DNA from: Blasia pusilla
Taxonomy: Eukaryota
Reading direction: 5' to 3'
DNA length: 64,000 nt
Assembly: GCA_050084515.1 (NCBI GenBank)
Contig: CM114271.1
Location: 9,300,001-9,364,000, forward strand
Part shown: positions 1-64,000 of the stretch, piece by piece
Layout: each line of letters opens with the position of its first letter
Position numbering within the stretch: position 1 is the stretch's first letter
Program-made: the position numbers and the translations under genes
Notes under the pieces: model-generated
Told to the model about the DNA's origin: nothing
The model's database searches: none
Seen by the model: the letters and a program-made list of their open reading frames with translations, nothing else

Positions 1-1
1 C

Positions 2-333
2 TGTAGGGCAGGATCTGATGGCATTAGGAGAGCATGCGGCACTTTCCTAAATAAGAACTGTAGAAGGAGTGGACGACCACTGCCTGGGTTTTGGGGACTC
101 AAAACCTTTGATCGTTTCACGAGGACTAGGGATCAATTGAAGTTCTTCTTCTGCCCAAATGAATATTGCGCTTTCCGGAAGTCTTATCCGGCTGCCATTG
201 GAGCTCCCGAGAATACCCCCACGATTTGGCCCATCGCCGCAGGCACGAACTGCACTCAAGACGAAGTGGACAATCTTACAAGTGCCGGTTTCAGACTCGT
301 AGACGGGGGAAGTTTGGAGCATGTTTACAAGTT
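2..333 (+). pseudogene. Cys-containing ORF fragment, probably the 3' end of a transposon gene, fused in frame to the ParB-MTase gene copy A
   Basis: The frame from base 2 is open (CRAGSDGIRRACG...KFFFCPNEYC...IWPIAAGTNCTQDEVDNLTSAGFRL). Similarity to the fuller copy (ORF 31503..32330) starts only at REKAIAID (~334), so 1-333 is foreign sequence. Its identity is inferred. Confidence 0.35.
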
Positions 334-1239
334 ACGGGAAAAAGCAATAGCCATTGACGATAGCCCTGCCCGTCCAACCGAAAGTGTTGAGATGCGGGAA
401 ATGTCCCCCATGAAGTCCGGGGACACAATCAACATAGTGGAAATGCCAGAAGTTGAAATCAATGACGACGAGGTCATGAGGACCGCCAGCGTGGAGATGG
501 TGGACATGGCCGAAGAAGCCAGAGAGCGGTCATTCTCGACTCCAAGCCTGACGGAGGACATCGACCTCTATCAGATCGACGAGTTCCTAGTCGATTTTCC
601 AGCTTCTATCTCATACAAGTTGGCTGGTCAAGAAACCGACCCAATTTTTGAGCGGGTAAGAGAGGATATGGGTTTTTTGAATTATGTGAATTGCAATTCA
701 TTGGGAATTCAGTGTAGCTTATTCATCTTGTCCCGGTTGTGACATGTGGTAAAGCAGATGGCACTCATGGAGGGCCACAATGCCCTGAGGATTCCACTCT
801 GCCGATTGCGGACAATGGAATACGTCTGCGAAATTCAGTCCGACGAGGACATCGCGAAGCTTAAACATTCGGCGGCGACAACATCCTACGTCGACAGCTT
901 TCCTCCCTTCTATGTTCAGCCTTACGACGAGCATGGAACCCAATCTCTGGTTATGGAGGAGGACTTGGAAAAGCTCGACACATTCTGGAGGATGAGAGAT
1001 CAGGATTTCAGAAGGCAAGTAGAGGGCACGGAATTCAGCTGGATGAGGAATCTGCATTTCTTCATCTGGGATGGAAATCACAGGTTCATGGCGTGGACCA
1101 AGTTTGCGGAGGAGCGGCCCAACTCCTTGGAGGCACATTTTTGCGTGAAGGCAGTGGTCCTTCACCCATTCCCTCATCACATGGCGAGGGTGGAGATGGC
1201 AATGCATGCCATGAACACGTGAGTATCTTTAACACTTAC

Positions 1240-1840
1240 GCAACTCGTCGGGACGGTTGTTGGGATGCTTTAACACTTACGCAACTCGTCGGACTCCAAC
1301 GAGTTGCTCGATTGATGAATGGGTTAGGTTTTTTTTGCCGAAAGAAACTCGTCGGACTCCGACGGGTTGCTCGACTCGACGCTTTTTCGGATGTTTTTTA
1401 AGAATGCAACTCGTCATACTCCGAAGAGTTGTTCGATTGATCACAGATTTAATTAGTTTTTGGCCCAAAGCAAACCGTCAGAGTCCGACGGGTTGCTCGA
1501 CTCGCCGCCTTGTCATGATGTTTTTTGAAGAATGCAACTCGTCGGAGTCCGACGAGTTGTTCGACTGACTGCAGGTTTATAATGTTTTTTGCCCAAAACA
1601 ACCCGTCGGAGTCCGACGGGTTGCTTGCCTCGAAATTGTTTTTGGCCAAAATCAACCCGTCAGAGTCCGACAGGTTGCTATGTTCACATTAGTATGTTCA
1701 GTTGCACAACCCGTCGGAGTCCGACGGGTTGAAACCAGGCATTAGCAAATCTGAATGCAATCCATCGGACTCCGATGGGTTGCATCATTTAGCTCGTTGC
1801 TAGAATCCGACCTTGAGCTGTGACGACCCGTCGGAGTCCA
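1240..1840. repeat. Array of CAACCCGTCGGA-N-TCCGACGGGTTG palindromes in the intron after the ParB exon
   Basis: About a dozen imperfect copies, e.g. caacccgtcggagtccgacgggttg near 1599-1623 and 1707-1731. Confidence 0.9.
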
Positions 1841-3249
1841 TCCCGGATGAAGCAAACCTTGAAAGTTCTGGAGATTTCGAGGTTTGGCTCGACGACATAT
1901 GGGACAAGCCAACCAAAAACCCAGGATTCAAGACCATGTTCAAGGTTTGCGTCCTCCCTCAGGCAGAGCTTGACGAAGAAGTAGAGGGGAACAAACGGGA
2001 TCAAGCGAAGAAGAAGCGAGATCTACAGGAGCAGACGGCCGATTCTGTTCGACTAAAAGCTGCCCAACGGATGGTCTTCAGGAACCTCGTCCAGTGTAAG
2101 AACGCAGGTACGTGGGGAAAATTACCGACAGCCTTGAAATTGTGGGCTTCGCCGCCGGATGGAGAGACATTCTCCATGTACGACATGGAGATGGGGCAGC
2201 ACATGTCCGATTGGGAGGTGGAGAATTGCCCCATTTGGCTCGACTTCAACGACCCTGAAGACATCACCAATAAGGATTTATGAGTGCTTCATGATGCAGT
2301 GGCCTCAGGACAAGACGACATCCCCAATTTCATCCAGCCTGAAGACTTCTTTGGAGGAGATGCAGAAGAGCAGGCCCACGAGACAGCTGAGTTGGCTTCC
2401 AAGGTCCGCACAGCCAAAGACAAATCCACATCGAGTCTCAAAGGCAAGGGGAGGGGAGGGAAAAATTCAAAGGCCGAGACTTCCAAAAGAGAGCCTGAAG
2501 ATGAGAGGCCAGAGGCAGAATCGTCCGGACGAGCGGGGAGAGAGGGTCAGACCAGGTCCTCGGCGAAAAAAAAAGCCACCAGAGTCTAGTCTCATAGAAA
2601 CCCCGACAAGCCGTCCCCAGACTAGAGAGAAGCGGAAGCAAGAGGTGCCCGGGTTGTCCCAAGGAGAATACAGTCCATCATCCTTGGGAAGACACAGACA
2701 AACAACGACCCGGACAAGCGTCCTCCTTCAGTTCACTCCTTTTCTGGATGAGCTGAAGAGCTTCAGTTCTCAAGCGTCGACACCAGCCATCGAAAAATTG
2801 ACAACGCTGGGACGGAAGCTCCAACAAAACGGGCACGTTGCCTGGACGGTGAATGGAGTGGTCGAAGAGGTTGTGGTGGATCTCTTGATCGCCGATCTGC
2901 CCTCGGGGTTGCAACTTTGGGGCGAGAATCCGTCGGATGAGGTACCTGAGTGGAATGTGCCGCTCTCTTATGACCAGATTGCGCTTTTGTTCTCCTTTGC
3001 AGATGCCTATGTGAGTGACAGGGGCTGCTTCTTTGTGTTGATTGGAGGGAGCGAGGACGAGCTCTTCAACCTCCAGTGCGTCAAGAGGTTGCTAAAGTGG
3101 AGGACGGCGCAATCGTGGATCATAAAAAACGAGTACCCACTCCGATCTGCGACGAGTCAGATTCGGGTAAGGCTCAATTCCTGTACTATAATTTCAATTA
3201 TTCTTTAATGATGTGTATAATGAGAGTCAATCTGGGTTTTTTTTGTCCG

Positions 3250-3640
3250 TGAGCAACCCGTCGGAAGGCGACGGGTTGCTGGCTTAGAGCAGCCCATGCT
3301 CGGTTGAGAGCAACCCGTCGCTTTCCGATGGGTTCCATCTTTCCCACATACACAGGGAAAACCGCGGTGTACCTGCAACCCGTCGGAACCCGACGGGTTG
3401 TAGTTGCTTTTGGTTTTTCCCAGTTGATTTTGGTTTTTGGATGCAACCCGTCTGATAGCGACGGGTTGCTCTCAAGCAAGCATGGGCTGCTCTAGGCCAG
3501 CAACCCGTCGCCTTCCGATGGGTTGCTCAATGAAAAAAACAACGGAGCCCGACGGGTTGTTTTAGTCCCTGACCAACCCATCAGAAGGCGACGGGTTGGT
3601 CCGGGAAAAAACAACCTGTCGGACTCTGACAGGTTGATCC
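3250..3640. repeat. Palindrome array (CAACCCGTCG-N5-CGACGGGTTG) in the intron splitting the MTase domain
   Basis: Repeated gcaacccgtcggaaggcgacgggttgc-type units between donor 3167 and acceptor 3715. Confidence 0.9.
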
Positions 3641-5574
3641 AAAGTCAGTTATTGAAAATTTTCTCAAGCCGACTTCTTTAGTTTCTGACATTGTTTCCAA
3701 CGTGTTGATTTACAGATGGACCACTCCTACGTCTACTGCTTCGTTCGGCCCGAGCACAATTTCCAGGTGTTCAAGATCCAGGATCTTGTGGATCCATGCT
3801 CAGATGGGTACAGCTTAGATAGTTTGTACAATTCCCCCCTGGGAATTTACGTGCAAGACAGTACCCCACTTCTGGGAGGAAGGGAAAAATCGCCAGCCCT
3901 AATGCAAACGCTCATCGAGCTCTGCTCAAGGCCAGGTGACTTGGTGTTCGACTTAGTGGGACTTTCAGGGGCAAGTATCAAAGGCGTCTGGCATAGTGGG
4001 AGGAATATTCCTTGCCTCGAGGGAAGGCAGGAACTGTTTGACCTTTGCAAGGAGGCAAAGGCAGAATACGAAAGGCTCGTTGGGGCGTACAACTCTCCAC
4101 CGAAGCCGAGAGCTCCGGTTCCAGACCCACCATTGGTAGTGACTCCATCGTCACTTCCAACGATTCCAAAAATCGGGAGGGCAAGGCCGAAAGTAATTTT
4201 GCAAGAGGTCTCGGACGATGACGAGTCAGTTCAAAGAACTCAACGACCTAGCTTGACTGCAGCGTTTGGAGTAGGGAGTTTCTTGATGATGAGGCAAAAG
4301 ATTTCATAGAATAGATCAAATGTACAGTTCCGAGTTTTTTTTGGATGATATAAATGAGAAGATTTTTTCGAACGATGGTGGTGCTTGTAAAAGTTTGCTA
4401 AATATTTTTTGTCTTTTCGAATGTGATCGTCTATGTTCTCCGCGGACTTCTATTTTGCAACCCGTCGGATTTCTCCTGCATGCAACTTTTCACTTTATGA
4501 CCACTACAACCCGTCGGATTTCTCCCGCTTGCAACTTTTCACTTTTTGACCACTGCACCCTTTTTACCACTTCCAGGCAACCTGTCGGATTCCGGCAGGT
4601 TTCCTGATCGGACTCTTTCCCTGCTGGTCCAACTTAAGAGGCAGTCTGGCGGGCTTCTTCCCTTGGCACCTTCCCCTCAACTCGTAAAGGCAGGCGTAGG
4701 CTTCTTTTCTTCTCTCAGACGTGTTGGATTCCTACTACCTGTGCGATTGCCATAATGGTATTACCGAGGACGAAGCAGATATTGATACTGGATGGGTGTC
4801 ACATTACAGAGCGTACAAGGTATACTGCCAAGGAAGGCGGTGGGACTCGAATCAGGTTACATGGGACCGTTATGGTGTACCTAGGGGGGGCCAAGGCTCT
4901 CGAATTCGCCAACATTTTCGATCCCCGTCTACAATCGGCCAGAGGAGCCACTTATATCCCATGACATTCCTTTGGTACTGTCACCGAGGAGAGTTAGGAG
5001 TAAATTTGTAGATGACGAGGGTGAAGAAATCATAGACTAGGTCAAATGTACATTTCCGAGGTTCCTTTGGAGGTAATAAAGGACGAGATTTTTTCAACCC
5101 ATAATGGTGTTTGTAAAAGTTTGCTGGAATTATTTTTTGGACTTGTGGATTGTGTTCTTTTAGCTACTCAGAATTACAATTCTACAACCCGTATGATTCC
5201 GACGGGTTCCAACTTTTTGCTTTTTGCCCACTGCAACTTTTTAACCATTTCCAAGCAAGCTGTCGGATTTCGAGAGGTTGACTTCTTGAGTGATCGGACT
5301 CTATCCCGGTGAGACCAACTTCTGACGCATTGTGGCGGGCTTCTTAACTTTTGGCTTGTTCCCCTACATTCGTCAAACCAGTTGTAGGCTTCTTTTCTTG
5401 TCTAAGATGTGCAGGATTCCTACTACCTGTCGGATTGCCATTTCGGATTCTCAACCTGTTAGATCGTCGTGGGTGCAGGGTGGAAGAAAATCACTTCTAA
5501 AAATCTTTCCTTTCTTATGGTGATCTTTCTTACGGGTTGGGAGGGGTGCAGCTTCTCGGTTTCTCAGCCTTAGG

Positions 5575-6810
5575 ATCTGATGTGTTCACATTTCACAAAG
5601 TTGGTCTTGAGCAGACACCATTCATAACCAACAGAAAGTTGGTTATGGGGCAATTTAGGGGAGGCCATGATGGAGGCAACAATCCTTGCAAAAAGAGAGG
5701 TTGGCATCCGGGTGATCCTCCAACAAAAATACCAAGGGCACTGCTTTTTTTTGACCGAGACAGGGAATGTTAAGAAACTTAGGCTCACATGGAGAGTGAT
5801 GGAAAAATGTTTATAGTGGTCTTATGATGTCTCCTTTTTTCTCGCCCCCAAGAAAGAGGAGGTTTTTTTAGGGCCAAATGTGGACCACTAAATACTCTCT
5901 TCTAAAGATTTCCTGAATTTGAAAGCAAACAAAAATTTCAAATATGTGAAAAAGTTTTGAAGAGAGGAGGCGGATTTGGCCCTTTTTTTTTAAGAGAGGC
6001 TCTCCTCTCTTCCTCTCCTCTCTTACTCTCTCCTGCCAGAATACCAGCCCCCTTTTTTTTTGCCCCCAGGAAAAAGGAGGTTTTTTTAGGGCCAAATGTG
6101 GACCACTACCTACTCTCTTCTAAAGATTTCATGAATTTGAAAGCAAACAAAAATTTCAAATATGTCAAAAAGTTTTGAAGAGAGGAGGCGGATTTGGCCC
6201 TTTTTTTTGAAGAGAGACTCTCCTCTCTTCCTCTCTTCCTCTCTTACTCTCTCCTGCCAGAATACCGGCCCCCCTCTTTACTCCAGACAGCTAACAATCT
6301 TTTGGTTCAATTATCGTCTCATGTGTTCACATTTCACAAAGTTGGTCTTGAGCAGACACCACTCATAACCAACAAAAAGTTGGTTATGGGGCAATTCAGG
6401 GGAGGCCATGATGGAGGCAACAATCCCTGCAAAAAGAGAGGTTGGCATCGTACCGATGCGCATCCGGGTGGTCCTCCAACAAAAATACCCATGGGCACTG
6501 CTTATTGTAGACCGAGACAGGTAATGTTAAGAAACTTAGGCTCACATGGAGAGTGATGGAAAAATGTTTGTAGTGGTCTTATGATGTCTACTTTTTTTTC
6601 GCCCCTAGGAAAAAGGAGGTTTCTTTACGGCCAAATGTTGACCACTACCTACTCTCTTCTAAAGATTTCGTGAATTTGAAAGCAAACAAAAATTCCAAAT
6701 ATATCAACAAGTTTTGAAGAGAGGAGGCAGATTTGGCCCTTTTTTTTTAAGAGAGACTCTCCTCTCTTCCTCTCCTCTCTTACTCTCTCCTGCCAGAATA
6801 CCAACCCCCC
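5575..6810 (+). repeat. Three tandem, partly truncated copies of the element's terminal segment
   Basis: The unit ending GAATACC(A/G)(A/G)CCCCC ends at ~6052, ~6273 and ~6810. Shared blocks (CAAATGTGGACCACTA, TTTTGAAGAGAGGAGG) recur in each. Confidence 0.85.
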
Positions 6811-7089
6811 AAACCCCTCTGATCACAAAAGCTTAGAGTATCTTATTTCATATATCACGATGGCACACAATACATCCATGGATCAACCAAGCTTCATCAT
6901 TTACAAACATTTAGAGTCACGTATTCATCTTTTTCAATCAAGTCTTCCATTTCTCATGAAAAATATACAATCCTCAAACGGATTTACAATCACACTACCA
7001 TGATTACTGGACTTAATCCCGAATCTATATCATCTACACCTAATATTTTTGCATTTGCAAAAATATTAGGTGTATATTCTTATGATCTC

Positions 7090-7793
7090 TGCTAGGAGGT
7101 GTTATTCAAGCTTGGCGTAGACGAAGAATATAGGAGATGCTTGGAGAAGGAGGAAGTTCCTCGAGTGATTCTTGTTATGCATTCGGAGGATGCAGGAGGG
7201 CATTATGCAGTGAAGAATACTGTCAAGAAGATCTTGACTACACGCTATTGGTGGCCTACAATGTATTGGGATGTCAGGTTCTTCATCCAAAAGTGTGATG
7301 CGTATCAAAGAGCAGGAAGGCCAACAATGACTTCTTGCTGGCCTTTGGTATCTATTCTCCCTTTGGCCTTGATTGAGAAGTGGGATATTGATTTTGTGCG
7401 AACTATCTCACCTGCCACTAGGCAGACCCGCCGGAAGTATATCTTAATTGCTACAGATTAATGTACCAAGATGGTGGAAGTAGTAGCTACTCCCAAAGAT
7501 AATAGTGAGGCAATGGCCAAGTTCTTATATGAGATGATAATTACAAGATATGGCTGTCCATTGGAACTCGTAAGCGACCAAGGGACCCATTTCCTCAACA
7601 AGACGGTCGAAGTATTGACGGATCACTTCCTGATCAAGCATAGGAAGACTACACCTTACAATCCCAAAGCTAATGGGTTAATAGAGAAGTCCAATGGGTT
7701 TATTTGGAGGATTTTGAATCGCCTAATCGTCATATATTCATATGACTGGGATACCAAGATTCTTGCTGCACTCAGGGCCTACCTGTCGCGACC
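7090..7793 (+). pseudogene. Ty3/Gypsy integrase, 5' part (family 2)
   Basis: H..AGGHY...RYWWPTMY...CDAYQR zinc-binding region, KWDIDFV, LVSDQGTHF, TTPYNPKANGLIE core. Interrupted by an LTR after GCCTACC. Confidence 0.9.
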
Positions 7794-8784
7794 CTCATGA
7801 CCAAACAAGTGCCAAGCGGAACATCGGAACATTAGCGGGCTCACGCTAAGATGGTTTGCGCGTTGGAGTTGTCTCAAAGAGAAGACAAAGAGGCGACGCG
7901 CGGCGAGGAGTCGCGTTCAGGTGTTATGGTCGCGACTGAGAAACCTGGACCAAACGCGGAATGAGACTTGAAAGAAGTCGAGTCTAGGAAGTGGGTTGCC
8001 AAAGGAAAGATCCGGATGTGGAACGCCACTAGCGTTTGAGAGTTTTCGACTGTATTTATGGCCATAACTTTTAGCGCCAAAATGCGTTTGGAGCAAATAA
8101 GGATGCGTTGGAAAGCTTATGGATAGCCGGTCCAAACGCACCAAAGATCGCTGCAAACGCATAAGAAGCGGCCGAGATAAGACCCGAAAACGACTGTAAG
8201 TGGAGTCGGGTTGAGGGCCACAATGAAGGGCCCGACCCTCTTTTCCTAAAAGGGAAGGGTTATTGGAGAACCCCAGAAGTACTAGTAAGGGGGAAGGTCT
8301 CCGAGAGTGCTTGGAACCCAAACCCCACTTTGGGCGCCGTGGGGCGGCTCAAGGGCATGGAACAGAACGCGAGTTTGGGGGTTGGGTTGGAAAACCTGCA
8401 CCAAGTCCAGTGAGGCAATTTTAGACATCCCTCTTGGATTCCACCCCGCTACTCAATTACTTGGGTCTCGGTTCGGAACTCACCCGAGGACCGTTGAACA
8501 GTTGGGATCGCTAGGCGCGCAAGTGCCGTTTCAAATCCTTGGACTAACTAGAAAGTCTGTTCCAAGTCTTGAAGGACTTGCCATGTGTTGGAAGCTAGGA
8601 ACTAAGGAAGGTTGAGCTTGATGAGACGCCGAGTTGAGGACTCGGTGGGTTGGAATGCCGGTTGGCCAAACCCGACTAACGAGAGTGCGTGTTTGGGTGC
8701 AGATCGGCGATGAGTTCGTGACCTATTGAACGCACGCTTCCGCAACACTAAAGATTGACGTTCAAGGAGAGTAGGGGCGCGACA
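7794..8784. mobile_element. LTR (~990 bp), left breakpoint of the inverted duplication
   Basis: Termini TGTCGCG...CGCGACA; homologous to 62206-63207 and 24555-25245. Left flank CTACC and right flank AATAT do not match, so this copy is recombinant. Confidence 0.85.
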
Positions 8785-11700
8785 AATATCAACATCTATA
8801 TCCCATCTTCGCAAAACACATACAAATTTGCTTTTGACGGAATCTTGATGAGACCCTTCTCTCGGAATAATATATCTATTCGTTGATACCATACCCTTGG
8901 GGCTTGCTTCAACCCATACAATGCTCAATGTAGTAAACACACCTTCTCTTCTGATCCGGGTGTCTCAAAACCTGGTGGTTGAGATACATACACCTCCTCC
9001 TTGAGACTCCCATTCAGAAAGGCAGACTTCACATCGTATTGGTATACAGGCCAACGTCTTGTTCTTGCAACCGCTAGAACAATTCGAATGGCTGTCATCC
9101 TTGCAATAGAAGAAAAAGTCTCATATTAGTCAAAACCTTTTATTTGTGAGCATCCTTGTGCAACCAACCTCGCTTTGAATTTATCCAATGTACCGTCCGA
9201 CTTGTACTTGGTCTTGTACATCCACTTGGTGCCTATTATCTTCCTGTTCTTTGGCTTCTCAACCAAAGTCCAAGTTTCATTTCTCTGAATAGCATCCATC
9301 TCCATCTGCATGGCCTCTCTCCATTGAGGATGAGCAAGGGCCTCATCCAAGCATGATGGCTCTTCCATATTCAAGATCTCTATCATCAAGGTCGTGTTGA
9401 CGAGATGTACGGAAGCTCTATTATGCTCCTCTAGTATCCTGGATCTCCTTGGATATGTAACAACTTCATCAATTTTTGGTGGATCCTTACCATCCAAGAG
9501 CTGCTTTATCCACTTAGGGTATGACGACTGTAGTGGAAGAGCATGGTGCTCTTTGTAACCATCACCAAATTCTTCTTCTTGATGATCTAGTGTAAACATT
9601 GGTGGTGTGCTCTGTTGGGTTATCTCTTCGTTTGATGATAATGTGGACGGACCACTCATATCCACCACTTGACGAGGCTGTTCCCTGAACACCACATCAC
9701 GACTCACAAGCATCTTCTTTGCCTCAAGAGACCATAGGCAATAAGCTTTAGACTCATCATTGTATTCCATAAAGATACACTTCATGCTCTTGGACTCCAG
9801 CTTGGTCCTGCATGCTTCAGTAATATGTACAAATATCTGAAATGTTGGACTGATGGTACCTTACATGAGTATGATTGATGAGGATTCATGCCTTGCACTG
9901 ACTTGGTAGCACTTCTATTTAGAATGTAAACGGCAGTGTTAACAGCTTTAGCCCAAAATCCTTCTGTCAAACCTTTTGCTTTCATCATACATCTTGCCAT
10001 CTCCACCACTGTACGGTTTCGATGCTCAACAACTCTATTTTGTTGTGGTGTATGTACCATGGTTAATTGTTGCTTGATTCCATGCTCCCCCAAAAATTTG
10101 TTGAATTCTGTTGATAAGAATCATCCTCCTCGATCGGTGCAAAGTTTTTGTACCTTCTTTCCTGTCTCATTCTCAACCAACTTATGCCATACTTTAAATT
10201 TTCCAAAAGCGCTTGCCTTATCACGAAGGAAATACACCCACATCTTCCTACTATAATCGTCGACAACGAAAGAGAAGTAGAAAGAACCACCTAATGCCAT
10301 TGTTCTCATTTTACCACAGAGGTCAACATGAATAAGCTCTAGAGGAGCCTTTGCTCTATTTTTGGACTCTTGTGGAAATGATTGTCAGTATTGCTTGCCC
10401 ATCATACAAGCTTCACATGTATCCGACACTCAAAAAATTGTTGGTAAATCAACAACCATGCCAGATTTTTGCATCTAACTTAGTAAGGGAAATCTTAGGT
10501 GACCATATCTTTCATGTCACAACTTACTGCTACTAAGATCTATACCTACACTTGTCGTGAAAGCATACAACTCGTAGATATTTCCATGTCGTATACCTTC
10601 ACCCACTACTTTTCCATTGGCATCCTCAATGACTGCTCCAGTTTTCTTGAAACGAAATTCTAGGTCACGATCACATAATACTACTATTGAAATCAAATTC
10701 TGCTTCAACTCTAGTATGTACAGTACATCAGTTAACTTCTTTTTATCTCCTTTTTGTGAGACTAAAGAAATTGTGCCTTTCCCTTCTACAGGGCACTTTG
10801 CATTATTCCCAACAGTAGCAACGATGGGCTCCTATAGAGGCTGTAAGGAGCTATACCAATCCTTATGATTGGTCATATGTCTAGATGCTCCACTATCGAG
10901 CCCCCATGCATCTTCACTCTTTGACTTAGTGGAATGTTCTGCCTGCGTGAAAAACTCTCCGATTGCTATCCAAGCATCTACTTCATATTCTCCTAGTTCT
11001 ACAGAATTTCTAGACTCCTTCTTAGGTCTTAAACAACTGTTCTTCTCATCCAGACTCCTCTTTCTACAATCTTTGATAAGATGACCTAGCTTGCCACAAT
11101 AAAAGAATTTGAAGGCTTTCATTGGGAATTTCTTCTTGACATTTGAACTGTAATCCTGATTTCTACCTCTTTGTATGTTGGCAATAAATGCTGCATCACT
11201 TCCCTCTCTTGCTTTGAAGCGCATTTCCTCTTCTACCAACATTGCACTAAATTTTTCAAAAGTAAGCGGCGTGGGTCTTACTTGAGTATTCAATGAAGTG
11301 ACCAAACTGTCATATCTTGGAGGCAAAATCCTTATGCACCAACCTGCCAAATCTTCGCTAGAGTTTGAAATTCCTACGGATGCCATCTGATCTTGAAGAT
11401 TCTTGATCCTTGTCAAAAATTACTCTGCGCTTTCTCCTTCTGAAAATTTCTCGGACGTAAGCTGATTCTCTAGATTCTCCGAGTCTCATTCCTCCTTTCA
11501 TACTGACTCTTCATAATGTTCCACGTCTCAGCAACAGTGGTTGTATGTTGAATGAGAGTCATGAGAAAATCAATTATATTCGTGACAATCGCATATAGAG
11601 CATCAGCGTTTTTGTGTTTCCATGCCAACAATACAACAAGATCGATATCACCAGATGAAGATGAACATGCCTGCCACAAAGTAGCTTATGGATTCGAATT

Positions 11701-12331
11701 GACCCATGTGGCCCTCTCCCAGATCTCAAATGATTCGAGGAAAGTCATCATTTTGAACTTCCACAATGTATAGTTAGACCCATCTAACTTCCCTTCACCC
11801 AGCGGAGGAGGGTGAGCACGAACTAACAAAGAAGTAGCCCTCTCAAGATTTTGTGCAAACACACCAGATCGCCAGATATAAAATATTGGAAAACCTACTA
11901 CTCTGATACCATGTGAGAAAATAGAAAGTGACAAAATCACTGAAATCTTTACAAAACTTAGAGATACAAAGTGGCCTAGTCTGTCCGTGCGCTCACAAAA
12001 GAGCTTCAATGGAACGTGAACATGGAGATAACTCAACATACGAGAATGTGCTACCGTTGCGGCTCCGAACTATTTCACTACTCGGGAAACTAGGGTTTTT
12101 TATCTATTTTTCTTTGTTTCTATTAATAGAAAAATTTGCATCAGGATGCTCCGCACCCTGATGCAATATAGGGTTAGATAATCTTAGTAACGCTACTCCT
12201 AAAACCACCTACGTCATATTACTATGACTCCTTCAACGTCTAAATCGAAACCATCAATCTAGGCTTCTCCTCATACAAGGGGTTCGATCAGATTAATGGT
12301 GCTCAGAGAAGTGGATGTTGAGAATCCAACA
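8785..12331 (-). mobile_element. Ty1/Copia retrotransposon, 5' LTR plus gag-PR-INT-partial RT (decayed duplicate)
   Basis: LTR 12331-11912 (TGTTGG...CA), PBS TGGTATCAGAGT 11911-11900, zinc knuckle FYCGKLGHLIKDC, protease LDSGASRHM, integrase TPQQNRVVE, RT KFKARLVAQG; many stops. Confidence 0.93.
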
Positions 12332-13723
12332 CTTGGCCCATGACTCGCCATTTATGAATGAAAGGAAATTGTGAGTTGGCCCTAATCCTGGCAATGGCAT
12401 CCATCTCCGCGGTCTTTCCATCAAGTATTTATATTTGACGCAATAAGTTTTTGAAGCTTTCAGGATCAGCCAAAGTTGTTTCTCCTCAACTGCCATGATC
12501 TCCCCTTGGCCAGGGATACCCAGAAGTTGTTCACAAATTTGTGATTCCATTTTCAATTTGATAATACCGAGAAGTTGTTCATAAATTTGTGATTCCATTG
12601 TCAATTTGATCACTCCAGGCTTTGATCCTAGAGAATTTTTGTACACATCGGCCACTTTCATTTCCATATCCTCCTTGATGTGTCTCTGGATTGCATCTGT
12701 GACAAGATGAGTGTGAGACCCAACATGAATTTCCAGGCTTGTGTACTCAGACATAGAATTATAGTCGTGCACTATGAAAAAAGTATAAGCGGAAAATGCT
12801 CTAACATAAAAAAGGGAGGCTCAACAATGAGGACATCGATGGCCACTTGGCGGTATGGTCGTACCGATGGCGCAAGGAGTTTCTGCATTCTTATTGGGGA
12901 ATTGTGATGTATTCACTACTTTGTTCCGCCCTAGGAAGGGGCATCCTAAACTTCTACACTCTAAGGCTCCAACGCAGTGGCGACAAGATATAATCCAAGG
13001 ACCACCTAGGATTGAAGCGCTTGTCCGTTGCAGTTTGCATCATCGCCGAGAGTCCAATTTTCGGTCCATACCCTTCAAGCGCCCTCCATCTTTTTTCTGA
13101 GCATGACCGATAAGTGGAGGCAACTAAAATATACAGTTTCCATCATACGTTGCTGGTAGCTCATCCACGAGAATGTGCTTTAAGAGTTTCAAGGGAAGAG
13201 ATGAAAGCAAAGAATTTCCCGAAACTCCATGCAGGAACGAGTAAGCAGATGTTGAGTCTAACATGTTTCTAATAGATCTTGTGAGATCGACGACATCCGA
13301 AATGTACCCACCTTCAACTGCATTATTATGAGCTTGTGAGTTTGGAGTCGATGCTGGATCGGCGGAAGAAACCGTGCCAAACATGGAGCATGGAGCACTT
13401 GAAGATTTCGAACCATCTTTATGGGTGGAAGTGGGCCTCATAGGTAGGTCATAAACTCTGAATTGTCCATTGGAGTAGGGTAAGAGGTTTCACACTTTGG
13501 AGCCTCCAATCTCCGGTTGGACTATTTCACCAATGATGTCGTCCGTTCCATCAACCTTGACATAATGGGATACAAAGATGGTTCCAACCAGGAGCAGAAA
13601 TCGGAATGAAAGGAAATGTTCTTCAACAATTACATGAGTGCCACTAGGTTGGGCTCGAATTATCTCCGATTGAGGAAGGGCCGCTATATGACTGCCACAT
13701 GTGAGCTTCACATAATTTTCCAT
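12332..13723 (-). pseudogene. Cys/His-rich (GCM/WRKY-like zinc-finger) transposase-like gene, truncated by the Copia LTR
   Basis: Inverted duplicate of 57262-58657; begins MENYVKLTCGSH; homologous to ORF 33467..34024. Confidence 0.5.
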
Positions 13724-13979
13724 TTGGGTCAGACCAGAGATCTGATTCGCCCAAATAGACAAATAAGAATGAGAATGTTGAATTTATAGTGAGCAGTGTC
13801 CGTTTATAGTCTAACATGCAGTTGGTAGTTAGGTTGAACCATCGCCACTTGACTAGACCTGCCATAAAGGAATATTCAGAAATTCTTGTTCATGACATGT
13901 GGGGAAAGATCTCCTAGGGATCCTTCAATCTGTAGGAATCCAACGAGTTTAATAGTCAAAGAGCCCGTTGATTGTTGGG

Positions 13980-14830
13980 AAAATGCAACCCGTCTGAGTC
14001 AGACGGGTTGAAAGGTAGAATGCAAGGGAACTACAATCCGTTGGAGTCCGACGGGTTGGAAACCACCAGGTAGGATATCAATAGTACGACTCGTAGCAGT
14101 TGAATTTACTCGAGTTTGGCTGGGACAGTACGACTCGTCGGATTTCGTCCGTTCATTTTGCAATCAGTTGGATTCAAACGGGTTGCAATTGCAAAGGTCC
14201 AAATGTCTTGAGGTCGGATTCCATGGCTTCGTGGGAGCGGCAAATGGAATGGCGAATGGATTGGAAAAATGACCGGACCGTATTATGAGATACTCTTGCG
14301 CAAGCTGTCGGAGTGTGACAGGTTGTCCTCAGACCATCGTGCCTGACTCGTGCAACCCGTCAAACTCAAACGGGTTGCGCGGGCACCGTTTTGCCTAACT
14401 GGTGCAACTCATCGGACTTCGACAGGTTTCAAGAGTTGGGTAGGATTGGCCCCCCAGCAACCCGTACGACTCCGACGGATTGCATCAGTTAGGCAGGCTG
14501 GGTCCTGTGCAACCCGTCGAACTCCAACGGGTTGCACGAGTTAGGCAAGCAAGGTCCCGTGAAACCCGTTGGAGTCCAACGGGTTGCACAAACTGGGCAC
14601 GATGGACCTCGTACAACTCGTCACAGCTCGATGGGTTGCACAAACTGGGCAGGATGGTCCCTGTGCAACCCGTCGGAGTCCGACGGGTTGACTCCGATGG
14701 GTTGCAAATAGAGTCTGGGGCGTATTGCCCAAGCATTGTTGTTGTAACCCATCAAAACTCGACGGGTTGCAACCAGCCCACGCGGAACATGCATTGTAAG
14801 GGTCCACCATCGTACAACCGGTCAACGGTC
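13980..14830. repeat. CAACCCGTCG/CGACGGGTTG palindrome array upstream of the GCM-like gene
   Basis: Many imperfect copies, e.g. tgcaacccgtcggagtccgacgggttg near 14664-14690. Confidence 0.85.
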
Positions 14831-16100
14831 GCTGTCACACCAACGATTGAGTCCAACGACTCTAAAAGTATATAAGGACCACTTTCGAGGATTTTCACTT
14901 TTCCATTCTACGGTTTTCAACGGTGCTTTCAACTCCCCTCTTCACGCGAGTACCAAAACTGCCTTTCCAGTTTCTTAGACATTTCAACCGTTGATCGGTA
15001 TCTCTTCATTTGCGGGCTAGTGAAAGTGAAAGTGCTGGTCATTTTTTAAATACAGTAGGTGGCTTGGCCTAATTACTCAGACCTATCTAAACTCGTCGTA
15101 CTTAGGCCAGACAACAACGAGTGTTCTAAATTCAAATTTGGCCATAGGTGGGCTTGGGAACTGCATCCGCAGGTTTTCTAATCGTCTCTTTGAATCAGAG
15201 AGGGGTTTCGGGAAGACAAGTGCCGTTGGTTGAATCAGTCACACTTCTCGATCACTGAAACTGCTGCCAATTCTGCCTTCTTGAGATCATCTTTCCTTAA
15301 CCAAACGAAATGACTCGTGGCGCTGATACCCTCCAGGACTCCTTTGAGGCAACGTGTGCACAAAGGAGCAAATCGACTGCTATGCAAATTTTTAACGGTC
15401 ACGATGGCGCCAAGTGTATTATCGATGGAATTTTGTAATTCCTTTATTTCATTCCATAAAAATGCTTAAATATAGAAACTTCAAAACCATTTATTTTCAT
15501 TACTTTTCCCTCGGTTAATTAAGGTTGGAAAGACTGTGCCGAATGAATTTACGCTTTGATGCGTTTCATCATTCGGCCTTCATTACTTACTTATGAAATT
15601 TGTAATACACTGGAAATAAAAATTCATTGGACGATCAAATATATTGAAAAAGAGAAGGAAATAAAAAATTCATAGGACGATCAAATAAATTGAAAAGTAA
15701 AACGAAAGTATGCCTACATTATTTCATGGAATAATTATTCCTCTCTTTTCATTGTAATCTCGCATCTTTACCATAAAGTAAACACCCAAAATATCCTTAA
15801 GGGGAAAGCGAGTAGGAATTCAATTTCCTCCATGTCTTTCTTCATGGGTATTCTAGGCATCGACATGCGATGAACTATTTTTTGTAACTTTTTTCTAAGA
15901 GGAGTTAATGAATAACAAAATTTCCCTTTAAATTTGATTGAGTCCCAATAAGTAGCTTTCCATTTGCAAAAAAAAAGGTTTGTTATCTTTTGAAGGGGGG
16001 AAATTTTGATTATTACACATAAGCGGGGACCCTTATGTGTAAGGATATATGTATACTAGTAATAATTTATGTGACCCTTATGTGTAACGATATATGTGTA

Positions 16101-18929
16101 CTAGTAAGAATGCCCGTGCGATGCATTGGAATCAATCATTACATTAAAAAATAAAATTTTAATAATTTTTAATTAAAAAATGTGCCATGACCAAACCAAC
16201 TAGCGCGCACCCGGATTCGAACCCGGGGTGTTTAACGTCACGGGTTTGAATCTGGATGCGTCCATGGCATATTTTTGTTTGCAAAGTTATTGGTCAAAGC
16301 ATATGTTGAATTTGTGGTTTTGTTCACAGGTATTTTCAAGTCGTGTGAAAACGCTACCTTTCGAATATTGTGCAGTGATGTGATTATGATCATCGCTATT
16401 TATCCATGGAGTAACTGTTTGGGTAATTTGTGGATATTGTATGTTTTTACTTGTTGAGGTTGTAATCTCTCCGGAACCGGATATGTATCTTCCGAACATA
16501 GTAGTAACTATCCAAGAACTACACATCTTGATCCACCTTATGAAATGTGGAAAATCATTGAAGAACCGTCAAACGGAGTGAAAATTGAGGAGATAGAGTC
16601 AAGAGGTGTTTTAAATGGAAAATTATGGATTGCTACGTGTTGAACGATCACACAGCATTCGGCCTTGATTATGGGAAACGCTACAGGGTGAAAGGATTTG
16701 CTTTCCTTGCTCGAAGAAAGATTATCTCGTTAATCATTTAGCGTCGTCAAGATTGCGGAGACGAACAAAATAATCAATCCTTGGTTTTTAAGTCGAGGAA
16801 CAAAGATCGCTACTGCAGTTAAGATTGGAAAATCACGTTGTGCGCAAGGAGGGTCTGGAGCTAGCACTCACACATCTTGATGAGGTCCTCTAGTTGAAAC
16901 AAAAAATAAACCGCTCACGGAGGGAAAAAAAAAGCCTTGCACACAAGCCTAAGAGAGGACATCAAGGCCCTTGGGAGACCAATAGAAGAAGCAACCCACT
17001 AGGGATCACCCATTACTCAAGGTGTTCATAAGAAGCGGTTCTCGCCCTTTCGTCCTCTACCATAGATAGCTCCTAGCAATATGGAAAGCAACATGCATCC
17101 ATCCTAACCAGCGCTCTACAATGTCCATGACCACTGGGGAGACTTTGAGTCTTTATCCATTGCTCTAGGTTGCTATTACCTCAGGCCAGAGAAGAGGATT
17201 CAAGAATTTCGGTGATATGTACCGGATTCCAATCCAGAGGAATCGAATAGCAACGCAGTGACGTAAATAAAAGTGAAATCCGTAAAGAGCTGAAGCCTAC
17301 AAAACCTCAACGGTGCTGGTAATCTGCAGGGCATTGATTGAAACTTTAGAGGAAAGCCCACCAACAATAGTGCATTGCTCACACATAGCTCAAAATCAGA
17401 GTGCTGAAGCTCGTCTCTAAATCTCGGACGCCCAGAGTCGGTCGTCAAATTGGTCGATATAAAACAGATCAATGGGCCCTTACTACGCTATACTTCCTGG
17501 CCATGGGAAAGGGAAAAAGATTTTTTTCAAGAACAACACCCTACTACACAATTGTAAGCAACAAAGATTGATCTATTACTATTAGACGTAGAGAATCGGA
17601 GGAAGGAGAACTTAACCCGTGCAAGCATGGACACCCAAAATTACAGAGATTCAAAAATCACCCACTCCTAATCCATTCTCTTGTCGGATGAATAACTGTC
17701 ACAAACCACGGGCAACACACGGGCATTCTCTTCGACGCTAACAGACGATCGGATGACGCAATCCCCACCACGCCTCTCTATTGGCATAGACGATTGCTTC
17801 GTTGGATCCAAGGGCGGGAGTCAAAGTGTCCATGCAACAAGAGTAGTATGGGGTCATGAATGTGGGTTCTACGAGAGGATGAGTCATTTCACTCCAAGAT
17901 CTATACAAAAGCGGAGCTTCCTAGGGATCGTGAAGTAGGATAGAGTGCGAGACAAATAACATTAGGGTGTTTGATGCTTGGGAAAATGCCTTCACAGCCT
18001 GCACGCGAGGCCTCTTCCCCAAAGATCTCAACTAAACCCGACGCTCGTGGGAAGGATCTAGTTGTGCAGCCCAGTCTAGACGGATTAGACTCGAGGGAAT
18101 GGCAAAAGCCTAGCAAGCAACCGGCGAAGAGCACCCACATTCGGAAAACAAGTCACGACACTACAGGCGGCCTCGTAGCGAGCGGCAACAATTCTCTCTT
18201 TCTCTCAAATTTGGCTGAAATTCGCACCCGCGCAGAGATTTGGGTCGGGTGGAAGGAGCTGTTCTGACAGAGGCCTCTTGATGAACAAAAGACAGATCGA
18301 GATTTGGTTCTTATAAGAAATTTCCTCCGAGCTTGTGCAAACAATTGAATCAAAGACTCCTCAAAAAATCTTTGCATAAATCTTCCATTCGGGGATAGGG
18401 TCTTGGATTCCATCACCAGAATCCACAACCATAAGAATTAGGAATCCACAGCCAAAAGAATTTTACCTTGAAATTGCCTTCGCCCCTTTGTCGCGATTTC
18501 ACCACCTTGGGCAGAGTTTCACCACCTTCAATGCCTTTTCACCACCTCTTGTGTCACGTTGTTCAGATCCTCTGACGATAGTGTGAAGACTGCTCCAACT
18601 TAGAGAGAGCGCATATTTTATGGGCCATTCTAAATTTCTCTACTCGTCTAGTGAGCTAATAGGTTTCATATTACGGCTCGTTAGTTCAAAAGGGTGTGAC
18701 AACTTTCCCATCAAATAAAATCTTTGTGAAATAGGACCCCTTCAAATATAAGGTTGTCTAGAATTTCTAACTCTTTCGTGAAATAACATCCCCTCCAAAT
18801 ATACGCTCATATCCAATTTTTAACTCTTTCTCACAAGTGTATAGTTCCACTCACTACATCTGGGGGGCTTCACTTCTTTGGGGGAGTTACCAAAAGAAGT
18901 AACCCCCCCTCCTCACATTATAGTATAGA
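16101..18929 (-). mobile_element. Non-autonomous Helitron (2.8 kb)
   Basis: On the minus strand: A|TCTATACTATAATGTGAGG 5' end at 18929, 3' end TGCATCGCACGGGCATTCTTACTAG|T at 16101. Inserted between A and T; no convincing ORF. Confidence 0.85.
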
Positions 18930-19569
18930 TGTTACATGTCATAGGAATGACATGATCGGGAGGAAAAAATTGCGAAAACTTGTAGGCTTGGTAAAAATAG
19001 TGATAAATTCCAAAAAAATTTAATAATCATAAAAGTAAAATAAAATGGAAAAAGTCTAATTTTTTAAACCACTAAATTTTGAAAGAAAATGGGAGGGAAA
19101 AAAAACCTGCCTTTTCAGTCAAAAAATTGCCTAGATTTTATGGCCTCTCCCAATTGTTCAAAATTTGTGGGTGGCTAAAAGGGTAAGCTATAATGGGGTC
19201 GAGTCTCAAACAGAGCTACGAAGTTCAGCAGTTGATTTGAACGTGGAAAGTGTAAGAAATTAGAGCGGCTGATTGCTGAAGTGGAAGACAACATGCGTCT
19301 ACCCATAAGTACGCTTTGTCGAAGGCTCTTTATGACGTTTGACCATTGGAACGTAGTTCATGATTGTGAGCTGGTATTTGGCATTGATAAATGGATGGCA
19401 GTCCTGCCGACTTCCCACTAACACTTTTCTCCTTTTTCCTTTCTTTTTTACTTTCCACAGATTCGTCAGACTCCCCGAAAAGGAGGAGGAGAATCATAAA
19501 TAAGGAAACTCATTCATGAGACTCAAATGAAAGATTCTCTGAAGCACCGAACGATTAGCGTTGCGTACA

Positions 19570-22500
19570 TCTATACTATAATGTGAGGAAGGGGGGGTTA
19601 CTTCTTTTGGTAACTCCCCGTTCCCAAAGAAGTGAAGCTCCTCCACAAGTGGTGGTCTAAAATGTCTAAAATTTGACTGAAATTTTATTTAGACGGCCAT
19701 CTACTTGAGTGAGGTGAGAAGCCACGTTATTTTTGAACGAGCTACACGGCCTCTATTTACACAAGTGTGCATACGGTATTGGTTAGAGGCTTATGAGGTG
19801 GTCATCAACACAAAATCTTCCGAGGCTTCGGCTCTCACAAGTGTGCATATGGTACTGGTTCCAGGCTTGTGAGGCCCTCATCCGCACAATTGGTACCATA
19901 GTTACAGTAGTAAAAAAAGTATAATTGTGGAAAGTTACAGAAGATCTGGGAGAAAGTTGCAGTTGGAGCGCAAGTTGGAGCGAAGGGCAAGTTGGAGTCG
20001 TGGGTGGAAGGAAGGTGTGGTTGTATGAACGAAGCCTCGATCCGAAAAGCCATGTTCCGATCGAAAGGGGAGATTTGTGTTCCAATGTGAAGGTGAGCTT
20101 TTGTTCCCATCCGATTCAAAGTAAGCCCTGTTTTTGGTCCGAAGGTTAGATTTGTATTCGATTTGTATCCTTTCGAAATGCTCGATTCGTACTCGAACGA
20201 GTTGCAACCGATCGGATCCGATTACGTCATGGCTCGAAAATCGTTGAGATCTTGACGAAAGTGTTTCGATCAATAAAACACACGGTGACTCGGTGTGGAG
20301 AGTGTCTCCAAAATGAAAAAGCGAGAATTATCGCTTTTGCCATTGTTGCCCATCGATTGCACCTAAGGAGAGTGCGCATTTGCTCAGTGCTTGGAGAACC
20401 GGTTGGCGTTTCGTGAAGTCGCTATCGGTGGATCCTAGCAATTATGACGATGCACCTCGTAAGGGGATCAGAGAATTTGGAGGAGGTGCGTTTCACGGTT
20501 GCGCCAATGCCCAAAATTCATAATCGTGGGGCCTCGAATGTAGGCTAACAAAGATCTTTGTGTCGATTTAGGGCATGTGCAAATCTTTGTTAGTCGATGG
20601 ATTCGGCTTGAGTGTGGGACATTTCATCCGGCTAGAAGAGGGCGACGCGAATCTCACTCGGTGGGAGTCTGCGTGGTGCATAGGTGAATCAAATTCTGAG
20701 GGCAAAAGATATCAAGATCGCAGAAGATTCCTACGAAAGATTAGACCGATACGAATGGGTTCGAAAAGACTTTCCTTTTCCCAAACTAGAGCGAGCTCGA
20801 CCCCTGCATAGTGACTTTCTTTGTGTTTGGAACAATAGAGCCCTCGCTTCAACTTCACTTTCCAAAGCAATCACTTTCTGGTTCCTTCCCTTGATTGTCA
20901 TAGTAGAAGGTCAGTAATGCCTTTCAAAGTCGCTTTTGCCCGAGTGCGGTTGCTATGCACACATTCTGCGACTTTTGTAAGTAATTTGAGTCATGAAGGT
21001 CTACAAAGTGTCAGGAAGACACTTAGAATTGCGGAGACAGTTTGAACCGAAACATTGGTTTCATGAAAGCTTCTCGTAGTTAGAATCTTTGGCTTCCTTC
21101 GTTTTTATCCGTGGGTTTTGAGTTATGGCAAGAAAGAATTCAAGTTTTCACTTTTCATCCTCGGGTACTACGGTTGCAACGAATCTTGTCGCTTTTGGAG
21201 AGAAAGGGCGAACGGACAAAGATTGTGTGTCACAAGGTTTTTTTTTTCCTTCCTGCTGATATTCAAGGCTTGCAATCTAGAGGGGAAGACTCGCATGTAA
21301 GAATCAGAGACTGTAATAGACAACAAATTACTGACACACGATATTTTCGTCAAGAGGAAAAGCACTCCATTAACGGAAATAGTACCTATTGAGCCAGATC
21401 AATAGATAGCTCTCAGAAGAAAATTGCTCTTGGCTATGGCAGAGTGATGATCTTCTCATGAAGGGTAGTCCGCAGAGAGGGTTTAGGGTCTGAGTGACCA
21501 ACCACAACTTGCACACTCTGAGTCGCATAGAGAAGAATTTGACACCTTGGCTAAAACACGTTGAGGCAAGTTTGCGCCTTGAAAAATCCCACCGCCTGCA
21601 CCACCGGGATCTTGCCATCTTTATCGATATCCGCTCTTGAAAATAATCCTCAAAAGTACTGAGATTTGCCATTTCAAAGGTACATGGAACGATGGCGGTA
21701 CCGCAAGCAATGACAACAGTCAATCGATTAGCCTATACGATCCCTCGATAAGACAACAATCGACTACAATTGTTGTTCCTTGATATCCAAAGACCCCTTT
21801 CCACCGAAAACGACCGCGACGTTCGCACAAACCAATCACACGCAAGAAGGAAAACGCCATGATTGATTGAACTCGCCGATTCGCAGAGTTCCCGTCCGCG
21901 ACTCGCCTAGAGCCCGATGCGGAGAGCAGACCAAGATTGCTACCGGGACCTTGGACCGTTAACTTTCTCGCCACGTTCTTCTCTTCTCTATGCGCACCAA
22001 TGCAGCATTTCTATCCATCAATGCGGACTACATCTACGCTCCGAACGCGTATGTAGGGAGCCTTCGCACCTGCCGGTCAGGTTACCGGCAGGGGTTGGGG
22101 TAAGGCTAGGCAACGCGATTTTTTTTGGAAAGTTCATTCGTTTTGGGATCGGCAAATGAGAGTGACAAGAGCGATTCAGGGATCATTTTCGAGTCTGAAA
22201 TTTTACAATCAGGAATTCTCTCACACCACAAAATTTCATGGCCATTGTGAACTTCAAAGCGCAATACGAAGGCATATATTTATGGTGATTAATCTAAATT
22301 GACGTCTTCATGGCATATGTTATACAACAGAGGGTCCTGTTTCATCCGAAAAATCAAGAGATTCTTGTTGTGTGATTAGAATGTGGACAAACACAATTTT
22401 ATTGAATAGGTCATTGTTATGAATCGGAATTTTGGGCCGAAAACAACAAGGCATGTGGAGTATCACTTCGCAAGGTTACGTCTCCAACGCAACTTGGGAT

Positions 22501-22728
22501 TTCTGGCCATGAAGCTTCCCAAATAGCCTATTTAGTACCCGACATCTGCTCCCTGTGGGTGTGTGTTTTAGGGCAAGTTCATTGTCCGCACCATACGTCT
22601 TGAATATGTAGGTATGCCGTGCATCGCCATCTATCTCTATAATCAGACCTCCGTCCAAACTATACACCGTAACCATCTTTTATCCTTGCTAATTTGGCGC
22701 CCGTGCATCGCACGGGCATTCTTACTAG
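19570..22728 (+). mobile_element. Non-autonomous Helitron (3.16 kb), present only in the left duplicate arm
   Basis: 5' TCTATACTATAATGTGAGG, 3' hairpin GCCCGTGCATCGCACGGGC then CTAG. The empty site GCGTACA|TATTAATG is seen, inverted, at ~51470. Confidence 0.93.
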
Positions 22729-23739
22729 TATTAATGAAAGCAGGATCACAATGGGGTATGTGTGCGCGCGCTGCACCATTGTTTGTGGCGCCCCTCTCTG
22801 CCTTCATTGTTGAACCTAAAAAAAGCGGAAAATCATCGGACACAAAGACCAATTCCGCATAAAGATTCTATCGATCACCCTTGCCAATGGAGGCCCATTG
22901 CATTATTATCGTAGTTGCTTCCTTTCCGTATGTGTGTTCGTATTGACCGTGGGGGAGAAATCATAGTGATCGGACTAAAACAATTTTAAACAACGCCAAT
23001 TCCTTTCGACTAGGTCGGGGTAGTTTTTTCATGAGAATTGGTAAATTTCCGGTCTTTACATATGAGAACGGAAATTTATTTTTTTTTTTTTTTTTTTGGC
23101 CAGCTAATGACATACAAAGGAGAACTCATGTATTCCTTCGGTTTTGACCGGTGACTGAGAAACCGAATCGGAAATTTTAAATTTATTCCGGCTAGCTCTA
23201 CGCGTAATCCCGGTTCTCCCCGGACATTGGTTTTGACCAATTTAATACGAAATGGATTTTTCTGATTATAATCGGCTACGATTACTTATTACCCTTGATC
23301 TCCCCGATCATTGCACTTAACCGAGGCTTGTCAAAAGTAGGATGAGAAATTGATGTCGAACAAAATTCTGCACAATAAATAAGTAAATTTGTGGATTAGT
23401 ATGGCTTGCAAATGAATGAAAAGGGATTTCTTTCTTCCTTCCTATTTTATTTTGTTATTGGTAGTGAAGGACGAGAATGACTGATAAGAAGGATGACCAT
23501 GAAATATAACATGGAATGACAAAAGTAATTAGCCCAACATAAATAAATGAAGATGACCTTCATGAAGAATGGGAAAGAGGAATTGAATGTGTTCCATTAT
23601 TTCTTGGTTTTCTCTTTTCCTAGTTGGGTTGGTATATATGCCCATGATTTCTTGCAGATTTCTTGCCCCACATGGTAGGAAAATAATTCTTTAAAAAATG
23701 GTAGCAAATAATGGGCGCATTCTTTCTATTAAAAATAGA

Positions 23740-24556
23740 CTAGTAAGGTGCCGTCGATGATGCACAGAAAACAATTTGTTTGAAGAGTTACTGTTTAGTG
23801 AAGAGATTTTCATGTTCACTCATGATCGTGCCTCCTTCTATTTCCAACACTCTCGTGTTTCTGTAATATAATTTCAAATTTTATTTCATTCAAGTATTGT
23901 TTTATATACTACATTTCGTGTGTAGGCACCGTCCTTATTTGAATGTTCATCGCTTCCAAGGGTAATGTGGATGGAACTTCTCTTCCCTACTCTAGATAAT
24001 GCTTCATACAATTGATCGTGAAAAAATACATGAGTAGGCAAGTAAATGCCAACATTTTGCAAAGTTTGACCTTGAGACTTATTAATAGTCATAGCAAAAG
24101 TTGGGCGAATAGGGAATTGAAACCTACGTAAATCAAATGGCAGACCAGAATCCGATGCAATCAATGGAATCCGTGGAATAAAAACTCGATCTCCAATATT
24201 CTTCCCGATAATAATTTCGCCATCTATACAATGTTGCATAACTCCAGGAATCACCAATCTCATCCCGTGTGCTTGTCCTTGTGACCCATTCATGTTTAAA
24301 CGATGCGGAGGCCAGAAGGCAAGCATGTATTCAAAAATTCCATTGGATAGATATGACTCATCCCCTCATTTGGAATAGAGTCGACGCTAAGGTAAATATG
24401 CTCTTGTACAATGTGTAATGAATTCGTGAGAAACAATAATGTATTAGTAAAGATAGTCAGTAAAACAATCCTAAACCCTAAAGCCTAAGAGAAAAAAATC
24501 CATGTAGAAGATGTATGTAGGTTAAGAGAAAAAAATCCATGTAGAAGATGTATGTA
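23740..24556 (-). mobile_element. 3' fragment of an autonomous Helitron (PIF1 helicase C-terminus and CTAG end)
   Basis: ORF 23886..24326 has RRFQFPIRPTFAMTINKSQGQTL...LYEALSRV...TRNVVYK; inverted copy of ~49670-50459. Confidence 0.9.
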
Positions 24557-25245
24557 GCGCCAAGATGCGTTTGGAACAAATAAGGGTGCGTTGGAAAGCT
24601 TATGAAGAGCCGGTCCAAACGCACCAAATATTGCTGCAAACGCATAAGCAACGGCCGAGATACAACCCGAAAATGACTGTAAGTGGAGTCGGGTTGAGGG
24701 CCACAATGAAGGGGAGGGGTTATTGGAGAACCCCAGAAGTACTAGCAAGGGGGAAGGTCTCCGAGAGTGCTTGGAACCCAAACCCCACTTTGGGCGCCGC
24801 GGGGCGGCCCAAGGGCATGGAACGGAACGCGAGTTTGGGGGTTGGGTTGGAAAACCTGCACCAAGTCCATTGAGGCGATTTTAGACATCCCTCTTGGATT
24901 CCACCCCGCGACTCAATTACTTGGGTCTCGGTTCGGAACTCACCCGAGGACCGTTGAACAGTTGGGATTGCTAGGCGCGCAAGTGCCGTTTCAGATCCCT
25001 GGACTAACCAGGAAGTATGTTCCAAGTCTTGAAGGACTTGCCATGTTTTGGAAACTAGGAATTAAGGAAGGTTGAGCTTGATGAGAAACCGAGTTGAGGA
25101 CCCGGTGGGTTGGAACGCTGGTTGGCCCAGACCCGACTAACGAGAGTGCGTGTTTGGGTGCAGATCAGCGATGAGTTCGTGACCTACTGAACGTACGCTT
25201 CCGCAACACTAAAGATTGACGTTCAAGGAGAGTAGGGGCGCGACA
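24555..25245. mobile_element. Partial LTR (distal ~690 bp of the 7794-8784 family)
   Basis: Matches 8072-8784, ends CGCGACA, and is followed by CTACC, which matches 7789-7793. Confidence 0.88.
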
Positions 25246-26253
25246 CTACCGAACGGCAGAGAAAGTCACTACCAGGTATACACCATTCTATTTGACATAT
25301 TGAATTCAACCCCTTGTTCCAATCGAATGGGATGCGCCCACCTACCAAATTTTGGAAGAGGAGAGAAATGACGAAGAGTTGATTGTCACTGAAAAGAGGA
25401 ACGAGGACTTGGTAACTATGGAGCAGGCAAGACATCTTGCTCTTGGCCATATGAAGACTCTCCAAACCCAGAGAAAGAAGTGCTATGACAAGAACTTGAG
25501 ACCACAATCAATTAAAGAAGGAGATTTGGTGCTGCTCTATGATAATCATAATCTGAAATTCCTAGGGAAGCTAAAATTAAGTTGGATGGGACCTTATCGA
25601 GTCCTATAGATTTATGAAAATGGTTATTTACAACTAGAAACATTAAGAGGAGAAGCATTTCCAGAAAGAGTGAATGGCATGCATGTGCGAAGATATCATA
25701 CATCCGACTGAAGACTGAGGGAGGGGGTAAGGAAGAGGTGCGGTAAGAAGAGAGGAAGAGAGGAAGAGAGGAGAGATGAGAGAGGAGAGAAGAAGAGAGG
25801 AGATAGGATAGAGGAAACTACCTTCAACCCAAAGAGATATTTGTTTTTTGAAGAGAGTTTCCTATGATTTGAAGAGAGTTTCCGTTGGGTTGAAGAGAGG
25901 AAACTTTTTGTGTGATTTTTTTTGCACTTTCCTTCTCAATTCTTAAGCACTCCCACAGATTTTTTTTCTCTTCCAAATTTTAGCAACCCATGTGAGTCTG
26001 ACGAGTTGCAATTTGCACAAAAATTAGAAAACTGAAAAATCAGTGGAATCATAAGTGTGGAACCAATCACTTTTTCCATCCAAGGTCTGGAAAAAATCTA
26101 TCATTTGCCCCGGGCTGAGTAGAGTTCAAGCTCAAAACGAAGGTTCTGGAAAAATGAAAGTACACTCTAAAACCTCATTTTGCATCCTCAAAGTGGTTTG
26201 TTTAGAATACTTTGCACTTCTTTGAGGGAGAGAATTGGTTCATGGATTCCTAC
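25246..26253 (+). mobile_element. Gypsy family 2: integrase C-terminus, PPT and probable start of the 3' LTR
   Basis: Continues the 7090-7793 frame (AY|RTAEKVTTRYTPFYLTY). GPY/F module KLKLSWMGPYRV; purine tract GAGGGAGGGGG ~25717-25727; cut at 26254 by the DNA-element terminus. Confidence 0.8.
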
Positions 26254-28340
26254 GGGGGCTGGTATTCTGGCAAGAGAGAGTAAGAGAGGAGAGGAAGAGA
26301 GGAAGAGAGGAAGAGAGGAGAGTCTCTCTTAAAAAAAAAGGGCCAAATCCGCCTCCTCTCTTCAAAACTTTTTGACAAATTTGAAATTTTCGTTTGCTTT
26401 CAAATTCAGGAAATCTTTACAAGAGAGTAGGTTGTGGTCCACATTTGGCCCTAAAAAAACCTCCTTTTTCCTGGGGGCGAAAGAAAAGTAGACATCATAA
26501 GACCACTACAATTTTTTTTCCATCACTCTCCATGTGAGCCTAAGTTTCTTAACATTACCTGTCTCGGTCTACAAAAAGCAGTGCCCATGGGTATTTTTGT
26601 TGGAGGACCACCCGGATGCCAACCTCTGTTTTTGCAGGGATTGTTGCCTGCATCATGGCCTCCCCTGAATTGCCCCATAACCAACTTTCTGTTGGTTATG
26701 AGTGGTTCTTTGAACTCACTCGTCATCGTCCGAGAGCTCTTGCAAAATTGCTTTCGGCCTTACCCTCCCAATTTTCGGAATCGTTGGAAGTGACAATGGA
26801 GTCACTACCAATGGTGGGTCTGGAACCAGAGCTCTCGGCTTCGGTGGAGAGTTGTACGCCCCAACGAGCCTTTCGTTTTCTGCCTTTGCCTCCTTGCAAA
26901 GGTCAAACAGTTCTTGCCTTCCCTCGAGGCAGAGAATGTTCCTGCCACTCTGCCAGGCGCCTTTGATACTTGCCCTTGAAAGTCCCACTAAGTCGAACAC
27001 CAAGTCACCCGGCCTTGAGCAGAGCTCGATGAGCGTTTGCATGGGGGCTGGCAATTTTTCCCTTCCTCCCGAAGGAAGTCTTGTCTTGCATGTAAATTCC
27101 CGAGGGGGAATTGTACAAACTATCTAAGTTGTACCCATCTGAGCATGGATCCACAGGATCCTGGATCTTGAACACATGGAAATTGTGCTCGGGCCGAACG
27201 AAGCAGTACACGTAGGAGTGGTCCATCTGTAAAGAAGCACGTTGGAAAGAATGTCAGCATAATGTGCAACACATCACCAAAGAAGTCAACTTGACCCTAG
27301 AGAACTTTTTCAATTACTAACTTTGGATCAACCCGTCGGGCTCTCCGTTGTTTTTGTCCATGAGGTTGCTGGCCTAGAGCAGCCCATGCTCCACTGAGAG
27401 CAACCCGTCGCTATCCGACGGGTTGCAACTTTCCGGAAACAGAGGGAAAAACCAAAAGCAACTCCAACCCGTCGGGTTCCGATGGGTTGCAGGTACACCA
27501 CGGTTTTCCCTGTGTTTCTGGGAAAGATGCAACCCGTCGGATAGCGACGGGTTGCTCTGAGCAGAGCATGGGCTGCTCTTAGCCAGCAACATGTCGCCTT
27601 CCAACGGGTTGCTCATGGAAAAAAACAACGGAGATATACTATCTGAAATTAACACTCATTGAGCCTTACCCGAATTTGAAAATATATTTGATATTATACT
27701 ATAGGAATTGAGCCTTACCCGAATCTGACTCGTCGCGGATCGGAGTGGGTACTCGTTTATTATGATCCACGATTGCGCCGTTCTCCACTTTAGCGACCTC
27801 TTGACGCACTGGAGGTTGAAGAGCTCGTCCTCGCTCCCTCCAATCAACACCAAGAAGCAGCCCCTGTCACTCATATAGCCGTCTACAAAGGAGAACAATA
27901 GCGCGATTTGGTCATAAGAGAGCGGCACATTCCACTCAGGTACCCCATCCGACGGATTCTCGCCCCACAGTCGCAAACCCGAGGGCAGATCAGCGATCAA
28001 GAGATCCACCGCAACCTCTTCAACCACTCCATTCACCGTCCTGGCAGCGTGCCCGTTTCGTTGGAGCTTCCGTCGCAGGGTTGTCAATTTATCAATGGCT
28101 GGTGTCGACGCTTGAGAACTGAAGCTTTTCAGCTCATCCAATAAAGGAGTGAACTGAAGGAGGACGCTTGTCTGGGTCGTTGTTTGTCTGTGTCTTCCCA
28201 AGGATGATGGACTGTATTCTCCTTGTGACAACCATGGCACCTCTCGCTTCCGCTTCTCCCGAGTCTGCGGACGGCTTGTCGGGGTCTCTATGACCTCAGA
28301 CTCTAGTGGGGTTTTCTTCGCCGAGGACCTGGTCCGACCC
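26254..28340 (-). mobile_element. ParB-MTase element copy B (MTase exons, intron, terminus; internally deleted)
   Basis: Terminus GGGGGCTGGTATTCTGG at 26254; ORFs 27656..28372 (DLLIADLPSG), 27005..27226 and 26716..27054 (CSRPGDLVFDLVGLS). Confidence 0.8.
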
Positions 28341-28399
28341 TCAATGGTGGGTGATATTCCCCTCTGATACAATCCTGCACATCCAAACTCAACCCGTCA

Positions 28400-28908
28400 G
28401 AAACTGTTTTTGGCCGAAATCAACTCGTCGGAGTCCGACGGGTTGCATTCGGAAGTTGGTTTAGCAAATTTCGCGTCAAATTGCAAGTTTCCATTCAATT
28501 GCGCAACCTGTCGGACTCCGACGGGTTGCTATGTTTACGTTAGTATGTTCAATTGCACAACCCGTCGGAGTCTGACGGGTTGAAACCAGGCATTAGCAAA
28601 TCTGAATGCAATCCGTCGGACTCCGACGGATCGTCACAGCTCAAGGTCGGATTCTAGCAACAAGCTAAATGAGGCAACCCGTAAGAGTCCGACGGATTGC
28701 ATTCAGATTTGCTAATGCCTGGTTTGAACCCGTCGGAGTCCGACGGGTTGTGCAATTGAACATACTAATGTGAACATAGCAACCCGTCGGACTCCGACGG
28801 GTTGCGTAATTGAATGGAAACTTGCAATTTGACGCGAAATTTGCTAAACCAACTTCCGAATGCAACCCGGCGGACTCCGACGAGTTGATTTCGGCCAAAA
28901 ACAGTTTC
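28400..28908. repeat. ~230-bp foldback inverted repeat built from intron sequence of the element
   Basis: AAACTGTTTTTGGCCGAAATCAACTCG...TCTGAATGCAATCCGTCGGA (28400-28620) is mirrored by TCCGACGGATTGCATTCAGA...GATTTCGGCCAAAAACAGTTT (28688-28907). Confidence 0.9.
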
Positions 28909-28924
28909 GAGTCAAGCAACCCGT

Positions 28925-30640
28925 TGTTGGCTTCAAAGGTCCGCACAGCCAAAGACAAATCCACAGCGGGTCTCAAAGGCAAGGAGGGGAGGGAAGAATT
29001 TCAAGGCCGAGTCTTCCCAAAGATAGGCTGAAGATTCAAGGCCAGAGGCGGAATCGTCCGGGCGAGCGGGGAGAGAGGGTCGGACCAGGTCCTCGGAAAA
29101 AAAAAACCACACCAGAGTCCGAGTTCATAGAGACCCTGACAAGCCGTCCGCAGACTCGGGAGAAGCGGAAGCGAGAGGTGCCAGTGTTGTCCCAAGGACA
29201 ATATAGTCCATCATCCTTGGGAAGACATAGAGAAACAACGACCCGGACAAGCGTCCTCCTTTAGTTCACGAATTTACTGGATGAGCTGAAAAGCTTCAGT
29301 TCTCAAGCGTCGATACCCGCCATTGATAAATTGACAACACTAGGACGGAAGCTCCAACGAAACAGGCACGCTCCTTGGACGGTGAATGGAGTGGTCGAAG
29401 AGGTTGCGGTGGATCTCTTGATCGCTGATATGCCCTCGGGGTTGCGACTGTGGGACAAGAATCCATCAGATGGGGTTCCTGACTGGAATGTTCCCCTCTC
29501 TTATGACCAAATCGCGCTATTGTTCTCCTTTGCAGACGCCTATCTGAGTGACAGGGGCTGCTTCTTAGTGTTGACTGGAGGGAGCAAGGACGAGCTTTTC
29601 AACCTCCACTGCGTCAAGAGGTCGCTAAAGTGGAGGACGGTGCAATCGTGGATCATAAAAAATGAGTACCCACTCCTATCCGCGATGAATCTGATTCGGG
29701 TAAGGCTCAATTCCTGTAGTATAATCTCAAATATATATTCAAATTCGGGTAAGGCTCAATGCGTGTGAATTTCAGATAGCATATCTCCGTTGTTTTTGTC
29801 CGTGAGCAACCCGTCGGAAGGCGACGGGTTGCTGGCTTAGAGCAGCCCATGCTTGGCTAAGAGCAACCCGTTGGTTTCCGACGGGTTGCATCTTTCCCAG
29901 AAACACAGGGAAAACCGTGGTGTACCTGCAACCCGTCGGAACCCGACGGGTTGCGCCTTTGGTTTTTCCTCTGTATTTTGAGCCGCAACCCGTCGGAAAG
30001 CGACGGGTTGCTCTCACCAAGCATGGGTCGCTTAACCAGCAAGAACCCGCCGCCTTCCGACGGGTTGGTCATGGACAAAACAACCCGTCGAACTCCGACA
30101 GGTTGCTCCAAAGTTAGTAATTGAAAAAAGTTCTCTAGGGTCAAGCCGAGTTCTTTGGTGACGTGTTGCACATTATGCCAAGTTTCGACATTCTTTCCAA
30201 CGTGTTTTCTTACAGATGGACCACTCCTACGCCATCGCTTCGTTCGGCCCGAGCACAATTTCCAGGTGTTCAAGATCCAGGATCTTGTGGATCCATGCTC
30301 AGATGGGTACATCTTAGATAGTTTGTACAATTCCCCCTCGAGAATTTACATGCAAGACGATACTCCACTTCAAGAAGGAAGGGAAAAGTCGCCATCCTCG
30401 ATGCAAACGCTCACCGAGCTCTGCTCAAGGCCGGGTGACTTGGTGTTCGACTTAGTGGGACTTTCAGGGGCGAGTATCAAAGGTGTCTGGCAGAGTGGCA
30501 GGAACATTCTCTGCCTCGAGGGAAGGCAGGAATTGTTTGACCTTTGCAAGGAGGCAAAGGCAGAATACGAAAAGCTCGTTGGGGGGTTCATCTCTCCACT
30601 GAAGCCGAGAGCTCCTGTTCCAGACCCACCATTGGTAGTG
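28925..30640 (+). pseudogene. ParB-MTase element copy C (MTase exons only)
   Basis: DLLIADMPSG exon ends at 29699 (GTAAGG). After a palindrome intron and TACAG acceptor, the exon from 30216 has EKSPSSMQTLTELCSRPGDLVFDLVGLSGAS. Confidence 0.8.
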
Positions 30641-30649
30641 AAACCAAAA

Positions 30650-32219
30650 AAAATTTCGAGTCAAGCAACCCGTCGGACTCCGACGGGTTGCTTTGGGCAA
30701 AAAACATACTAAACCTGCGGTCAGTTGAACAACTCGTCGGAGTCCAACGAGTTTCTTTCTTCAAAAAACATCTTGAAAAGGCGGCGAGTCGAGCAACCCG
30801 TCGGACTCCGACGGGTTGCTTTGGGCCAAAAACTTATTAAATTTGTTGTCAGTCGAACAACTCGTCAGAGTCCGACGAGTTGCATTCTTCAAAAAACATC
30901 CTGAAAAAGCGTCGAGTCGAGCAACTTGTCGGAGTCCGACGAGTTGCGTTTGGCCAAAAGCATCCCAACAACAGTGCCGACCCAAACAACTTGTCGGAGT
31001 CCGACGGTTTGCAGCAAGAAGATACTCACGTGTTCATGGCATGCATTGCCATCTCCACCGTCGGGAGATGAGGGAATAGATGAAGGACCACTTCCTTCAC
31101 GCAAAAATGTGCCTCCAAGGAGTTGGGCCGCTCCTCTGCAAACTTGGTCCATGCCATGAACCTGTGATTTCCATCCCAGATGAAGAAATACAGATTCCTC
31201 ATCCAGCTGAATTCTGTGCCCTCTACTTGCCTTTTGAAATCCTGGTCTCTCATCCTCCAGAATGTGTCGAGCTTTTCCAAGTCCTCCTCCGTAACCAGGG
31301 CTTGGGTTCCATGCTCGTTGTAAGGCTGAACATAGAAGGGAGGAAAGCTATCGACATAGGATGTTGTCGCCGCTGATTGTTTAAGCTTCGCGATGTCCTC
31401 GTCGGACTGAATTTCGCGGACGTATTCCATTGTCCGCAATCGTCAGAGTGGAATCCTCTGGGCGTTGTGGCCCTCCATGAGTGCCATCTGCTTTACCACC
31501 TGTCAAGACCGGGACAAGATCAATAAGCTACACTGAATTCCCAATGAATTGCAATTCACATAATTCAAAAAACCCAGATCCTCTCTTACTCGCTCAAAAA
31601 TTGGGTCGGTTTCTTGACCAGTCAACTTGTCTGAGACAGAAGCGGGCAAGTCCACTGGGAACTCGTCGATCCGATAGAGGTTGATGTCTTCCGCCGGGCT
31701 TGGAGACGAGAATGACCGCTCTCCGGCTTCTTCGGTAATGTCCACCATCTCCACGTTGGCGGTCCTCATGACCTCATCGTCCGTGATTTGAACTTTTGGC
31801 GTTTCCGCTATGTTGATTGTGTCCCCGGACTTCATCGGGGACATTTCCCGCATCTCAACACTTTCGGTTGGATGGGCAAGGCTATTGTCAATGGCTATTG
31901 CTTTTTCCCTCCTCGCTTTAGCCAATTCTGCTCTCCTCACCGACGCGTCCAGACGCTTCTTTTCTCTCTTCTTGTCGGCGATCCTTTTCTTCAAGGCCTG
32001 TGACGTCTCAGCCTCTGCGTTCTGTCTATCGAGCGCCACTTGAACATGTCTTGCAAGAAGCTCCTTGTTGTGCATCTCCGCTTCCCTTTCCCGCTCCTTG
32101 ATTTCCTGGTGCCTAATTTCATTTGCCGAACGAGGCGCTGGAGATGCTGACGCAGGAGTCCTAATGGACTTTGGAGTGAAGTTCCCAGACTTGTTTGCTT
32201 GTGATTTTTTCCTCGTCAT
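30650..32219 (-). pseudogene. ParB-MTase gene copy D: 5' exons (charged coiled-coil N-terminus and ParB-like exon)
   Basis: Likely ATG at 32219 (MTRKKSQANKSG). A 90-bp intron 31589-31500 (GTAAGA...TTGACAG) removes the apparent stop. Exon 31499-31030 has WDGNHRFMAW, then donor GTGAGT and a palindrome intron. Confidence 0.75.
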
Positions 32220-32589
32220 TTTTTTCCGGAAATGCCTCCACCTATGTCCATGATGAATCGCTTGATCAGTCGCCTTGCTGATGTCGAGATGAGTCACCTT
32301 GATGGGTAGCTCGAACCGTCTCGCAATCATTTAGTCGAACCGTCTCGCTCTCGTTCGGTCGAATCGTCTCGCTCTCGTTCCCTCGTATCGACTTGCGATG
32401 ACTCGCCGTGTGAAACGCCCCTTGGTATCTGATCAGCTGTGGCGCGGGAGAGAGAGGAATGGAGATCGCAAAATGAGAAACCGGAAATGAGCAATTTCTG
32501 CCCTATTTATACTTTTCTAGCCGTAGGGCTGACCGTGGGGTCCCGTCGTCCTTTCGACGGCGACGTGCCAGAGGTTACGGAAGTCCGGA

Positions 32590-33215
32590 CGTGAACAAAT
32601 GGCAACCCGTTGGAGTCCGACAGGTTGCGCGCCTCCGCCGTCCTGGGTACGTCAACACGTGCGCGAGCAATCCGTCGGAGACCGACAGGTTGAGCGCCTC
32701 CGCCGTCTTTGGACAAGAACGCGAGGTACCCGTGCAACCCGTCGGAGACCGACATGTTGCGCGCCTCCGCCGTCTTTGGACAAGAACGGGACGTACCCGC
32801 GCAATCCGTCGGAGACCGTTGGGTTGCACGCTTCCCTCGTCAAGGGTTAACAACGCAGGCTTCCCGCGCAACTCGTCGGAGTCCGACAGGTTGTACGCTT
32901 CCTTCATGTAAGCACCACAAGGCGAGGCCCTTGCGCAACCAGTCGAAGGGCGACGGGTTGCACGCCTTGCCATCTTTGGGCAAATAGGTGCGGCACCCGC
33001 GGAACTCATCGGGAACAGACAGTTTACATGCCTCCGGCATCTTTGGGCAAGAAGGAGCGGTATCCGAGGAACTCGTTGGAGAGCGACGGGTTGCCAGCTT
33101 CGACCATGTTTGCGTTTGAAGGTAAGGTAGAAGCGTGCAACCCGTGCGAAGCCGACGGGTTGCAGGCTTCGCTTAGCTTGGGTTAATTGTTGAGTTTCAA
33201 GGACTCCGACAGGTT
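32590..33215. repeat. Palindrome array in the intergenic region between the divergent ParB-MTase and GCM-like genes
   Basis: About ten imperfect CAACCCGTCG-N5-CGACGGGTTG units embedded in ~58-bp repeats (GCGCCTCCGCCGTCTTTGG). Confidence 0.8.
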
Positions 33216-33466
33216 CCAACAAAATGAAGTGTGCTTCGCAACCCACGTCTCTGCTTCCCAAATCCGGTAACACATTGCAACAGAATTGAATCTGTTGCAA
33301 CAAAATTGGATCCATTGTGTCAGACAATGTCACCTACCGAATTCATCTTGTCAGTAAAAATCTGTCAGGAGTATCTGATTTCCTATTCACTATAAATTAA
33401 AAATTCTCATTCTCATTCTCATTCTTTTTCTCATTCTCACCCTCCTCCCGTACAAAATTTCTGGGA

Positions 33467-34010
33467 ATGGATAATTATGTGAAGCTCACTTGTGGCAGTC
33501 ATCTGGTGGCCCTTCCTCAATCAAAAATCATTCGACCGCAAGCTCGTGAGTCTTTCATAGCAGTGGATGAAAAATTTCTCTCTGTTCGGTTTCTTCTCCA
33601 AATTGGAACCATCTTTGTATCCAAAGATGTTAGGGTGGACGGTACGGAAGACATAATAGGTGAGACGGTCCAGCCAATGACTGCAGACCGTAAAGTATGG
33701 AATCTCCTACCTCTAGCAAATGGTCAATACAGAGTTTACGGCCTACTCCCGAATTTGTCTGTTTCCCAAGTAGACGATGGAGAATTTCCTAGTTCTCCGA
33801 GCTCTATGTTTGCAACTCCTAGCCCAATACATCCGGCTTTGACTCCAACTTCACACGCTCGTATCAATGTTGTTCTTCGTGAAGAGATTCCGGATGTTAT
33901 CAACCTCAGTGGATCTGTCGGACACCAACCGGGCCCTCTGTCCGCCTACTCGTTCCTCTTGCGAGTATCAGGCAATAGTTTGCTTTCGTCTCTGGCCTTG
34001 AAAATGTTCA
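33467..34010 (+). pseudogene. 5' part of the GCM-like/transposase-like gene, divergent from the ParB-MTase gene
   Basis: MDNYVKLTCGSHLVALPQS...SAYSFLLRVSGNSLLSSL aligns by eye with the 57262-58657 product. Truncated at ~34010 by a junction into MTase exon sequence. Confidence 0.6.
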
Positions 34011-36573
34011 ATCGTGGATCATAAAAAACGAGTACCCACTCCGATCCGTGACGAGTCAGATTCAGGTAAGGCTCAATTCCTGTCTTCAGATAGTATATCT
34101 CCGTTGTTTTTGTCTTTGAGCAACCCGTCGGAAGGCGACGGGTTGCTGGCTTAGAGCATCCCATGCTTGGATGAGAGCAACCCGTCGCTTTCCGACGGGT
34201 TGCATCTTTCCCTGAAACATAGGTAAAACGCCGGTGTACCTGCAACCCGTCGGAACCCGACGGGTTGGAGTTGCTTATGGTTTTTCCCTGTGTTTCTGGA
34301 AAGCTGCAACCCATCGGAAAGCGACGGGTTGCTCTCAGCCAAGCATGGGCTGCTCTAGGCCAGCAACCCGTCGACTTCCGACGGGTTGGTCATGGACAAA
34401 ACAACCCGTCAGACTCCGACATGTTGCTCCAATGTTAGTATTTGAAAAAAGTTCTCTAGGGTCAAGCGGAGTTCTTTGGTGACGTGTTGCACATTATGCC
34501 AAGTTTTTGACATTCTTTCCAACGTGCTTCTTTACAGATGGACCACTCCTACGTTTATTGCTTCGTTCGGCCCGAGCACAACTTCCAGGTGTTGAAGATC
34601 CAAGATCCTATGGATCCATGCTCAGATAAGTACAGCTTAGATAGTTTGTACAATTCCCCCCGGGAATTTACATGCAAGACGGTAGCCCACTTCTGGGAGG
34701 AAGGGAAAAGTCGCTAGCCTTGATGAAAACGCTCATCGAGCTCTGCTCAAGGCCGGCTGACTTGGTGTTCGACTTAGTGGGACTTTCAGGGGCAAGTATC
34801 AAAGGCGCCTCGCAGAGTGGCAAGAACATTCTCTGCTTCGAGGGAGGGCAGGAACTGTTTGACCTTTGCAAGGAGGCAAAGACATAGTACGAAAGGCTCG
34901 TTGGGACGTACAACTCTCCACCGAAGCCGAGAGTTCGGTTGCAGACCCACCATTGGTAGTGACACCATCGTCACTTCCAACGATTCCGAAAATCGAGAGG
35001 GCAAAGCCGAAAGTAATATTGCAAGAGCTCTCGCACGATGACGAGTGAGTTCAAAGAACTCAAGGACCCAGCTTGACTGCAGCGTTTGGAGTAGGGAGCT
35101 ATTTGATGATGAGGCAAAAGATTTCATAAAATAGATCAAATGTACAATTCCGAGCTTTTTTCGGATGTAATAAAGGAGAAGATTTTTTCGAACGATGGTG
35201 GTGCTTGTAAAAGTTTGCTGAAATTTTTTTATGTCTTTTCGAATGTGATCGTCTATGAACTCTGCGGACTTCTATTTTGCAACCCGTCGAATTTCTCCTG
35301 CTTGCAACTTTTCACTTTTTGACCACTGCACCTTTTTACCACTTCCAGGCAGCCTGTCGGATTCCGACAGGTTGCCTGATCGGACTCTTTCCCTGTTGGT
35401 CAAACTTAAGAGCCAGTCTGGCGGGCTTCTTCACTTTGGCACCTTCCCCTCAACTCGTAAAAGCAGGCGTAGGCTTCTTTTCTTCTCTCAGACGTGTTGG
35501 ATTCCTACTACCTGTGGGATTGCCATCATGGTATTACCAAGGACGAAGCACATATTGATACTGGATGGGTGTCACATTGTAGAGCGTACAAGATATACTG
35601 TCAAGGAAGGCGTTGGGACTCAAATCAGGTTACATACGACCGTTATGGTGTACCTAGGGGGGGCCAAGGCTCTCGAATTCGCCAAAATTTTTGATCCCCG
35701 TCTACAATCGGCCAGAGGAGCCACTTTGTATCCCAGGTCATTCCTTTTGTCCTGGAACCTAGGAGAGTTAGGAGTAAATTTGTAGATGACGAGGCTGAAG
35801 AAATCATAGACTAGGTCAAATGTACATTTCCGAGGTTCCTTCGGAGGTAATAAAGGATGAGATTTTCTCAACCGATAATGGTGTTTGTAAAAGTTTGTTG
35901 GAAAAATTTTTGGACTTGTGGATTGTGTTCTTTTAGCTACTCGGAATTACAATTTTGCAACCCGTATGATTCCGACGGGTTGCAACTTCAAGCTTTTTGC
36001 CCACTGCAACTTTTTAACCATTTCCAGGCAAGCTGTCGGATTCCGACAGGTTGGTTGCTTGAGTGATCGGACTCTTTCCCTGTGAGACCAACTTCTGACG
36101 CATTGTGGCGGGCTTCTTCTTAACATTTGGCTCGTTCCCCTACATTTGTCAAACCAGTTGTAGGCTTCTTTTCTTGTCTAAGATGTGCAGGATTCCTACT
36201 ACCTGTCGGATTGCCATTTCGGATTCCCAACCTGTTGGATTTTTGTGGGTGCAGGGTGGAAGGAAATCACTTCTAAAAATCTTTCCTTTCTTATGGTGAG
36301 CTTTCTTACGGGTTGGGAGGGGTGCAGTTTCTCGGTTTCTCAGCTTTAGGATCTGAATGAAGGGACATCAGTTCCTCTTTACTCCGGACAGCTAACAATC
36401 TTTTGGTTCAATTATTGTCTCATGTGTTCACATTTCACAAAGTTGGTCTTGAGCAGACACCACTCATAATCAACAGAAATTTGGTTATGGGGCAATTCAG
36501 GGGAGGCCATGATGCAGGCAAAAATCCTTGCAAAAAGAGAGGTTGGCATCGTACCGATGCGCATCCGAGTGGT
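34010..36573 (+). mobile_element. ParB-MTase element copy E (last intron, last exon from 34538, 3' region); terminus resumes at 46326-46654
   Basis: Colinear with ~3110-5580 and 6275-6470. Interrupted by the Gypsy at TGGT, continues TGGTCCTCCAACAAAAATACC at 46326 and ends GAATACCAGCCCCC at 46654. Confidence 0.85.
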
Positions 36574-37156
36574 TGTCGTGCGAATCCACATCGTCATACA
36601 ACATACATCGCTGACATACCATACGCACATACATACATAACATAGACGAGAGTATCCACAAACGCAAGTGTACCACAACTGAAATCCGTGAAAGACCTAC
36701 TGTCATAAAACACGTTTACAATCACATACAATCGAGCCAAACCCACTCCACGATGGGAGAATCTAGGTCAAAGCTTGCGGGAAACACCATAGCCAAGAGC
36801 TCTACTCACTACCAAGGCTAACTCCCAACGCAACAGACTCAACTCAAAGAACTGACTGTTCTTTGAGGGCAAGCCACCTTATATCCTCCAACCTAAGAGC
36901 GGGCCCTACTAGGAAAGTCACCCCCAACTGAGTAACCCCCAACCCTATGTATGGAACCACATCTCTACCAAGCCACTATGGTCCTACATAAGGAATGGCC
37001 TCTACCAGCACACCATACTCTACAAAATAATCCGTATGGTCATGACAGCTGTCGTGCGAATCCACATCGTCATACAACATACATCGCTGACATACCATAC
37101 GCACATACATACATAACATAGACGAGAGTATCCACAAACGCAAGTGTACCACAACT
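36574..37156 (-). repeat. 3' repeat block Y-X-Y: Y 37050-37156, GC spacer, X 36681-37047, Y 36574-36680
   Basis: The two 107-bp Y copies read identically; the 367-bp X matches 45959-46325 with only a few substitutions. Confidence 0.92.
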
Positions 37157-37324
37157 CGCCCCCTAATCGGCGGTTAGGTCCTCTAACTCCAGGTAGCCCT
37201 ATACATCTACTACATGCTATACACCTTCTTGGGTGCTCGAATCAAGGCCGGGTGCTAGGTTGCCCCATCGTTAGTCGCACATCTGTAATCCATATCATGC
37301 AAAGATCAAGTCATCTACCTCTCC

Positions 37325-37470
37325 TAAGTACATCGAGGACAAACCCACCTTCCAAAGAGGGAACAACATCCAAACGTGAGTCAAACACATCATGTGCCAA
37401 CCCCTAGAACACCGATCACACACCAACATACGGGTTGCGTTACGTGAGACCCACACAACATGCACCTCAA
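37325..37470 (-). pseudogene. PHD finger at the integrase C-terminus
   Basis: Reading across small indels gives CMLCGS..RNATRMLVCDRCSRGWHMMCLT.LDVVP..GRWVCPRCT*, a C4HC3 pattern. Confidence 0.82.
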
Positions 37471-40400
37471 GCTAGCACGTATCATGGCTAAGCTTGGATC
37501 AACAAAGACCATCCACATTTGGAAGATGACATGGCGCACAATTACGCACATGGTCCTTCCAAACAACTCCATCACGACCCTCCAACATGAGAACTCCGAA
37601 GCTAACACCTCACGCACTCGTAAAATAGTGCGGCTGCCGTCACATCCAACGTTGTCGGGCAACTGCTGCAAATAGACATAGTCCCCACATGGAACCTACT
37701 TAATCGATGGTCGATAACCTCCACTGAATGGTTGCATACCGCAACGTATCCCCTGTGTTGAGCAATGGCAAGATTCTCAAAGGCCGTTGGCATAACTCTC
37801 GAAAGAGCTCCGCTTGCCGAGAACACACCCTCATCCACATCTCGGGTCATCAAGGTTCACCACCTCACTAGACTCCCGATTTAATTGCCGGCAAGTCCGG
37901 ATCTCGGCCGTATAACATAAAATAAGGTGAGAAGGAAGCCAAGGATGCTTGGCGATCGAACCTATACCCCATGGCTAACCATGGCAATCGAATATCCCAG
38001 TCTCCAAGATGCCCTTCAGAGGCCATACTTGCGCAATGCCCTCTTCACCGTCTGAACCACACGCTCAGCCAAACCATCCGCCTCTGGATGATCTCGAGAC
38101 GTGGTCCGATGATCAATCAACGCCTTGTCACACAAGACCTGAAACTCACCCTCAAACTCTGTACCCTGGTCGGTCAGCACTTCAGCTGGTGCACCAAAAT
38201 GACTAAGCACTCTATCCACAAACGCATACGCCGTTCCCTCACTCGCCTTGTCCGGTAATGCCACCAACTCAATCCACTTGGAGAAGTGCTCCACCATCAC
38301 CAACACATATCGATGATGTCGTACAATCAACGGTAACGGTCCCGCAAAGTCCACACTCCAACGGTAACCCAACCCCATAATAGGAAAGGGGTGTAATTGT
38401 GGTGTAGGGGCATTAAATGATGCCCTCACCCGATCACAAACCATACAACGTGACACCAACTGCTGCACCTGAGTATGCATGCCACGCCACCAATACTGGC
38501 CAAGGAGTAAGCTATACGCACGCTTTACCCCAAAATGTCCCAACTCCTCATGGGCATGTCGCACAATGCGCTCTCTCTGAGCCAAATGTGGCACTACTCA
38601 GTACTCTACCATCCTCCCACACGCGGAGAATATGTGTTCCCTCCAATCGATACCTCTTAGCACGTTGAAGAACACGGTCTCGCTCCTTGGCACTCACTAT
38701 GCCTGGCACCCTACCGGTCAGAGGAACTTCAACACCAACGCATCATCATGAATATCATGCTGATCCGTACCACCATCTCCAACCTTAGGATCTCAAGGTG
38801 GCCATCTACCCTCGACTAGAGTAAGATATCATGTGGTCCTCCATACTAGAGTCCACCTAACCAACATAAAAGGCGGATGCATGCCAACCTGGCACCATCT
38901 CCTCATCAACCTCGCCATGCCATCTAGCCTGTTGTATCCTCTTGGCTAGTACATGGGTTCCTACTCAACCCATCAAAGATCAAGGTTGGCAACTCCAGGT
39001 CTATGTACCACCCGGAAGTCATACTCTGTAAGATAAGAGCCCACCGTGCAAGCTTCCCCTGTAAGCTTGTCCGACTCCATCAACCACTTGAGCGGTTGGT
39101 GATCAGAATAAGGGTAAACGGGTGCCAAACAAGTAACACCTAAAGTGTGCCACCCACACCTCTTGCCAAGCACTCTCCCTCATATGAACTATAGCGCAAC
39201 TCCGCTGCATTATTCGAACGACTTGCATAGGCCACCACAAACTCCATGTGCTCATCATCATGTTGTGTCAACACCGCTCCAAGTCCCAACCTACTCCAAT
39301 CGTGTGTGTAATCGAAATGGGCGCCCTCGATAGGTCTCCTCAAGATAGGCGCCGCCACCAACTGGGCCTTAAGCTCCACAAAAGCTCTCTCCTAATCATC
39401 TCCCCAGTGCCACTCTTGATCTGATTTCAGCAATTGGTTCAAAGGCTTTGCCATAGCACTAAATCCCTTCACATATCTCCGATAGTAGTTCGCCAATCCC
39501 ATGAATGCTCGAACTCTACTCACATCTACCGGACGCGGAATAAGTGCAATAGCCTCCACCTTTGCTTGCTGAACTCCCAAACCACCTGGATAGATCACAT
39601 GACCCAAGTACTCAACATCCTCATGGAAGAACTTACACTTCCTGGATACTAATGTAGACCATGAGCTTTCAACCGCTCAAACACCATCTGCAAATGTATC
39701 TGATGCTCCTCCACCGTGTTACTGAACACCAAGATATCATCAATGTAACACCGAACAAAATCCAACCCTGCTAGGATCCTGTCCATCACTCTTTTAAAGT
39801 CGGCAGGTGCATTCTTCAACCCAAAGGGTAAGAATTTCCACTGGTACAAACAATCCTTGCCATGAGAGTTGACACCCTAAAATGTTGTCTTGGCCTTGTC
39901 ACTCTCCCGAATCGGCAATTGATGGTATCCTACCCGAAGATCCAAAGTACTGAAAATCTTTGCTTGTCCCACCACATCAAAGATCTCCTCAGGTGTAGGC
40001 ATGGCATACCTATTGGCGTTGGTTTGCCGATTGATAGGACGGTAATCTCCACACATCCGCCTATCCGTGTAGTTGCCATGCATATCCTTTTTAGCAGGCA
40101 TGACAGTGGCTGATGCATACTCTCCATGCGACAACTCCACTAATCCAGCCTCCAAAAGGTCCAACGTCCTACTCTGAATCAAGTCCCTCTCCATATCACT
40201 ATATTGATAGGGACGACGGAAGATTGGCGTATCACTAGCCAAATCAATCCGTATACCGGGTCCGACCAGAGAACCCAACTCCTTCATGCTAAAGGCAAAA
40301 AAACTCCTATAAGCACGTAGGAACTGTGTCAAGCGTCGTTTCTCACCTCCCGTAAGCTTGGGCCCAAGTAATGGCTCCCAAGTCTCCTCCACTGGCATAC

Positions 40401-40669
40401 TAGAGGGAGAGGACGATGCCATTGGCTGCCACGCAACCCCCTCACAAGATGGTACACCCTTAGCTACACCATCATCTGAGCAAATAACTCCTCCACCAGC
40501 ATGAGCAACCAACTCCACATGCCCAGCCATTACATCCCATTTACTCCAAGGATGCAAAATACTACTCTCCTCGCCCTCAGCCGATGCCTCTACCGTCCCG
40601 GTAGCCATCGAGCTCATTACAAGGGGTGGAAGACCCACAGACATAGTCCGAAGTCGACGCTGCTCGGCC

Positions 40670-41640
40670 ATACCAAGACTCAAAATCCAAGTCAAACAAT
40701 TCACTCCATGGCTGACCCAACACATGACGTCGTGAAGCCTCGAAATAGAAGCAACGCATTTGTCACACCAAGAGCAAATCCCATCGCACGCTCTCTCTCA
40801 TCAGCGTTAGGCTCCACCAATTTTCGCACATGAGAATCCCATACAAGCCCCGGACCACCTTCCCTGCAGGCATGTGACGAGGGAAAACTCACAAATGTGG
40901 GTAGTGCCATCCTAGGCTGGCCCACACGGTTCACCACTGCCATGGGTGACCAATCAATAACCCTCACCACTTGAGAAAGTCGCCAAAGATATCCAAGATA
41001 CTATCCCTTTGTAAAGGCGAGGATCCCGCCTGACTTTGCGCATCATATGCTCGACGTAGAACCTCCCTAGGCAACAAGTTTGTCCACCACAAGCGTGGAC
41101 GATGTGCACGCGAGCCAACTCACGCTGCATCCAACAACACCGCTGGTCCAATCCAAGAGCGCACCTCATGAACACTCGCCATCATCCGGGTCCGAGTGTC
41201 ACCCAACAATGGAACATTCTCCAGAATGTAAGCTAGAGCACGTGCCTGATGAACCTGAAGATGTCGTAACATCCGTAACATCTCCCAAAACAATCGAGAC
41301 CTAGGGTCATGTAATCCCTCACCCCGACCAAAGACGTGTATGACCACGACATGGCCATCCAAAGAATCACCAAATCCACAGGACCAATTCTCTCAAGGTC
41401 CTGCGCCTTCAACAATGCAATGTGTGATGGTAAAGCACGCTGGTACCCACGAATAGCCGATGGCGGCAACAACTCAGGGTATCTCGCATCAATCGACCAA
41501 TATGTCGAGATGAGACTCGGGCCGTCTCATCTCGCTCCACATACACGTATCTCCCTTGCACAGAATACCGGCCTGCAACATGAAGCCAAACCAGTGCTAA
41601 TCCCACCAAAGAGATCTAACACACAAATACCCTCCGCGGA
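40670..41640 (-). pseudogene. Cytosine-5 DNA methyltransferase domain (DNMT3/DRM-like) inside pol
   Basis: Motifs in order: I VLDLFGGISTG; IV GPVDLVI.GWPCRG; GLHDPRSRLFWE; VI YILENVP; VIII VGSRAHRPRLWWTNL; IX EPNADERERAMGF; X RRHVLGQ. Confidence 0.9.
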
Positions 41641-44600
41641 TCTTGCCATACAATAGGTGTAGTATCCAAAGGGGATAACCTAAGCTGGGCGAAGTAGGAG
41701 TCGTGTGGGGCCTCCTCTTCCTCGTGAGGTATAATGACCTCACACCAAGCCTCTGCACTAGGCGATCGACCTCTGCCGTAGTGCACCGCTTTGAACTCCA
41801 AAGTGGCACATCCAACGATGAGGATGCCTTTGCTGCAAAAATAGGGACCTCCTCTTCCTCCTCATGCGCAGGAGAATCCAGCGTAAAACATTACCCTCCA
41901 AAAGTCTCTGGCCAAGTGACTACTCCACTAAAACCACCACGCAGATGATGCTAACATCTTTGTGGGGAAGACCCTCTGGTCGAGCCCAGAAATAAATTTC
42001 ATAGGAACTTGGCTCATACGTCCATCCTCGGATCGCCAACCTGGTCTATAAGATTTGTCTCGATCCAAGTAATCCATCGAAAACCCATCGGTACAATCGC
42101 TCCTCCAACTAGTACATCATACGACTGGCCGATGTGACTACCATGAATACTCCCAACGGGAGCTATCGATCGCATGATCTGGTCTCAATCAGCACAAAAA
42201 CTTCTCCGTGTCATGAATTGAGACCTATCATTGGCTCCTCCAAGTGATGTTTGAACTGGAATGGGCAAGGCTCAAGCTCGACCTCCGAATACCCAAACCA
42301 ATACATGCCGCCTTTCCCAACATCAAAGGTTGGGCACCGAGTCTAACAAGACTCTATCCGGTCTATACACTGCCTGTAGGACTCACCAATCGGAAGATCC
42401 CTCCGGTTGTCCAACATACATACACCGGTGTAAGCCTCTCACGATCAATGGCTAGCCGGGCCGGTAATGCATCCATCTTCGCCGCCGCCGCCAAGTAGCA
42501 CCGGGTACTCAATGCTACTCGACATAGAGGGTCGCTCCACCGCAACACCCTCATCCACCTCAACACGTGTAACGAAGAATACCCCACGTTCACACAACGT
42601 GTTCGCTAATCAAATACAGGAGCTAAGTCAACTCCTAAAGCCATCGCCTCGTGGCGAAAACAATGGGGATCCCAACACCGGTTGCCATCCGCGCAATCTT
42701 TTGCATTGATCTTTGCATCCGTGTCTACTACACGCAATGTAGATGCCTCGGTCCCCCTTTGTCGGCTCAATAGGTCGCGAGGAACCATGGATGGAGTCCT
42801 AAGCACCTCAGACAACACGAATGATTGGGGAAGCCTAGCTCGCCTCCCAGCCTCACCCCTCTGTGGGTCCAACTCACAAGAGCACCACGTGGCTCGACGC
42901 CGAGTGGCTCTCTCTCGAATCGCACTGATGCCTCAACTTTTGTCTTGCACTCGCCATATAAGAGAGATCATCCTCCATAAGAGGTGGAAGCCCCTGCTCC
43001 CGAACTCCTGATCTATCTTTGGATACCGACCATAGTAGCCAACTTCGCTCCAATCTGCTCAATCCGGCAGCCATAGGCGACTTGTCGTAGTGGTAGGGGT
43101 AGCCACCGTGAGGCTCTCCAACCACCTGGTCCACCTCTACCACCCCTACCACCTCTACCACCTCGGTCTCTCGGAGCTACTCCACCACGGCCACGGCCTG
43201 ATCTCAACTCTGGATGGAGATCAAAGCAACGCCTCGACGATGACCTAGTCTCCCGCAATGATCACACTGAGTTGGGGCCGACGAGGCCCATCCTCCAAAG
43301 TCCGTCTCCCATCCTCTTGGGGACAAAACTTCCTAACATGATCACCTCCACATGTCCAACATGATCGCCCTGCTGGGGCAGCAAATGAAGGCAATGGTCT
43401 CTGCACAAATGTCCTCTAGGACTTGACTGAGGTCGCGTGTACCCCACGACTCCCACTACTACTACCACCACCACTACTACGAGGCGTGAGGTGGGCGGTG
43501 AACCAGAAGTAGTAGTTGTATCCCCTCATTGAATGCGGATGTCACCACTCTCTCCTTCACCATGTTAAGCTCAATCTTCTCAGATAAAGCAAACACATGG
43601 GTCAATGTGGGTGAATCATCACTCATAAGAGTAGCATCACGTACCCTACGGCGCAAATCTCTGTCCAAGATCCCGTATTAAAATCTGGATCGCTGATCCT
43701 CAGTCACACCTTGGGTAATCTGAAATCAAGCGCCGATATGCAGTGTATGCCTCACGAAGACTCTCACCGTCTTTCGCTCAAAGTCCTAAAGATTCCTCAA
43801 CTTCTCTGTCTTCACTCCTGATAGTTCTTCTTCAACCTCTTGAAGAACTCGCAACTGGCTGAACGATGGTGGGGCACTAGTACCTCCACTAGTACCCCCA
43901 CTAGTACCTCCACTGGTACCCCACTCAAACTTGTACTGCATTACCACTCAACGTCGGGTGGCCTGGCATAGTAGGAGCACTACTACCAATACCACCATGG
44001 GTGATAGACACATAGCCTGGAGACCAATATTGTCTCCATGCCTCAATCTCAACAACATGGTCCTTCCTAAACTCATGGTAATCATCCATGGGTGGTCCTT
44101 CCAAGTCTTTGAAACAACCCCTTCCAAGCCAAGAAGGGTGTAAACAACGCGTGGCGTTCAACATCTACATATCACACCACGTATCAAACTCTTGCATGAA
44201 GTCCTCCAACTCAATGGTGCCCATCGCACCGAGTATCGTCGTGGGCCCTTCATGGCCCCATATCCACCGTCCATGTCCCAAATCAATGGAGCCGCAACAC
44301 TCGATAACAACGTAGAAGACTCGGTGTTTGGAACACCTGGTCCTCCTCTTCATCAACCGCTCGGAAGTGGAAAAGGTAGCCGATACCTAAATCCATTCCG
44401 TGTGAAACCACCCCTTTATCCGCACCACGGTCCCCAACCGGACCACTCGGCGACTCGTGATGACCAACGCCGATGCCGCACCACCACCAAATTACCCAAG
44501 TGACGTCGATGTCGCTCTACTATTGTAGCTCTACTAGCTATGGGTGTAGGCAATCTAACCTCTCATCACCACAAGAAGTCTCCCGTCTCATCTGGTCATC

Positions 44601-45958
44601 ACTCCGGCCTCACTATCGTGAGAGCACACAGAGTAACACTACTCTCGGAAATCAGCGTCAACCCTAACAATGGGCGCAAGCAAGCAAAAGCACGATGGAG
44701 GGGATCCATACAGGAAGTCCAACGACAACCCTCCAACCGCAAATGGAAATCAAGGTAACACAATCCACCAAACGTGGTGCCCCCGAATCCACAAAACCCA
44801 CCACACAATTCTAACGCAATAGCTACTCCGCCGCGGGTCGATGACGTGCTAGTCGAACTCGCATCACCTGAAAATATTACTTGCATGGAGAGGCTACACC
44901 GTACTATGCGCTAGAGGTACATCAACCAAAAACCTGAGATGCATAAAGCGCCTAACACATCTCCGAACAGCACCAAATGAGCTACAACAACAGACACCGG
45001 CATAGTTAAGAACTCAAAGATTAAGCGTCCTCCAGCGAGAATAGCCCAAAGATGGGTGACCAATTATGCAAAACTCAAATCCCAAATCCTGCAAAAATTG
45101 CCTCATGCCCAAGCAAGCAAGCTTGCTTGCTTGCTCCTTGCTCCTTACTCCGCCTCTCACGCCCACTCGCCCCGAGCTACCACGAGTTGCCTCGAAGCCT
45201 CAAAATGCTCGAGACATGCCCCGTTCGCCACGCTTCGCCATGCTTCGCTATGGAGAGAGGTCCAACCAGGCGCCCCAACGGGATAGGCGTCTCAAAAATG
45301 AACGAAGTCACCAACCAACCAGCCCCTCCGATCCGGCTGCCCACCATAGCAGACCTCGAGCTAGTCCGCAAAATTTCGATCAGAAATTACTTCACAAATA
45401 CGTGACCGAAATCAAATCTGTTTCAATCAGAATTCAATTGACCACCATATCTATCTCTCCACAAAAAATCAGCTACAACCGAGCTCTGTACTCCGAGCTA
45501 AAAATCAAACAAACTTTTGTCCATACACCTCGAATCGCAAAATCCGCGGCGCTTCCGCCAAGTTTCATGCACGCAGAAATCCGCAACGCTCCACACACTC
45601 GAGCAGATAGATTCAGAGGAGATCACAATACGAGTAGCAACAGGAACCTCTCACCCGATCTGGATGAACTTCAACACAACTTCCGCACTCCAAGCTCTCC
45701 ACATCAGAAAACTGTCGAACACGACCAGAATCTTCAATGCTTGATAACTTCCAACTCCCTTGACGAAATCCGGCGATCTATAGCGCGTTGGAAAGCTCTC
45801 AGCAAGGCTCTTCTTTCCCAACCAAAGACTCACCAGATTACCACCTCCAACATAGGCCACAAGACACAAACATCCACGGCTGAGTACACAATCAGCCCTA
45901 ATCCGATCCTACTGATCTACAATCGAAGCTACCATCGATCTACTCCAATTCTTTGAGT

Positions 45959-46325
45959 GAAATCCGTGAAAGACCTACTGTCATAAAACAAGTTTACAAT
46001 CACATACAATCGAGCCAAACCCACTCCACGATGGGAGAATCTAGGTCGAAGCTTGCGGGAAACACCATAGCCAAGAGCTCTACTCACTACCAAGGCTAAC
46101 TCCCAACGCAACAGGCTCAACTCAAAGAACTGACTGTTCTTTGAGGGCAAGCCACCTTATATCCTCCAACCTAAGAGCGGGCCCTACTAGGAAAGTCACC
46201 CCCAACTGAGTAACCCCCAACCCTATGTATGGAACCACATCTCTACCAAGCCACTATGGTCCTACATAAGGAATGGCCTCTACCAGCACACCATACTCTA
46301 CGACATAATCCGTATGGTCATGACA
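45959..46325 (-). repeat. 5' terminal repeat X of the DNMT-Gypsy
   Basis: Starts TGTCATGACCATACGG on the minus strand; matches 36681-37047; not followed by Y or by a recognisable PBS. Confidence 0.9.
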
Positions 46326-46654
46326 TGGTCCTCCAACAAAAATACCCATGGGCGCTGCTTATTGTAGACCGAGACAGGTAATGTTAAGAAACTTAGGCTC
46401 ACATGGAGAGTGATGGAAAATTTTTTGTAGTGGTCTTATGATGTCTACTTTTTTTTCGCCCCTAGGAAAAAGGAGGTTTCTTTACGGCCAAATGTGGACC
46501 ACTACCTACTCTCTTCTAAAGATTTCATGAATTTGAAAGGAAACAAAAATTTCAAATATGTCAAAAAGTTTTGAAGAGAGGAGGCGGATTTGGCCCTTTT
46601 TTTTTTAAGAGAGACTCTCCTCTCTTACTCTCTCCTGCCAGAATACCAGCCCCC

Positions 46655-48033
46655 TCCGAACAGCACCAAATGAGGTACACCAGTGTGTACACTGACATAG
46701 TTAAGAACTCAGCAGTTAAGCGTCTTCCAAGCAGAATAGCCCAAAGATGGGTGACCAGTTATGCAACACTCAACTCACAAATCTAGCAAAAATTGCCTCA
46801 CACCCAAGCAAGGAAGCTTGCTTGCTTGCTCCTTGCTCTTTGCTCCTTACTCCGCCTCTCACGCCCACTCGCCCGGCGGTACCACGAGTTACCTTGAAGC
46901 ATCGAAACTCCGAGACATGCCCCGTTCGCCACGCTTTTCCATGCTTTGCTATGAAGAGAGGCCCAACTAGGGCGCCCCCAACAACATAAGGCATCTCCAA
47001 CAACGGACGAGTCACCAACCAACCAGCCCCTCCAATCTACTGTCCACCATAGCCTGACCTTGTGCTAGTGCGCAAAATTTCGATCAGCAATAACACCACA
47101 AATCCTCAACCAAAATTGAATATGTTTTCACCATAATTCAATAGGCCACCATAGCTATCTCTCCACAAAATAATAGCTACAACCGAGTGGTGTACTCCGA
47201 GCTAAAAATAGACAAACTTGTTGTTCATAGACCTCCAAAATCGCAAATCCGACAGCGCTTCCGCCCAAATTCATGCACACAGAAATCCGCAACGCTCCAC
47301 ACACTCAAGAAAATATCTTCACGTGAGATCACAATACAGGTGGCAATAAGAACCTCTCACCCGATCTGGATGAACTTCAACAAAGATTCCGCACTCCAAG
47401 CTCTCCACATCCGAAAACCGTCGAACACGAACCAGAATCTTCAATCCTTGATAACTTCCAACTCCCTTGACGAAATCCGGAAATCTAAAGCGCGTTGGAA
47501 AGCTCTCAGCAAGGCTCTTCTTTCCCAACCAAAGACGCACCAGATTACCACCTCCAACATAGGCCACAAGACACAAACATCCACGGCTGAGTACACAATC
47601 AACCCTAACAAGATCCTACTGATCCACGATCGAAGCTACCATCGATCTACTCCAGTTCTTTGAGTGAAATCCGTGAAAGACCTACTATCATAGAATCACA
47701 TATAGAATCACATACAATCAAGCCAAACCCACTCCACGATGGGAGAATCCAGGTCGAAGCTTGCGGGAACCACCATAGCCAAGAGCTCTACTCACTACCA
47801 AGGCTAACTCTCGACGCAACAGGCTCAACTCAAAGAACTAACTATTCTTTGAGTGCACTCCACACTATATCCTCCGACCTAAGAGCGGGCCCTACTGGAA
47901 AAGTCACCCTCAACGGAGTAATCCCCAACCTTATGTATGAAACTGCATCTCTACCTAGACACTATGGCCCTACATAAGGTACGGCCTCTACTAGCACACT
48001 ATACTCTACGACATAATCCGTATGGTCATGACA
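46655..48033 (-). mobile_element. Second, more diverged 5' fragment of the DNMT-Gypsy family (X repeat plus leader)
   Basis: Colinear with ~44962-46325; ends CATGACA at 48033; cut at 46654 by the DNA-element terminus. Confidence 0.88.
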
Positions 48034-50459
48034 GAGAATGTCATTGGTTGAGATTACTTCTCCATCATGTTCAAGGAGCAATGACATATGAATATCTGAG
48101 AATTGTCAATGGAATATTATGTCCAACAGTCAAGGAGGCTGCTATCCAAATGGGACTTCTGGAGGATGATAGGGAAGTGTTCTCTTGCTTTCAAGAAGCT
48201 TTTATGATCCTTACAAGTTCGTCACTTCGCCGTATATTTGCAATCATTCTAGTGTACAACACACCTGCTCAACCTACAACCTTATGGACTCAATTCTTGG
48301 ACCCATTGGTAGAAGACCTCTTATATGAACAACGTAAGGTAAGAGTTCATTACCTTCACTCCTTACATCATTAGTTTTCTTCCTAATTGTATCATCTTTT
48401 GAGCATTCAAGAAACTAATCATGATTTGGGCTTTTCTAGACCGGTTGCATTGTAGAAAACATGAATTCCTAATCTTCCTATTGATGACCATATCATTAAT
48501 AATGCATTGTTGGAAGTTCATTATTTATTTACAAGATCAAGGAAAGAGACTATCTCACTTTCGTGACAAATGCCCAAAGTTAATTTCCAAAGCCTTCACT
48601 CACATTCATATTTGGAGGAGCAAGAACTATTATATGATACGGAAGAATTATTTGAGCAAGTAAAATTGGGAGATACATGTCTGAATGAAGGACAACGTGT
48701 TATTTAGGATGCTATACATGATGAGCTTGATCAAATATGCATAAATGCTCCACCATCTTCAAAAGTATTTTTCATCAATGGTCCTGATGAAACAGGAAAG
48801 ACATTTCTATATAATCTTCCCCTTGCAAGCGTAAGGAGTGCAAGAGGTATAGCATTGGATGTAGCATCATATGGAATAGCTGCTTTATTGTTAGACGGAG
48901 GACGTACTTCACATTCGCGTTTCAAGATCCCCATCAATCTTCATGAGAGCTCTACTTGCAAGTAAGTTTCATCAACCACTTTACATGCAATTGTATTAAT
49001 GCATAAAGCTCAATTAGTCCAATTATTACAACTTCTAATTTATTTTCCTTTGTCATTGATAGTTTATTAGTCGATAGTGATGGAGCACGCTTAACCCGTG
49101 AGGCAATGCTCACTATATGGGACAAAGTACCTATGACTCATCGTCATGCATCCAAGGCTGTGAATCGTACTTTACAAGATATTATGGGACTTCTTTCTGA
49201 TAATCTACGGCAAATACCATTTGGCGGAAAACTTATGATATTTGGTGGTGACTTTTCTCAAGTGTTGCCAGTTATTCGTCATGGGGACCAGCCACAAATC
49301 ATCCAAGCTACCATAAAGAGATCACCTATTTGGTCTAATGTAAAGGTCATGAAGTTGACAACCAACATGCGAGTTCAAAGGTTGGAAGGTCATTTGTGTG
49401 TTGAACGACAAGGTTTTGCTTATTGGTTATTGGAAGTGGGCGAGGGTCGTGTACCTTTGCATCCAAATTTGGGAGAAAAATTACCATCTGAAATTGTTAC
49501 TGATAGTAATAAGAAATCTAACCTTATTGATTTCATCTATGGCAATTCTCCTAGCCAATTTTAGGACATTGGGTTCTTAAGAGATACAGCTATTTTGACT
49601 CCAAGAAATAGAGACGTTTATGACATAAATGCATATGTTATGTCTCAGTTTCCTGGACAGGTAATCTCTTAACCTACATACATCTTCTACATGGATTTTT
49701 TTCTCTTAGGCTTTAGGGTTTAGGATTGTTTTACTGACTATCTTTACTAATACATTATTGTTTCTCACGAATTCATTACACATTGTACAAGAGCATATTT
49801 ACCTTAGCATCGACTCTATTCCAAATGAGGGGATGAGTCATATCTATCCAATGGAATTTTTTAATACATGCTTGCCTTCTGGACTACCTCCGCATCGTTT
49901 AAACATGAATAGGTCACAAGGACAAGCACACAGGATGAGATTGGTGATTCTTGGAGTTATGCAACATTGTCTAGATGGCGAAATTATTATCGGGAAGAAT
50001 ATTGGAGATCGAGTTTTTATTCCACTGATTCCATTGATTGCATCGGATTCTGGTTTGCCATTTGATTTACGTAGGTTTCAATTCCCTATTCGCCCAACTT
50101 TTGCTATGACTATTAATAAGTCTCAAGGTCAAACTTTGCAAAATTTTGGCATTTACTTGCCTACTCATGTATTTTTTCACGATCAATTGTATGAAGCATT
50201 ATCTAGAGTAGGGAAGAGAAGTTCCATCCACATTACCCTTGGAAGCGATGAACATTCAAATAAGGACGGTGCCTACACACGAAATGTAGTATATAAAACA
50301 ATACTTGAATGAAATAAAATTTGCAATTATATTACAGAAACACGAGAGTGTTGGAAATAGAAGGAGGCACGATCATGAGTGAACATGAAAATCTCTTCAC
50401 TAAACAGTAACTCTTCAAACAAATTGTTTTTCCTGTGCATCGCACGGGCACCTTACTAG
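48034..50459 (+). mobile_element. Autonomous Helitron remnant (PIF1-type helicase exons, 3' hairpin, CTAG)
   Basis: LRLLLHHVQG, decayed Walker A FFINGPDETGKTFLY, IWDKVPM, FGGDFSQVLPVI, KLTTNMR, FAMTINKSQGQT; introns present; 3' CCTGTGCATCGCACGGGCACCTTACTAG|T. Confidence 0.92.
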
Positions 50460-52110
50460 TCTATTTTTAATAGAAAGAATGCGCCCATTATTTGCTACCA
50501 TTTTTTAAAGAATTATTTTCCTACCATGTGGGGCAAGAAATCTGCAAGAAATCATGGGCATATATACCAACCCAACTAGGAAAAGAGAAAACCAAGAAAT
50601 AATGGAACACATTCAATTCCTCTTTCCCATTCTTCATGAAGGTCATCTTCATTTATTTATGTTGGGCTAATTACTTTTGTCATGCCATGTTATATTTCAT
50701 GTTCATCCTTCTTATCAGTCATTCTCGTCCTTCACTACCAATAACAAAATAAAATAGGAAGGAAGAAAGAAATCCCTTTTCATTCATTTGCAAGCCATAC
50801 TAATCCACAAATTTACTTATTTATTGTGCAGAATTTTGTTCGACATCAATTTCTCATCCTACTTTTGACAAGCCTCGGTTAAGTGCAATGATCGGGGAGA
50901 TCAAGGGTAATAAGTAATCGTAGCCGATTATAATCAGAAAAATCCATTTCGTATTAAACTGGTCAAAACCAATGTCCGGGGAGAACCAGGATTACGCGTA
51001 GAGCTAGCCGGAATAAATTTAAAATTTCCGATTCGGTTTCTCAGTCACCGGTCAAAACCGAAGGAATACATGAGTTCTCCTTTGTATGTCATTAGCTGGC
51101 CAAAAATAAAAATAAAAATAAAAATTTTCGTTCTCATATGTAAAGACCAGAAATTTACCAATTCTCATGAAAAAACTACCCCGACCTGGTCGAAAGGAAT
51201 TGGCGTTGTTTAAAATTGTTTTAGTCCGATCGCTATGATTTCTCCCCCACGGTCAATACGAACACACATACGGAAAGGAAGCAACTACGATAATAATGCA
51301 ATGGGCCTCCATTGGCAAGGGTGATCGATAGAATCTTTATGCGGAATTGGTCTTTGTGTCCGATGATTTTCCGCTTTTTTTAGGTTCAACAATGAAGGCA
51401 GAGAGGGGCGCCACAAATAATGGTGCAGCGCGCGCACACATACCCCATTGTGATCCTGCTTTCATTAATATGTACGCAACGCTAATCGTTCGGTGCTTCA
51501 GAGAATCTTTCATTTGAGTCTCATGAATGAGTTTCCTTATTTATGATTCTCCTCCTCCTTTTCGGGGAGTCCGACGAATCTGGAAAGTAAAAAAGAAAGG
51601 AAAAAGGAGAAAAGTGTTAGTGGGAAGTCGGCAGGACTGCCATCCATTTATCAATGCCAAATACCAGCTCACAATCATGAACTACGTTCCAATGGTCAAA
51701 CGTCATAAAGAGCCTTCGACAAAGCGTACTTATGGGTAGACGCATGTTGTCTTCCACTTCAGCAATCAGCCGCTCTAATTTCTTACACTTTCCACGTTCA
51801 AATCAACTGCTGAACTTCGTAGCTCTGTTTCGGAGACTGACCCCATTATAGCTTACCCTTTTAGCCACCCACAAATTTTGAACAATTGGGAGAGGCCATA
51901 AAATCTAGGCAATTTTTTGACTGAAAAGGCAGGTTTTTTTTCCCTCCCATTTTCTTTCAAAATTTTGTGGTTTAAAAAATTAGAATTTTTCCATTTTATT
52001 TTACTTTTATGATTATTAAAATTTTTTTGGAATTTATCACTATTTTTACCAAGCCTACAAGTTTTCGCAATTTTTTCCTCCCGATCATGTCATTCCTATG
52101 ACATATAACA

Positions 52111-54938
52111 TCTATACTATAATGTGAGGAGGGGGTTTACTTCTTTTGGTAACTCCCCCAAAGAAGTGAAGCCCCCCAGATGTAGTGAGTGGAACTATAC
52201 ACTTGTGAGAAAGAGTTAAAAATTGGATATGAGCGTATATTTGGAGGGGATGTTATTTCACGAAAGAGTTAAAAATTCTAGACAACCTTATATTTGAAGG
52301 GGTCCTATTTCACGAAGATTTTATTTGATCGGAAAGTTGTCACACCCTTTTGAACTAACGAGCCGTAATATGACACCTATTAGCTCACTAGACGAGTAGA
52401 GAAATTTAGAATGGCCCATAAAATATGCGCTCTCTCTAAGTTGGAGCAGTCTTCACACTATCGTCAGAGGATCTGAACAACGTGACACAAGAGGTGGTGA
52501 AAAGGCATTGAAGGTGGTGAAACTCTGCCCAAGGTGGTGAAATCGCGACAAAGGGGCGAAGGCAATTTCAAGGTAAAATTCTTATGGCTGTGGATTCCTA
52601 ATTCTTATGGTTGTGGATTCTGGTGATGGAATCCAAGACCCTATCCCCAAATCGAAGATTTATGCAAAGATTTTTTGAGGAGTCTTTGATTCAATTGTTT
52701 GCACAAGCTCGGAGGAAATTTCTTATGAGAACCAAATCTCGATCTGTCTCTTGTTCATCAAGAGGCCTCTGTCAGAACAGCTCCTTCCACCCAACCCAAA
52801 TCTCTGCACGGGTGCGAATTTCAGCCAAATTTGAGAGAAAGAGAGAATTGTTGCCGCTCGCTACGAGGCCGCCTGTAGTGTCGTGACTTGTTTTCCGAAT
52901 GTGGGTGCTCTTCGCCGGTTGCTTGCTAGGCTTTTGCCATTCCCTCGAGTCTAATCCGTCTAGACTGGGCTGCACAACTAGATCCTTCCCACGAGCGTCG
53001 GGTTTAGTTGAGATCTTCGGGGAAGAGGCCTCGCGTGCAGGCTGTGAAGGCATTTTCCCAAGCATCAAACACCCCAATGTTATTTGTCTCGCACTCTATC
53101 CTACTTCACGATCCCTAGGAAGCTCCGCTTTTGTATAGATCTTGGAGTGAAATGACTCATCCTCTCGTAGAACCCACATTCATGACCCCATACTACTCTT
53201 GTTGCATGGACACTTTGACTCCCGCCCTTGGATCCAACGAAGCAATCGTCTATGCCAATAGAGAGGCGTGGTGGGGATTGCGTCATCCGATAAATCATTA
53301 GCGTCGAAGAGAATGCCCGTCGTTGCCCGTGGTTTGTGATGATTATTCATCCGACAAGAGAATGGATTAGGAATGGGTGATTTTTGAATCTCTGTAATTT
53401 TGGGTGTCCATGCTTGCACGGGTTAAGTTCTCCTTCCTCCGATTCTCTACGTCTAATAGTAATAGATCAATCTTTGTTGCTTACAATTGTGTAGTAGAGT
53501 GTTGTTCTTCAAAAAAATCTTTTTCCCTATCCCATGGCCAGGAAGTATAGCGTAGTAAGGGCCCATTGATCTGTTTTATATCGACCAGTTTGACAACCGA
53601 CTCTGGGCGTCCGAGATTTAGAGACGAGCTTCAGCACTCTGATTTTGAGCTATGTGTGAGCAATGCACTACTGTTGGTGGGCTTTCCTCTAAAGTTTCAA
53701 TCAATGCCCTGCAGATTACCAACACCGTTGAGGTTTTGTAGGCTTCAGCTCTTTACGGATTTCACTTTTATTTACGTCACTGCGTTGCTATTCAATTCCT
53801 CTGGATTGGAATCCGGTACAGATCACCAAAATTCTTGAATCCTCTTCTCTGGCCTGAGGTAATAGCAACCTAGAGCAGTGGATAAAGACTCAAAGTCTCC
53901 CCAGTGGTCATGGACATTGTAGAGCGCTGGTTAGGATGGATGCATGTTGCTTTCCATATTGCTAGGAGCTATCTATGGTAGAGGACGAAAGGGCGAGAAC
54001 CGCTTCTTATGAACACCTTGAGTAATGGGTGATCCCTAGTGGGTTGCTTCTTCTATTGGTCTCCCAAGGGCCTTGATGTCCTCTCTTAGGCTTGTGTGCA
54101 AGGCTTTTTTTTTTTTCCTCCGTGAGCGGTTTATTTTTTGTTTCAACTAGAGGACCTCATCAAGATGTGTGAGTGCTAGCTCCAGACCCTCCTTGCGCAC
54201 AACGTGATTTTCCAATCTTAACTGCAGTAGCGATCTTTGTTCCTCGACTTAAAAACCAAGGATTGATTATTTTGTTCGTCTCCGCAATCTTGACGACGCT
54301 AAATAATTAACGAGATAATCTTTCTTCGAGCAAGGAAAGCAAATCCTTTCACCCTGTAGTGTTTCCCATAATCAAGGCCGAATGCTGTGTGATCGTTCAA
54401 CACGTAGCAATCCATAATTTTCCATTTAAAACACCTCTTGACTCTATCTCCTCAAATTTCACTCCGTTTGACGGTTCTTCAATGATTTTCCACATTTCAT
54501 AAGGTGGATCAAGATGTGTAGTTCTTGGATAGTTACTACTATGTTCGGAAGATACATATCCGGTTCCGGAGAGATTACAACCTCAACAAGTAAAAACATA
54601 CAATATCCACAAATTACCCAAACAGTTACTCCATGGATAAATAGCGATGATCATAATCACATCACTGCACAATATTGGAAAGGTAGCGTTTTCACACGAC
54701 TTGAAAATACCTGTGAACAAAATCACAAATTCAACATATGCTTTGACCAATAACTTTGCAAACAAAAATATGCCATGGACGCATCCAGATTCAAACCCGT
54801 GACGTTAAACACCCCGGGTTCGAATCCGGATGCGCGCTAGTTGGTTTGGTCATGGCACTTTTTTTAATTAAAAATTATTACAATTTTTTTTTTAATGTAA
54901 AAATTGATTCCAGTGCATCGCACGGGCATTCTTACTAG
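52111..54938 (+). mobile_element. Non-autonomous Helitron (duplicate of 16101-18929)
   Basis: A|TCTATACTATAATGTGAGG ... TGCATCGCACGGGCATTCTTACTAG|T. Confidence 0.87.
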
Positions 54939-56169
54939 TATACATATATCCTTACACATAAGGGTCCCCGCTTATGTATAATAATCAAAATTTCCCCCCT
55001 TCAAAAGATAACAAACCTTTTTTTTTGCAAATAGAAAGCTACTTATTGGGACTCAATCAAATTTAAAGGGAAATCTTGTTATTCATTAACTCCTCTTAGA
55101 AAAAAGTTACAAAAAATAGTTCATCGCATGTCGATGCCTAGAATACCCATGAAGAAAGACATGGAGGAAATTGAATTCCTACTCGCTTTCCCCTTAAGGA
55201 TATTTTGGGTGTTTACTTTATGGTAAAGATGCGAGATTACAGTGAAAAGAGAGGAATAATTATTCCATGAAATAATGTAGGCATACTTTCGTTTTACTTT
55301 TCAATTTATTTGATCGTCCTATGAATTTTTATTTCCTTCTCTTTTTCAATATATTTGATCGTCCAATGAATTTTTATTTCCAGTGTATTACAAATTTCAT
55401 AAGTAAGTAATGAAGGCCGAATGATGAAACCCATCAAAGCGTAAATTCATTCGGCACAGTCTTTCCAACCTTAATTAACCGAGGGAAAAGTAATGAAAAT
55501 AAATGGTTTTGAAGTTTCTATATTTAAGCATTTTTATGGAATGAAATAAAGGAATTACAAAATTCCATCGATAATACACTTGGCGCCATCGTGACCGTTA
55601 AAAATTTGCATAGCAGTCGATTTGCTCCTTTGTGCACACGTTGCCTCAAAGGAGTCTTGGAGGGTATGAGCGCCACGAGTCATTTCGTTTGGTTAAGGAA
55701 AGATGATCTCAAGAAGGCAGAATTGGCAGCAGTTTCGGTGATCGAGAAGTGTGACTGATTCAACCAACGGCACTTGTCTTCCCGAAACCCCTCTCTGATT
55801 CAAAGAGACGATTAGAAAACCTGCGGATGCAGTTCCCAAGCCCACCTATGGCAAAATTTGAATTTAGAACACTCGTTGTTGTCTGGCCTAAGTACGACGA
55901 GTTTAGATAGGTCTGAGTAATTAGGCCAAGCCACCTACTGTATTTAAAAAATGACCAGCACTTTCACTTTCACTTTCACTAGCCCGCAAATGAAGAGATA
56001 CCGATCAACGGTTGAAATGTCTAAGAAACTGGAAAGGCAGTTTTGATACTCGCGTGAAGAGGGGAGTTGAAAGCACCGTTGAAAACCGTAGAATGGAAAA
56101 GTGAAAATCCTCGAAAGTGGTCCTTATATACTTTTAGAGTCGTTGGACTCAATCGTTGGTGTGACAGCG

Positions 56170-57000
56170 ACCATTGACCGGTTGTACGATGGTGGACCGT
56201 TACAATGCATGTTCCGCGTGGGCTGGTTACAACCCGTTGGGTTTTGATGGGTTACAACAACAATGCTTGGGCAATACGCCCCAGAATCTATTTGCAACCC
56301 GTCGAAGTCCGACGGGTTGCACAGGGACCATCCTGCCCAATTTGTGCAACCCATCGAGCTCCGACGAGTTGTACGAGGTCCATCGTGCCCAGTTTGTGCA
56401 ACCCGTCGGACTCCAACGGGTTTCACGGGACCTTGCTTGCCTAACTCGTGCAACCCGTTGGAGTTCGACGGGTTGCACATGACCCAGCCTGCCTAACTGA
56501 TGCAAGCCGTCGGAGTCGTACGGGTTGCTGGGGGGCCAATCCTACCCAACTCTTGAAACGTGTCGAAGTCCGATGAGTTGCACCAGTTAGGCAAAGCGGT
56601 GCCCGCGCAACCCGTTTGAGTTTGACGGGTTGCACGAGTCAGACACGATGGTCTGCGGACAACCTGTCACACTCCGATGGCTTGCGCAAGAGTGTCTCAG
56701 AATGCGGTCCGGCCATTTTTCCAATCCATTCGCCATTCCATTTGCCGCTCCCACGAAGCCATGGAATCCGACCTCAAGACATTTGGACCTTTGCAACTGC
56801 AACCCGTTTGAATCCAACTGATTGCAAAATGAACGGACGAAATCCGACGGGTCGTACTGTCCCAGCCAAACTCGAGTAAATTCAACTGCTACGAGTCGTA
56901 CTATTGATATCCTACCTGGTGGTTTCCAACCCGTCGGACTCCGACGGATTGTAGTTCCCTTGCATTCTACCTTTCAACCCGTCTGACTCAGACGGGTTGC
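56170..57000. repeat. Palindrome array (duplicate of 13980-14830)
   Basis: e.g. caacccgtcggactccgacgg near 56927 and caacccgtctgactcagacgggttg near 56975. Confidence 0.85.
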
Positions 57001-57261
57001 ATTTTCCCAACAATCAACGGGCTCTTTGACTATTAAACTCGTTGGATTCCTATAGATTGAAGGATCCCTAGCAGATCTTTCCCCACATGTCATGAACAAG
57101 AATTTCCGAATATTCCTTTATGGCAGGTCTAGTCAACTGGCGATGGTTCAACCTAACTACCAACTGCATGTTAGACTATAAACGGACACTGCTCACTATA
57201 AATTCAACATTCTCATTCTTATTTGTCTATTTGGGCGAATCAGATCTCTGGTCTGACCCAA

Positions 57262-58657
57262 ATGGAAAATTATGTGAAGCTCACATGTGGCAGTCATATA
57301 GCGGCCCTTCCTCAATCGGAGATAATTCGAGCCCAACCTAGTGGCACTCATGTAATTGTTGAAGAACATTTCCTTTCATTCTGATTTCTGCTCTTGGTTG
57401 GAACCATCTTTGTATCCCATTATGTCAAGGTTGATGGAACGGACGACATCATTGGTGAAATAGTCCAACCGGAGATTGGAGGCTCCAAAGTGTGAAACCT
57501 CTTACCCTACTCCAATGGACAATTTAGAGTTTATGACCTACCTATGAGGCCCACTTCCACCCATAAAGATGGTTCGAAACCTTCAAGTGCTCCATGCTCC
57601 ATGTTTGGCACGGTTTCTTCCGCCGATCCAGCATCGACTCTAAACTCACAAGCTCAGAATAATGCAGTTGAAGGTGGGTACATTTTGGATGTCGTCGATC
57701 TCACAAGATCTGTTGGAAACATGTTAGACTCAACATCTGCTTACTCGTTCCTGCATGGAGTTTCGGGAAATTCTTTGCTTTCATCTCTTCCCTTGAAACT
57801 CTTCAAGCACATTCTCGTGGATGAGCTACCAGCAACGTATGATGGAAACTGTATATTTTCGTTGCCTCCACTTATCGGTCATGCTCAGAAAAAAGATGGA
57901 GGGCGCTTGAAGGGTATGGACCAAAAATTGGACTCTCGGCGATGATGCAGACTGCAACGGACAAGCGCTTCAATCCTAGGTGGTCCTTGGATTATGTCTT
58001 GTCGCCAATGCGTTGGAGCCTTAGAGTGTAGAAGTTTAGGATGCCCCTTCCTAGGGCGGAACAAAGTAGTGAATACATCACAATTCCCCCCCCAATAAAA
58101 ATGCAGAAACTCCTTGCGCCATCGGTACGACCATACCGCCAGGTGGCCATCGATGTCCTCATTGTCGAGCCTCCCTTTTTTGTGTTAGAGCATTTCCCGC
58201 TTATATTTTTTTCATAGTGCACGACTATAATTCTATGTCTGAGTACACAAGCCTGGAAATTCATGTTGGGTCTCACACTCATCTTGTCACAAATGCAATC
58301 CAGAGACACATCAAGGAGGATATGGAAATGAAAGTGGCCGATGTGTACAAAAATTCTCTAGGATCAAAGCTTGGAGTGATCAAATTGACAATGGAATCAC
58401 AAATTTATGAACAACTTCTGGGTATCATCAAATTGACAATGGAATCACAAATTTGTGAACAACTTCTGGGTATCCCTGGCCAAGGGGAGATCACGGCAGT
58501 TGAGGAGAAACAACTTTGGCTGATCTTGAAAGCTTCAAAAACTTATTGCGTCAAATATAAATACTTGATGGAAAGATCGTGGAGATGGATGCCATTTCCA
58601 GGATTAGGGCCAACTCACAATTTCCTTTCATTCATAAATGGCAAGTCATGGGCCAAG
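57262..58657 (+). pseudogene. Cys/His-rich GCM/WRKY-like zinc-finger, transposase-like gene (decayed, 3' truncated)
   Basis: Reading through stops and a frameshift: LPATYDGNCIFSLPP...GMDQKLDSRR*CRLQRTS...CVGALECRSLGCPF...CPHC...FCV...IHVGSHTH. No catalytic domain is visible because a Copia LTR starts at 58658. Confidence 0.5.
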
Positions 58658-61600
58658 TGTTGGATTCTCAACATCCACTTCTCTGAGCACCATTAATCTG
58701 ATCGAACCCCTTGTATGAGGAGAAGCCTAGATTGATGGTTTCGATTTAGACGTTGAAGGAGTCATAGTAATATGACGTAGGTGGTTTTAGGAGTAGCGTT
58801 ACTAGGATTATCTAACCCTATATTGCATCAGGGTGCGGAGCATCCTGATGCAAAATTTGTCTATTAATAGAAACAAAGAAAATTAGATAAAAACCCCTAG
58901 TTTCCCAAGTAGTGAAATAGTTCGGAGCCGCAACGGTAGCACATTCTCGTATGTTGAGTTATCTCCATGTTCACGTTCCATTGAAGCTCTTTTGTGAGCG
59001 CACGGACGGACTAGGCCACTTTGTATCTCTAAGTTTTGTAAAGATTTCAGTGATTTCGTCACTTTCTATTTTCTCACATGGTATCAGAGCAGTAGGTTTT
59101 CCAATATTTTATATCTGGCGATCTGGTGTGTTTGCACAAAATCTTGAGAGGGCTACTTCTTTGTCAGTTCGTGCTCACCCTCCTCCGCTGGGTGAAGGGA
59201 AGTTAGATGGGTCTAACTATACATTGTGGAAGTTCAAAATGATGACTTTCCTCGAATCATTTGAGATCTGGGAGAGGGCCACATGGGTCAATTCGAATCC
59301 ATAAGCTACTTTGTGGCAGGCATGTTCATCTTCATCTGGTGATATCGATCTTGTTGTATTGTTGGCATGGAAACACAAAAACGTTGATGCTCTATATGCG
59401 ATTATCACGAATGTAATTGATTTTCTCATGACTCTCATTCAACATACAACCACTGTTGCTGAGACGTGGAACATTATGAAGAGTCAGTATGAAACGAGGA
59501 ATGAGACTTGGAGAATCTAGAGAATCAGCTTATGTCCGAGAAATTTTCAGAAGGAGAAAGCGCAGAGTAATTTTTGACAAGGATCAAGAATCTTCAAGAT
59601 CAGATGGCGTCCGTAGGAATTTCAAACTCTAGCGAAGATTTGGCAGGTCGGTGCATAAGGATTTTGCCTCCAAGGTATGACAGTTTGGTCACTTCATTGA
59701 ATATTCAAGTAAGACCCACGCCGCTTACTTTTGAAAAATTTAGTGCAATGTTGGTAGAAGAGGAAATGCGCTTCAAAGCAAGAGAGGGAAGTGATGCAGC
59801 ATTTATTGCCAACATACAAAGAGGTAGAAATCAGGATTACAGTTCAAATGTCAAGAAGAAATTCCCAATGAAAGCCTTCAAATGCTTTTATTGTGGCAAG
59901 CTAGGTCATCTTATCAAAGATTGTAGAAAGAGGAGTCTGGATGAGAAGAACGGTTGTTTAAGACCTAAGAAGGAGTCTAGAAATTCTGTAGAACTAGGAG
60001 AATATGAAGTAGATGCTTGGATAGCAATCGAAGAGTTTTTCACGCAGGCAGAACATTCCACTAAGTCAAAGAGTGAAGATGCATGGGGGCTCGATAGTGG
60101 AGCATCTAGACATATGACCAATCATAAGGATTGGTATAGTTCCTTCTGACCTCTCTGAGAGCCCATCGTTGCTACTGTTGGGAATAATGCAAAGTGCCCT
60201 GTAGAAGGGAAAGGCACAATTTCTTTAGTCTCACAAAAAGGAGATGAGAAGAAGTTAACTGATGTACTGTACATACTAGAGTTGAAGCAGAATTTGATTT
60301 CAATAGTAGTATTATGTGATCGTGACCTAGAATTTCGTTTCAAGAAAACTGGAGCAGTCATTGAGGATGCCAATGGGAAAGTAGTGGGTGAAGGTATACG
60401 ACATGGAAATATCTACGAGTTGTATGCTTTCACGACAAGTGTAGGTATAGATCTTAGTAGCAGTAAGTTGTGACATGAAAGATATGGTCACCTAAGATTT
60501 CCCTTACTAAGTTAGATGCAAAAATCTGGCATGGTTGTTGATTTACCAACAATTTTTGGAGTGTCGGATACATGTGAAGCTTGTATGATGGGCAAGCAAT
60601 ACTGAAAATCATTTCCACAAGAGTCCAAAAATAGAGCAAAGGCTCCTCTAGAGCTTATTCATGTTGACCTCTGTGGTAAAATGAGAACAGTGGCATTAGG
60701 TGGTTCTTTCTACTTCTTTTTCGTTGTCGACGATTATAGTAGGAAGATGTAGGTGTATTTCCTTCGTGATAAGGCAAGCGCTTTTGGAAAATTTAAAGTA
60801 TGGCATAAGTTGGTTGAGAATGAGACAGGAAAGAAGGTACAAAAACTTTGCACCGATCGAGGAGGAGGATTCTTATCAACAGAATTCAACAAATTTTTGG
60901 GGGAGCATGGAATCAAGCAAAAATTAACCATGGCACATACACCACAACAAAATAGAGTTGTTGAGCATCGAAACCGTACAGTGGTGGAGATGGCAAGATG
61001 TATGATGAAAGCAAAAGGTTTGACAGAAGGATTTTGGGCTAAAGTTGTTAACACTGCCGTTTACATTCTAAATAGAAGTGCTACCAAGTCAGTGCAAGGC
61101 ATGAATCCTCATCAATCATACTCATGTAAGGTACCATCAGTCCAACATTTCAAATATTTGTACATATTACTGAAGCATGCAGGACCAAGCTGGAGTCTAA
61201 GAGCATGAAGTGTATCTTTATGGAATACAGTGATGAGTCTAAAGCTTATTGCCTATGGTCTCTTGAGGCAAAGAAGATGCTTGTGAGTCGTGATGTGGTG
61301 TTCAGGGACCAGCCTCGTCAAGTGGCGGATATGAGTAGTCCGTCCACATTATCATCAAACGAAGAGATAACCCAAGAGAGCACACCACCAATGTTTACAC
61401 TAGATCATCAAGAAGAAGAATTTGGTGATGGTTACAAAGAGCACCATGCTCTTCCACTACAGTCGTCATATCCTAAGTGGATAAAGCAGTTCTTGGATGG
61501 TAAGGATCCACCAAAAATTGATGAAGTTGTTACATATCCAAGGAGATCCAAGATACTAGAGGAGCATAATAGAGCTTCCGTACATCTCGTCAACACGACC

Positions 61601-63669
61601 TTGATGATAGAGTTCTTGAATATGGAAGAGCCATCATGCTTGGATGAGGCCCTTGCTCATCCTCAATGGAGAGAGGCCATGCAGATGGAGATGGATGCTA
61701 TTCAGAGAAATGAAACTTGGACTTTGGTTGAGAAGCCAAAGGACAGGAAGATAATAGGCACCAAGTGGATGTACAAGACCAAGTACAAGTCAGACGGTAC
61801 ATTGGATAAATTCAAAGCGAGGTTGGTTGCACAAGGATGCTCACAAATCAAAGGTTTTGACTAATATGGGACTTTTTCTTCTATTGCAAGGATGACAGCC
61901 ATTCGAATTGTTCTAGCGGTTGCAAGGACAAGATGTTGGCCTGTATACCAATACGATGTGAAGTCTGCCTTTCTGAATGGGAGTCTCAAGGAGGAGGTGT
62001 ATGTATCTCAACCACCAGGTTTTGAGACACCCGGATCAGAAGAGAAGGTGTGTTTACTACATCGAGCATTGTATGGGTTGAAGCAAGCCCCAAGGGTATG
62101 GTATCAACGAATAGATATATTATTCCGAGAGAAGGGTCTCATCAAGATTCCGTCAAAAGAAAATTTGTATGTGTTTTGCGAAGATGGGATATAGATGTTG
62201 ATATTTTTCGCGCCCCTACTCTCCTTGAACGTCAATCTTTAGTGTTGCGGAAGCGTGCGTTCAATAGGTCACGAACTCATGGCCGATCTGCACCCAAACA
62301 CGCACTCTCATTAGTCGGGTTTGGCCAACCGGCGTTCCAACCCACCGAGTCCTCAACTCGGCGTCTCATCAAGCTCAACCTTCCTTAGTTCCTAGCTTCC
62401 AACACATGCCAAGTCCTTCAAGACTTGGAACGGACTTTCTAGTTAGTCCAAGTATTTGAAACGGCACTTGCGCGCCTAGCGATCCCAACTGTTCAATGGT
62501 CCTCGGGTGAGTTCCAAACCGAGACCCAAGTAATTGAGTCGTGGGGTGGAATCCAAGAGGGATGTCTAAAATCGCCTCACTGGACTTGGTGCAGGTTTTC
62601 CAACCCAACCCCCAAACTCGCGTTCTGTTCCATGCCCTTGAGCCGCCCCGCGGCGCCCAAAGTGGGGTTTGGGTTCCAAGCACTCTCGGAGACCTTCCCC
62701 CTTACTAGTACTTCTGGGGTTCTCCAATAACCCTTCCCCTTTAGGAAAAGAGGGTCGGGCCCTTCATTGTGGCCCTCAACCCGACTCCACTTACAATCGT
62801 TTTCGGATCGTATCTCAGCCATTGCTTATGTGTTTGCAGAGATCTTTGGTGCGTTTGGACCGGCTCTCCATAAGCTTTCCAATGCACCCTTATTTGCTCC
62901 AAACGCATCTTGGCGCTAAAAGTTATGGCCATAAATACAGTCGGAAACTCTCAAACGCTAGTGGCGTTCCACATCTGGATCTTTCCTTTGGCAACCCACT
63001 TCCTAGACTCGACTTCTTTCAAGTCTCATTCCGTGTTTGGTCCAGGTTTCTCAGTCGCGACCATAACACCTGAAATGCGACTCCTCGCTCGCGTCTCGTC
63101 TCTTGTCTCCTCTTTGAGACAACTCCAACACGCAAACCATCTTAACGTGAGCCTGCTAATGTTCCGATGTTCCGTTTGGCACTTGTTTGGTCATGAGGGT
63201 CGCGACAATATTCTTGTATGTGGATGATCTGATCATCACAGGAGACCACATTAAGAAAATAGAGGAAATGAAGGGAGTGTTGAAATATGAGTTTGAAATG
63301 TCAAATTTAGGTCTTTTGCACTACTTTATAGGGCTGGAGATTTGGCAATAGTCAGATTCTATTATTCTCTCTCAGCAAAAGTATGCTAGAGAAATCTTGA
63401 AGGCATTCGGGATGATCGAGTGTACGGAAATTGTCTCGCCAATGGAGGTAGAGTTAAAAATCTTGATGGAGGATGTTTCACCATTGGTAGATGAAAAGTT
63501 GTACAAAAAGCTTGTAATCAGTTTGATATTTTTGTGTAACACTAGACCAGACATTAGCTTCGTTGTGGGAGTGTTGAGTAGGTTCTCAACTAAGCCTTGT
63601 GAGAACCATTCGAAGGTAGGGAGGCGTGTGTTGAAGTACATCAAAGGAATTATCGAGTACGGCATCACC
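58658..63669 (+). mobile_element. Ty1/Copia retrotransposon (5' LTR 58658-59078, PBS, gag-pol; 3' truncated)
   Basis: PBS TGGTATCAGAGC 59079-59090; CFYCGKLGHLIKDC; LDSGASRHM; integrase; RT YDVKSAFLNG, LYGLKQAPR, LYVDD (just after the solo LTR), TRPDISF. Confidence 0.94.
62206..63207. mobile_element. Solo LTR inserted in the Copia RT
   Basis: 5-bp TSD ATATT (62201-62205 and 63208-63212); removing it restores MLIFLYVDD. Confidence 0.92.
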
Positions 63670-63728
63670 GAGGTGCGGTAAGAGGAGAGGAAGAGAGGAG
63701 AGAGGAGAGAGGAGAGAGGAAACTACCT

Positions 63729-64000
63729 TGTCATGACCATACGGATTATGTCGTAGAGTATGGTGTGCTAGTAGAGGCCATTCCTTATGTAGGACCGTAA
63801 TGGATTGGTAGAGATGCGATTCCATACATAGGGTTGGGAGTTACTCAGTTGGGGGTGACTTTCCTAGTAGGGCCCGCTCTTAGGTTGGAGGATATAAGGT
63901 GGCTTGCCCTCAAAGAACAGTCAGTTCTTTGAGTTGAGCCTATTGCGTTGGGAGTTAGCCTTGGTAGTGAGTAGAGCTCTTGGCTATGGCGTTTCCCGCA
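63729..64000 (+). mobile_element. Start of an X repeat of a third DNMT-Gypsy family copy, running off the window
   Basis: TGTCATGACCATACGGATTATGTCGTAGAG... is the reverse complement of the 46325 end. Preceded by ~60 bp resembling 25736-25822. Confidence 0.88.

Follow-up and report, generated by a model that had tools for sequence, protein, structure and literature searches.

A decayed, intron-containing plant gene pairing a DGNHR domain with a methylase-derived domain, probably belonging to a large DNA transposon as an accessory gene

The locus at positions 334-4309 of the window, the whole 64-kb stretch of DNA analysed, raises the question of whether a prokaryote-type DNA methyltransferase gene has acquired introns and is spread through a plant genome by a transposon, as the initial annotation had suggested. 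We consider it most likely, at a probability of roughly 0.65, that the locus contains a pseudogenised member of a dispersed family of intron-containing accessory genes with a pseudo-methylase, most probably belonging to a large DNA transposon. The source genome would be that of a bryophyte-like plant in which the family is dispersed, and the intact protein would have three parts, an N-terminal DGNHR domain (perhaps ParB/Srx), a variable middle and a C-terminal methylase-derived domain. The initial annotation holds for homology, introns, multi-copy decay and domain pairing, but the ParB/Srx assignment and transposon carriage are unproven and self-marking of DNA is unlikely.

The exons, motifs and GT..AG sites of this copy (copy 1) lie where they had been placed (Table 1), including the phase-0 intron between the two methylase halves, and the splice sites are conserved in every copy compared. 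Exon A shares homology with the copy at 31590-31910(-) from about position 336 on, and matched no family in a Pfam search. The acceptor after exon B is uncertain, with one in-phase AG at 1816-1817, and the linker that follows does not resemble the middle domain found in relatives from Ceratodon and the metagenomes. The downstream exons contain DLPS, SWIIK, HSYVYCF and the EKSPALMQTLIELCSRPGDLVFD...SG stretch as described, but copy 1 reads GRNIPCLE, the wording GRNILCLE belonging to the copy at 30239-30655. Copy 1 is a pseudogene: because of the in-frame TGA and the extra base in the A-run, which shifts the frame, its ParB-like and methylase-like exons are not joinable in one open frame; copy 2 has a single uninterrupted frame (27656-28396(-)) where copy 1 shifts. 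Four further fragments of the family lie in the window, making five in all. Large inverted duplications also occur within the window.

Table 1. Features of copy 1, its 3' flank and the other family fragments in the window
Feature	Positions	Strand	Remarks
Exon A	335-655	+	Acidic, low-complexity linker
Intron 1	656-757	+	GT..AG, phase 0; sites kept in 2/2 copies
Exon B	758-1218	+	Conserved DGNHR domain, possibly ParB/Srx type; W-DGNHR at 1067-1084; donor GTGAGT at 1219, phase 2, kept in 2/2 copies
Intron-like stretch after exon B	1219-1817	+	Full of 25-nt palindrome arrays
Linker reading frame	1804-2589	+	Family-specific; in-frame TGA at 2281-2283
A-run	2568-2577	+	One base more than copy 2; shifts frame between linker and exon D
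Exon D, 3' part	2690-3166	+	N-terminal half of methylase-like domain; DLPS at 2894-2905; ends at 3166, donor GTAAGG
D/E intron	3167-3715	+	Phase 0, GTAAGG..TTTACAG; contains palindrome arrays; sites kept in 4/4 copies
Exon E	3716-4309	+	C-terminal half of methylase-like domain: motif X, degenerate motif I (DLVGLSGAS, 3950-3976), tail, stop
3' flank	4310-5580	+	Common to copy at 35120-36356, 89% identity; palindrome half-sites at 4459-4588; internal diverged duplication
Copy 2	26671-28318	-	Part of exon D, intron, exon E (frameshifted)
Copy 3	28962-30655	+	Exon D (one stop, motif DMPS), intron, exon E
Copy 4	31029-32330	-	Basic/coiled N-terminal ORF with initial Met; exons A and B follow, B with one stop
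Palindrome array upstream of copy 4	32604-33215		
Copy 5	34003-35126	+	End of exon D, intron, exon E (frameshifts)

The likeness to beta-class methylases and their motif order, first read from the letters, was supported by profile-profile, Pfam, PHROGs, PADLOC, PDB and phage tblastn searches alike. Exon E matched Pfam N6_N4_Mtase at E 0.0069 over profile positions 165-218 of 221, and the same region (165-220) was matched by Ceratodon P0001 (E 0.015) and metagenome P0003 (E 1.8e-4), all with scores under the gathering cut-off of 26.7 bits. Three of three members matched only DNA or other methyltransferase families in PHROGs (best 4.9e-5; exon E 2.9e-4), PADLOC returned type II/III methyltransferases only, and all seven PDB profile matches were DNA methyltransferases (best DpnA, 5.9e-4), the CcrM alignment running from motif IV to motif I. 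In tblastn against 50,697 phage records, exon E matched 267 (best E 4e-4), and among the matches listed (25 best and 60 spread) every annotated feature included a methylase or methyltransferase gene. Comparison of the family with seven phage methylases, four Pfam-confirmed and three by annotation only, by hhalign yielded a probability of 97.4% and E 9.5e-12 over 205 colinear columns; for exon E, the hhalign probabilities were 96.6-97.4%. Exon D matched Ceratodon proteins by blastp (E 2e-8 to 1e-7) and is colinear with the phage methylases and CcrM. Tested alone by hhalign, this half was not significant (P 0.0018 versus 0.095 for the reversed control; 0.023 versus 0.049 with a thinner reference), and Pfam and PDB phmmer searches gave no match to exon D. 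Two AlphaFold models were unusable (pLDDT 39.5 and 48.0). By these profile matches, the C-terminal domain is truly, if remotely, homologous to beta-class (N6_N4, PF01555-type) DNA amino-methyltransferases, and it would have descended from a prokaryote or phage enzyme of that class.

The catalytic motifs have changed. Motif IV reads D(L/M)PS in 3/3 window copies holding that exon (DLPS or DMPS), DAPE in Ceratodon, DILD in L024 and L026, and NILR in L033; motif I reads DLVGLSGAS, DWSANTGAS, DLSASTSAS or DLFYATSEY. The canonical (D/N/S)PP(Y/F/W) motif and the SAM glycine loop are absent from every lineage seen, which upholds the earlier caveat that the enzyme may be inactive. Base stacking and SAM binding depend on the aromatic and second proline of motif IV and on the glycine loop of motif I. 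Between window copies, exon B has a dN/dS of 0.27, and exons D and E have values of 0.31-0.40; the linker exon A gives 0.72 against copy 4. Because motif IV and the glycine loop are lost and yet dN/dS stays at 0.3-0.4, the methylase-like domain is most likely a selected pseudo-enzyme, one that has stayed under purifying selection but probably no longer methylates.

Two other readings of this domain have to be weighed. The similarity to methyltransferases could be that of a short motif arising by chance, as the single-sequence Pfam scores below threshold and the N-terminal half lacking significance on its own might suggest. This is hardly credible, since three independent members match the same profile region, four libraries yield methyltransferases only, the annotated phage matches among those listed all fall on methylase genes, and hhalign gives E 9.5e-12; for the C-terminal half, these sequence comparisons effectively refute it. 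Alternatively, the odd motif variants might still be catalytic, and the protein an active N4C/N6A DNA methyltransferase marking the transposon's own DNA. The domain is clearly of N6_N4 type and under purifying selection, the first Asp of motif IV is retained in 4/5 variants, and self-modification by similar algal transposon proteins has been proposed in print (PMC12477816). However, the motif IV aromatic is missing in 5/5 variants (S, S, E, D, R), the second proline is missing in DILD and NILR, the glycine loop is degenerate in 4/4 motif I variants, and every window copy is broken. An active enzyme is thus very unlikely, and the suggestion that the element marks its own DNA is judged unlikely because of the motif loss.

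The DGNHR domain, on its conservation, is a real family. Relatives P0007-9 match exon B at E 1e-10 to 6e-7, the string FFIWDGNHRF-AW is invariant in 5/5 sequences, and the domain was found at 15 independent metagenome loci. The initial annotation was right about this conserved core, but its ParB/Srx assignment failed every significance test run: Pfam ParB_N, PHROGs and NCBIfam gave no match, PDB (sequence and profile) and phage tblastn searches gave no ParB/Srx match, and hhalign against seven phage ParB_N domains gave P 0.29. Pfam DUF1015 was matched by exon B at E 0.05. With such weak signals, the domain is perhaps of ParB/Srx type.

The pairing of the two domains found support. A methylase-like domain lies 2.0-2.6 kb downstream of the DGNHR domain, on the same strand and in the same order, in 8/15 metagenome loci; in the seven DGNHR loci without a methylase-like match, the sequence downstream is never longer than about 2.5 kb. 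Since order and strand are the same in these independent loci, the pairing is real, as the initial annotation had it. A Ceratodon-type middle domain follows the DGNHR domain in four loci and lies between both domains in three of these. In addition, both the window and the diverged relative L023 have a GT directly behind base 2 of the corresponding codon past a conserved Asn.

The earlier picture of a multi-copy, decaying, intron-containing family is confirmed by the five fragments in 64 kb with their stops and frameshifts. The fragments lie in both orientations with differing break points, and silent-site divergence between window copies is 10-20%. At least four paralogues occur in Ceratodon, on different chromosomes by locus tag and annotated as ordinary genes. 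Stops (1-6) were found in 6/10 metagenome copies of the DGNHR domain read, and no uninterrupted copy of the gene was seen. The introns and flanks of the gene contain palindrome arrays, also present elsewhere in the window. The unit of 25 nt has 11-nt arms, a 3-nt spacer and the core AACCCGTCGG, and the arrays have 64/128-nt periods (in the stretch after exon B). AACCCGTCGG occurs 134 times versus 2.4 expected, and exact palindromes number 36 versus 0-4 in five shuffles. Upstream of its DGNHR exon, L023 has an array of its own with 10-nt arms GTTTGGGTCG/CGACCCAAAC.

These data bear on whether there is one gene or two, and whether it is mobile. The DGNHR exon and the methylase-like exons could be two adjacent genes of one cassette, like PAG2 and PAG3 of the red-algal Plavaka, which has separate ParB-like and PF01555 genes (10.1101/2025.02.11.637652). 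Copy 1 lacks a continuous frame, the Ceratodon gene models (758-810 aa) start at the middle domain and leave out the DGNHR domain, the ORF-based predictions P0007-9 all stop directly after it, and no splice joints of the predicted introns were recovered from the RNA reads. Of three runs, two had zero depth in bins 3241-3600 (D/E intron) and one had no more than 0.18, the introns diverging near the likeness threshold used; the reads mapped to the window come mostly from other copies less than 95% alike. However, strand, order and spacing are constant in the eight loci, the GT at an identical codon position in lineages about 30% identical is as expected of a conserved phase-2 donor, the P0007-9 ends are what an intron would give an ORF caller, and in Ectocarpus both parts sit in one protein of 1104 aa (PMC12477816). 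We regard two genes as rather unlikely, and a single transcript spanning both domains would be expected. As to mobility, the family might instead be a multigene family of the host that was domesticated or was never mobile; it would lie in a rearranged region rich in repeats, and its copies in the window would be segmental duplicates and pseudogenes. The ordinary annotation in Ceratodon, the inverted duplications in the window and the purifying selection would all suit this reading, and a search of the window and of the surroundings of the metagenome loci, up to 6 kb, found no transposase, TIR or TSD, so that the plant DNA transposon of the initial annotation is unproven. Against a host family stand the mixed orientations and break points of the fragments, their silent-site differences, the origin of the RNA reads chiefly in less similar copies, the stops in many relatives, and the embedding of the gene in recurring palindrome arrays typical of subterminal repeats of elements. 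A host family is therefore unlikely, and we infer carriage by a transposon because of copy number, decay and palindrome arrays.

Comparison with known systems indicates that the novelty of such a pair on a eukaryotic transposon had been overrated, as brown, green and red algal cases are in print. In the brown alga Ectocarpus, Sola1-1_Ec32 is a defined element of 21.5 kb; it has a transposase and an accessory protein combining ParB-like and DNA methyltransferase parts, proposed by its authors to act on its own element (PMC12477816). Similar to that protein, the plant family is eukaryotic and repeat-borne, with a putative ParB-like N-terminal part and a prokaryote-type N4C/N6A methylase. By the published description, however, the Sola domains are recognised by standard tools, whereas in the plant family the N-terminal domain did not pass ParB profile tests, the motifs of the methylase have degenerated and no transposase or termini were found. 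In Plavaka of Bostrychia, PAG2 carries a PF01555 DNA methylase and SET, and PAG3 a weak ParB-like domain (HHpred E 0.29, also marginal) and a 2OG oxygenase (10.1101/2025.02.11.637652). Shared with the plant family are the PF01555-type and weakly ParB-like domains and the tandem inverted-repeat arrays adjoining the ParB-like gene, matching the plant palindrome arrays, with DNA-transposon carriage only inferred for the plant family. Plavaka as described has two genes with SET and oxygenase partners, whereas the plant domains are collinear and Pfam found neither partner.

Six phage or prophage ParB_N-N6_N4_Mtase fusions (about 390-480 aa, intronless, canonical DPPY in 6/6), a type covered by a survey preprint (10.1101/2025.10.10.680097), likewise have the ParB-type domain N-terminal and the beta-class methylase C-terminal, but their ParB_N domains gave no significant alignment to the plant DGNHR domain. 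Because ParB-fused methylases match the plant domain less well (53%, E 1.4e-4) than stand-alone ones, wholesale origin from such a fusion is not supported by this sample of six. The bdelloid N4CMT (PMC8885841) and Marchantia DN4MT1a/b (10.1101/2021.02.12.428880) also place a prokaryote-type amino-methyltransferase domain in a eukaryote genome, one of them a bryophyte. These are active host genes of bacterial origin with demonstrated 4mC and, as described in the cited accounts, have no ParB-like part and form no decaying multi-copy family, whereas the plant family lacks the catalytic motif. A parallel in catalytic state is the methyltransferase domain of the DIRS1 retrotransposon (Iyer et al. 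2016, PMC4738411), which was judged inactive from catalytic and substrate-binding substitutions and is presumed to work through binding; unlike the plant domain, it belongs to the PCIF1-related clade (group 2) in a retrotransposon polyprotein, described with no ParB-like partner.

ParB-like and PF01555 accessory proteins with adjacent inverted-repeat arrays are thus already in print for algal transposons (PMC12477816; 10.1101/2025.02.11.637652). By analogy, the plant family is best seen as a land-plant relative of these accessory genes of brown, green and red algae. We propose that its methylase-like domain would serve as a DNA-recognition or scaffolding module, whose target may be the 25-nt palindrome arrays in the introns and flanks of the gene.

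All features that the initial annotation had described at 334-4309 on the forward strand were found in place, and its interpretation as a whole was partly supported: the methylase half and the conserved splice sites stood, whereas the ParB half gained no significant match. The gene reading of copy 1, as we call this locus, comprises exons A, B, D and E with a linker frame between B and D. The window contains four further fragments of this gene (copies 2 to 5), in both orientations and with differing break points. Conservation of splice sites between the copies was upheld, as four of four copies retain both splice sites of the D/E intron and two of two retain the intron 1 sites together with the exon B donor. 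Copy 1 is broken by an in-frame TGA at 2281-2283, and its A-run at about 2568-2577 has one base more than that of copy 2, which keeps a single open frame there; each of the other copies is truncated, frameshifted or stop-bearing. An open frame at 1-334 lies 5' of the homology with copy 4 and is unlike the ORF upstream of copy 4 (32330-31911). RNA reads cover this frame, which matches no Pfam family.

Features of the gene, its copies and its surroundings (window positions, except for the metagenome locus L023)
Feature	Position	Strand	Remarks
Exon A	335-655	+	gene reading of copy 1
Intron 1	656-757	+	GT..AG, phase 0
Exon B	758-1218	+	W-DGNHR at 1067-1084; GTGAGT donor
Palindrome-filled stretch, 600 nt	directly 3' of exon B	+
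Linker frame	1804-2589	+
Exon D	ends at 3166	+	DLPS at 2894-2905
D/E intron	3167-3715	+	phase 0
Exon E	3716-4309	+	contains the EKSPALMQ...GDLVFDLVGLSGAS stretch
Copy 2	26671-28318	-	fragment
Copy 3	28962-30655	+	fragment
Copy 4	31029-32330	-	fragment
Copy 5	34003-35126	+	fragment
Palindrome arrays of the AACCCGTCGG type	13987-14768, 32604-33215, 56231-56998		no family exon nearby
L023 palindromes	1-100 of L023, contig edge		three; arms GTTTGGGTCG/CGACCCAAAC; about 400 nt upstream of the DGNHR exon
Large inverted duplication	7784-8400 vs 63207-62590; 8249-12820(-) vs 57261-63073(+)		95% identity at the ends
Gypsy-type integrase	38016-38597	-	within the negative-skew stretch
Repeated units	36680-36979, 45958-46257, 47666-47965		within the negative-skew stretch
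PIF1-like helicase fragment and near-identical C-terminal ORFs in two places	49007-49564(+), 23886-24365(-), 49710-50312(+)		Pfam E 6e-33

The methylase-like domain is encoded by exons D and E. The Pfam family N6_N4_Mtase (PF01555) matched exon E (16.8 bits, E 0.0069), the Ceratodon purpureus hypothetical protein P0001 (15.7 bits, E 0.015) and the metagenome protein P0003 (22.0 bits, E 1.8e-4) all three at profile positions 165-220 of 221, and copy 3 at 11.9 bits; none of the four reached the gathering cut-off of 26.7 bits. Searched exhaustively with phmmer, 1.84 billion representatives yielded three matches at E <=1e-3, of which P0001 and P0003 were the sole credible ones; the third, P0002, was discarded as a repeat protein of low complexity with matches in 20 stretches. 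The Ceratodon proteins have both methylase-like halves in common with the window, exon D matching them at E 2e-8 to 1e-7 (30-32% identity over 91 residues) and exon E at E 5e-13 to 3e-12. A search for longer proteins homologous to exon E returned none. PHROGs assigned three of three family members solely to methyltransferase families, and in PADLOC the domain matched solely type II/III methyltransferases. All seven matches of a PDB profile search were DNA methyltransferases (DpnA, E 5.9e-4), and the CcrM alignment from this search spans motif IV through motif I. Exon E matched 267 of 50,697 phage records by tblastn (best E 4e-4); among the 25 best rows and 60 evenly spread ones, all annotated features under the match include a methylase gene.

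In a profile-profile comparison by hhalign, the query, built from copy 1 spliced by script exactly as it stands and four Ceratodon domains, aligned with seven phage methylases, four of them confirmed by Pfam, at a probability of 97.4% (E 9.5e-12) over 205 colinear columns, and the C-terminal 67 columns gave 96.6% (E 5.5e-10). The N-terminal half alone was suggestive at most: its P was 0.0018 where the reversed control gave 0.095, and a thinner reference yielded 0.023 and 0.049, respectively. Exon D by itself had no relevant match in Pfam, PDB or phages (tblastn gave two irrelevant phage records at E 8) and no relative in the metagenome scan; its PDB sequence matches, a hexosaminidase and sandercyanin with E values no better than 0.6, were rejected. 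An AlphaFold2 model of the Ceratodon domain, computed from a 10-row alignment, was too poor to use (mean pLDDT 39.5). Motif IV comes first and motifs X and I follow at the C-terminus, which is the beta-class order and colinear with the phage methylases and CcrM. On these comparisons we regard the C-terminal domain as a true, degenerate homologue of DNA methyltransferases; the N6_N4_Mtase-type domain claimed initially is borne out by the profile-profile result, with which PHROGs, PADLOC and the PDB profile search are concordant.

The aromatic residue of motif IV and the glycines of motif I are needed for methylase function. Motif IV reads DPPY in six of six ParB-fused phage methylases and DPPY, DPPF or DIPY in stand-alone ones, and the phage references carry the G-S-G loop. 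In the family under study, motif IV is DLPS or DMPS in the window, DAPE in Ceratodon, DILD in the metagenome loci L024 and L026 and NILR in L033, the canonical (D/N/S)PP(Y/F/W) being found in none of these lineages. Motif I reads DLVGLSGAS, DWSANTGAS, DLSASTSAS and DLFYATSEY, in which the SAM-binding F-x-G-x-G is absent and V-G-L-S-G, S-A-N-T-G, S-A-S-T-S or F-Y-A-T-S stands instead. The caveat that the enzyme may be inactive thus proved apt, both motifs having been lost in every lineage read. Between the copies in the window, exons D and E have a dN/dS ratio of 0.31-0.40 and the linker exon A one of 0.72. The simplest reading would be a pseudo-enzyme retained for a non-catalytic role.

Exon B encodes the DGNHR domain, relatives of which were found among metagenome and Logan proteins (E 1e-10 to 6e-7, 28-35% identity) and at 15 low-G+C loci in JGI metagenomes. 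All five aligned sequences agree at FFIWDGNHRF-AW and at about 20 further positions, and the dN/dS of exon B is 0.27. Judged by this conservation, the domain is a real family. A sublineage formed by the loci L024, L026 and L030 has DGNDK in place of DGNHR, with one stop per copy. The invariant stretch fits, in all five sequences, a box II-type motif (a hydrophobic strand, G-x-x-R or D-G-x-H-R, and a helix), a pattern typical of the ParB/Srx fold.

The ParB/Srx-type assignment made initially found no significant profile match. Pfam ParB_N (PF02195) matched neither exon B nor its relatives P0007, P0008 and P0009, and the latter three hit no ParB-type family in Pfam, PHROGs or NCBIfam. Exon B had no PDB match by sequence and no phage match by tblastn. 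Compared by hhalign with seven phage ParB_N domains, six of which come from ParB_N-N6_N4 fusions (ParB_N confirmed by Pfam in four of the six), the domain gave a P of 0.29 and a probability of 0.2%, the reversed control giving 0.73. The DGNHR profile retrieved from the PDB only eL24 and a hydrolase and no ParB-type structure, and the NCBIfam matches of DGNHR relatives, as well as the PADLOC matches of two of them (type I specificity subunit, DpdC; E 0.016-0.027), were judged to be chance. The AlphaFold2 model of exon B, from a 5-row alignment, was too poor (pLDDT 48.0).

Weak leads point towards ParB. Pfam DUF1015 matched the window (E 0.05) and L033 (E 0.08) at overlapping profile positions, far under its cut-off, and among the language-model neighbours are the phage family DUF6551 (0.92, 0.90) and a cluster in which 11% of the members have ParB_N (0.95, 0.91). 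A recent survey lists both DUF6551 and DUF1015 among ParB-CTPase fold partners (10.1101/2025.10.10.680097). The strongest language-model neighbours of P0009 are fungal DUF3723 clusters (13 of 30 matches, score 0.95), together with a cnidarian cluster. In the literature, Starship giant transposons are described as carrying DUF3723 as a conserved accessory gene; Pfam gave no DUF3723 match for P0007, P0008 or P0009, and no paper linking DUF3723 to ParB was found in the literature searched. On pattern grounds we lean slightly towards a ParB/Srx fold for the DGNHR domain.

The DGNHR and methylase-like domains lie 1.5 kb apart on the same strand in the window, and the link between them is broken in copy 1. 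That their exons do not form one gene is an explanation favoured by the Ceratodon gene models, which are without the DGNHR domain, and by the RNA reads, which gave no joints at the predicted introns. The metagenome speaks for a single gene: among the 15 loci, collected using the DGNHR domain alone and representing about three independent lineages because several are the same place in different samples, eight carry, in the same orientation, a methylase-like domain 2.0-2.6 kb further downstream. None of the other seven has more than about 2.5 kb of downstream sequence. In addition, a middle domain of no Pfam family, which is the N-terminal domain of the Ceratodon proteins and recurs in metagenome loci (P0001 residues 1-215, L023 1695-2315, L033 2018-2239; E 1e-17 to 7e-7), follows the DGNHR domain in four loci and stands between both domains in three; it was searched for in the window and is absent from the copies. 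A GT stands after the second base of the codon following the conserved Asn in both the window and L023, as a conserved phase-2 donor would give; such a donor would also explain why ORF callers end P0007, P0008 and P0009 right after the DGNHR domain. We take the metagenome pairing as the decisive outside evidence on the one-gene question.

The RNA reads came from three RNA runs under the same species label, examined with one contig run; among the records listed as carrying the stretch, none is registered as RNA. Each run placed 316-355 reads on 5.4 kb at a likeness of at least 85%, most of them less than 95% alike, and at this low depth the junctions predicted in the initial annotation did not emerge, no joint being listed at any predicted intron. 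RNA from related copies covers the exons, also at low depth, and most of these reads are oriented as sense transcripts would be in a standard stranded library. Divergence of the introns between copies (80-86% identity) may account for the empty intron bins as much as splicing does. At 796-839, within exon B, all three RNA runs pile 37-51 reads of opposite orientation on 44 nt, with four common differences and unrelated sequence on either side, apparently through a short match with some abundant but unrelated transcript.

The gene family is multi-copy and decaying, as seen in the window fragments, the Ceratodon paralogues and the stop-bearing metagenome copies. Arrays of 25-nt palindromes fill its introns and flanks, the palindrome core occurring 134 times against 2.4 expected and exact palindromes 36 times against 0-4 in shuffles. 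L023, a relative of about 30% identity, carries upstream a palindrome array of its own that differs from those in the window, and in the other nine metagenome loci checked an array is not obvious. Pfam revealed no transposase family among the window ORFs scanned, none was recognized by eye among ORFs of at least 105 aa at 13-26.7 kb, the 15 metagenome loci hold no ORF of at least 140 aa beyond the gene parts, and neither TIR nor TSD was found in the window or in these loci. Therefore, the transposon-borne state claimed initially has to be inferred, and given the multi-copy decay and the palindrome arrays we consider it probable.

The surrounding window is repeat-rich plant-like DNA with Copia-type reverse transcriptase (RVT_2), Gypsy-type integrase and PIF1 helicase fragments. 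Its large inverted duplication includes Copia-type elements, RVT_2 and rve being confirmed by Pfam, and two of the three palindrome arrays with no family exon nearby adjoin the two inverted Copia-like copies. A strong negative GC skew (-0.17 to -0.28) extends across 12 kb at 36000-48000. The PIF1-like fragment and its near-identical C-terminal ORFs suggest putative Helitron-type elements.

Similar combinations are known from algae. Sola1-1_Ec32 of Ectocarpus is described, in PMC12477816, with a 1104-aa protein joining a ParB-like part to an N4C/N6A methylase. For the Plavaka elements of Bostrychia, the account in 10.1101/2025.02.11.637652 reports a PAG2 protein of PF01555 plus SET and a PAG3 protein of a ParB-like domain (HHpred E 0.29) plus 2OG oxygenase, with tandem inverted-repeat arrays adjoining PAG3. 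ParB_N-N6_N4 fusions are called common in phages in the survey 10.1101/2025.10.10.680097, and DIRS1 offers a precedent for an inactive transposon-borne methyltransferase domain (PMC4738411). Like the Sola1/Plavaka type, the gene studied here encodes both domains together in a repeated eukaryotic gene, the ParB identity being uncertain, and like Plavaka it is adjoined by inverted-repeat arrays, in the window and, in diverged form, in L023. Unlike the algal elements, it has no transposase gene or defined termini that we could find around it. It differs from the known class further in the family-wide loss of methylase motifs under continuing selection, and in an N-terminal domain that no curated model recognizes. 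The methylase-like domain matched the six ParB-fused phage methylases at 53% (E 1.4e-4), more poorly than the stand-alone ones, so that this small sample lends no support to direct descent from a phage fusion. In the literature searched, there was no report for land plants, and no paper joined ParB-like, transposable element, moss and methyltransferase. Judged by the published descriptions, the gene belongs, as a bryophyte-type variant, to a class of transposon accessory genes already known.

We propose a model to which we assign a probability of about 0.15. The DGNHR domain would represent an unrecognized eukaryotic branch of the ParB/Srx fold, common to bryophyte repeat genes, cnidarian repeats and Starship DUF3723 genes. 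Its fusion partner in plants would be a methyltransferase domain turned into a catalytically dead DNA reader, and the protein might load on the 25-nt palindrome arrays of its own element, as ParB does on parS, serving self-recognition of the transposon. If true, this would provide large eukaryotic transposons with a ParB/parS-like self-recognition, for anti-silencing, tethering or copy-number control.

Such genes are missed by Pfam at gathering thresholds and by the gene models seen, which calls for caution in annotation. The DGNHR domain family is newly defined and without a Pfam model, and the Starship DUF3723 proteins among its language-model neighbours are a testable lead. The accessory gene class of ParB-like plus PF01555 proteins, lately noticed in algal DNA transposons, now reaches land plants, and its methylase part can last over long evolutionary times as a selected pseudo-enzyme. 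This is relevant to the published proposal that proteins of this kind "epigenetically modify their own transposon": binding, not modification, would be the conserved activity in this lineage.

What the first reader, a model, noticed from the sequence alone, without database searches (positions are those of the whole stretch)
1240..3640. Dozens of fixed-geometry 25-27 bp palindromes concentrated in introns and promoter regions: parS-like or transposase sites?
Seen: CAACCCGTCG-N5-CGACGGGTTG recurs roughly every 40-60 bp in the large introns (1240-1840, 3250-3640 and copies), the intergenic region (32590-33215) and upstream of the related gene (13980-14830, 56170-57000), with weaker copies in the 3' region. 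It is absent from exons. Arms and 5-nt spacing are kept while flanks differ. Inference: binding sites for a dimeric element-encoded protein (ParB loads at palindromic parS sites), MTase targets (CG-rich), or RNA hairpins.
Basis: partly seen in the sequence, partly recalled or inferred. Interest (0 to 1): 0.72.

Follow-up and report, generated by a model that had tools for sequence, protein, structure and literature searches.

The report
Transposon's parS-like palindrome arrays
The repeated palindromes are most likely docking sites that a plant Mutator-type transposon carries for its own bacterial-style ParB/methyltransferase protein; related transposons each carry a different palindrome in the same places, an idea proposed for algal transposons but never tested.

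Summary
The palindromes are real: 89 sites in the window, 3,824 exact copies in the genome. They are internal, non-coding parts of a ~12.5 kb Mutator-like transposon without long terminal repeats (9-10 bp target duplications in 18 of 23 copies). It carries two divergent genes: a GCM-like/DDE/SWIM transposase, and an accessory protein whose predicted fold joins a ParB nucleotide-binding domain, a ParB-type DNA-binding domain and an N4C/N6A-methyltransferase-like domain with a degenerate catalytic motif. About 41 sites per element lie between the two promoters, in three introns and in the 3' region; none lies in an exon and there is no array at either end. Related elements in metagenome contigs keep this layout but carry their own palindromes (at least 8 other sequence types) that follow ParB clades. 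Best reading (~0.65): parS-like loading sites for the element's ParB protein, working like VANDAL/VANC self-recognition. Binding is not shown, and 5mC-type decay inside the motifs is barely lower than elsewhere. ParB accessory genes beside inverted-repeat arrays are already reported in red algal transposons, and a ParB-methyltransferase in a brown algal one. This is a new land-plant variant with explicit, testable protein-site pairs.

The parts
1..6052 (+). Rearranged copy A of the ~12.5 kb Mutator-like element, 3' part, ending at the conserved right end ...CCAGCCCCC
2..325 (+). Transposase exon-2 fragment, inverted and joined to the accessory gene in this copy
356..655 (+). Accessory gene exon 1 (acidic N-terminal region), 3' part
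758..1219 (+). Accessory gene exon 2: ParB/Srx nucleotide-binding domain with WDGNHR (Box II, GxxR)
1282..1839 (.). Intron array: 9 palindromes plus one cut by a deletion; this intron is spliced in RNA laid on copy L017
1834..3166 (+). Remainder of exon 3 (helical region, linker, first half of the methyltransferase-like domain with DLPSG); the DNA-binding part is deleted in this copy
3254..3636 (.). Intron array inside the methyltransferase-like domain: 8 palindromes
3716..4225 (+). Exon 4: second half of the N6/N4 methyltransferase-like domain
4458..5280 (.). 3' region: 5 degenerate palindromes in a duplicated block
12333..13723 (-). Divergent-subfamily transposase fragment (67-79% aa identity to the main family)
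13986..14769 (.). Promoter array of the divergent copy: 12 palindromes, mostly 52 bp apart
25735..26271 (.). A left end (GAGGTGCGG...) with its single subterminal palindrome at 25984, and the right end of a minus-strand copy
27401..31011 (.). Intron arrays of scrambled copies (4, 8, 6 and 6 sites)
31029..32219 (-). Accessory gene exons 1 and 2 of another copy
32603..33162 (.). Array between the two divergent promoters: 8 palindromes, about 67 bp apart
33467..34012 (+). Transposase N-terminal fragment, joined by rearrangement to the accessory gene's last intron
34121..36053 (.). Last-intron array (6 sites) and 3' sites (4) of that copy
56230..56999 (.). Duplicate of the 13986 array: 12 palindromes
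57262..58656 (+). Duplicate divergent transposase fragment with the GCM-like zinc domain

Best explanation
The palindromes are parS-like sites for the element's own accessory protein. Shown: the sites are confined to non-coding parts of a Mutator-like element, and the element's second gene has a ParB nucleotide-binding fold followed by a ParB-type DNA-binding fold and an amino-methyltransferase fold (predicted structures of Riccia homologs). Inferred: a dimer reads the two arms with one recognition helix each, which fixes sequence and spacing. More speculative: as in ParB and KorB, nucleotide binding closes a clamp that spreads from the arrays over both promoters and the element body. Most likely output: family-specific self-recognition that keeps the two genes expressible against host 5mC silencing, or autoregulates them, with the methyltransferase fold marking or merely shielding bases. 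Confidence is for 'sites of the ParB protein'; the anti-silencing purpose is about even odds given that.
For: Fixed arms and spacer, unrelated flanks between arrays (arms 0.83-0.93, flanks 0.30-0.31 within the consensus). 533 of 533 sites in 17 copies are outside the six exon intervals. 50 of 50 checked exact sites lie within 1.5 kb of family exons. Folds: KorB Z 8.3 (rmsd 5.9, 137 aligned), PadC Z 7.6; the following helical region matches the ParB-parS DNA-binding domain 6s6h (Z 5.5), Spo0J (Z 4.6, rmsd 3.1, 92 aligned) and SopB (Z 4.1); Foldseek's top four are ParB. GN[HQR]R is present in 95 of 123 homologs. 20 of 53 distinct metagenome loci have 3 or more sites of their own palindrome in the same positions, 2 more by a generic scan; classes follow ParB clades. 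The arrays are internal, like VANC sites (PMC5735166). Inverted-repeat arrays also accompany a ParB gene in red algal Plavaka elements, whose transposase is of another superfamily (10.1101/2025.02.11.637652).
Against: No binding data. All fold scores are middling: no Foldseek hit reaches E 0.001, the DNA-binding-domain Z values are within the range of common helical bundles, and sequence profiles find no ParB in the PDB. The models are of Riccia homologs about 35% identical in the ParB exon, not of this element's protein. Motif and ParB clades agree by descent, and the transposase travels with both. Decay at CG sites in motifs (0.049) is close to exons (0.059, p 0.22); CHG is lower than exons (0.055 vs 0.075, p 0.001) but not than other non-coding DNA (0.057, p 0.30), so copies are not clearly protected. 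31 of 53 metagenome loci show no array of 3 or more sites; many are short or decayed. Methyltransferase motif IV reads DxP[ST]G, not (D/S)PP(Y/F).
Confidence: 0.65

Rival explanations
1. The sites bind the transposase through its GCM-like zinc domain, for autoregulation or synapsis.
For: The transposase has a WRKY-GCM1-type domain (Atlas leads below 0.9; alignment). AtMu1 transposase binds and activates its own copies (10.64898/2026.08.24.746577). One relative's palindrome (L105) resembles this element's left terminus (noticed after the fact).
Against: AtMu1 transposase and TnpA bind termini. Here only one site lies 200 bp from the left end and none within about 780 bp of the right end; the two ends instead share GA-rich repeats. 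The ParB-plus-array pairing recurs with an unrelated transposase.
Confidence: 0.16
2. The palindromes act as structures (RNA hairpins feeding or evading small-RNA pathways, or DNA cruciforms) or as sites for a host factor.
For: Three arrays are in introns, two shown spliced; 6 symmetric double changes occur among 41 consensus sites.
Against: 54 changes are one-sided. Sequence and spacer length are fixed, which a hairpin does not need. The promoter array is essentially untranscribed. A host factor would not explain at least 8 family-specific sequences.
Confidence: 0.09
3. A neutral short repeat multiplied inside the element by slippage and local duplication, or recombination sites.
For: Within some arrays flanks are related (0.43-0.51) and periods are regular (64, 67, 52 bp), so tandem duplication did build them. 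Motifs decay like other methylated DNA.
Against: In the last intron arms are 0.97 alike with flanks at 0.33. Different palindromes occupy the same positions in many lineages. Junction ends are not enriched in arrays (8 of 46 vs 19.5% expected, p 0.85). No free-standing copy among 50 checked.
Confidence: 0.07

Closest known systems
Plavaka accessory gene PAG3 of red algae (Bostrychia; bioRxiv 10.1101/2025.02.11.637652, passages read)
   Same: Transposon-borne ParB-like protein with tandem arrays of inverted repeats next to it; self-binding and self-modification proposed; accessory-gene homologs also in Chondrus Mutator elements.
   Different: There the ParB domain is fused to a 2OG oxygenase, the methylase is a separate gene and the transposase is EnSpm-type. 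Here ParB is fused to the methyltransferase fold in a land-plant Mutator, and arrays are spread over promoters and introns.
Ectocarpus Sola1-1_Ec32 accessory protein (PMC12477816, passages read)
   Same: ParB-like plus N4C/N6A methyltransferase, about 1,100 aa, transcribed opposite to the transposase.
   Different: Sola transposase, brown alga; the main text reports no palindromic sites.
VANDAL/VANC of Arabidopsis (PMC5735166, passages read)
   Same: Mutator element with short or no terminal repeats; family-specific motifs in tandem in introns, intergenic and terminal non-coding regions.
   Different: VANC motifs are 8-9 bp and not palindromic; no VANC or PMD family hit appeared in the Pfam scans here; VANC function is demonstrated, this is not.
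Bacterial ParB-parS, Noc-NBS, KorB (PMC12704722, passages read; structures)
   Same: Nucleotide-binding domain with GxxR, followed by a helical DNA-binding domain; palindromic sites.
   Different: No ParA partner seen in the element; long helical insertions; longer sites with odd centre in this family; nucleotide binding untested.
Marchantia MpDN4MT1 (bioRxiv 10.1101/2021.02.12.428880, passages read)
   Same: Beta-class amino-methyltransferase fold in a liverwort.
   Different: A host gene with intact TSPPY; here DxP[ST]G, ParB-fused and mobile. Direct homology was not tested.

Membership tests
Mutator-like element (MULE) | 8-11 bp target-site duplication | tested here: met
   18 of 23 end pairs: 15 of 9 bp (4 with one mismatch), 3 of 10 bp; range from PMC6446971
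Mutator-like element (MULE) | WRKY-GCM1 domain + DDE domain + SWIM | tested here: inconclusive
   SWIM E 0.0026, below Pfam cut-off; GCM/FAR1 Atlas leads under 0.9; D, D, DxxH and E read by eye against a recalled MULE pattern; no Pfam MULE hit; architecture as in PMC1702500
Mutator-like element (MULE) | Long terminal inverted repeats (absent in non-TIR families) | tested here: not met
   Only G-rich ends and GA-rich subterminal repeats are shared; fits the non-TIR type
VANDAL | VANC anti-silencing gene | tested here: not met
   The second gene is ParB/methyltransferase-like; no other long coding frame was assigned in the consensus
VANDAL | Family-specific motif arrays in internal non-coding regions | tested here: met
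ParB-parS type | ParB nucleotide-binding fold with Box II GxxR | tested here: met
   Z 6.5-8.3 to three ParB-family chains; motif in 95 of 123 homologs
ParB-parS type | Central helix-turn-helix DNA-binding domain | tested here: inconclusive
   Four ParB-family DNA-binding-domain entries among the top 50 at Z 4.1-5.5, not above the helical background
ParB-parS type | Sequence-specific binding to the palindrome; CTP-gated clamp and spreading; dimer | not testable with these tools
   Needs biochemistry; the complex predictor was unavailable
ParB-parS type | ParA partner / segregation role | tested here: not met
   The 12.5 kb consensus yields only the two genes
Active N4C/N6A DNA methyltransferase | Beta-class fold | tested here: met
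   CcrM E 0.008, MboIIA Z 6.5; PF01555 E 5e-5 for P0126, below cut-off
Active N4C/N6A DNA methyltransferase | Catalytic (D/N/S)PP(Y/F) motif | tested here: not met
   DLPSG here, (D/N)xP[ST]G in the Riccia rows, DVPFG in Adiantum; consensus motif recalled, TSPPY

The most novel reading that the evidence does not exclude
Early land plants host a Mutator lineage that runs a true nucleotide-gated ParB sliding clamp in eukaryotic chromatin: it loads at family-specific parS-like palindromes, spreads over the 12 kb element and carries a methyltransferase fold that writes N4-methylcytosine or shields cytosines, so blocking 5mC silencing. The hypervariable helix and the series of palindromes would form a readable recognition code and a portable epigenome-targeting module.
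Probability: 0.2. Interest if true: 0.9.

Novelty: new variant of a known kind. Interest (0 to 1): 0.63.

Why it matters
VANDAL is described as the only transposon known to bind and modify its own sequence, and ParB-type accessory proteins have only been proposed to do so, in algae. This element gives a high-copy land-plant case (812 exact left ends) with a precise site, an intact middle exon in copy L035, spliced transcripts, and at least nine protein-palindrome pairs across lineages. That makes the algal proposal directly testable by cross-binding. If the clamp works in chromatin it would be a ParB sliding clamp in a eukaryotic nucleus and a new route of anti-silencing.

Tried and rejected
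Word-index homolog search with the ParB exon, longer proteins: nothing; the HMMER search found 123. PDB sequence searches with the transposase and both alignments: no hit at E below 0.1. Pfam names neither ParB, GCM nor MULE. Protein search of the genome with a Riccia transposase returned only the same family, so no ParB-less control family was found. A 181 bp end-only derivative is a single copy and says nothing about whether arrays are needed for jumping. Recombination-site idea rejected. Helical phasing: some arrays have 52 or 63-64 bp periods, others 57 or 65-69, so not claimed. Ends and target duplications of metagenome relatives could not be defined. An alignment with metagenome exon fragments misaligned and was not folded. 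The complex predictor was not available; no dimer verdict. No RNA holder was listed by the index; raw-read runs were laid instead. Three look-ups of earlier findings were empty. Ten paper searches found no description of this element or of a land-plant case; the library lacks most subscription papers.

Full report
Observation. A scan for the two 10-bp arms around 5 free bases finds 89 sites with at most 5 mismatches in the window; shuffles give 0.1. Seventeen lie in 1240-3640 and none of the 89 overlaps the family exons found by tblastn. The genome holds 3,824 exact copies against 0 for the reversed pattern. A base profile of 533 sites from 17 copies extends the motif to GCAACCCGTCGG-ANT-CCGACGGGTTGC, and the spacer is 5 nt in 306 of 320 paired arms; 141 left arms had no partner within one mismatch. 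Gaps have a median of 59.5 bp. The arrays at 13986 and 56230 are one array in a 97% inverted duplicate.

The element. Comparing fetched stretches showed a unit of about 12.5 kb with sharp, constant ends. The genome has 812 exact left ends and 561 exact right ends. I paired ends on contig C1 by distance, so these copies are chosen, not random; 18 of 23 pairs have a 9- or 10-bp target duplication, inside the 8-11 bp Mutator range (PMC6446971, passages). There is no long terminal inverted repeat. A majority consensus of the 17 pairs of 11.7-12.9 kb (87-96% identical to it) has open frames for two divergent genes. The minus-strand gene has a Cys/His zinc domain with GCM/FAR1 leads (scores under 0.9), D, D, DxxH and E residues that fit a Mutator pattern recalled from memory, and a weak SWIM hit, the layout given in PMC1702500 (passages). 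Pfam does not name the transposase. The window copies are scrambled pieces of this element. The host was not identified; named homologs are from Riccia sorocarpa and Adiantum nelumboides, so an early land plant, probably a liverwort, is inferred.

Where the sites are. The consensus has 41 sites: 1 near the left end, 7 in the transposase intron, 11 between the two genes, 11 and 7 in two introns of the second gene and the rest in the 3' region. All 533 sites in the 17 copies fall outside the six exon intervals (intervals refined). RNA from 3 runs laid on copy L017 gave 153, 249 and 179 reads, mostly 90-95% identical and so from other copies, on the expected strands, with 7 reads each across the transposase intron (CT..AC) and the second gene's array intron (GT..AG); the third array intron had no listed joint, and depth between the genes was near zero. 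The first 50 exact sites listed on C1 all lie within 1.5 kb of family exons, including divergent subfamilies; that is 50 of 3,824. Between arrays of the consensus, arms are 0.83-0.93 alike and flanks 0.28-0.31; arm values are partly set by the 5-mismatch cut.

The accessory protein. The ParB exon has 123 relatives. Two AlphaFold2 models of Riccia homologs place the N-terminal domain with KorB (Z 8.3, rmsd 5.9, 137 aligned), PadC (7.6) and pNOB8 ParB (6.5). The next helical region matches the ParB-parS DNA-binding domain (5.5), Spo0J (4.6) and SopB (4.1). Foldseek's top four rows are ParB, none significant. The C-terminal domain matches beta-class amino-methyltransferases. These scores are middling; their weight is that consecutive ParB domains appear in ParB order. 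Box II GxxR (PMC12704722, passages) is present in 95 of 123 homologs. Methyltransferase motif IV is DLPSG here and (D/N)xP[ST]G in Riccia, unlike TSPPY of the active MpDN4MT1 (passages); inactive transposon methyltransferases are known from DIRS1 (PMC4738411, passages). Activity is therefore doubtful.

Relatives. A metagenome scan kept the best 80 of 182 loci; their hosts were not determined. In 18 of 80 the same transposase lies upstream on the opposite strand, and 11 of 80 have weak methyltransferase-like hits downstream. After merging duplicates, 20 of 53 loci have 3 or more sites of their own palindrome, 4 have two and 29 have at most one; 530 shuffles never exceed one, but the motif list was drawn from these loci. 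An unseeded scan had null maxima of 0-2, and a generic scan of the 16 longer blank loci found two more arrays. Examples: TGAGGTGCCG-N4 (L105, 14 sites), GGTATTGGCGG-N2 (L098), AGCATTCGG-N2 (L111), CCAACTTTCGG-N2 (10 loci), AGCTTCTTTCGG-N2. Several share an inner CGG..CCG core with this element. They sit upstream of the ParB gene and in downstream non-coding blocks, as here. On the ParB tree the CCAACTTTCGG class is one clade (100/98; rows under 110 residues left out). Kin share labels, so this is not proof of co-evolution. The helix before a conserved (V/I)xNP motif varies strongly between families; that it is the recognition helix is my inference.

Results against. Transitions at CG and CHG run about 3-4 times above other bases throughout the element, motifs included (CG 0.049 vs exons 0.059, p 0.22; CHG 0.055 vs 0.075, p 0.001, but 0.057 in other non-coding DNA, p 0.30; copies are not independent). 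So present copies are not clearly shielded. No family lacking the ParB gene was found as a control, so ParB and transposase cannot be separated by co-occurrence. Rearrangement junctions are not enriched at arrays (8 of 46 ends, p 0.85), which argues against recombination sites.

Mechanism. Most likely a dimer of the accessory protein binds each palindrome, and clustered sites give family-specific occupancy around both promoters and along the element. This is how VANC uses intronic and intergenic motif arrays (PMC5735166, passages), whereas AtMu1 transposase and TnpA bind termini (10.64898/2026.08.24.746577, abstract and sections 4 and 7). Clamp closure, spreading and anti-silencing are inferred from ParB, KorB and VANC and are not shown. 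The complex predictor was not available, so dimer formation is open.

Prior art and verdict. A red algal study reports inverted-repeat arrays beside a ParB-oxygenase gene in Plavaka elements and proposes self-binding (10.1101/2025.02.11.637652, passages; supplements not seen and they may list the repeats). A brown algal study reports a ParB-methyltransferase opposite a Sola transposase (PMC12477816, passages) and cites Iyer 2011, which I did not see. Methyltransferase capture by retrotransposons is known (PMC5890265, abstract). Ten searches found no land-plant case. The concept is thus proposed already but untested; this is a new variant with the strongest handle on it, a series of protein-site pairs. 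Interest 0.63.

Noticed in passing
L105:1752-5700 vs window 25735: The L105 palindrome with its spacer resembles this element's left terminus (GAGGTGCGGTAAGAGG); chance, or a hint that arrays can arise from end sequences.
   Followed up: partly
window 7784-19570 and 51470-63207: 97% inverted duplicate holding a divergent transposase copy, its array and a copia-type LTR element; PIF1 helicase pieces lie nearby (49007-50312, 23886-24365).
   Followed up: partly
window 36680-48034: Gypsy-type LTR retrotransposon pieces with strong strand skew.
   Followed up: no
consensus 9733-10094 (window 3254-3636): The last-intron array is itself a loose inverted duplication (about 80% self-match), a palindrome of palindromes.
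   Followed up: no
L063:283-463: A 181 bp end-only derivative with a 9-bp duplication and no palindrome; single copy.
   Followed up: yes
L022-L023, L006-L007, L020-L021: Copies often insert into or back-to-back with other copies of the family; the family looks clustered on C1 around 8-11, 42-50 and 55-56 Mb.
   Followed up: no
L098:1251-1579: A second palindrome type (AACTTCCACTCGA, no spacer) beside the main array.
   Followed up: no
L125, L126, L155, L164: A recurrent GGTCGGGAGTCAAACT-N3 palindrome belongs to another repeat inserted in these loci.
   Followed up: no
window:743-1219: Atlas neighbours include fungal DUF3723 clusters, a possible further eukaryotic ParB-like family.
   Followed up: no

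Follow-up and report, generated by a model that had tools for sequence, protein, structure and literature searches.

A decayed Ty3/Gypsy element of Blasia pusilla combining split direct repeats with a DDE integrase and target-site duplications

In a stretch of 64,000 nucleotides from the Blasia pusilla genome (GCA_050084515.1 CM114271.1:9300001-9364000), here called the window, positions 36574 to 46325 are occupied by a retroelement lying on the minus strand. Read on that strand, the order is ACCA, a repeat X of 367 bp, the internal region, a polypurine tract, a repeat Y of 107 bp, the dinucleotide GC, a second X, a second Y and again ACCA. The 5′ X (A1, TGTCATG...GGATTTC(A), 45959..46325) and the 3′ X (A2, 36681..37047) are identical in 362 of 367 positions, and the internal Y (B1, 37050..37156) is identical in 107 of 107 positions to the terminal Y (B2, 36574..36680), which ends in ...CGCACGACA. 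A single A (45958, 37156 and 36680) may be assigned to X or to Y equally well. All these parts, as well as the 4-bp target-site duplication, were found where a preliminary description of the locus had placed them. The end of the internal Y, the GC (37049-37048) and the start of the 3′ X together make up the palindrome ACAGCTGT (37045..37052). X and Y taken as one sequence begin with TGT and end with ACA, with an inverted match of 6 out of 7 positions. No copy of Y beyond the two of the element was found in the 64-kb window.

The duplicated ACCA flanks the element on its 5′ side (46326..46329, minus strand) and on its 3′ side (36570..36573, minus strand). Empty sites were found in contigs of two DNA runs, in which position 36543 or 36550 was joined straight to 46326 with few diverged letters between. 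Paralogous, uninterrupted copies of the host repeat hold one TGGT/ACCA only, and the entire unit was therefore inserted at once.

The element encodes gag, a decayed C5-DNA-methyltransferase, reverse transcriptase, RNase H, a DDE integrase and a PHD finger, all on the minus strand. The gag remnant (43245..43415) displayed a CX2CX4HX4C zinc knuckle in translation and had no Pfam match. The region of the C5 cytosine DNA methyltransferase (40701..41679) is spread over several frames and gave a weak PF00145 match (41120-41392; 17.9 bits, under the cut-off of 22), for which 37.8 bits were obtained in a relative, L008; PF00145 occurs together with the reverse transcriptase in many homologues. Pfam matches identified the reverse transcriptase (RVT_1, 39649..40065), interrupted by a stop at 39876/39877, RNase H (RT_RNaseH_2, 39140..39391) and the integrase (38016..38597), the last consisting of the H2C2 zinc domain and the rve core, whose D, D and E are retained in the translation. 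A remnant of a PHD finger at the C-terminus (37295..37471) scored 21.6 bits, under the cut-off of 24, and the PHD finger of L008 scored 40.4 bits. The order of the pol domains, RVT_1, RT_RNaseH_2, Integrase_H2C2 and rve, was identical in L008, and by these domains and their order the element is a DDE-integrase Ty3/Gypsy (Metaviridae) element, in accordance with the preliminary description, in which the methyltransferase and PHD domains had been missed. A Pfam scan of 10 ORFs from the window and 6 from L008 gave no match to a tyrosine recombinase. The copy in the window is dead, with numerous stops and frameshifts.

A second, truncated copy, consisting of X and approximately 1 kb of leader, is located at 46654..48033 on the minus strand and is 87% identical to the element over 1385 columns. 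Its X is joined to the leader and primer site exactly as in the main element, without Y, which bears out what had been claimed for this copy at 46655-48033. A third X, on the plus strand, runs off the window (63729..64000) and has an unrelated 5′ flank, bringing the number of X 5′ ends without an upstream Y in the window to 3. The element family is very abundant in the B. pusilla genome.

X contains a TATA-like box, TATAAGG (46155..46161, minus strand), whose function is presumed from its sequence, and from this box a transcript start was predicted. The predicted 5′ end of the transcript, AGTTCTTTGAGT (46120..46131, minus strand), would serve as self-primer on a predicted primer-binding site, ACTCAAAGAATT, located directly after X (45947..45958, minus strand). 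Positions 45958-45947 and 46131-46120 form 11 Watson-Crick pairs and 1 G-U pair, and the pairing was present in both the MFE and the centroid folds. Across the family, the 10-16 nt following X are complementary to a stretch that lies in X, some 30 nt downstream of its TATA box, and compensatory changes accompany this pairing; in 15 of 20 sets of X plus leader 10-12 of the 12 pairs at the expected place were Watson-Crick. At the true register 90.8% of cells were paired, against 28-49% when the register was slid, and two pairs carried compensatory changes; this count comprises the 12 window-type rows alone, an alignment of the two subfamilies having failed to align the primer sites by column. 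In the second subfamily, the complementary stretches at the identical position have quite another sequence. The pairing was absent from the expected place in the remaining 5 sets, of which L004, L014 and L050 have deletions there, L011 has substitutions and L040 an unrelated leader. No tRNA gene was found within the window and no Rfam match in 36000-48500. The preliminary description had recognised no tRNA primer site and suggested that priming is possibly tRNA-independent, without seeing the self-priming site; with the conserved, covarying self-complementarity, such priming is now most likely, and Tf1-like self-priming would be the reason why a tRNA primer site is missing.

The polypurine tract AGGGGGCG (37157..37164, minus strand), likewise overlooked before, immediately precedes the internal Y, and a G-run abutting Y is present at this position in 18 of 18 relatives. 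The tract thus precedes Y and not X, and neither the tract nor the primer site adjoins X and Y taken together. From the positions of these two signals, the repeat made by reverse transcription would be Y-GC-X. The replication signals bracket Y-GC-X and not the integrated ends, and the ends used by the integrase would sit at the palindromic centre of this repeat. The palindrome at the internal Y/X junction is present as described earlier, but by the replication signals the junction of the cDNA ends, for which it had been taken, would be X|Y.

Relatives of the element were collected as loci from metagenome contigs, and their closest named proteins are from bryophytes (Sphagnum, Marchantia and Calypogeia). 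The Y-X-Y 3′ end is shared by the window copy and 17 loci, which together represent about 15 independent elements. By contrast, none of 21 5′ ends had a Y upstream of X or displayed an X-Y-X arrangement, and the missing 5′ Y is, as previously proposed, not a one-off deletion. Among 13 complete elements the 4-bp target-site duplication was perfect in 10 and had one mismatch in the other 3. The junction ...CACGACA-GC-TGTCATG... was kept even in the distant clades L001, L002 and L005, and the junction dinucleotide was GC, AC, AT or GT in all 18 elements, which fits ACAGCTGT as the ancestral form. The Y-GC-X and X|Y joints were also present in contigs of other runs. The layout X...Y-GC-X-Y with a 4-bp target-site duplication is consequently a property of the family and not a local accident, and none of the findings that the preliminary description had named as refuting its reading turned up.

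In six elements the divergence between the two copies of X (6.5%) was equal to that between the two copies of Y (6.0%; Fisher p = 0.73), and both pairs are therefore renewed at every transposition. Indels abutting a joint occurred at X2|Y2 only, in 4 of 15 cases (L004, L016, L025 and L026), with none at Y1|X2 and none at the joint of polypurine tract and Y1, as would be expected of error-prone end joining. In about half of the relatives, namely 19 loci of which approximately 16 are independent, the form seen is X-internal-Y without the terminal X-Y. These loci, with perfect target-site duplications in 5 of the 6 complete ones, are interspersed with the full form in the topology of the reverse transcriptase tree, and may be direct products of insertion, later deletions between the two copies of Y, or short-read assemblies in which the repeat has collapsed.

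The combination of a DDE integrase with split repeats suggests an unusual way of inserting the DNA copy. On balance, we lean slightly towards the explanation that the element, now decayed, belongs to an old clade of green-plant Ty3/Gypsy elements with a Dnmt3-like methyltransferase and a C-terminal PHD finger, whose usual integrated form is X-internal-Y-GC-X-Y and arises from a permuted cDNA cut at the palindrome by the integrase. Building on the observed domains, target-site duplication, layout, junction, polypurine tract and covarying pairing, its course, conjectural from the start of transcription onward, may be depicted as follows: Transcription would begin within X, and the RNA would supply its own 5′ end as self-primer of minus-strand synthesis, as in Tf1. 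The long terminal repeat of the resulting cDNA would be Y-GC-X, with U3 made up of Y and the 5′ part of X, and R-U5 of the 3′ part of X. The integrase would bypass the cDNA ends and use instead the TGT/ACA ends that lie within the central palindrome of the repeat (...CACGACAGCTGTCATG...). The inserted copy would then be the cDNA joined end to end, with X|Y as the U5|U3 joint, opened within the left repeat, at its palindrome, and inserted by the DDE reaction with duplication of 4 bp. We infer in this way both that the expected cDNA is inserted in circularly permuted form and the route that leads to it.

In a symmetric 2-LTR circle the palindrome is present twice in identical form, and cutting at the other one predicts X-Y-GC-X-internal-Y, which was found in none of the 21 5′ ends. 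Random cutting of such a circle is thereby ruled out as a complete explanation, and some asymmetry, or a different route, is needed. For the clade as a whole we propose, tentatively and with rather less assurance, the insertion of circularly permuted cDNA by a DDE integrase whose attachment site is a palindrome midway along the reverse-transcribed repeat, on cDNA that is joined at its ends or bears the junction otherwise.

An alternative with some weight, albeit unlikely in our judgement, is that the layout is real and family-wide and stems solely from reverse transcription. An additional template switch, for example of the plus strand from the right cDNA end onto the left cDNA end, would extend the linear cDNA by Y on the right, and the left end would be processed internally by the integrase, with no circle involved. 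This would account for an extra repeat on the 3′ side only, and agrees both with the matching divergence of the two repeat pairs and with the imprecise X2|Y2 joints, template jumps being error-prone too. No sequence feature found here indicates such a switch, however, and internal cutting at the left palindrome would still be required.

It is considerably less probable that the basic inserted unit is X-internal-Y without terminal repeats, derived from a one-repeat circle or from linear cDNA cut at both palindromes, and that the X-Y tail is a rarer by-product. The 19 loci of this form, their largely perfect duplications and their interspersed position in the tree are in favour of it. On the other hand, the RNA of such a copy would have no 3′ R and be unable to pass the first strand transfer, the loci come from short-read metagenome assemblies able to collapse Y-X-Y, deletion between the Y copies is expected to give the same form, and the young copy in the window shows the full one.

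The TGT...ACA ends of X plus Y would also suit a conventional element with X+Y LTRs that was rearranged locally, received a tandemly inserted mini-element or was mis-assembled, but this is highly improbable given the recurrence of the layout, in other assemblies, in about 15 independent relatives that have target-site duplications of their own, the position of the polypurine tract and primer site away from X+Y, the three X 5′ ends without Y in the window and the joints that recur in contigs of other runs. Integration by a tyrosine recombinase acting in trans, to which the split direct repeats shared with DIRS, PAT and Ngaro might point (passages in PMC4157794), can hardly be upheld against the 4-bp duplications, the TGT...ACA ends, the conserved DDE integrase and the lack of a recombinase match in any ORF scanned.

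Compared with ordinary Ty3/Gypsy elements, the present clade shares the TG...CA termini (here TGT...ACA) and a short target-site duplication, but it is not bounded by two identical LTRs, the 5′ end being X alone and the 3′ end Y-GC-X-Y. DIRS, PAT and Ngaro elements are not known to duplicate their target site on integration, and the clade departs from them by its 4-bp duplications. The order A1-ORFs-B1-A2-B2 is that of the split direct repeats of DIRS/PAT/Ngaro-type elements and is common to the clade and to PAT, Ngaro and TOC1 (as set out in parts of PMC4157794), whereas the latter three encode a tyrosine recombinase and no DDE integrase. Among Tf1/sushi/Tcn1 elements self-priming is already known, and it is predicted for the Tcn1 elements of moss (passages in PMC6317226). 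These elements likewise have no tRNA primer site, and their transcript 5′ end is complementary to the bases directly after U5, the start being a prediction in the present case; they differ in having ordinary paired LTRs. Chromoviruses carry a chromodomain where the present clade carries the PHD finger. Retroviral integrases have been reported to cut the palindromic LTR-LTR junctions of 2-LTR circles of foamy virus and HIV-1 (excerpts of PMC1905944 and PMC1180852), resembling the cutting of an internal palindrome with both ends by a DDE integrase proposed here. In retroviruses the cDNA ends are joined at the palindrome, whose cutting restores normal linear DNA, whereas in the present clade the palindrome would lie inside the reverse-transcription repeat, so that cutting would give a permuted copy.

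The closest precedent is the DNMT-bearing Gypsy element of Klebsormidium nitens, KnitGypsy-Dnmt3, for which de Mendoza et al. (2018) stated a DIRS-like repeat arrangement (PMC5890265, Fig. 4c legend). The novelty implied in the preliminary description is thus not supported for the repeat layout as well as for self-priming. KnitGypsy-Dnmt3 has the Gypsy domain set, a Dnmt3-like methyltransferase inside pol and A-coding-B-A-B repeats in common with the clade, but resides in another host than the bryophytes that hold the clade's closest named proteins. The main-text account of that paper is silent on target-site duplications, a palindromic junction, a primer site and a polypurine tract, and a PHD finger occurs nowhere in its main text. 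The methyltransferase part of a relative had a distant match, 34% identical over 52% (E = 1.5e-28), to a K. nitens protein that may or may not be a KnitGypsy-Dnmt3 ORF. Among the listed titles and beginnings of abstracts on split direct repeats in Gypsy or integrase elements and on bryophyte DNMT retrotransposons, the layout was found only in the 2018 paper.

The element is accordingly a further member of a known, barely studied kind, the DNMT-bearing Gypsy elements with DIRS-like repeats. LTR finders whose search requires a pair of repeats next to a primer site, a polypurine tract and a target-site duplication would call X...X as the LTR pair and misplace the 3′ boundary, and the family may be mis-annotated in B. 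pusilla. Split direct repeats are usually taken as a hallmark of tyrosine-recombinase retroelements, and a widespread, old Gypsy clade with split repeats, a DDE integrase and target-site duplications makes this layout independent of the recombinase. As the unit framed by primer site and polypurine tract differs from the unit inserted, the clade lets the use of an internal palindrome by an integrase be tested directly. If true, permuted insertion would be the DDE counterpart of DIRS/Ngaro integration, and the clade would possibly represent the kind of Gypsy ancestor that gave the tyrosine-recombinase retroelements their repeat layout.

The Gypsy element at 36574-46325 is encoded on the minus strand and begins with the 5′ copy of X (46325..45959, 367 bp, TGTCATG...GGATTTC), followed by the leader and internal region up to a purine run, AGGGGGCG (37164..37157). 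Directly after this run come the internal copy of Y (37156..37050, 107 bp, 3′ terminus CGCACGACA), a GC dinucleotide, the 3′ copy of X (37047..36681) and the terminal copy of Y (36680..36574), and the target-site duplication (TSD) ACCA lies directly outside both element ends on the minus strand. The order X...Y-GC-X-Y between the two copies of a 4-bp TSD, as given in the preliminary description, was thereby confirmed. The internal Y/X junction is ACAGCTGT. Between the two X copies 5 of 367 positions differed, the Y copies were identical, and the single A at each X|Y-type boundary is assignable to X or Y alike. The independent, truncated second copy (48033..46654, minus strand, 87%) was likewise found to have the X-to-leader junction of the main element without Y, and a third X was located by sequence match from 63729 on the plus strand. 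At all three X 5′ ends in the window Y-GC was absent upstream of X, and unrelated sequence was present instead. Two Ty1/Copia fragments (SH3_retrovirus and RVT_2) lie at 9129-9860 (minus) and 61130-61861 (plus), and the third X seems to have landed in the second Copia element. An ORF with a PIF1-like helicase domain (49007-49561, plus, 114.7 bits) is possibly part of a Helitron-like element.

A Pfam scan of the minus-strand ORFs in the window identified Integrase_H2C2 and rve (38016-38597), RT_RNaseH_2 (39140-39391) and RVT_1 (39649-39876 and the end of 39877-40797); a gag zinc knuckle is located at 43245-43415 on the same strand. The D, D and E motifs were retained in the translated integrase ORF, and no tyrosine recombinase was found in the scan. 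These matches support the assignment to Gypsy elements with a DDE integrase. The window copy is dead, as evident from the many stops and frame changes in its internal region. Two sub-threshold Pfam remnants on the minus strand were not mentioned in the preliminary description: a C5 DNA_methylase between gag and RT (match 41120-41392, region 40701-41679) and a PHD finger after the integrase (37295-37471). Both were above the Pfam cut-offs in L008, a relative among the metagenome loci.

The closest named proteins were those of Sphagnum, Marchantia and Calypogeia, and several of these carried PF00145 together with RT and RNase H, or both rve and PHD. Ten proteins of this sort were aligned, and a scan of metagenome contigs with the alignment gave 401 encoding stretches, of which 80 loci (numbered with L) were retained. 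L008 encoded, in one reading direction, DNA_methylase (37.8 bits), RVT_1, RNase H, Integrase_H2C2, rve and PHD, and its methyltransferase part as query retrieved sequences of Sphagnum, Calypogeia, Marchantia, Closterium, Chromochloris and Monoraphidium and, more distantly, Klebsormidium nitens. Tandem repeats of 110-170 bp were observed upstream of pol in L016 (1199-1565), L022 (167-535), L024 (117-485) and L073 (218-528). The contig end of L001 (9200-9317) is very GC-rich, unlike the remainder, and this contig may be chimeric.

Contigs of four public runs were compared with window positions 36200-46700. In two DNA runs from different studies, contigs pass from 36543 or 36550 straight to 46326, separated by 1-11 diverged letters, and from their sequence these contigs are read as uninterrupted paralogues of a host repeat. 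The paralogues contain one TGGT (ACCA) and the window two, so 36574-46325 entered as a single insertion that duplicated 4 bp of its target. The host is itself another highly repeated sequence (36200-36573 and 46326-46700), of which the two runs hold uninterrupted paralogues; beside the insertion site the window copy has a 15-nt duplication (GTACCGATGCGCATC) relative to them. In the richest of the four runs the element family is extremely abundant, with 246,534 matching contigs. The X|Y joint at 36680/36681 was spanned by a 408-nt contig, and in one contig, of a run from another organism, GCACGACAGC precedes the X start. In a contig of run X12, 37686 and 44195 are linked through 31 other letters, suggestive of a derivative of the family that has lost internal sequence and may be non-autonomous. 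An X12 contig also has 171 unrelated letters ending ...GGGCACGACA upstream of 39172; they resemble a Y-type 3′ end, as if a further copy were nested within RNase H of a family member.

The Y-X-Y 3′ end was found in the window copy and 17 loci, corresponding to about 15 independent elements when L060/L061/L064 and L073/L076, which resemble the same loci assembled twice, are counted accordingly. Both ends were present in 13 elements, and 10 of these had a perfect 4-bp TSD: ACCA in the window, AAGG (L039), TCTC (L004), GGTC (L008), CCAC (L026, whose terminal Y has an internal deletion), TGTG (L009, with the second base of X read as substituted), TCAT (L012), ATTA (L013), TACA (L014) and CATC (L075). 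The other three (L050, L061 and L021) had one mismatch. The X...Y-GC-X-Y form with its TSD is typical of the family rather than peculiar to this locus. At 19 further loci (about 16 independent) the 3′ end consisted of the polypurine tract (PPT) and Y only, followed by unrelated sequence; L024, L027, L046, L052, L058 and L059 were assigned to none of these classes. In the topology of an RT-RNase H tree, which covered 80 of 81 sequences (all but L033) and used joined pieces for three loci, the X-internal-Y loci were interspersed among full-form loci. They may have arisen as direct products, by Y/Y deletion, or through collapse during short-read assembly.

Among 18 listed elements the Y-X dinucleotide was GC in 9, AC in 7, AT in 1 and GT in 1, which fits an ancestral ACAGCTGT worn by transitions, and in all 18 a G-rich purine run directly preceded the internal Y. 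The distant clades L001, L002 and L005 retained ...CACGACA-(GC/GT)-TGTCA..., preceded by a G-run and a Y-sized spacer, while their X and Y were otherwise unalignable.

Directly behind the 5′ X stand 10-16 bases whose complement is found within X itself, about 30 nt downstream of a TATA-like box. In the window, where this box is TATAAGG (46161-46155, minus), the predicted primer site ACTCAAAGAATT (45958-45947, minus) pairs with the predicted self-primer AGTTCTTTGAGT (46131-46120, minus). Pairing at the expected place, with 10-12 Watson-Crick pairs of 12, was found in 15 of 20 X+leader sets, and was absent in L004, L014 and L050 (deletions over the site), L011 (substitutions) and L040 (unrelated leader). 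In the 12 window-type sequences 90.8% of cells were paired, against 28-49% when the partner was slid by 1-3 columns; in two pairs both partners had changed (UA to CG and GC to AU, each twice), and 9-15 of 500 shuffles gave a score or paired share as high as the one observed. A second subfamily has, at the same position, a wholly different complementary pair, AATTCTAGAAAAAC with GTTTTTCTAGAATT. In RNA folds from the predicted transcript start to 18 nt beyond X, the initial 12 nt in the window and 15 nt in L008 were paired with the primer site in both MFE and centroid folds (z-scores −1.9 and −3.8). The complementarity supports the tRNA-independent priming proposed earlier, which is predicted to be of the Tf1 self-priming type given the predicted transcript start. 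Self-priming has also been predicted for the Tcn1 clade of mosses and club-mosses (Neumann et al., PMC6317226). In window-type X the predicted primer can in addition pair with CTCAAAGAAC immediately before it, giving a local hairpin (46131-46150, minus; columns 28-52 of the alignment of the 12 sequences); precisely this hairpin is deleted in three old relatives, and its upstream arm is missing in the second subfamily.

In usual reverse transcription the cDNA starts, on the left, with the base that follows the PPT and stops, on the right, with the base that precedes the primer site. Here the left end falls at the start of Y and the right end at the end of X, and the reverse-transcribed repeat should therefore be Y-GC-X. 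The integrated X|Y joint would then be a joint of U5 end to U3 start, and the integrated ends TGT...ACA (inverted match 6/7) would lie at the palindromic centre of the repeat. We infer that the inserted order, X-internal-Y-GC-X-Y, is a permutation of the cDNA; it equals what Y-GC-X-internal-Y-GC-X would give if, hypothetically, its ends were joined and the circle were cut at the left palindrome, GC being lost. Palindromic LTR-LTR junctions are described as cut by integrase in foamy virus and HIV-1 (PMC1905944, PMC1180852). Substitutions pooled from six elements showed equal divergence of X1/X2 (124/1908) and Y1/Y2 (48/796; Fisher p = 0.73), so both pairs are renewed from one template per cycle. 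Indels abutting a joint, in small numbers, occurred only at X2|Y2 (4/15: L004, +17 nt plus 3 nt of purine tract; L016, −2; L025, +6; L026, first part of Y lost), with none at Y1|X2 or PPT|Y1. Both patterns would fit an end-joined, palindrome-opened cDNA. A symmetric two-repeat circle would contain two identical palindromes, and the other opening would yield X-Y-GC-X-internal-Y. Neither Y upstream of X nor X-Y-X was seen at any of 21 5′ ends (18 loci, with L073/L076 and L039/L047 possibly duplicates, and the three window copies); either the left palindrome is special, or the tail was added by template switch instead of end joining.

Split direct repeats are otherwise described as defining for PAT, Ngaro and related tyrosine-recombinase elements (PMC4157794). 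The reading as a DDE-integrase Gypsy element with split repeats and tRNA-independent priming is supported. This kind is already in print once, in an alga: the legend of Fig. 4c in de Mendoza et al. 2018 (PMC5890265) gives KnitGypsy-Dnmt3 of K. nitens a DIRS-like repeat arrangement with Gypsy domains, a likeness to the Blasia element in both split repeats and domain set. A literature search judged mainly by titles and abstracts brought up no more detailed description of such a layout for Gypsy elements, and methyltransferase had 0 occurrences in the PMC6317226 survey of plant LTR elements. The Blasia element is a bryophyte-like addition to the kind described from the alga, and what is new here is the TSDs, the conserved junction palindrome, the PPT position, the self-priming site and the inferred permutation relative to the cDNA.

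Follow-up and report, generated by a model that had tools for sequence, protein, structure and literature searches.

The stretch described here very likely carries the decayed cytosine DNA methyltransferase (DNMT) domain of a single dead bryophyte Ty3/Gypsy retrotransposon copy. It lies on the minus strand of 64,000 nucleotides of Blasia pusilla DNA, referred to below as the window, with positions counted from its first letter. Taken as a whole, the observations are probably best explained by this decayed domain together with a family in which the layout is Gag-PR-DNMT, an in-frame stop and then RT-RH-INT (PR, protease; RT, reverse transcriptase; RH, RNase H; INT, integrase), and with the workings that we infer for the intact members of that family. 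Retrotransposons bearing the very enzyme that hosts use for silencing them present a paradox, and earlier reports of them came from dinoflagellates and one charophyte. Our results show that elements of the same kind are also plentiful in bryophytes, both in liverworts (Marchantia polymorpha among them) and in mosses.

The methyltransferase domain in the window

C5-methyltransferase motifs I, IV, VI, VIII, IX and X were read in unpermuted order on the minus strand from 41631 to 40684 by three-frame translation (Table 1). All DNMT motifs of this copy fall within 40670-41640, where the original prediction, made from the sequence alone, had placed the motifs of a C5-methyltransferase in order on the pol strand between protease and reverse transcriptase; the three-frame reading, Pfam and tblastn all bore this out. 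Marchantia protein P0033 was aligned to the window with an E-value of 1.4e-108 (tblastn), and a 90-aa piece (41120-41392) used as a query recovered 60 relatives among 201 candidates, with E-values down to 5e-29. Against the Pfam family DNA_methylase (PF00145), the sole unbroken matching piece, 90 aa in length, scored 17.9 bits (E 0.0023) against a cut-off of 22 bits, a value that was exceeded by the intact relatives P0003 (42.7 bits), P0035 (46.1 bits) and P0132 (58.4 bits). Judged by these alignments, the resemblance of the window to C5-methyltransferases is far beyond chance.

The reading frame changes eight times along the domain (near 41584, 41561, 41485, 41362, 41332, 40987, 40750 and 40712), a single in-frame stop is present at 41122-41120, and the glutamine of the PCQ motif reads arginine (PCR). 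The catalytic residues had been predicted to be retained, and letter by letter they are, save for this PCR, but the copy is a dead relic that is incapable of encoding any protein. Sequencing or assembly error was ruled out as the source of the frame changes, because the two LTR pieces of the element (45958-46325 and 36680-37047) show 98.6% identity in a gap-free alignment of 368 nt that contains 5 mismatches (self-blastn). At the stop site, a differing letter was carried by other copies at 1367 of 2330 summed depth in run X1 of organism A and at 1911 of 1923 in run X3, and several of the frame-change sites (e.g., 40985-40989 and 41362) show one-base length differences among copies. Part of the damage is therefore private to a minority copy lineage.

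Type of methyltransferase

The intact 368-aa relative P0003 was compared to the PDB using phmmer, and matched DNMT3A (6e-12) and DNMT3B (1.4e-9), with DNMT3C also among the matches; weaker matches were obtained to tobacco DRM (1.2e-8) and Arabidopsis DRM2 (1.7e-4), and then to HaeIII and HhaI (4e-3). A family profile built from 20 sequences (A2) matched DNMT3A at 4e-25, DNMT3C at 2e-23 and DNMT3B at 6e-23, and more weakly DRM (2e-15 and 2e-11), HhaI (1e-8) and DNMT2 (1e-7), while no row named as DNMT1 or chromomethylase was returned by this profile from the PDB at E ≤ 1e-3.

DRM is a plant family derived from DNMT3, and DRM1/2 (4onj, 7l4c) formed the second-best PDB group. Their matches span only the motif I-VI half, and their motifs VI-X precede motifs I-V, whereas the element domain runs from I to X. 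This order (I, II, IV, VI, VIII, IX, X), free of circular permutation, makes the domain DNMT3-like rather than DRM-like and rules out a DRM identity. The label "DNMT3/DRM-like" given to the domain at the outset thus keeps its DNMT3 half, in agreement with the best PDB matches (DNMT3A, 3B and 3C), and loses its DRM half.

Host DNMT3A, DNMT3B and DNMT3C (2qrv, 6w89, 6u8p, 8tci) share the motif order of the element domain and have similar wording in motifs IV-VI and IX-X. The element domain differs from them in its position inside a retroelement polyprotein without PWWP or ADD, and in its longer II-IV and VIII-IX stretches (PDB alignment of P0003). Neither PWWP nor ADD was found beside the domain in the window or in its relatives, where the only Pfam neighbours were Gag, PR, RT, RH and INT, so a DNMT3-type domain is indicated and not a host DNMT3 gene. 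On the basis of the match scores and of the published placement of Klebsormidium nitens element copies within the DNMT3 clade of a tree (PMC5890265), the domain is classed as a DNMT3-type C5-methyltransferase. The Protein Atlas returned generic DNA_methylase clusters only.

The host element

The window segment at 36.7-46.3 kb is one minus-strand LTR retrotransposon, in which the PR-RT-RNase H-INT order of Ty3/Gypsy elements was found together with flanking direct LTRs (Pfam, tblastn and self-blastn; Table 1). By eye, the last 15 bases of the interval given for the 5' LTR (44975-44961, TGGTGCTGTTCGGAG) appear to belong to a primer-binding site and not to the LTR. A regex search of 41640-44300 turned up no intact CCHC knuckle, and a motif scan showed the D(S/T)G protease active-site motif to be absent from every frame of the same interval; in the relatives P0035, P0132 and P0254, Pfam Asp_protease_2 was found at the matching place. 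The reverse transcriptase is broken by a stop at 39879-39877 (ORF list), and the integrase was matched by P0048 at 79% over 136 aa (tblastn). Downstream of the integrase, no chromodomain or other Pfam family was found in the window ORFs (37390-37856) or in one further locus of the family (L008).

A 107-nt exact duplication (37050-37156 = 36574-36680) lies beside the 3' LTR remnant. A second LTR-like copy (46654-48033, 87% to 44961-46325) and other repeats adjoin the element, the surrounding region being made up of nested and rearranged repeats.

Table 1. Positions of the element parts and methyltransferase motifs in the window
Feature	Position	Strand	Sequence, state or basis
5' LTR	44961..46325	-	1365 nt; begins TGTCATGACC at 46325; same start at 37047
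GAG-like region	43230..44274	-	Broken over several frames; tblastn of P0033 residues 1-344
Protease-like region	41990..42370	-	tblastn of P0033 and P0024; YDVLVGG at 42121
DNMT3-type C5 cytosine methyltransferase domain	40684..41631	-	Pseudogenised; motifs and alignments of relatives
Motif I	41622-41584	-	VLDLFGGISTGLA (three-frame translation)
Motif II-like	41549-41520	-	YVYVERDETA
Motif IV	41360-41340	-	GWPCRGH; PC at 41354-41349
Motif VI	41221-41213 (ENV)	-	ILENVP
Motif VIII	41113-41078	-	SRAHRPRLWWTN
Motif IX	40814-40776	-	EPNADERERAMGF
Motif X	40735-40684	-	SRRHVLGQ..NCLTWI
TGG codon at conserved-stop place	40429..40431	-	85 codons past motif X; ORF 39877-40797
Reverse transcriptase (RVT_1)	39640..40380	-	Pfam E 3e-17 for 39649-39876; tblastn of P0024
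RNase H, in pieces	38927..39640	-	Pfam RT_RNaseH_2 E 2e-17; tblastn
Integrase (H2C2 zinc-binding and rve core), in pieces	38007..38792	-	Integrase_H2C2 1.4e-15; rve 8e-14
3' LTR remnant, first 368 nt only	36680..37047	-	Self-comparison

Family layout, copies and range

A metagenome scan seeded with P0003 yielded 160 relative-encoding stretches, from which 80 loci were kept. Using blastn, 74 of the 80 loci were aligned to the window element; the whole DNMT was covered in one piece in 55, and 32 ran in one piece from the start of RT through DNMT to PR at 74-82% nucleotide identity. Six loci were colinear with the window element over approximately 7 kb. The DNMT itself served as bait for the loci, so sister elements lacking it could not appear among them. 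As far as these alignments tell, the DNMT is part of the family layout and not a private insertion. One case that would have counted against the original prediction, a local insertion with the domain absent from the rest of the family, was ruled out by the counts of 55 and 32 loci.

Named relatives were found in the liverworts Marchantia polymorpha, M. paleacea, Riccia sorocarpa and Calypogeia fissa and in the mosses Sphagnum fallax, S. troendelagicum and S. jensenii. Since all of these are bryophytes, the range of the element reaches land plants, and the expectation that its occurrence there would widen the known range proved correct. The Gag-PR-DNMT order was also present in named Marchantia, Sphagnum and K. 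nitens proteins, and the cluster of Marchantia P0033 (1278 aa, Gag-PR-DNMT) holds 18 member sequences. In organism A, 21143 contigs were matched on the 1.1-kb DNMT stretch in the richest run (X1), which indicates that the family is highly repeated in this organism. Two runs that are only guessed to be RNA (X14 and X16) gave 5 matching contigs each, mostly 90-95% alike.

Most of the relatives seen are also dead. The entire domain lies in one ORF at only 3 of the 80 loci (L007, L008 and L064), the longest DNMT-holding ORF among the 80 is 467 aa, and an ORF of at least 250 aa was present in only 1 of 11 divergent loci. The ORF survey of these 80 and 11 loci revealed no full-length member of the bryophyte branch that is still intact. 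Copies with an unbroken PR-DNMT-RT frame had been proposed as a check on the domain; such a frame exists in P0254 (2318 aa), where CCHC, protease, DNMT, RT, RNase H and integrase lie within one protein, but nothing longer than the 467 aa was found among the 80 loci. P0073 (2188 aa) is another long open-frame protein.

A conserved stop after the methyltransferase

The matching DNA of 53 loci was aligned with L008 as the reference, giving 54 rows. In 53 of these, an in-frame stop lies 85 codons past motif X (TAG in 40 and TAA in 13, with GAG in the one remaining row), and it is followed by CAA CCC ATG GCA. The RT ORF of L008 begins directly past this stop in the same frame, and 65-87 aa past motif X is where the protein ends in P0033, P0017 and P0029 (Marchantia), P0005, P0030 and P0035. 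The conserved in-frame stop means that the methyltransferase closes a Gag-PR-DNMT first ORF, and on this alignment the natural layout of the family is Gag(CCHC)-PR-DNMT / in-frame stop / RT-RH-INT. The earlier description of the domain as embedded in pol was accurate as to the strand, but in the family the domain ends the Gag-PR-DNMT ORF at a conserved stop. In the window copy, a TGG codon takes the place of the stop (40431-40429), so the frame continues from the DNMT tail into RT.

Pol is presumably made by read-through of the conserved stop. We take the TAG-CAA context found here to resemble the UAG-CAR-YYA leaky-stop context of plant viruses. No clear RNA structure was found 3' of the stop using RNAalifold (-24.5 on 45 distinct sequences); for L008 alone, the single-sequence energy past the stop was -41.2 versus a shuffle mean of -36.5 (sd 3.4). 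In K. nitens, P0132 ends 3 aa past the DNMT, although its record is marked as partial, and for P0132 and its kin together this distance is 1-3 aa. The conserved stop after the DNMT is a detail that was not found in print, and it is a clue that the enzyme is made on the Gag side rather than on the Pol side.

Sequence constraint

In 15 sequences down to 38% identity, C140 and Q141 (PCQ), E183 (ENV), H222 and E321-R322-E323 are invariant. In alignments reaching down to 34-38% identity, little or no variation was seen in the PCQ cysteine, the ENV glutamate, the RxR arginines and the FGG of motif I. Among the first 60 matches of the 90-aa piece, WPCQG was present in 46 and LENV in 53.

Between ORF pieces from the loci, the median pairwise dN/dS in the dS range 0.2-0.6, taken over non-independent pairs, came to 0.46 for DNMT (98 pairs), 0.39 for RT (154 pairs), 0.34 for PR (7 pairs), 0.35 for Gag (5 pairs), 0.36 for INT (28 pairs) and 0.24 for RNase H (29 pairs). 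Close DNMT pairs (dS < 0.2) gave 0.67, and the close-pair values of all domains drift to 0.5-0.67, as is expected for dead copies. Values of 0.30-0.36 between the window and three loci carry little weight, as dS was saturated and badly framed pieces were included. These data show that the DNMT is under constraint similar to that on RT, with a dN/dS that is only moderate.

The wider superfamily

A full HMMER search with P0003 was carried out against 1.84 billion representatives (clusters at 50% identity), and returned 4268 matches at E ≤ 1e-3, 965 at E ≤ 1e-10 and 269 at E ≤ 1e-30, many of them 1000-3400 aa long. In 20 of 25 long proteins annotated with Pfam, the DNMT followed RT/RNase H and/or preceded integrase, and a PHD finger usually lay at the C-terminus; the DNMT came before RT in 2 and was the only domain shown in 3. 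Across 262 DNMT-bearing proteins, the DNMT was on the RNase H-DNMT-integrase side in 103, on the DNMT-RT side in 20 and alone in 139. Named proteins of the RNase H-DNMT-integrase type include "pol" of Scenedesmus sp. PABB004 (KAF8056149, P0111) and a protein of Haematococcus lacustris. Algal RT-RH-DNMT-INT-PHD elements, of which the Scenedesmus "pol" is an example, have a Ty3/Gypsy backbone too and a homologous DNMT (35-41% identity, E down to 1e-55), but differ in that the DNMT lies between RNase H and integrase and a PHD finger is C-terminal. No paper describing them was found in a literature search whose coverage took in few subscription journals.

For the tree, a 70% identity filter reduced 142 candidates to 113, random thinning then brought the RT-RH-DNMT-INT type from 87 rows down to 29, and the final unrooted tree comprised 55 rows. 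The RT-RH-DNMT-INT type makes up one side of a branch (SH-aLRT 99), with all PR-DNMT types on the opposite side. The bryophyte clade groups with Gag-PR-DNMT proteins of approximately 50% identity (SH-aLRT 98). The K. nitens clade, on a long branch, is not adjacent to that of the bryophytes, and its position is weakly supported (SH-aLRT 75 and 86). Neither the size of this superfamily nor its two-layout structure was found in print.

Relation to known elements

KnitGypsy-Dnmt3 of the charophyte K. nitens is reported to contain a Dnmt3-type domain in its Pol ORF with a Ka/Ks below 0.2, and no methylation by this domain was seen in yeast, a result that its authors regard as inconclusive (de Mendoza et al. 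2018; PMC5890265). It is likewise of the Ty3/Gypsy type, with an unpermuted DNMT3-type domain inside a polyprotein. In P0132 of K. nitens, the CCHC-PR-DNMT order of the bryophyte family recurs (CCHC at 297, Asp_protease at 598-691, DNMT from 833); this protein matched the family profile at 1.8e-107, yet it is only 37% identical to the bryophyte domain. A DNMT3-type domain following Gag and PR, the arrangement taken here to mark the KnitGypsy-Dnmt3 kind, was found in the window, in 32 of the 80 loci and in P0132. The repeats of KnitGypsy-Dnmt3 are arranged as in DIRS elements according to a figure legend (PMC5890265), whereas the window element has direct LTRs, and the host of the former is an alga while those of the bryophyte family are land plants. 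The window element is a land-plant member of the KnitGypsy-Dnmt3 kind.

The SymbioDIRS-Dnmt3 and SymbioLINE-Dnmt elements are likewise retrotransposons that bear C5-methyltransferases, but they belong to the DIRS and LINE classes and are described as independent acquisitions in PMC5890265; they are set apart here on the basis of that description. De novo CG methylation in yeast was reported for the SymbioDIRS-Dnmt3 domains of Symbiodinium (PMC5890265).

The supplement of the 2018 survey has Physcomitrella as its only bryophyte (PMC5890265), and a 2019 opinion article, which also put forward an antiviral idea, described such transposons as not found in land plants "such as tracheophytes" (PMC6338049). 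In later papers, "streptophyte" Gypsy-DNMT3 elements are mentioned solely by citing the 2018 work (PMC12344493; bioRxiv 10.64898/2026.05.21.726589), and no match was found in the supplement of PMC12344493. In a full-text search with little coverage of subscription journals and PDF supplements, retrotransposons with a DNMT were not named for Marchantia, for Sphagnum or for any other land plant.

Discussion

In intact members of the family, the enzyme would be made mostly as the tail of an abundant Gag-PR-DNMT precursor, with occasional read-through giving rise to Gag-PR-DNMT-RT-RH-INT. The protease would cut the DNMT free, and the freed DNMT would be packaged with the RNA and travel with the particle. 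It may then carry out de novo cytosine methylation, most likely at CG, on the new cDNA of the element or on a fresh insertion, acting without the PWWP/ADD gating of host DNMT3. Self-methylation of cDNA or insertions has been proposed for DIRS elements (PMC5890265); for intact members of this family, cDNA self-methylation seems to us a reasonable possibility, albeit one to which we give somewhat less than an even chance. The Gag-side placement would mean many enzyme molecules per particle, and while it fits cDNA methylation, an enzyme that works in trans on the DNA of the host or of invaders, or one that works on RNA, would suit it equally well.

Of the other targets, host chromatin, rival elements and invading DNA viruses (these last in line with the antiviral role suggested in PMC6338049) would be reached by action in trans, for which the abundant first ORF would supply far more enzyme than RT or integrase, if the ratio that we infer is right, and organism A carries the family in very high numbers (21143 contigs in run X1). 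We consider such action rather unlikely: the host would pay a high price for a DNMT3 domain that is free and ungated, and the majority of the copies observed are dead. The RNA itself might be methylated, with m5C placed on the genomic RNA of the element or on its tRNA primer; RNA methylation was raised for LINE-borne DNMTs (PMC5890265), and the enzyme here is translated before the stop together with Gag, an RNA-binding protein. The best profile matches, however, are to DNA enzymes (DNMT3A/B/C, at best 4e-25), the RNA enzyme DNMT2 reaching only 1e-7, and we regard an RNA target as improbable.

Equally small is the chance we would give to a pseudo-enzyme, that is, a DNA- or chromatin-binding or structural module serving, for example, to tether the particle or the integrase. 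The K. nitens domains showed no activity in yeast (PMC5890265), and no chromodomain was found past the integrase, so another targeting part might be needed; yet the residues needed for chemistry only (PCQ Cys, ENV Glu, RxR and FGG) have stayed near-invariant down to 34-38% identity. There is hardly any likelihood left for a host DNMT3 fragment captured by, or inserted beside, a single copy: although the window copy does lie among nested and rearranged repeats, 32 of the 80 loci align from RT through DNMT to PR in one piece, 55 of the 80 align over the whole DNMT, and the same order recurs in proteins of known origin from Marchantia, Sphagnum and K. nitens. The preferred reading remains that of a DNMT domain belonging to the family layout, decayed in the window copy and in most copies seen.

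The printed absence of such transposons from land plants, hedged in the 2019 opinion as "such as tracheophytes" (PMC6338049), is corrected by the bryophyte family. Marchantia polymorpha has mutants, methylomes and transformation, which makes the question of function testable in a land plant. More speculatively, the elements described here may form an old green-lineage Ty3/Gypsy-DNMT3 superfamily with two DNMT placements, in which the streptophyte/bryophyte branch carries the enzyme on the Gag side before a leaky stop and some liverwort and moss copies are active, a proposal that we hold only tentatively and think doubtful in its entirety. If it is true, land plants, Marchantia included, have a working de novo methyltransferase that is encoded by a transposon, and such an enzyme could influence its own silencing as well as the methylome of its host.

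Pol expression and strand composition

Between the DNMT and RT domains, an in-frame TAG or TAA followed by CAA CCC was conserved in 53 of the 54 aligned rows from the metagenome loci L001-L080, which had been fetched with a relative of the methyltransferase domain (P0003). The window copy has TGG at this position. The conservation of the stop codon and its downstream context suggests, at the level of sequence, that Pol may be made by stop-codon read-through.

The sense strand of the element, LTRs included, is strongly skewed towards G over C (~0.24) and T over A (~0.09) across window positions 36000-48000. Because the same skew was found in 6/6 full-length related loci (L008, L060, L032, L078, L064, and L062) and was absent from the flanks of these six loci, it is a trait of the family.

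Repeats in and around the element

An exact 107-nt direct duplication lies on both sides of the 368-nt 3′ LTR remnant; the remaining ~1 kb of this LTR is gone, its place taken by sequence that recurs at another point in the window. Outside the element, a second LTR-like copy shares 87% identity with the 5′ LTR, including an identical terminal TGGTGCTGTTCGGAG, and a 311-nt repeat sits between the two. The region around this copy consists of clustered repeats, either nested or rearranged. PIF1-like helicase domains, also a feature of Helitron-type elements, were detected in ORF pieces at two places.

Coordinates of features (window positions unless a locus is named)
Feature	Position	Strand	Detail
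Conserved stop, example copy	L008 11336-11338
Conserved-stop position, window copy	40429-40431		TGG
Direct duplication	36574-36680; 37050-37156		107 nt
Repeat of sequence replacing 3′ LTR	6273-6472
LTR-like copy	46654-48033
311-nt repeat	46326-46636; 6469-6776; 26300-26610
PIF1-like ORF pieces	47922-50312; 23886-24365
Pfam PIF1	49007-49564		E 6e-33
Reverse-orientation match	49665-50000; 24198-24529		97%
Ty1/Copia-type copy	9126-11419	-	gag, zinc knuckle, SH3-like, RVT_2 pieces
Ty1/Copia-type copy	59571-61864	+	gag, zinc knuckle, SH3-like, RVT_2 pieces
Tandem arrays, within another repeated segment	30657-30976; 32657-33124		periods 64 nt; 67 nt
Repeated segment	30044-30614; 34365-34936		~89-94%

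Domains following the integrase

In chromoviruses, the position after the integrase is occupied by a chromodomain, whereas algal-type Gypsy polyproteins with DNMT between RNase H and integrase (RT-RH-DNMT-INT) carry a PHD finger C-terminal to the integrase (P0066, P0076, P0082, P0086, P0103, P0109, P0111, and others), joined in P0076 by a Tudor domain.
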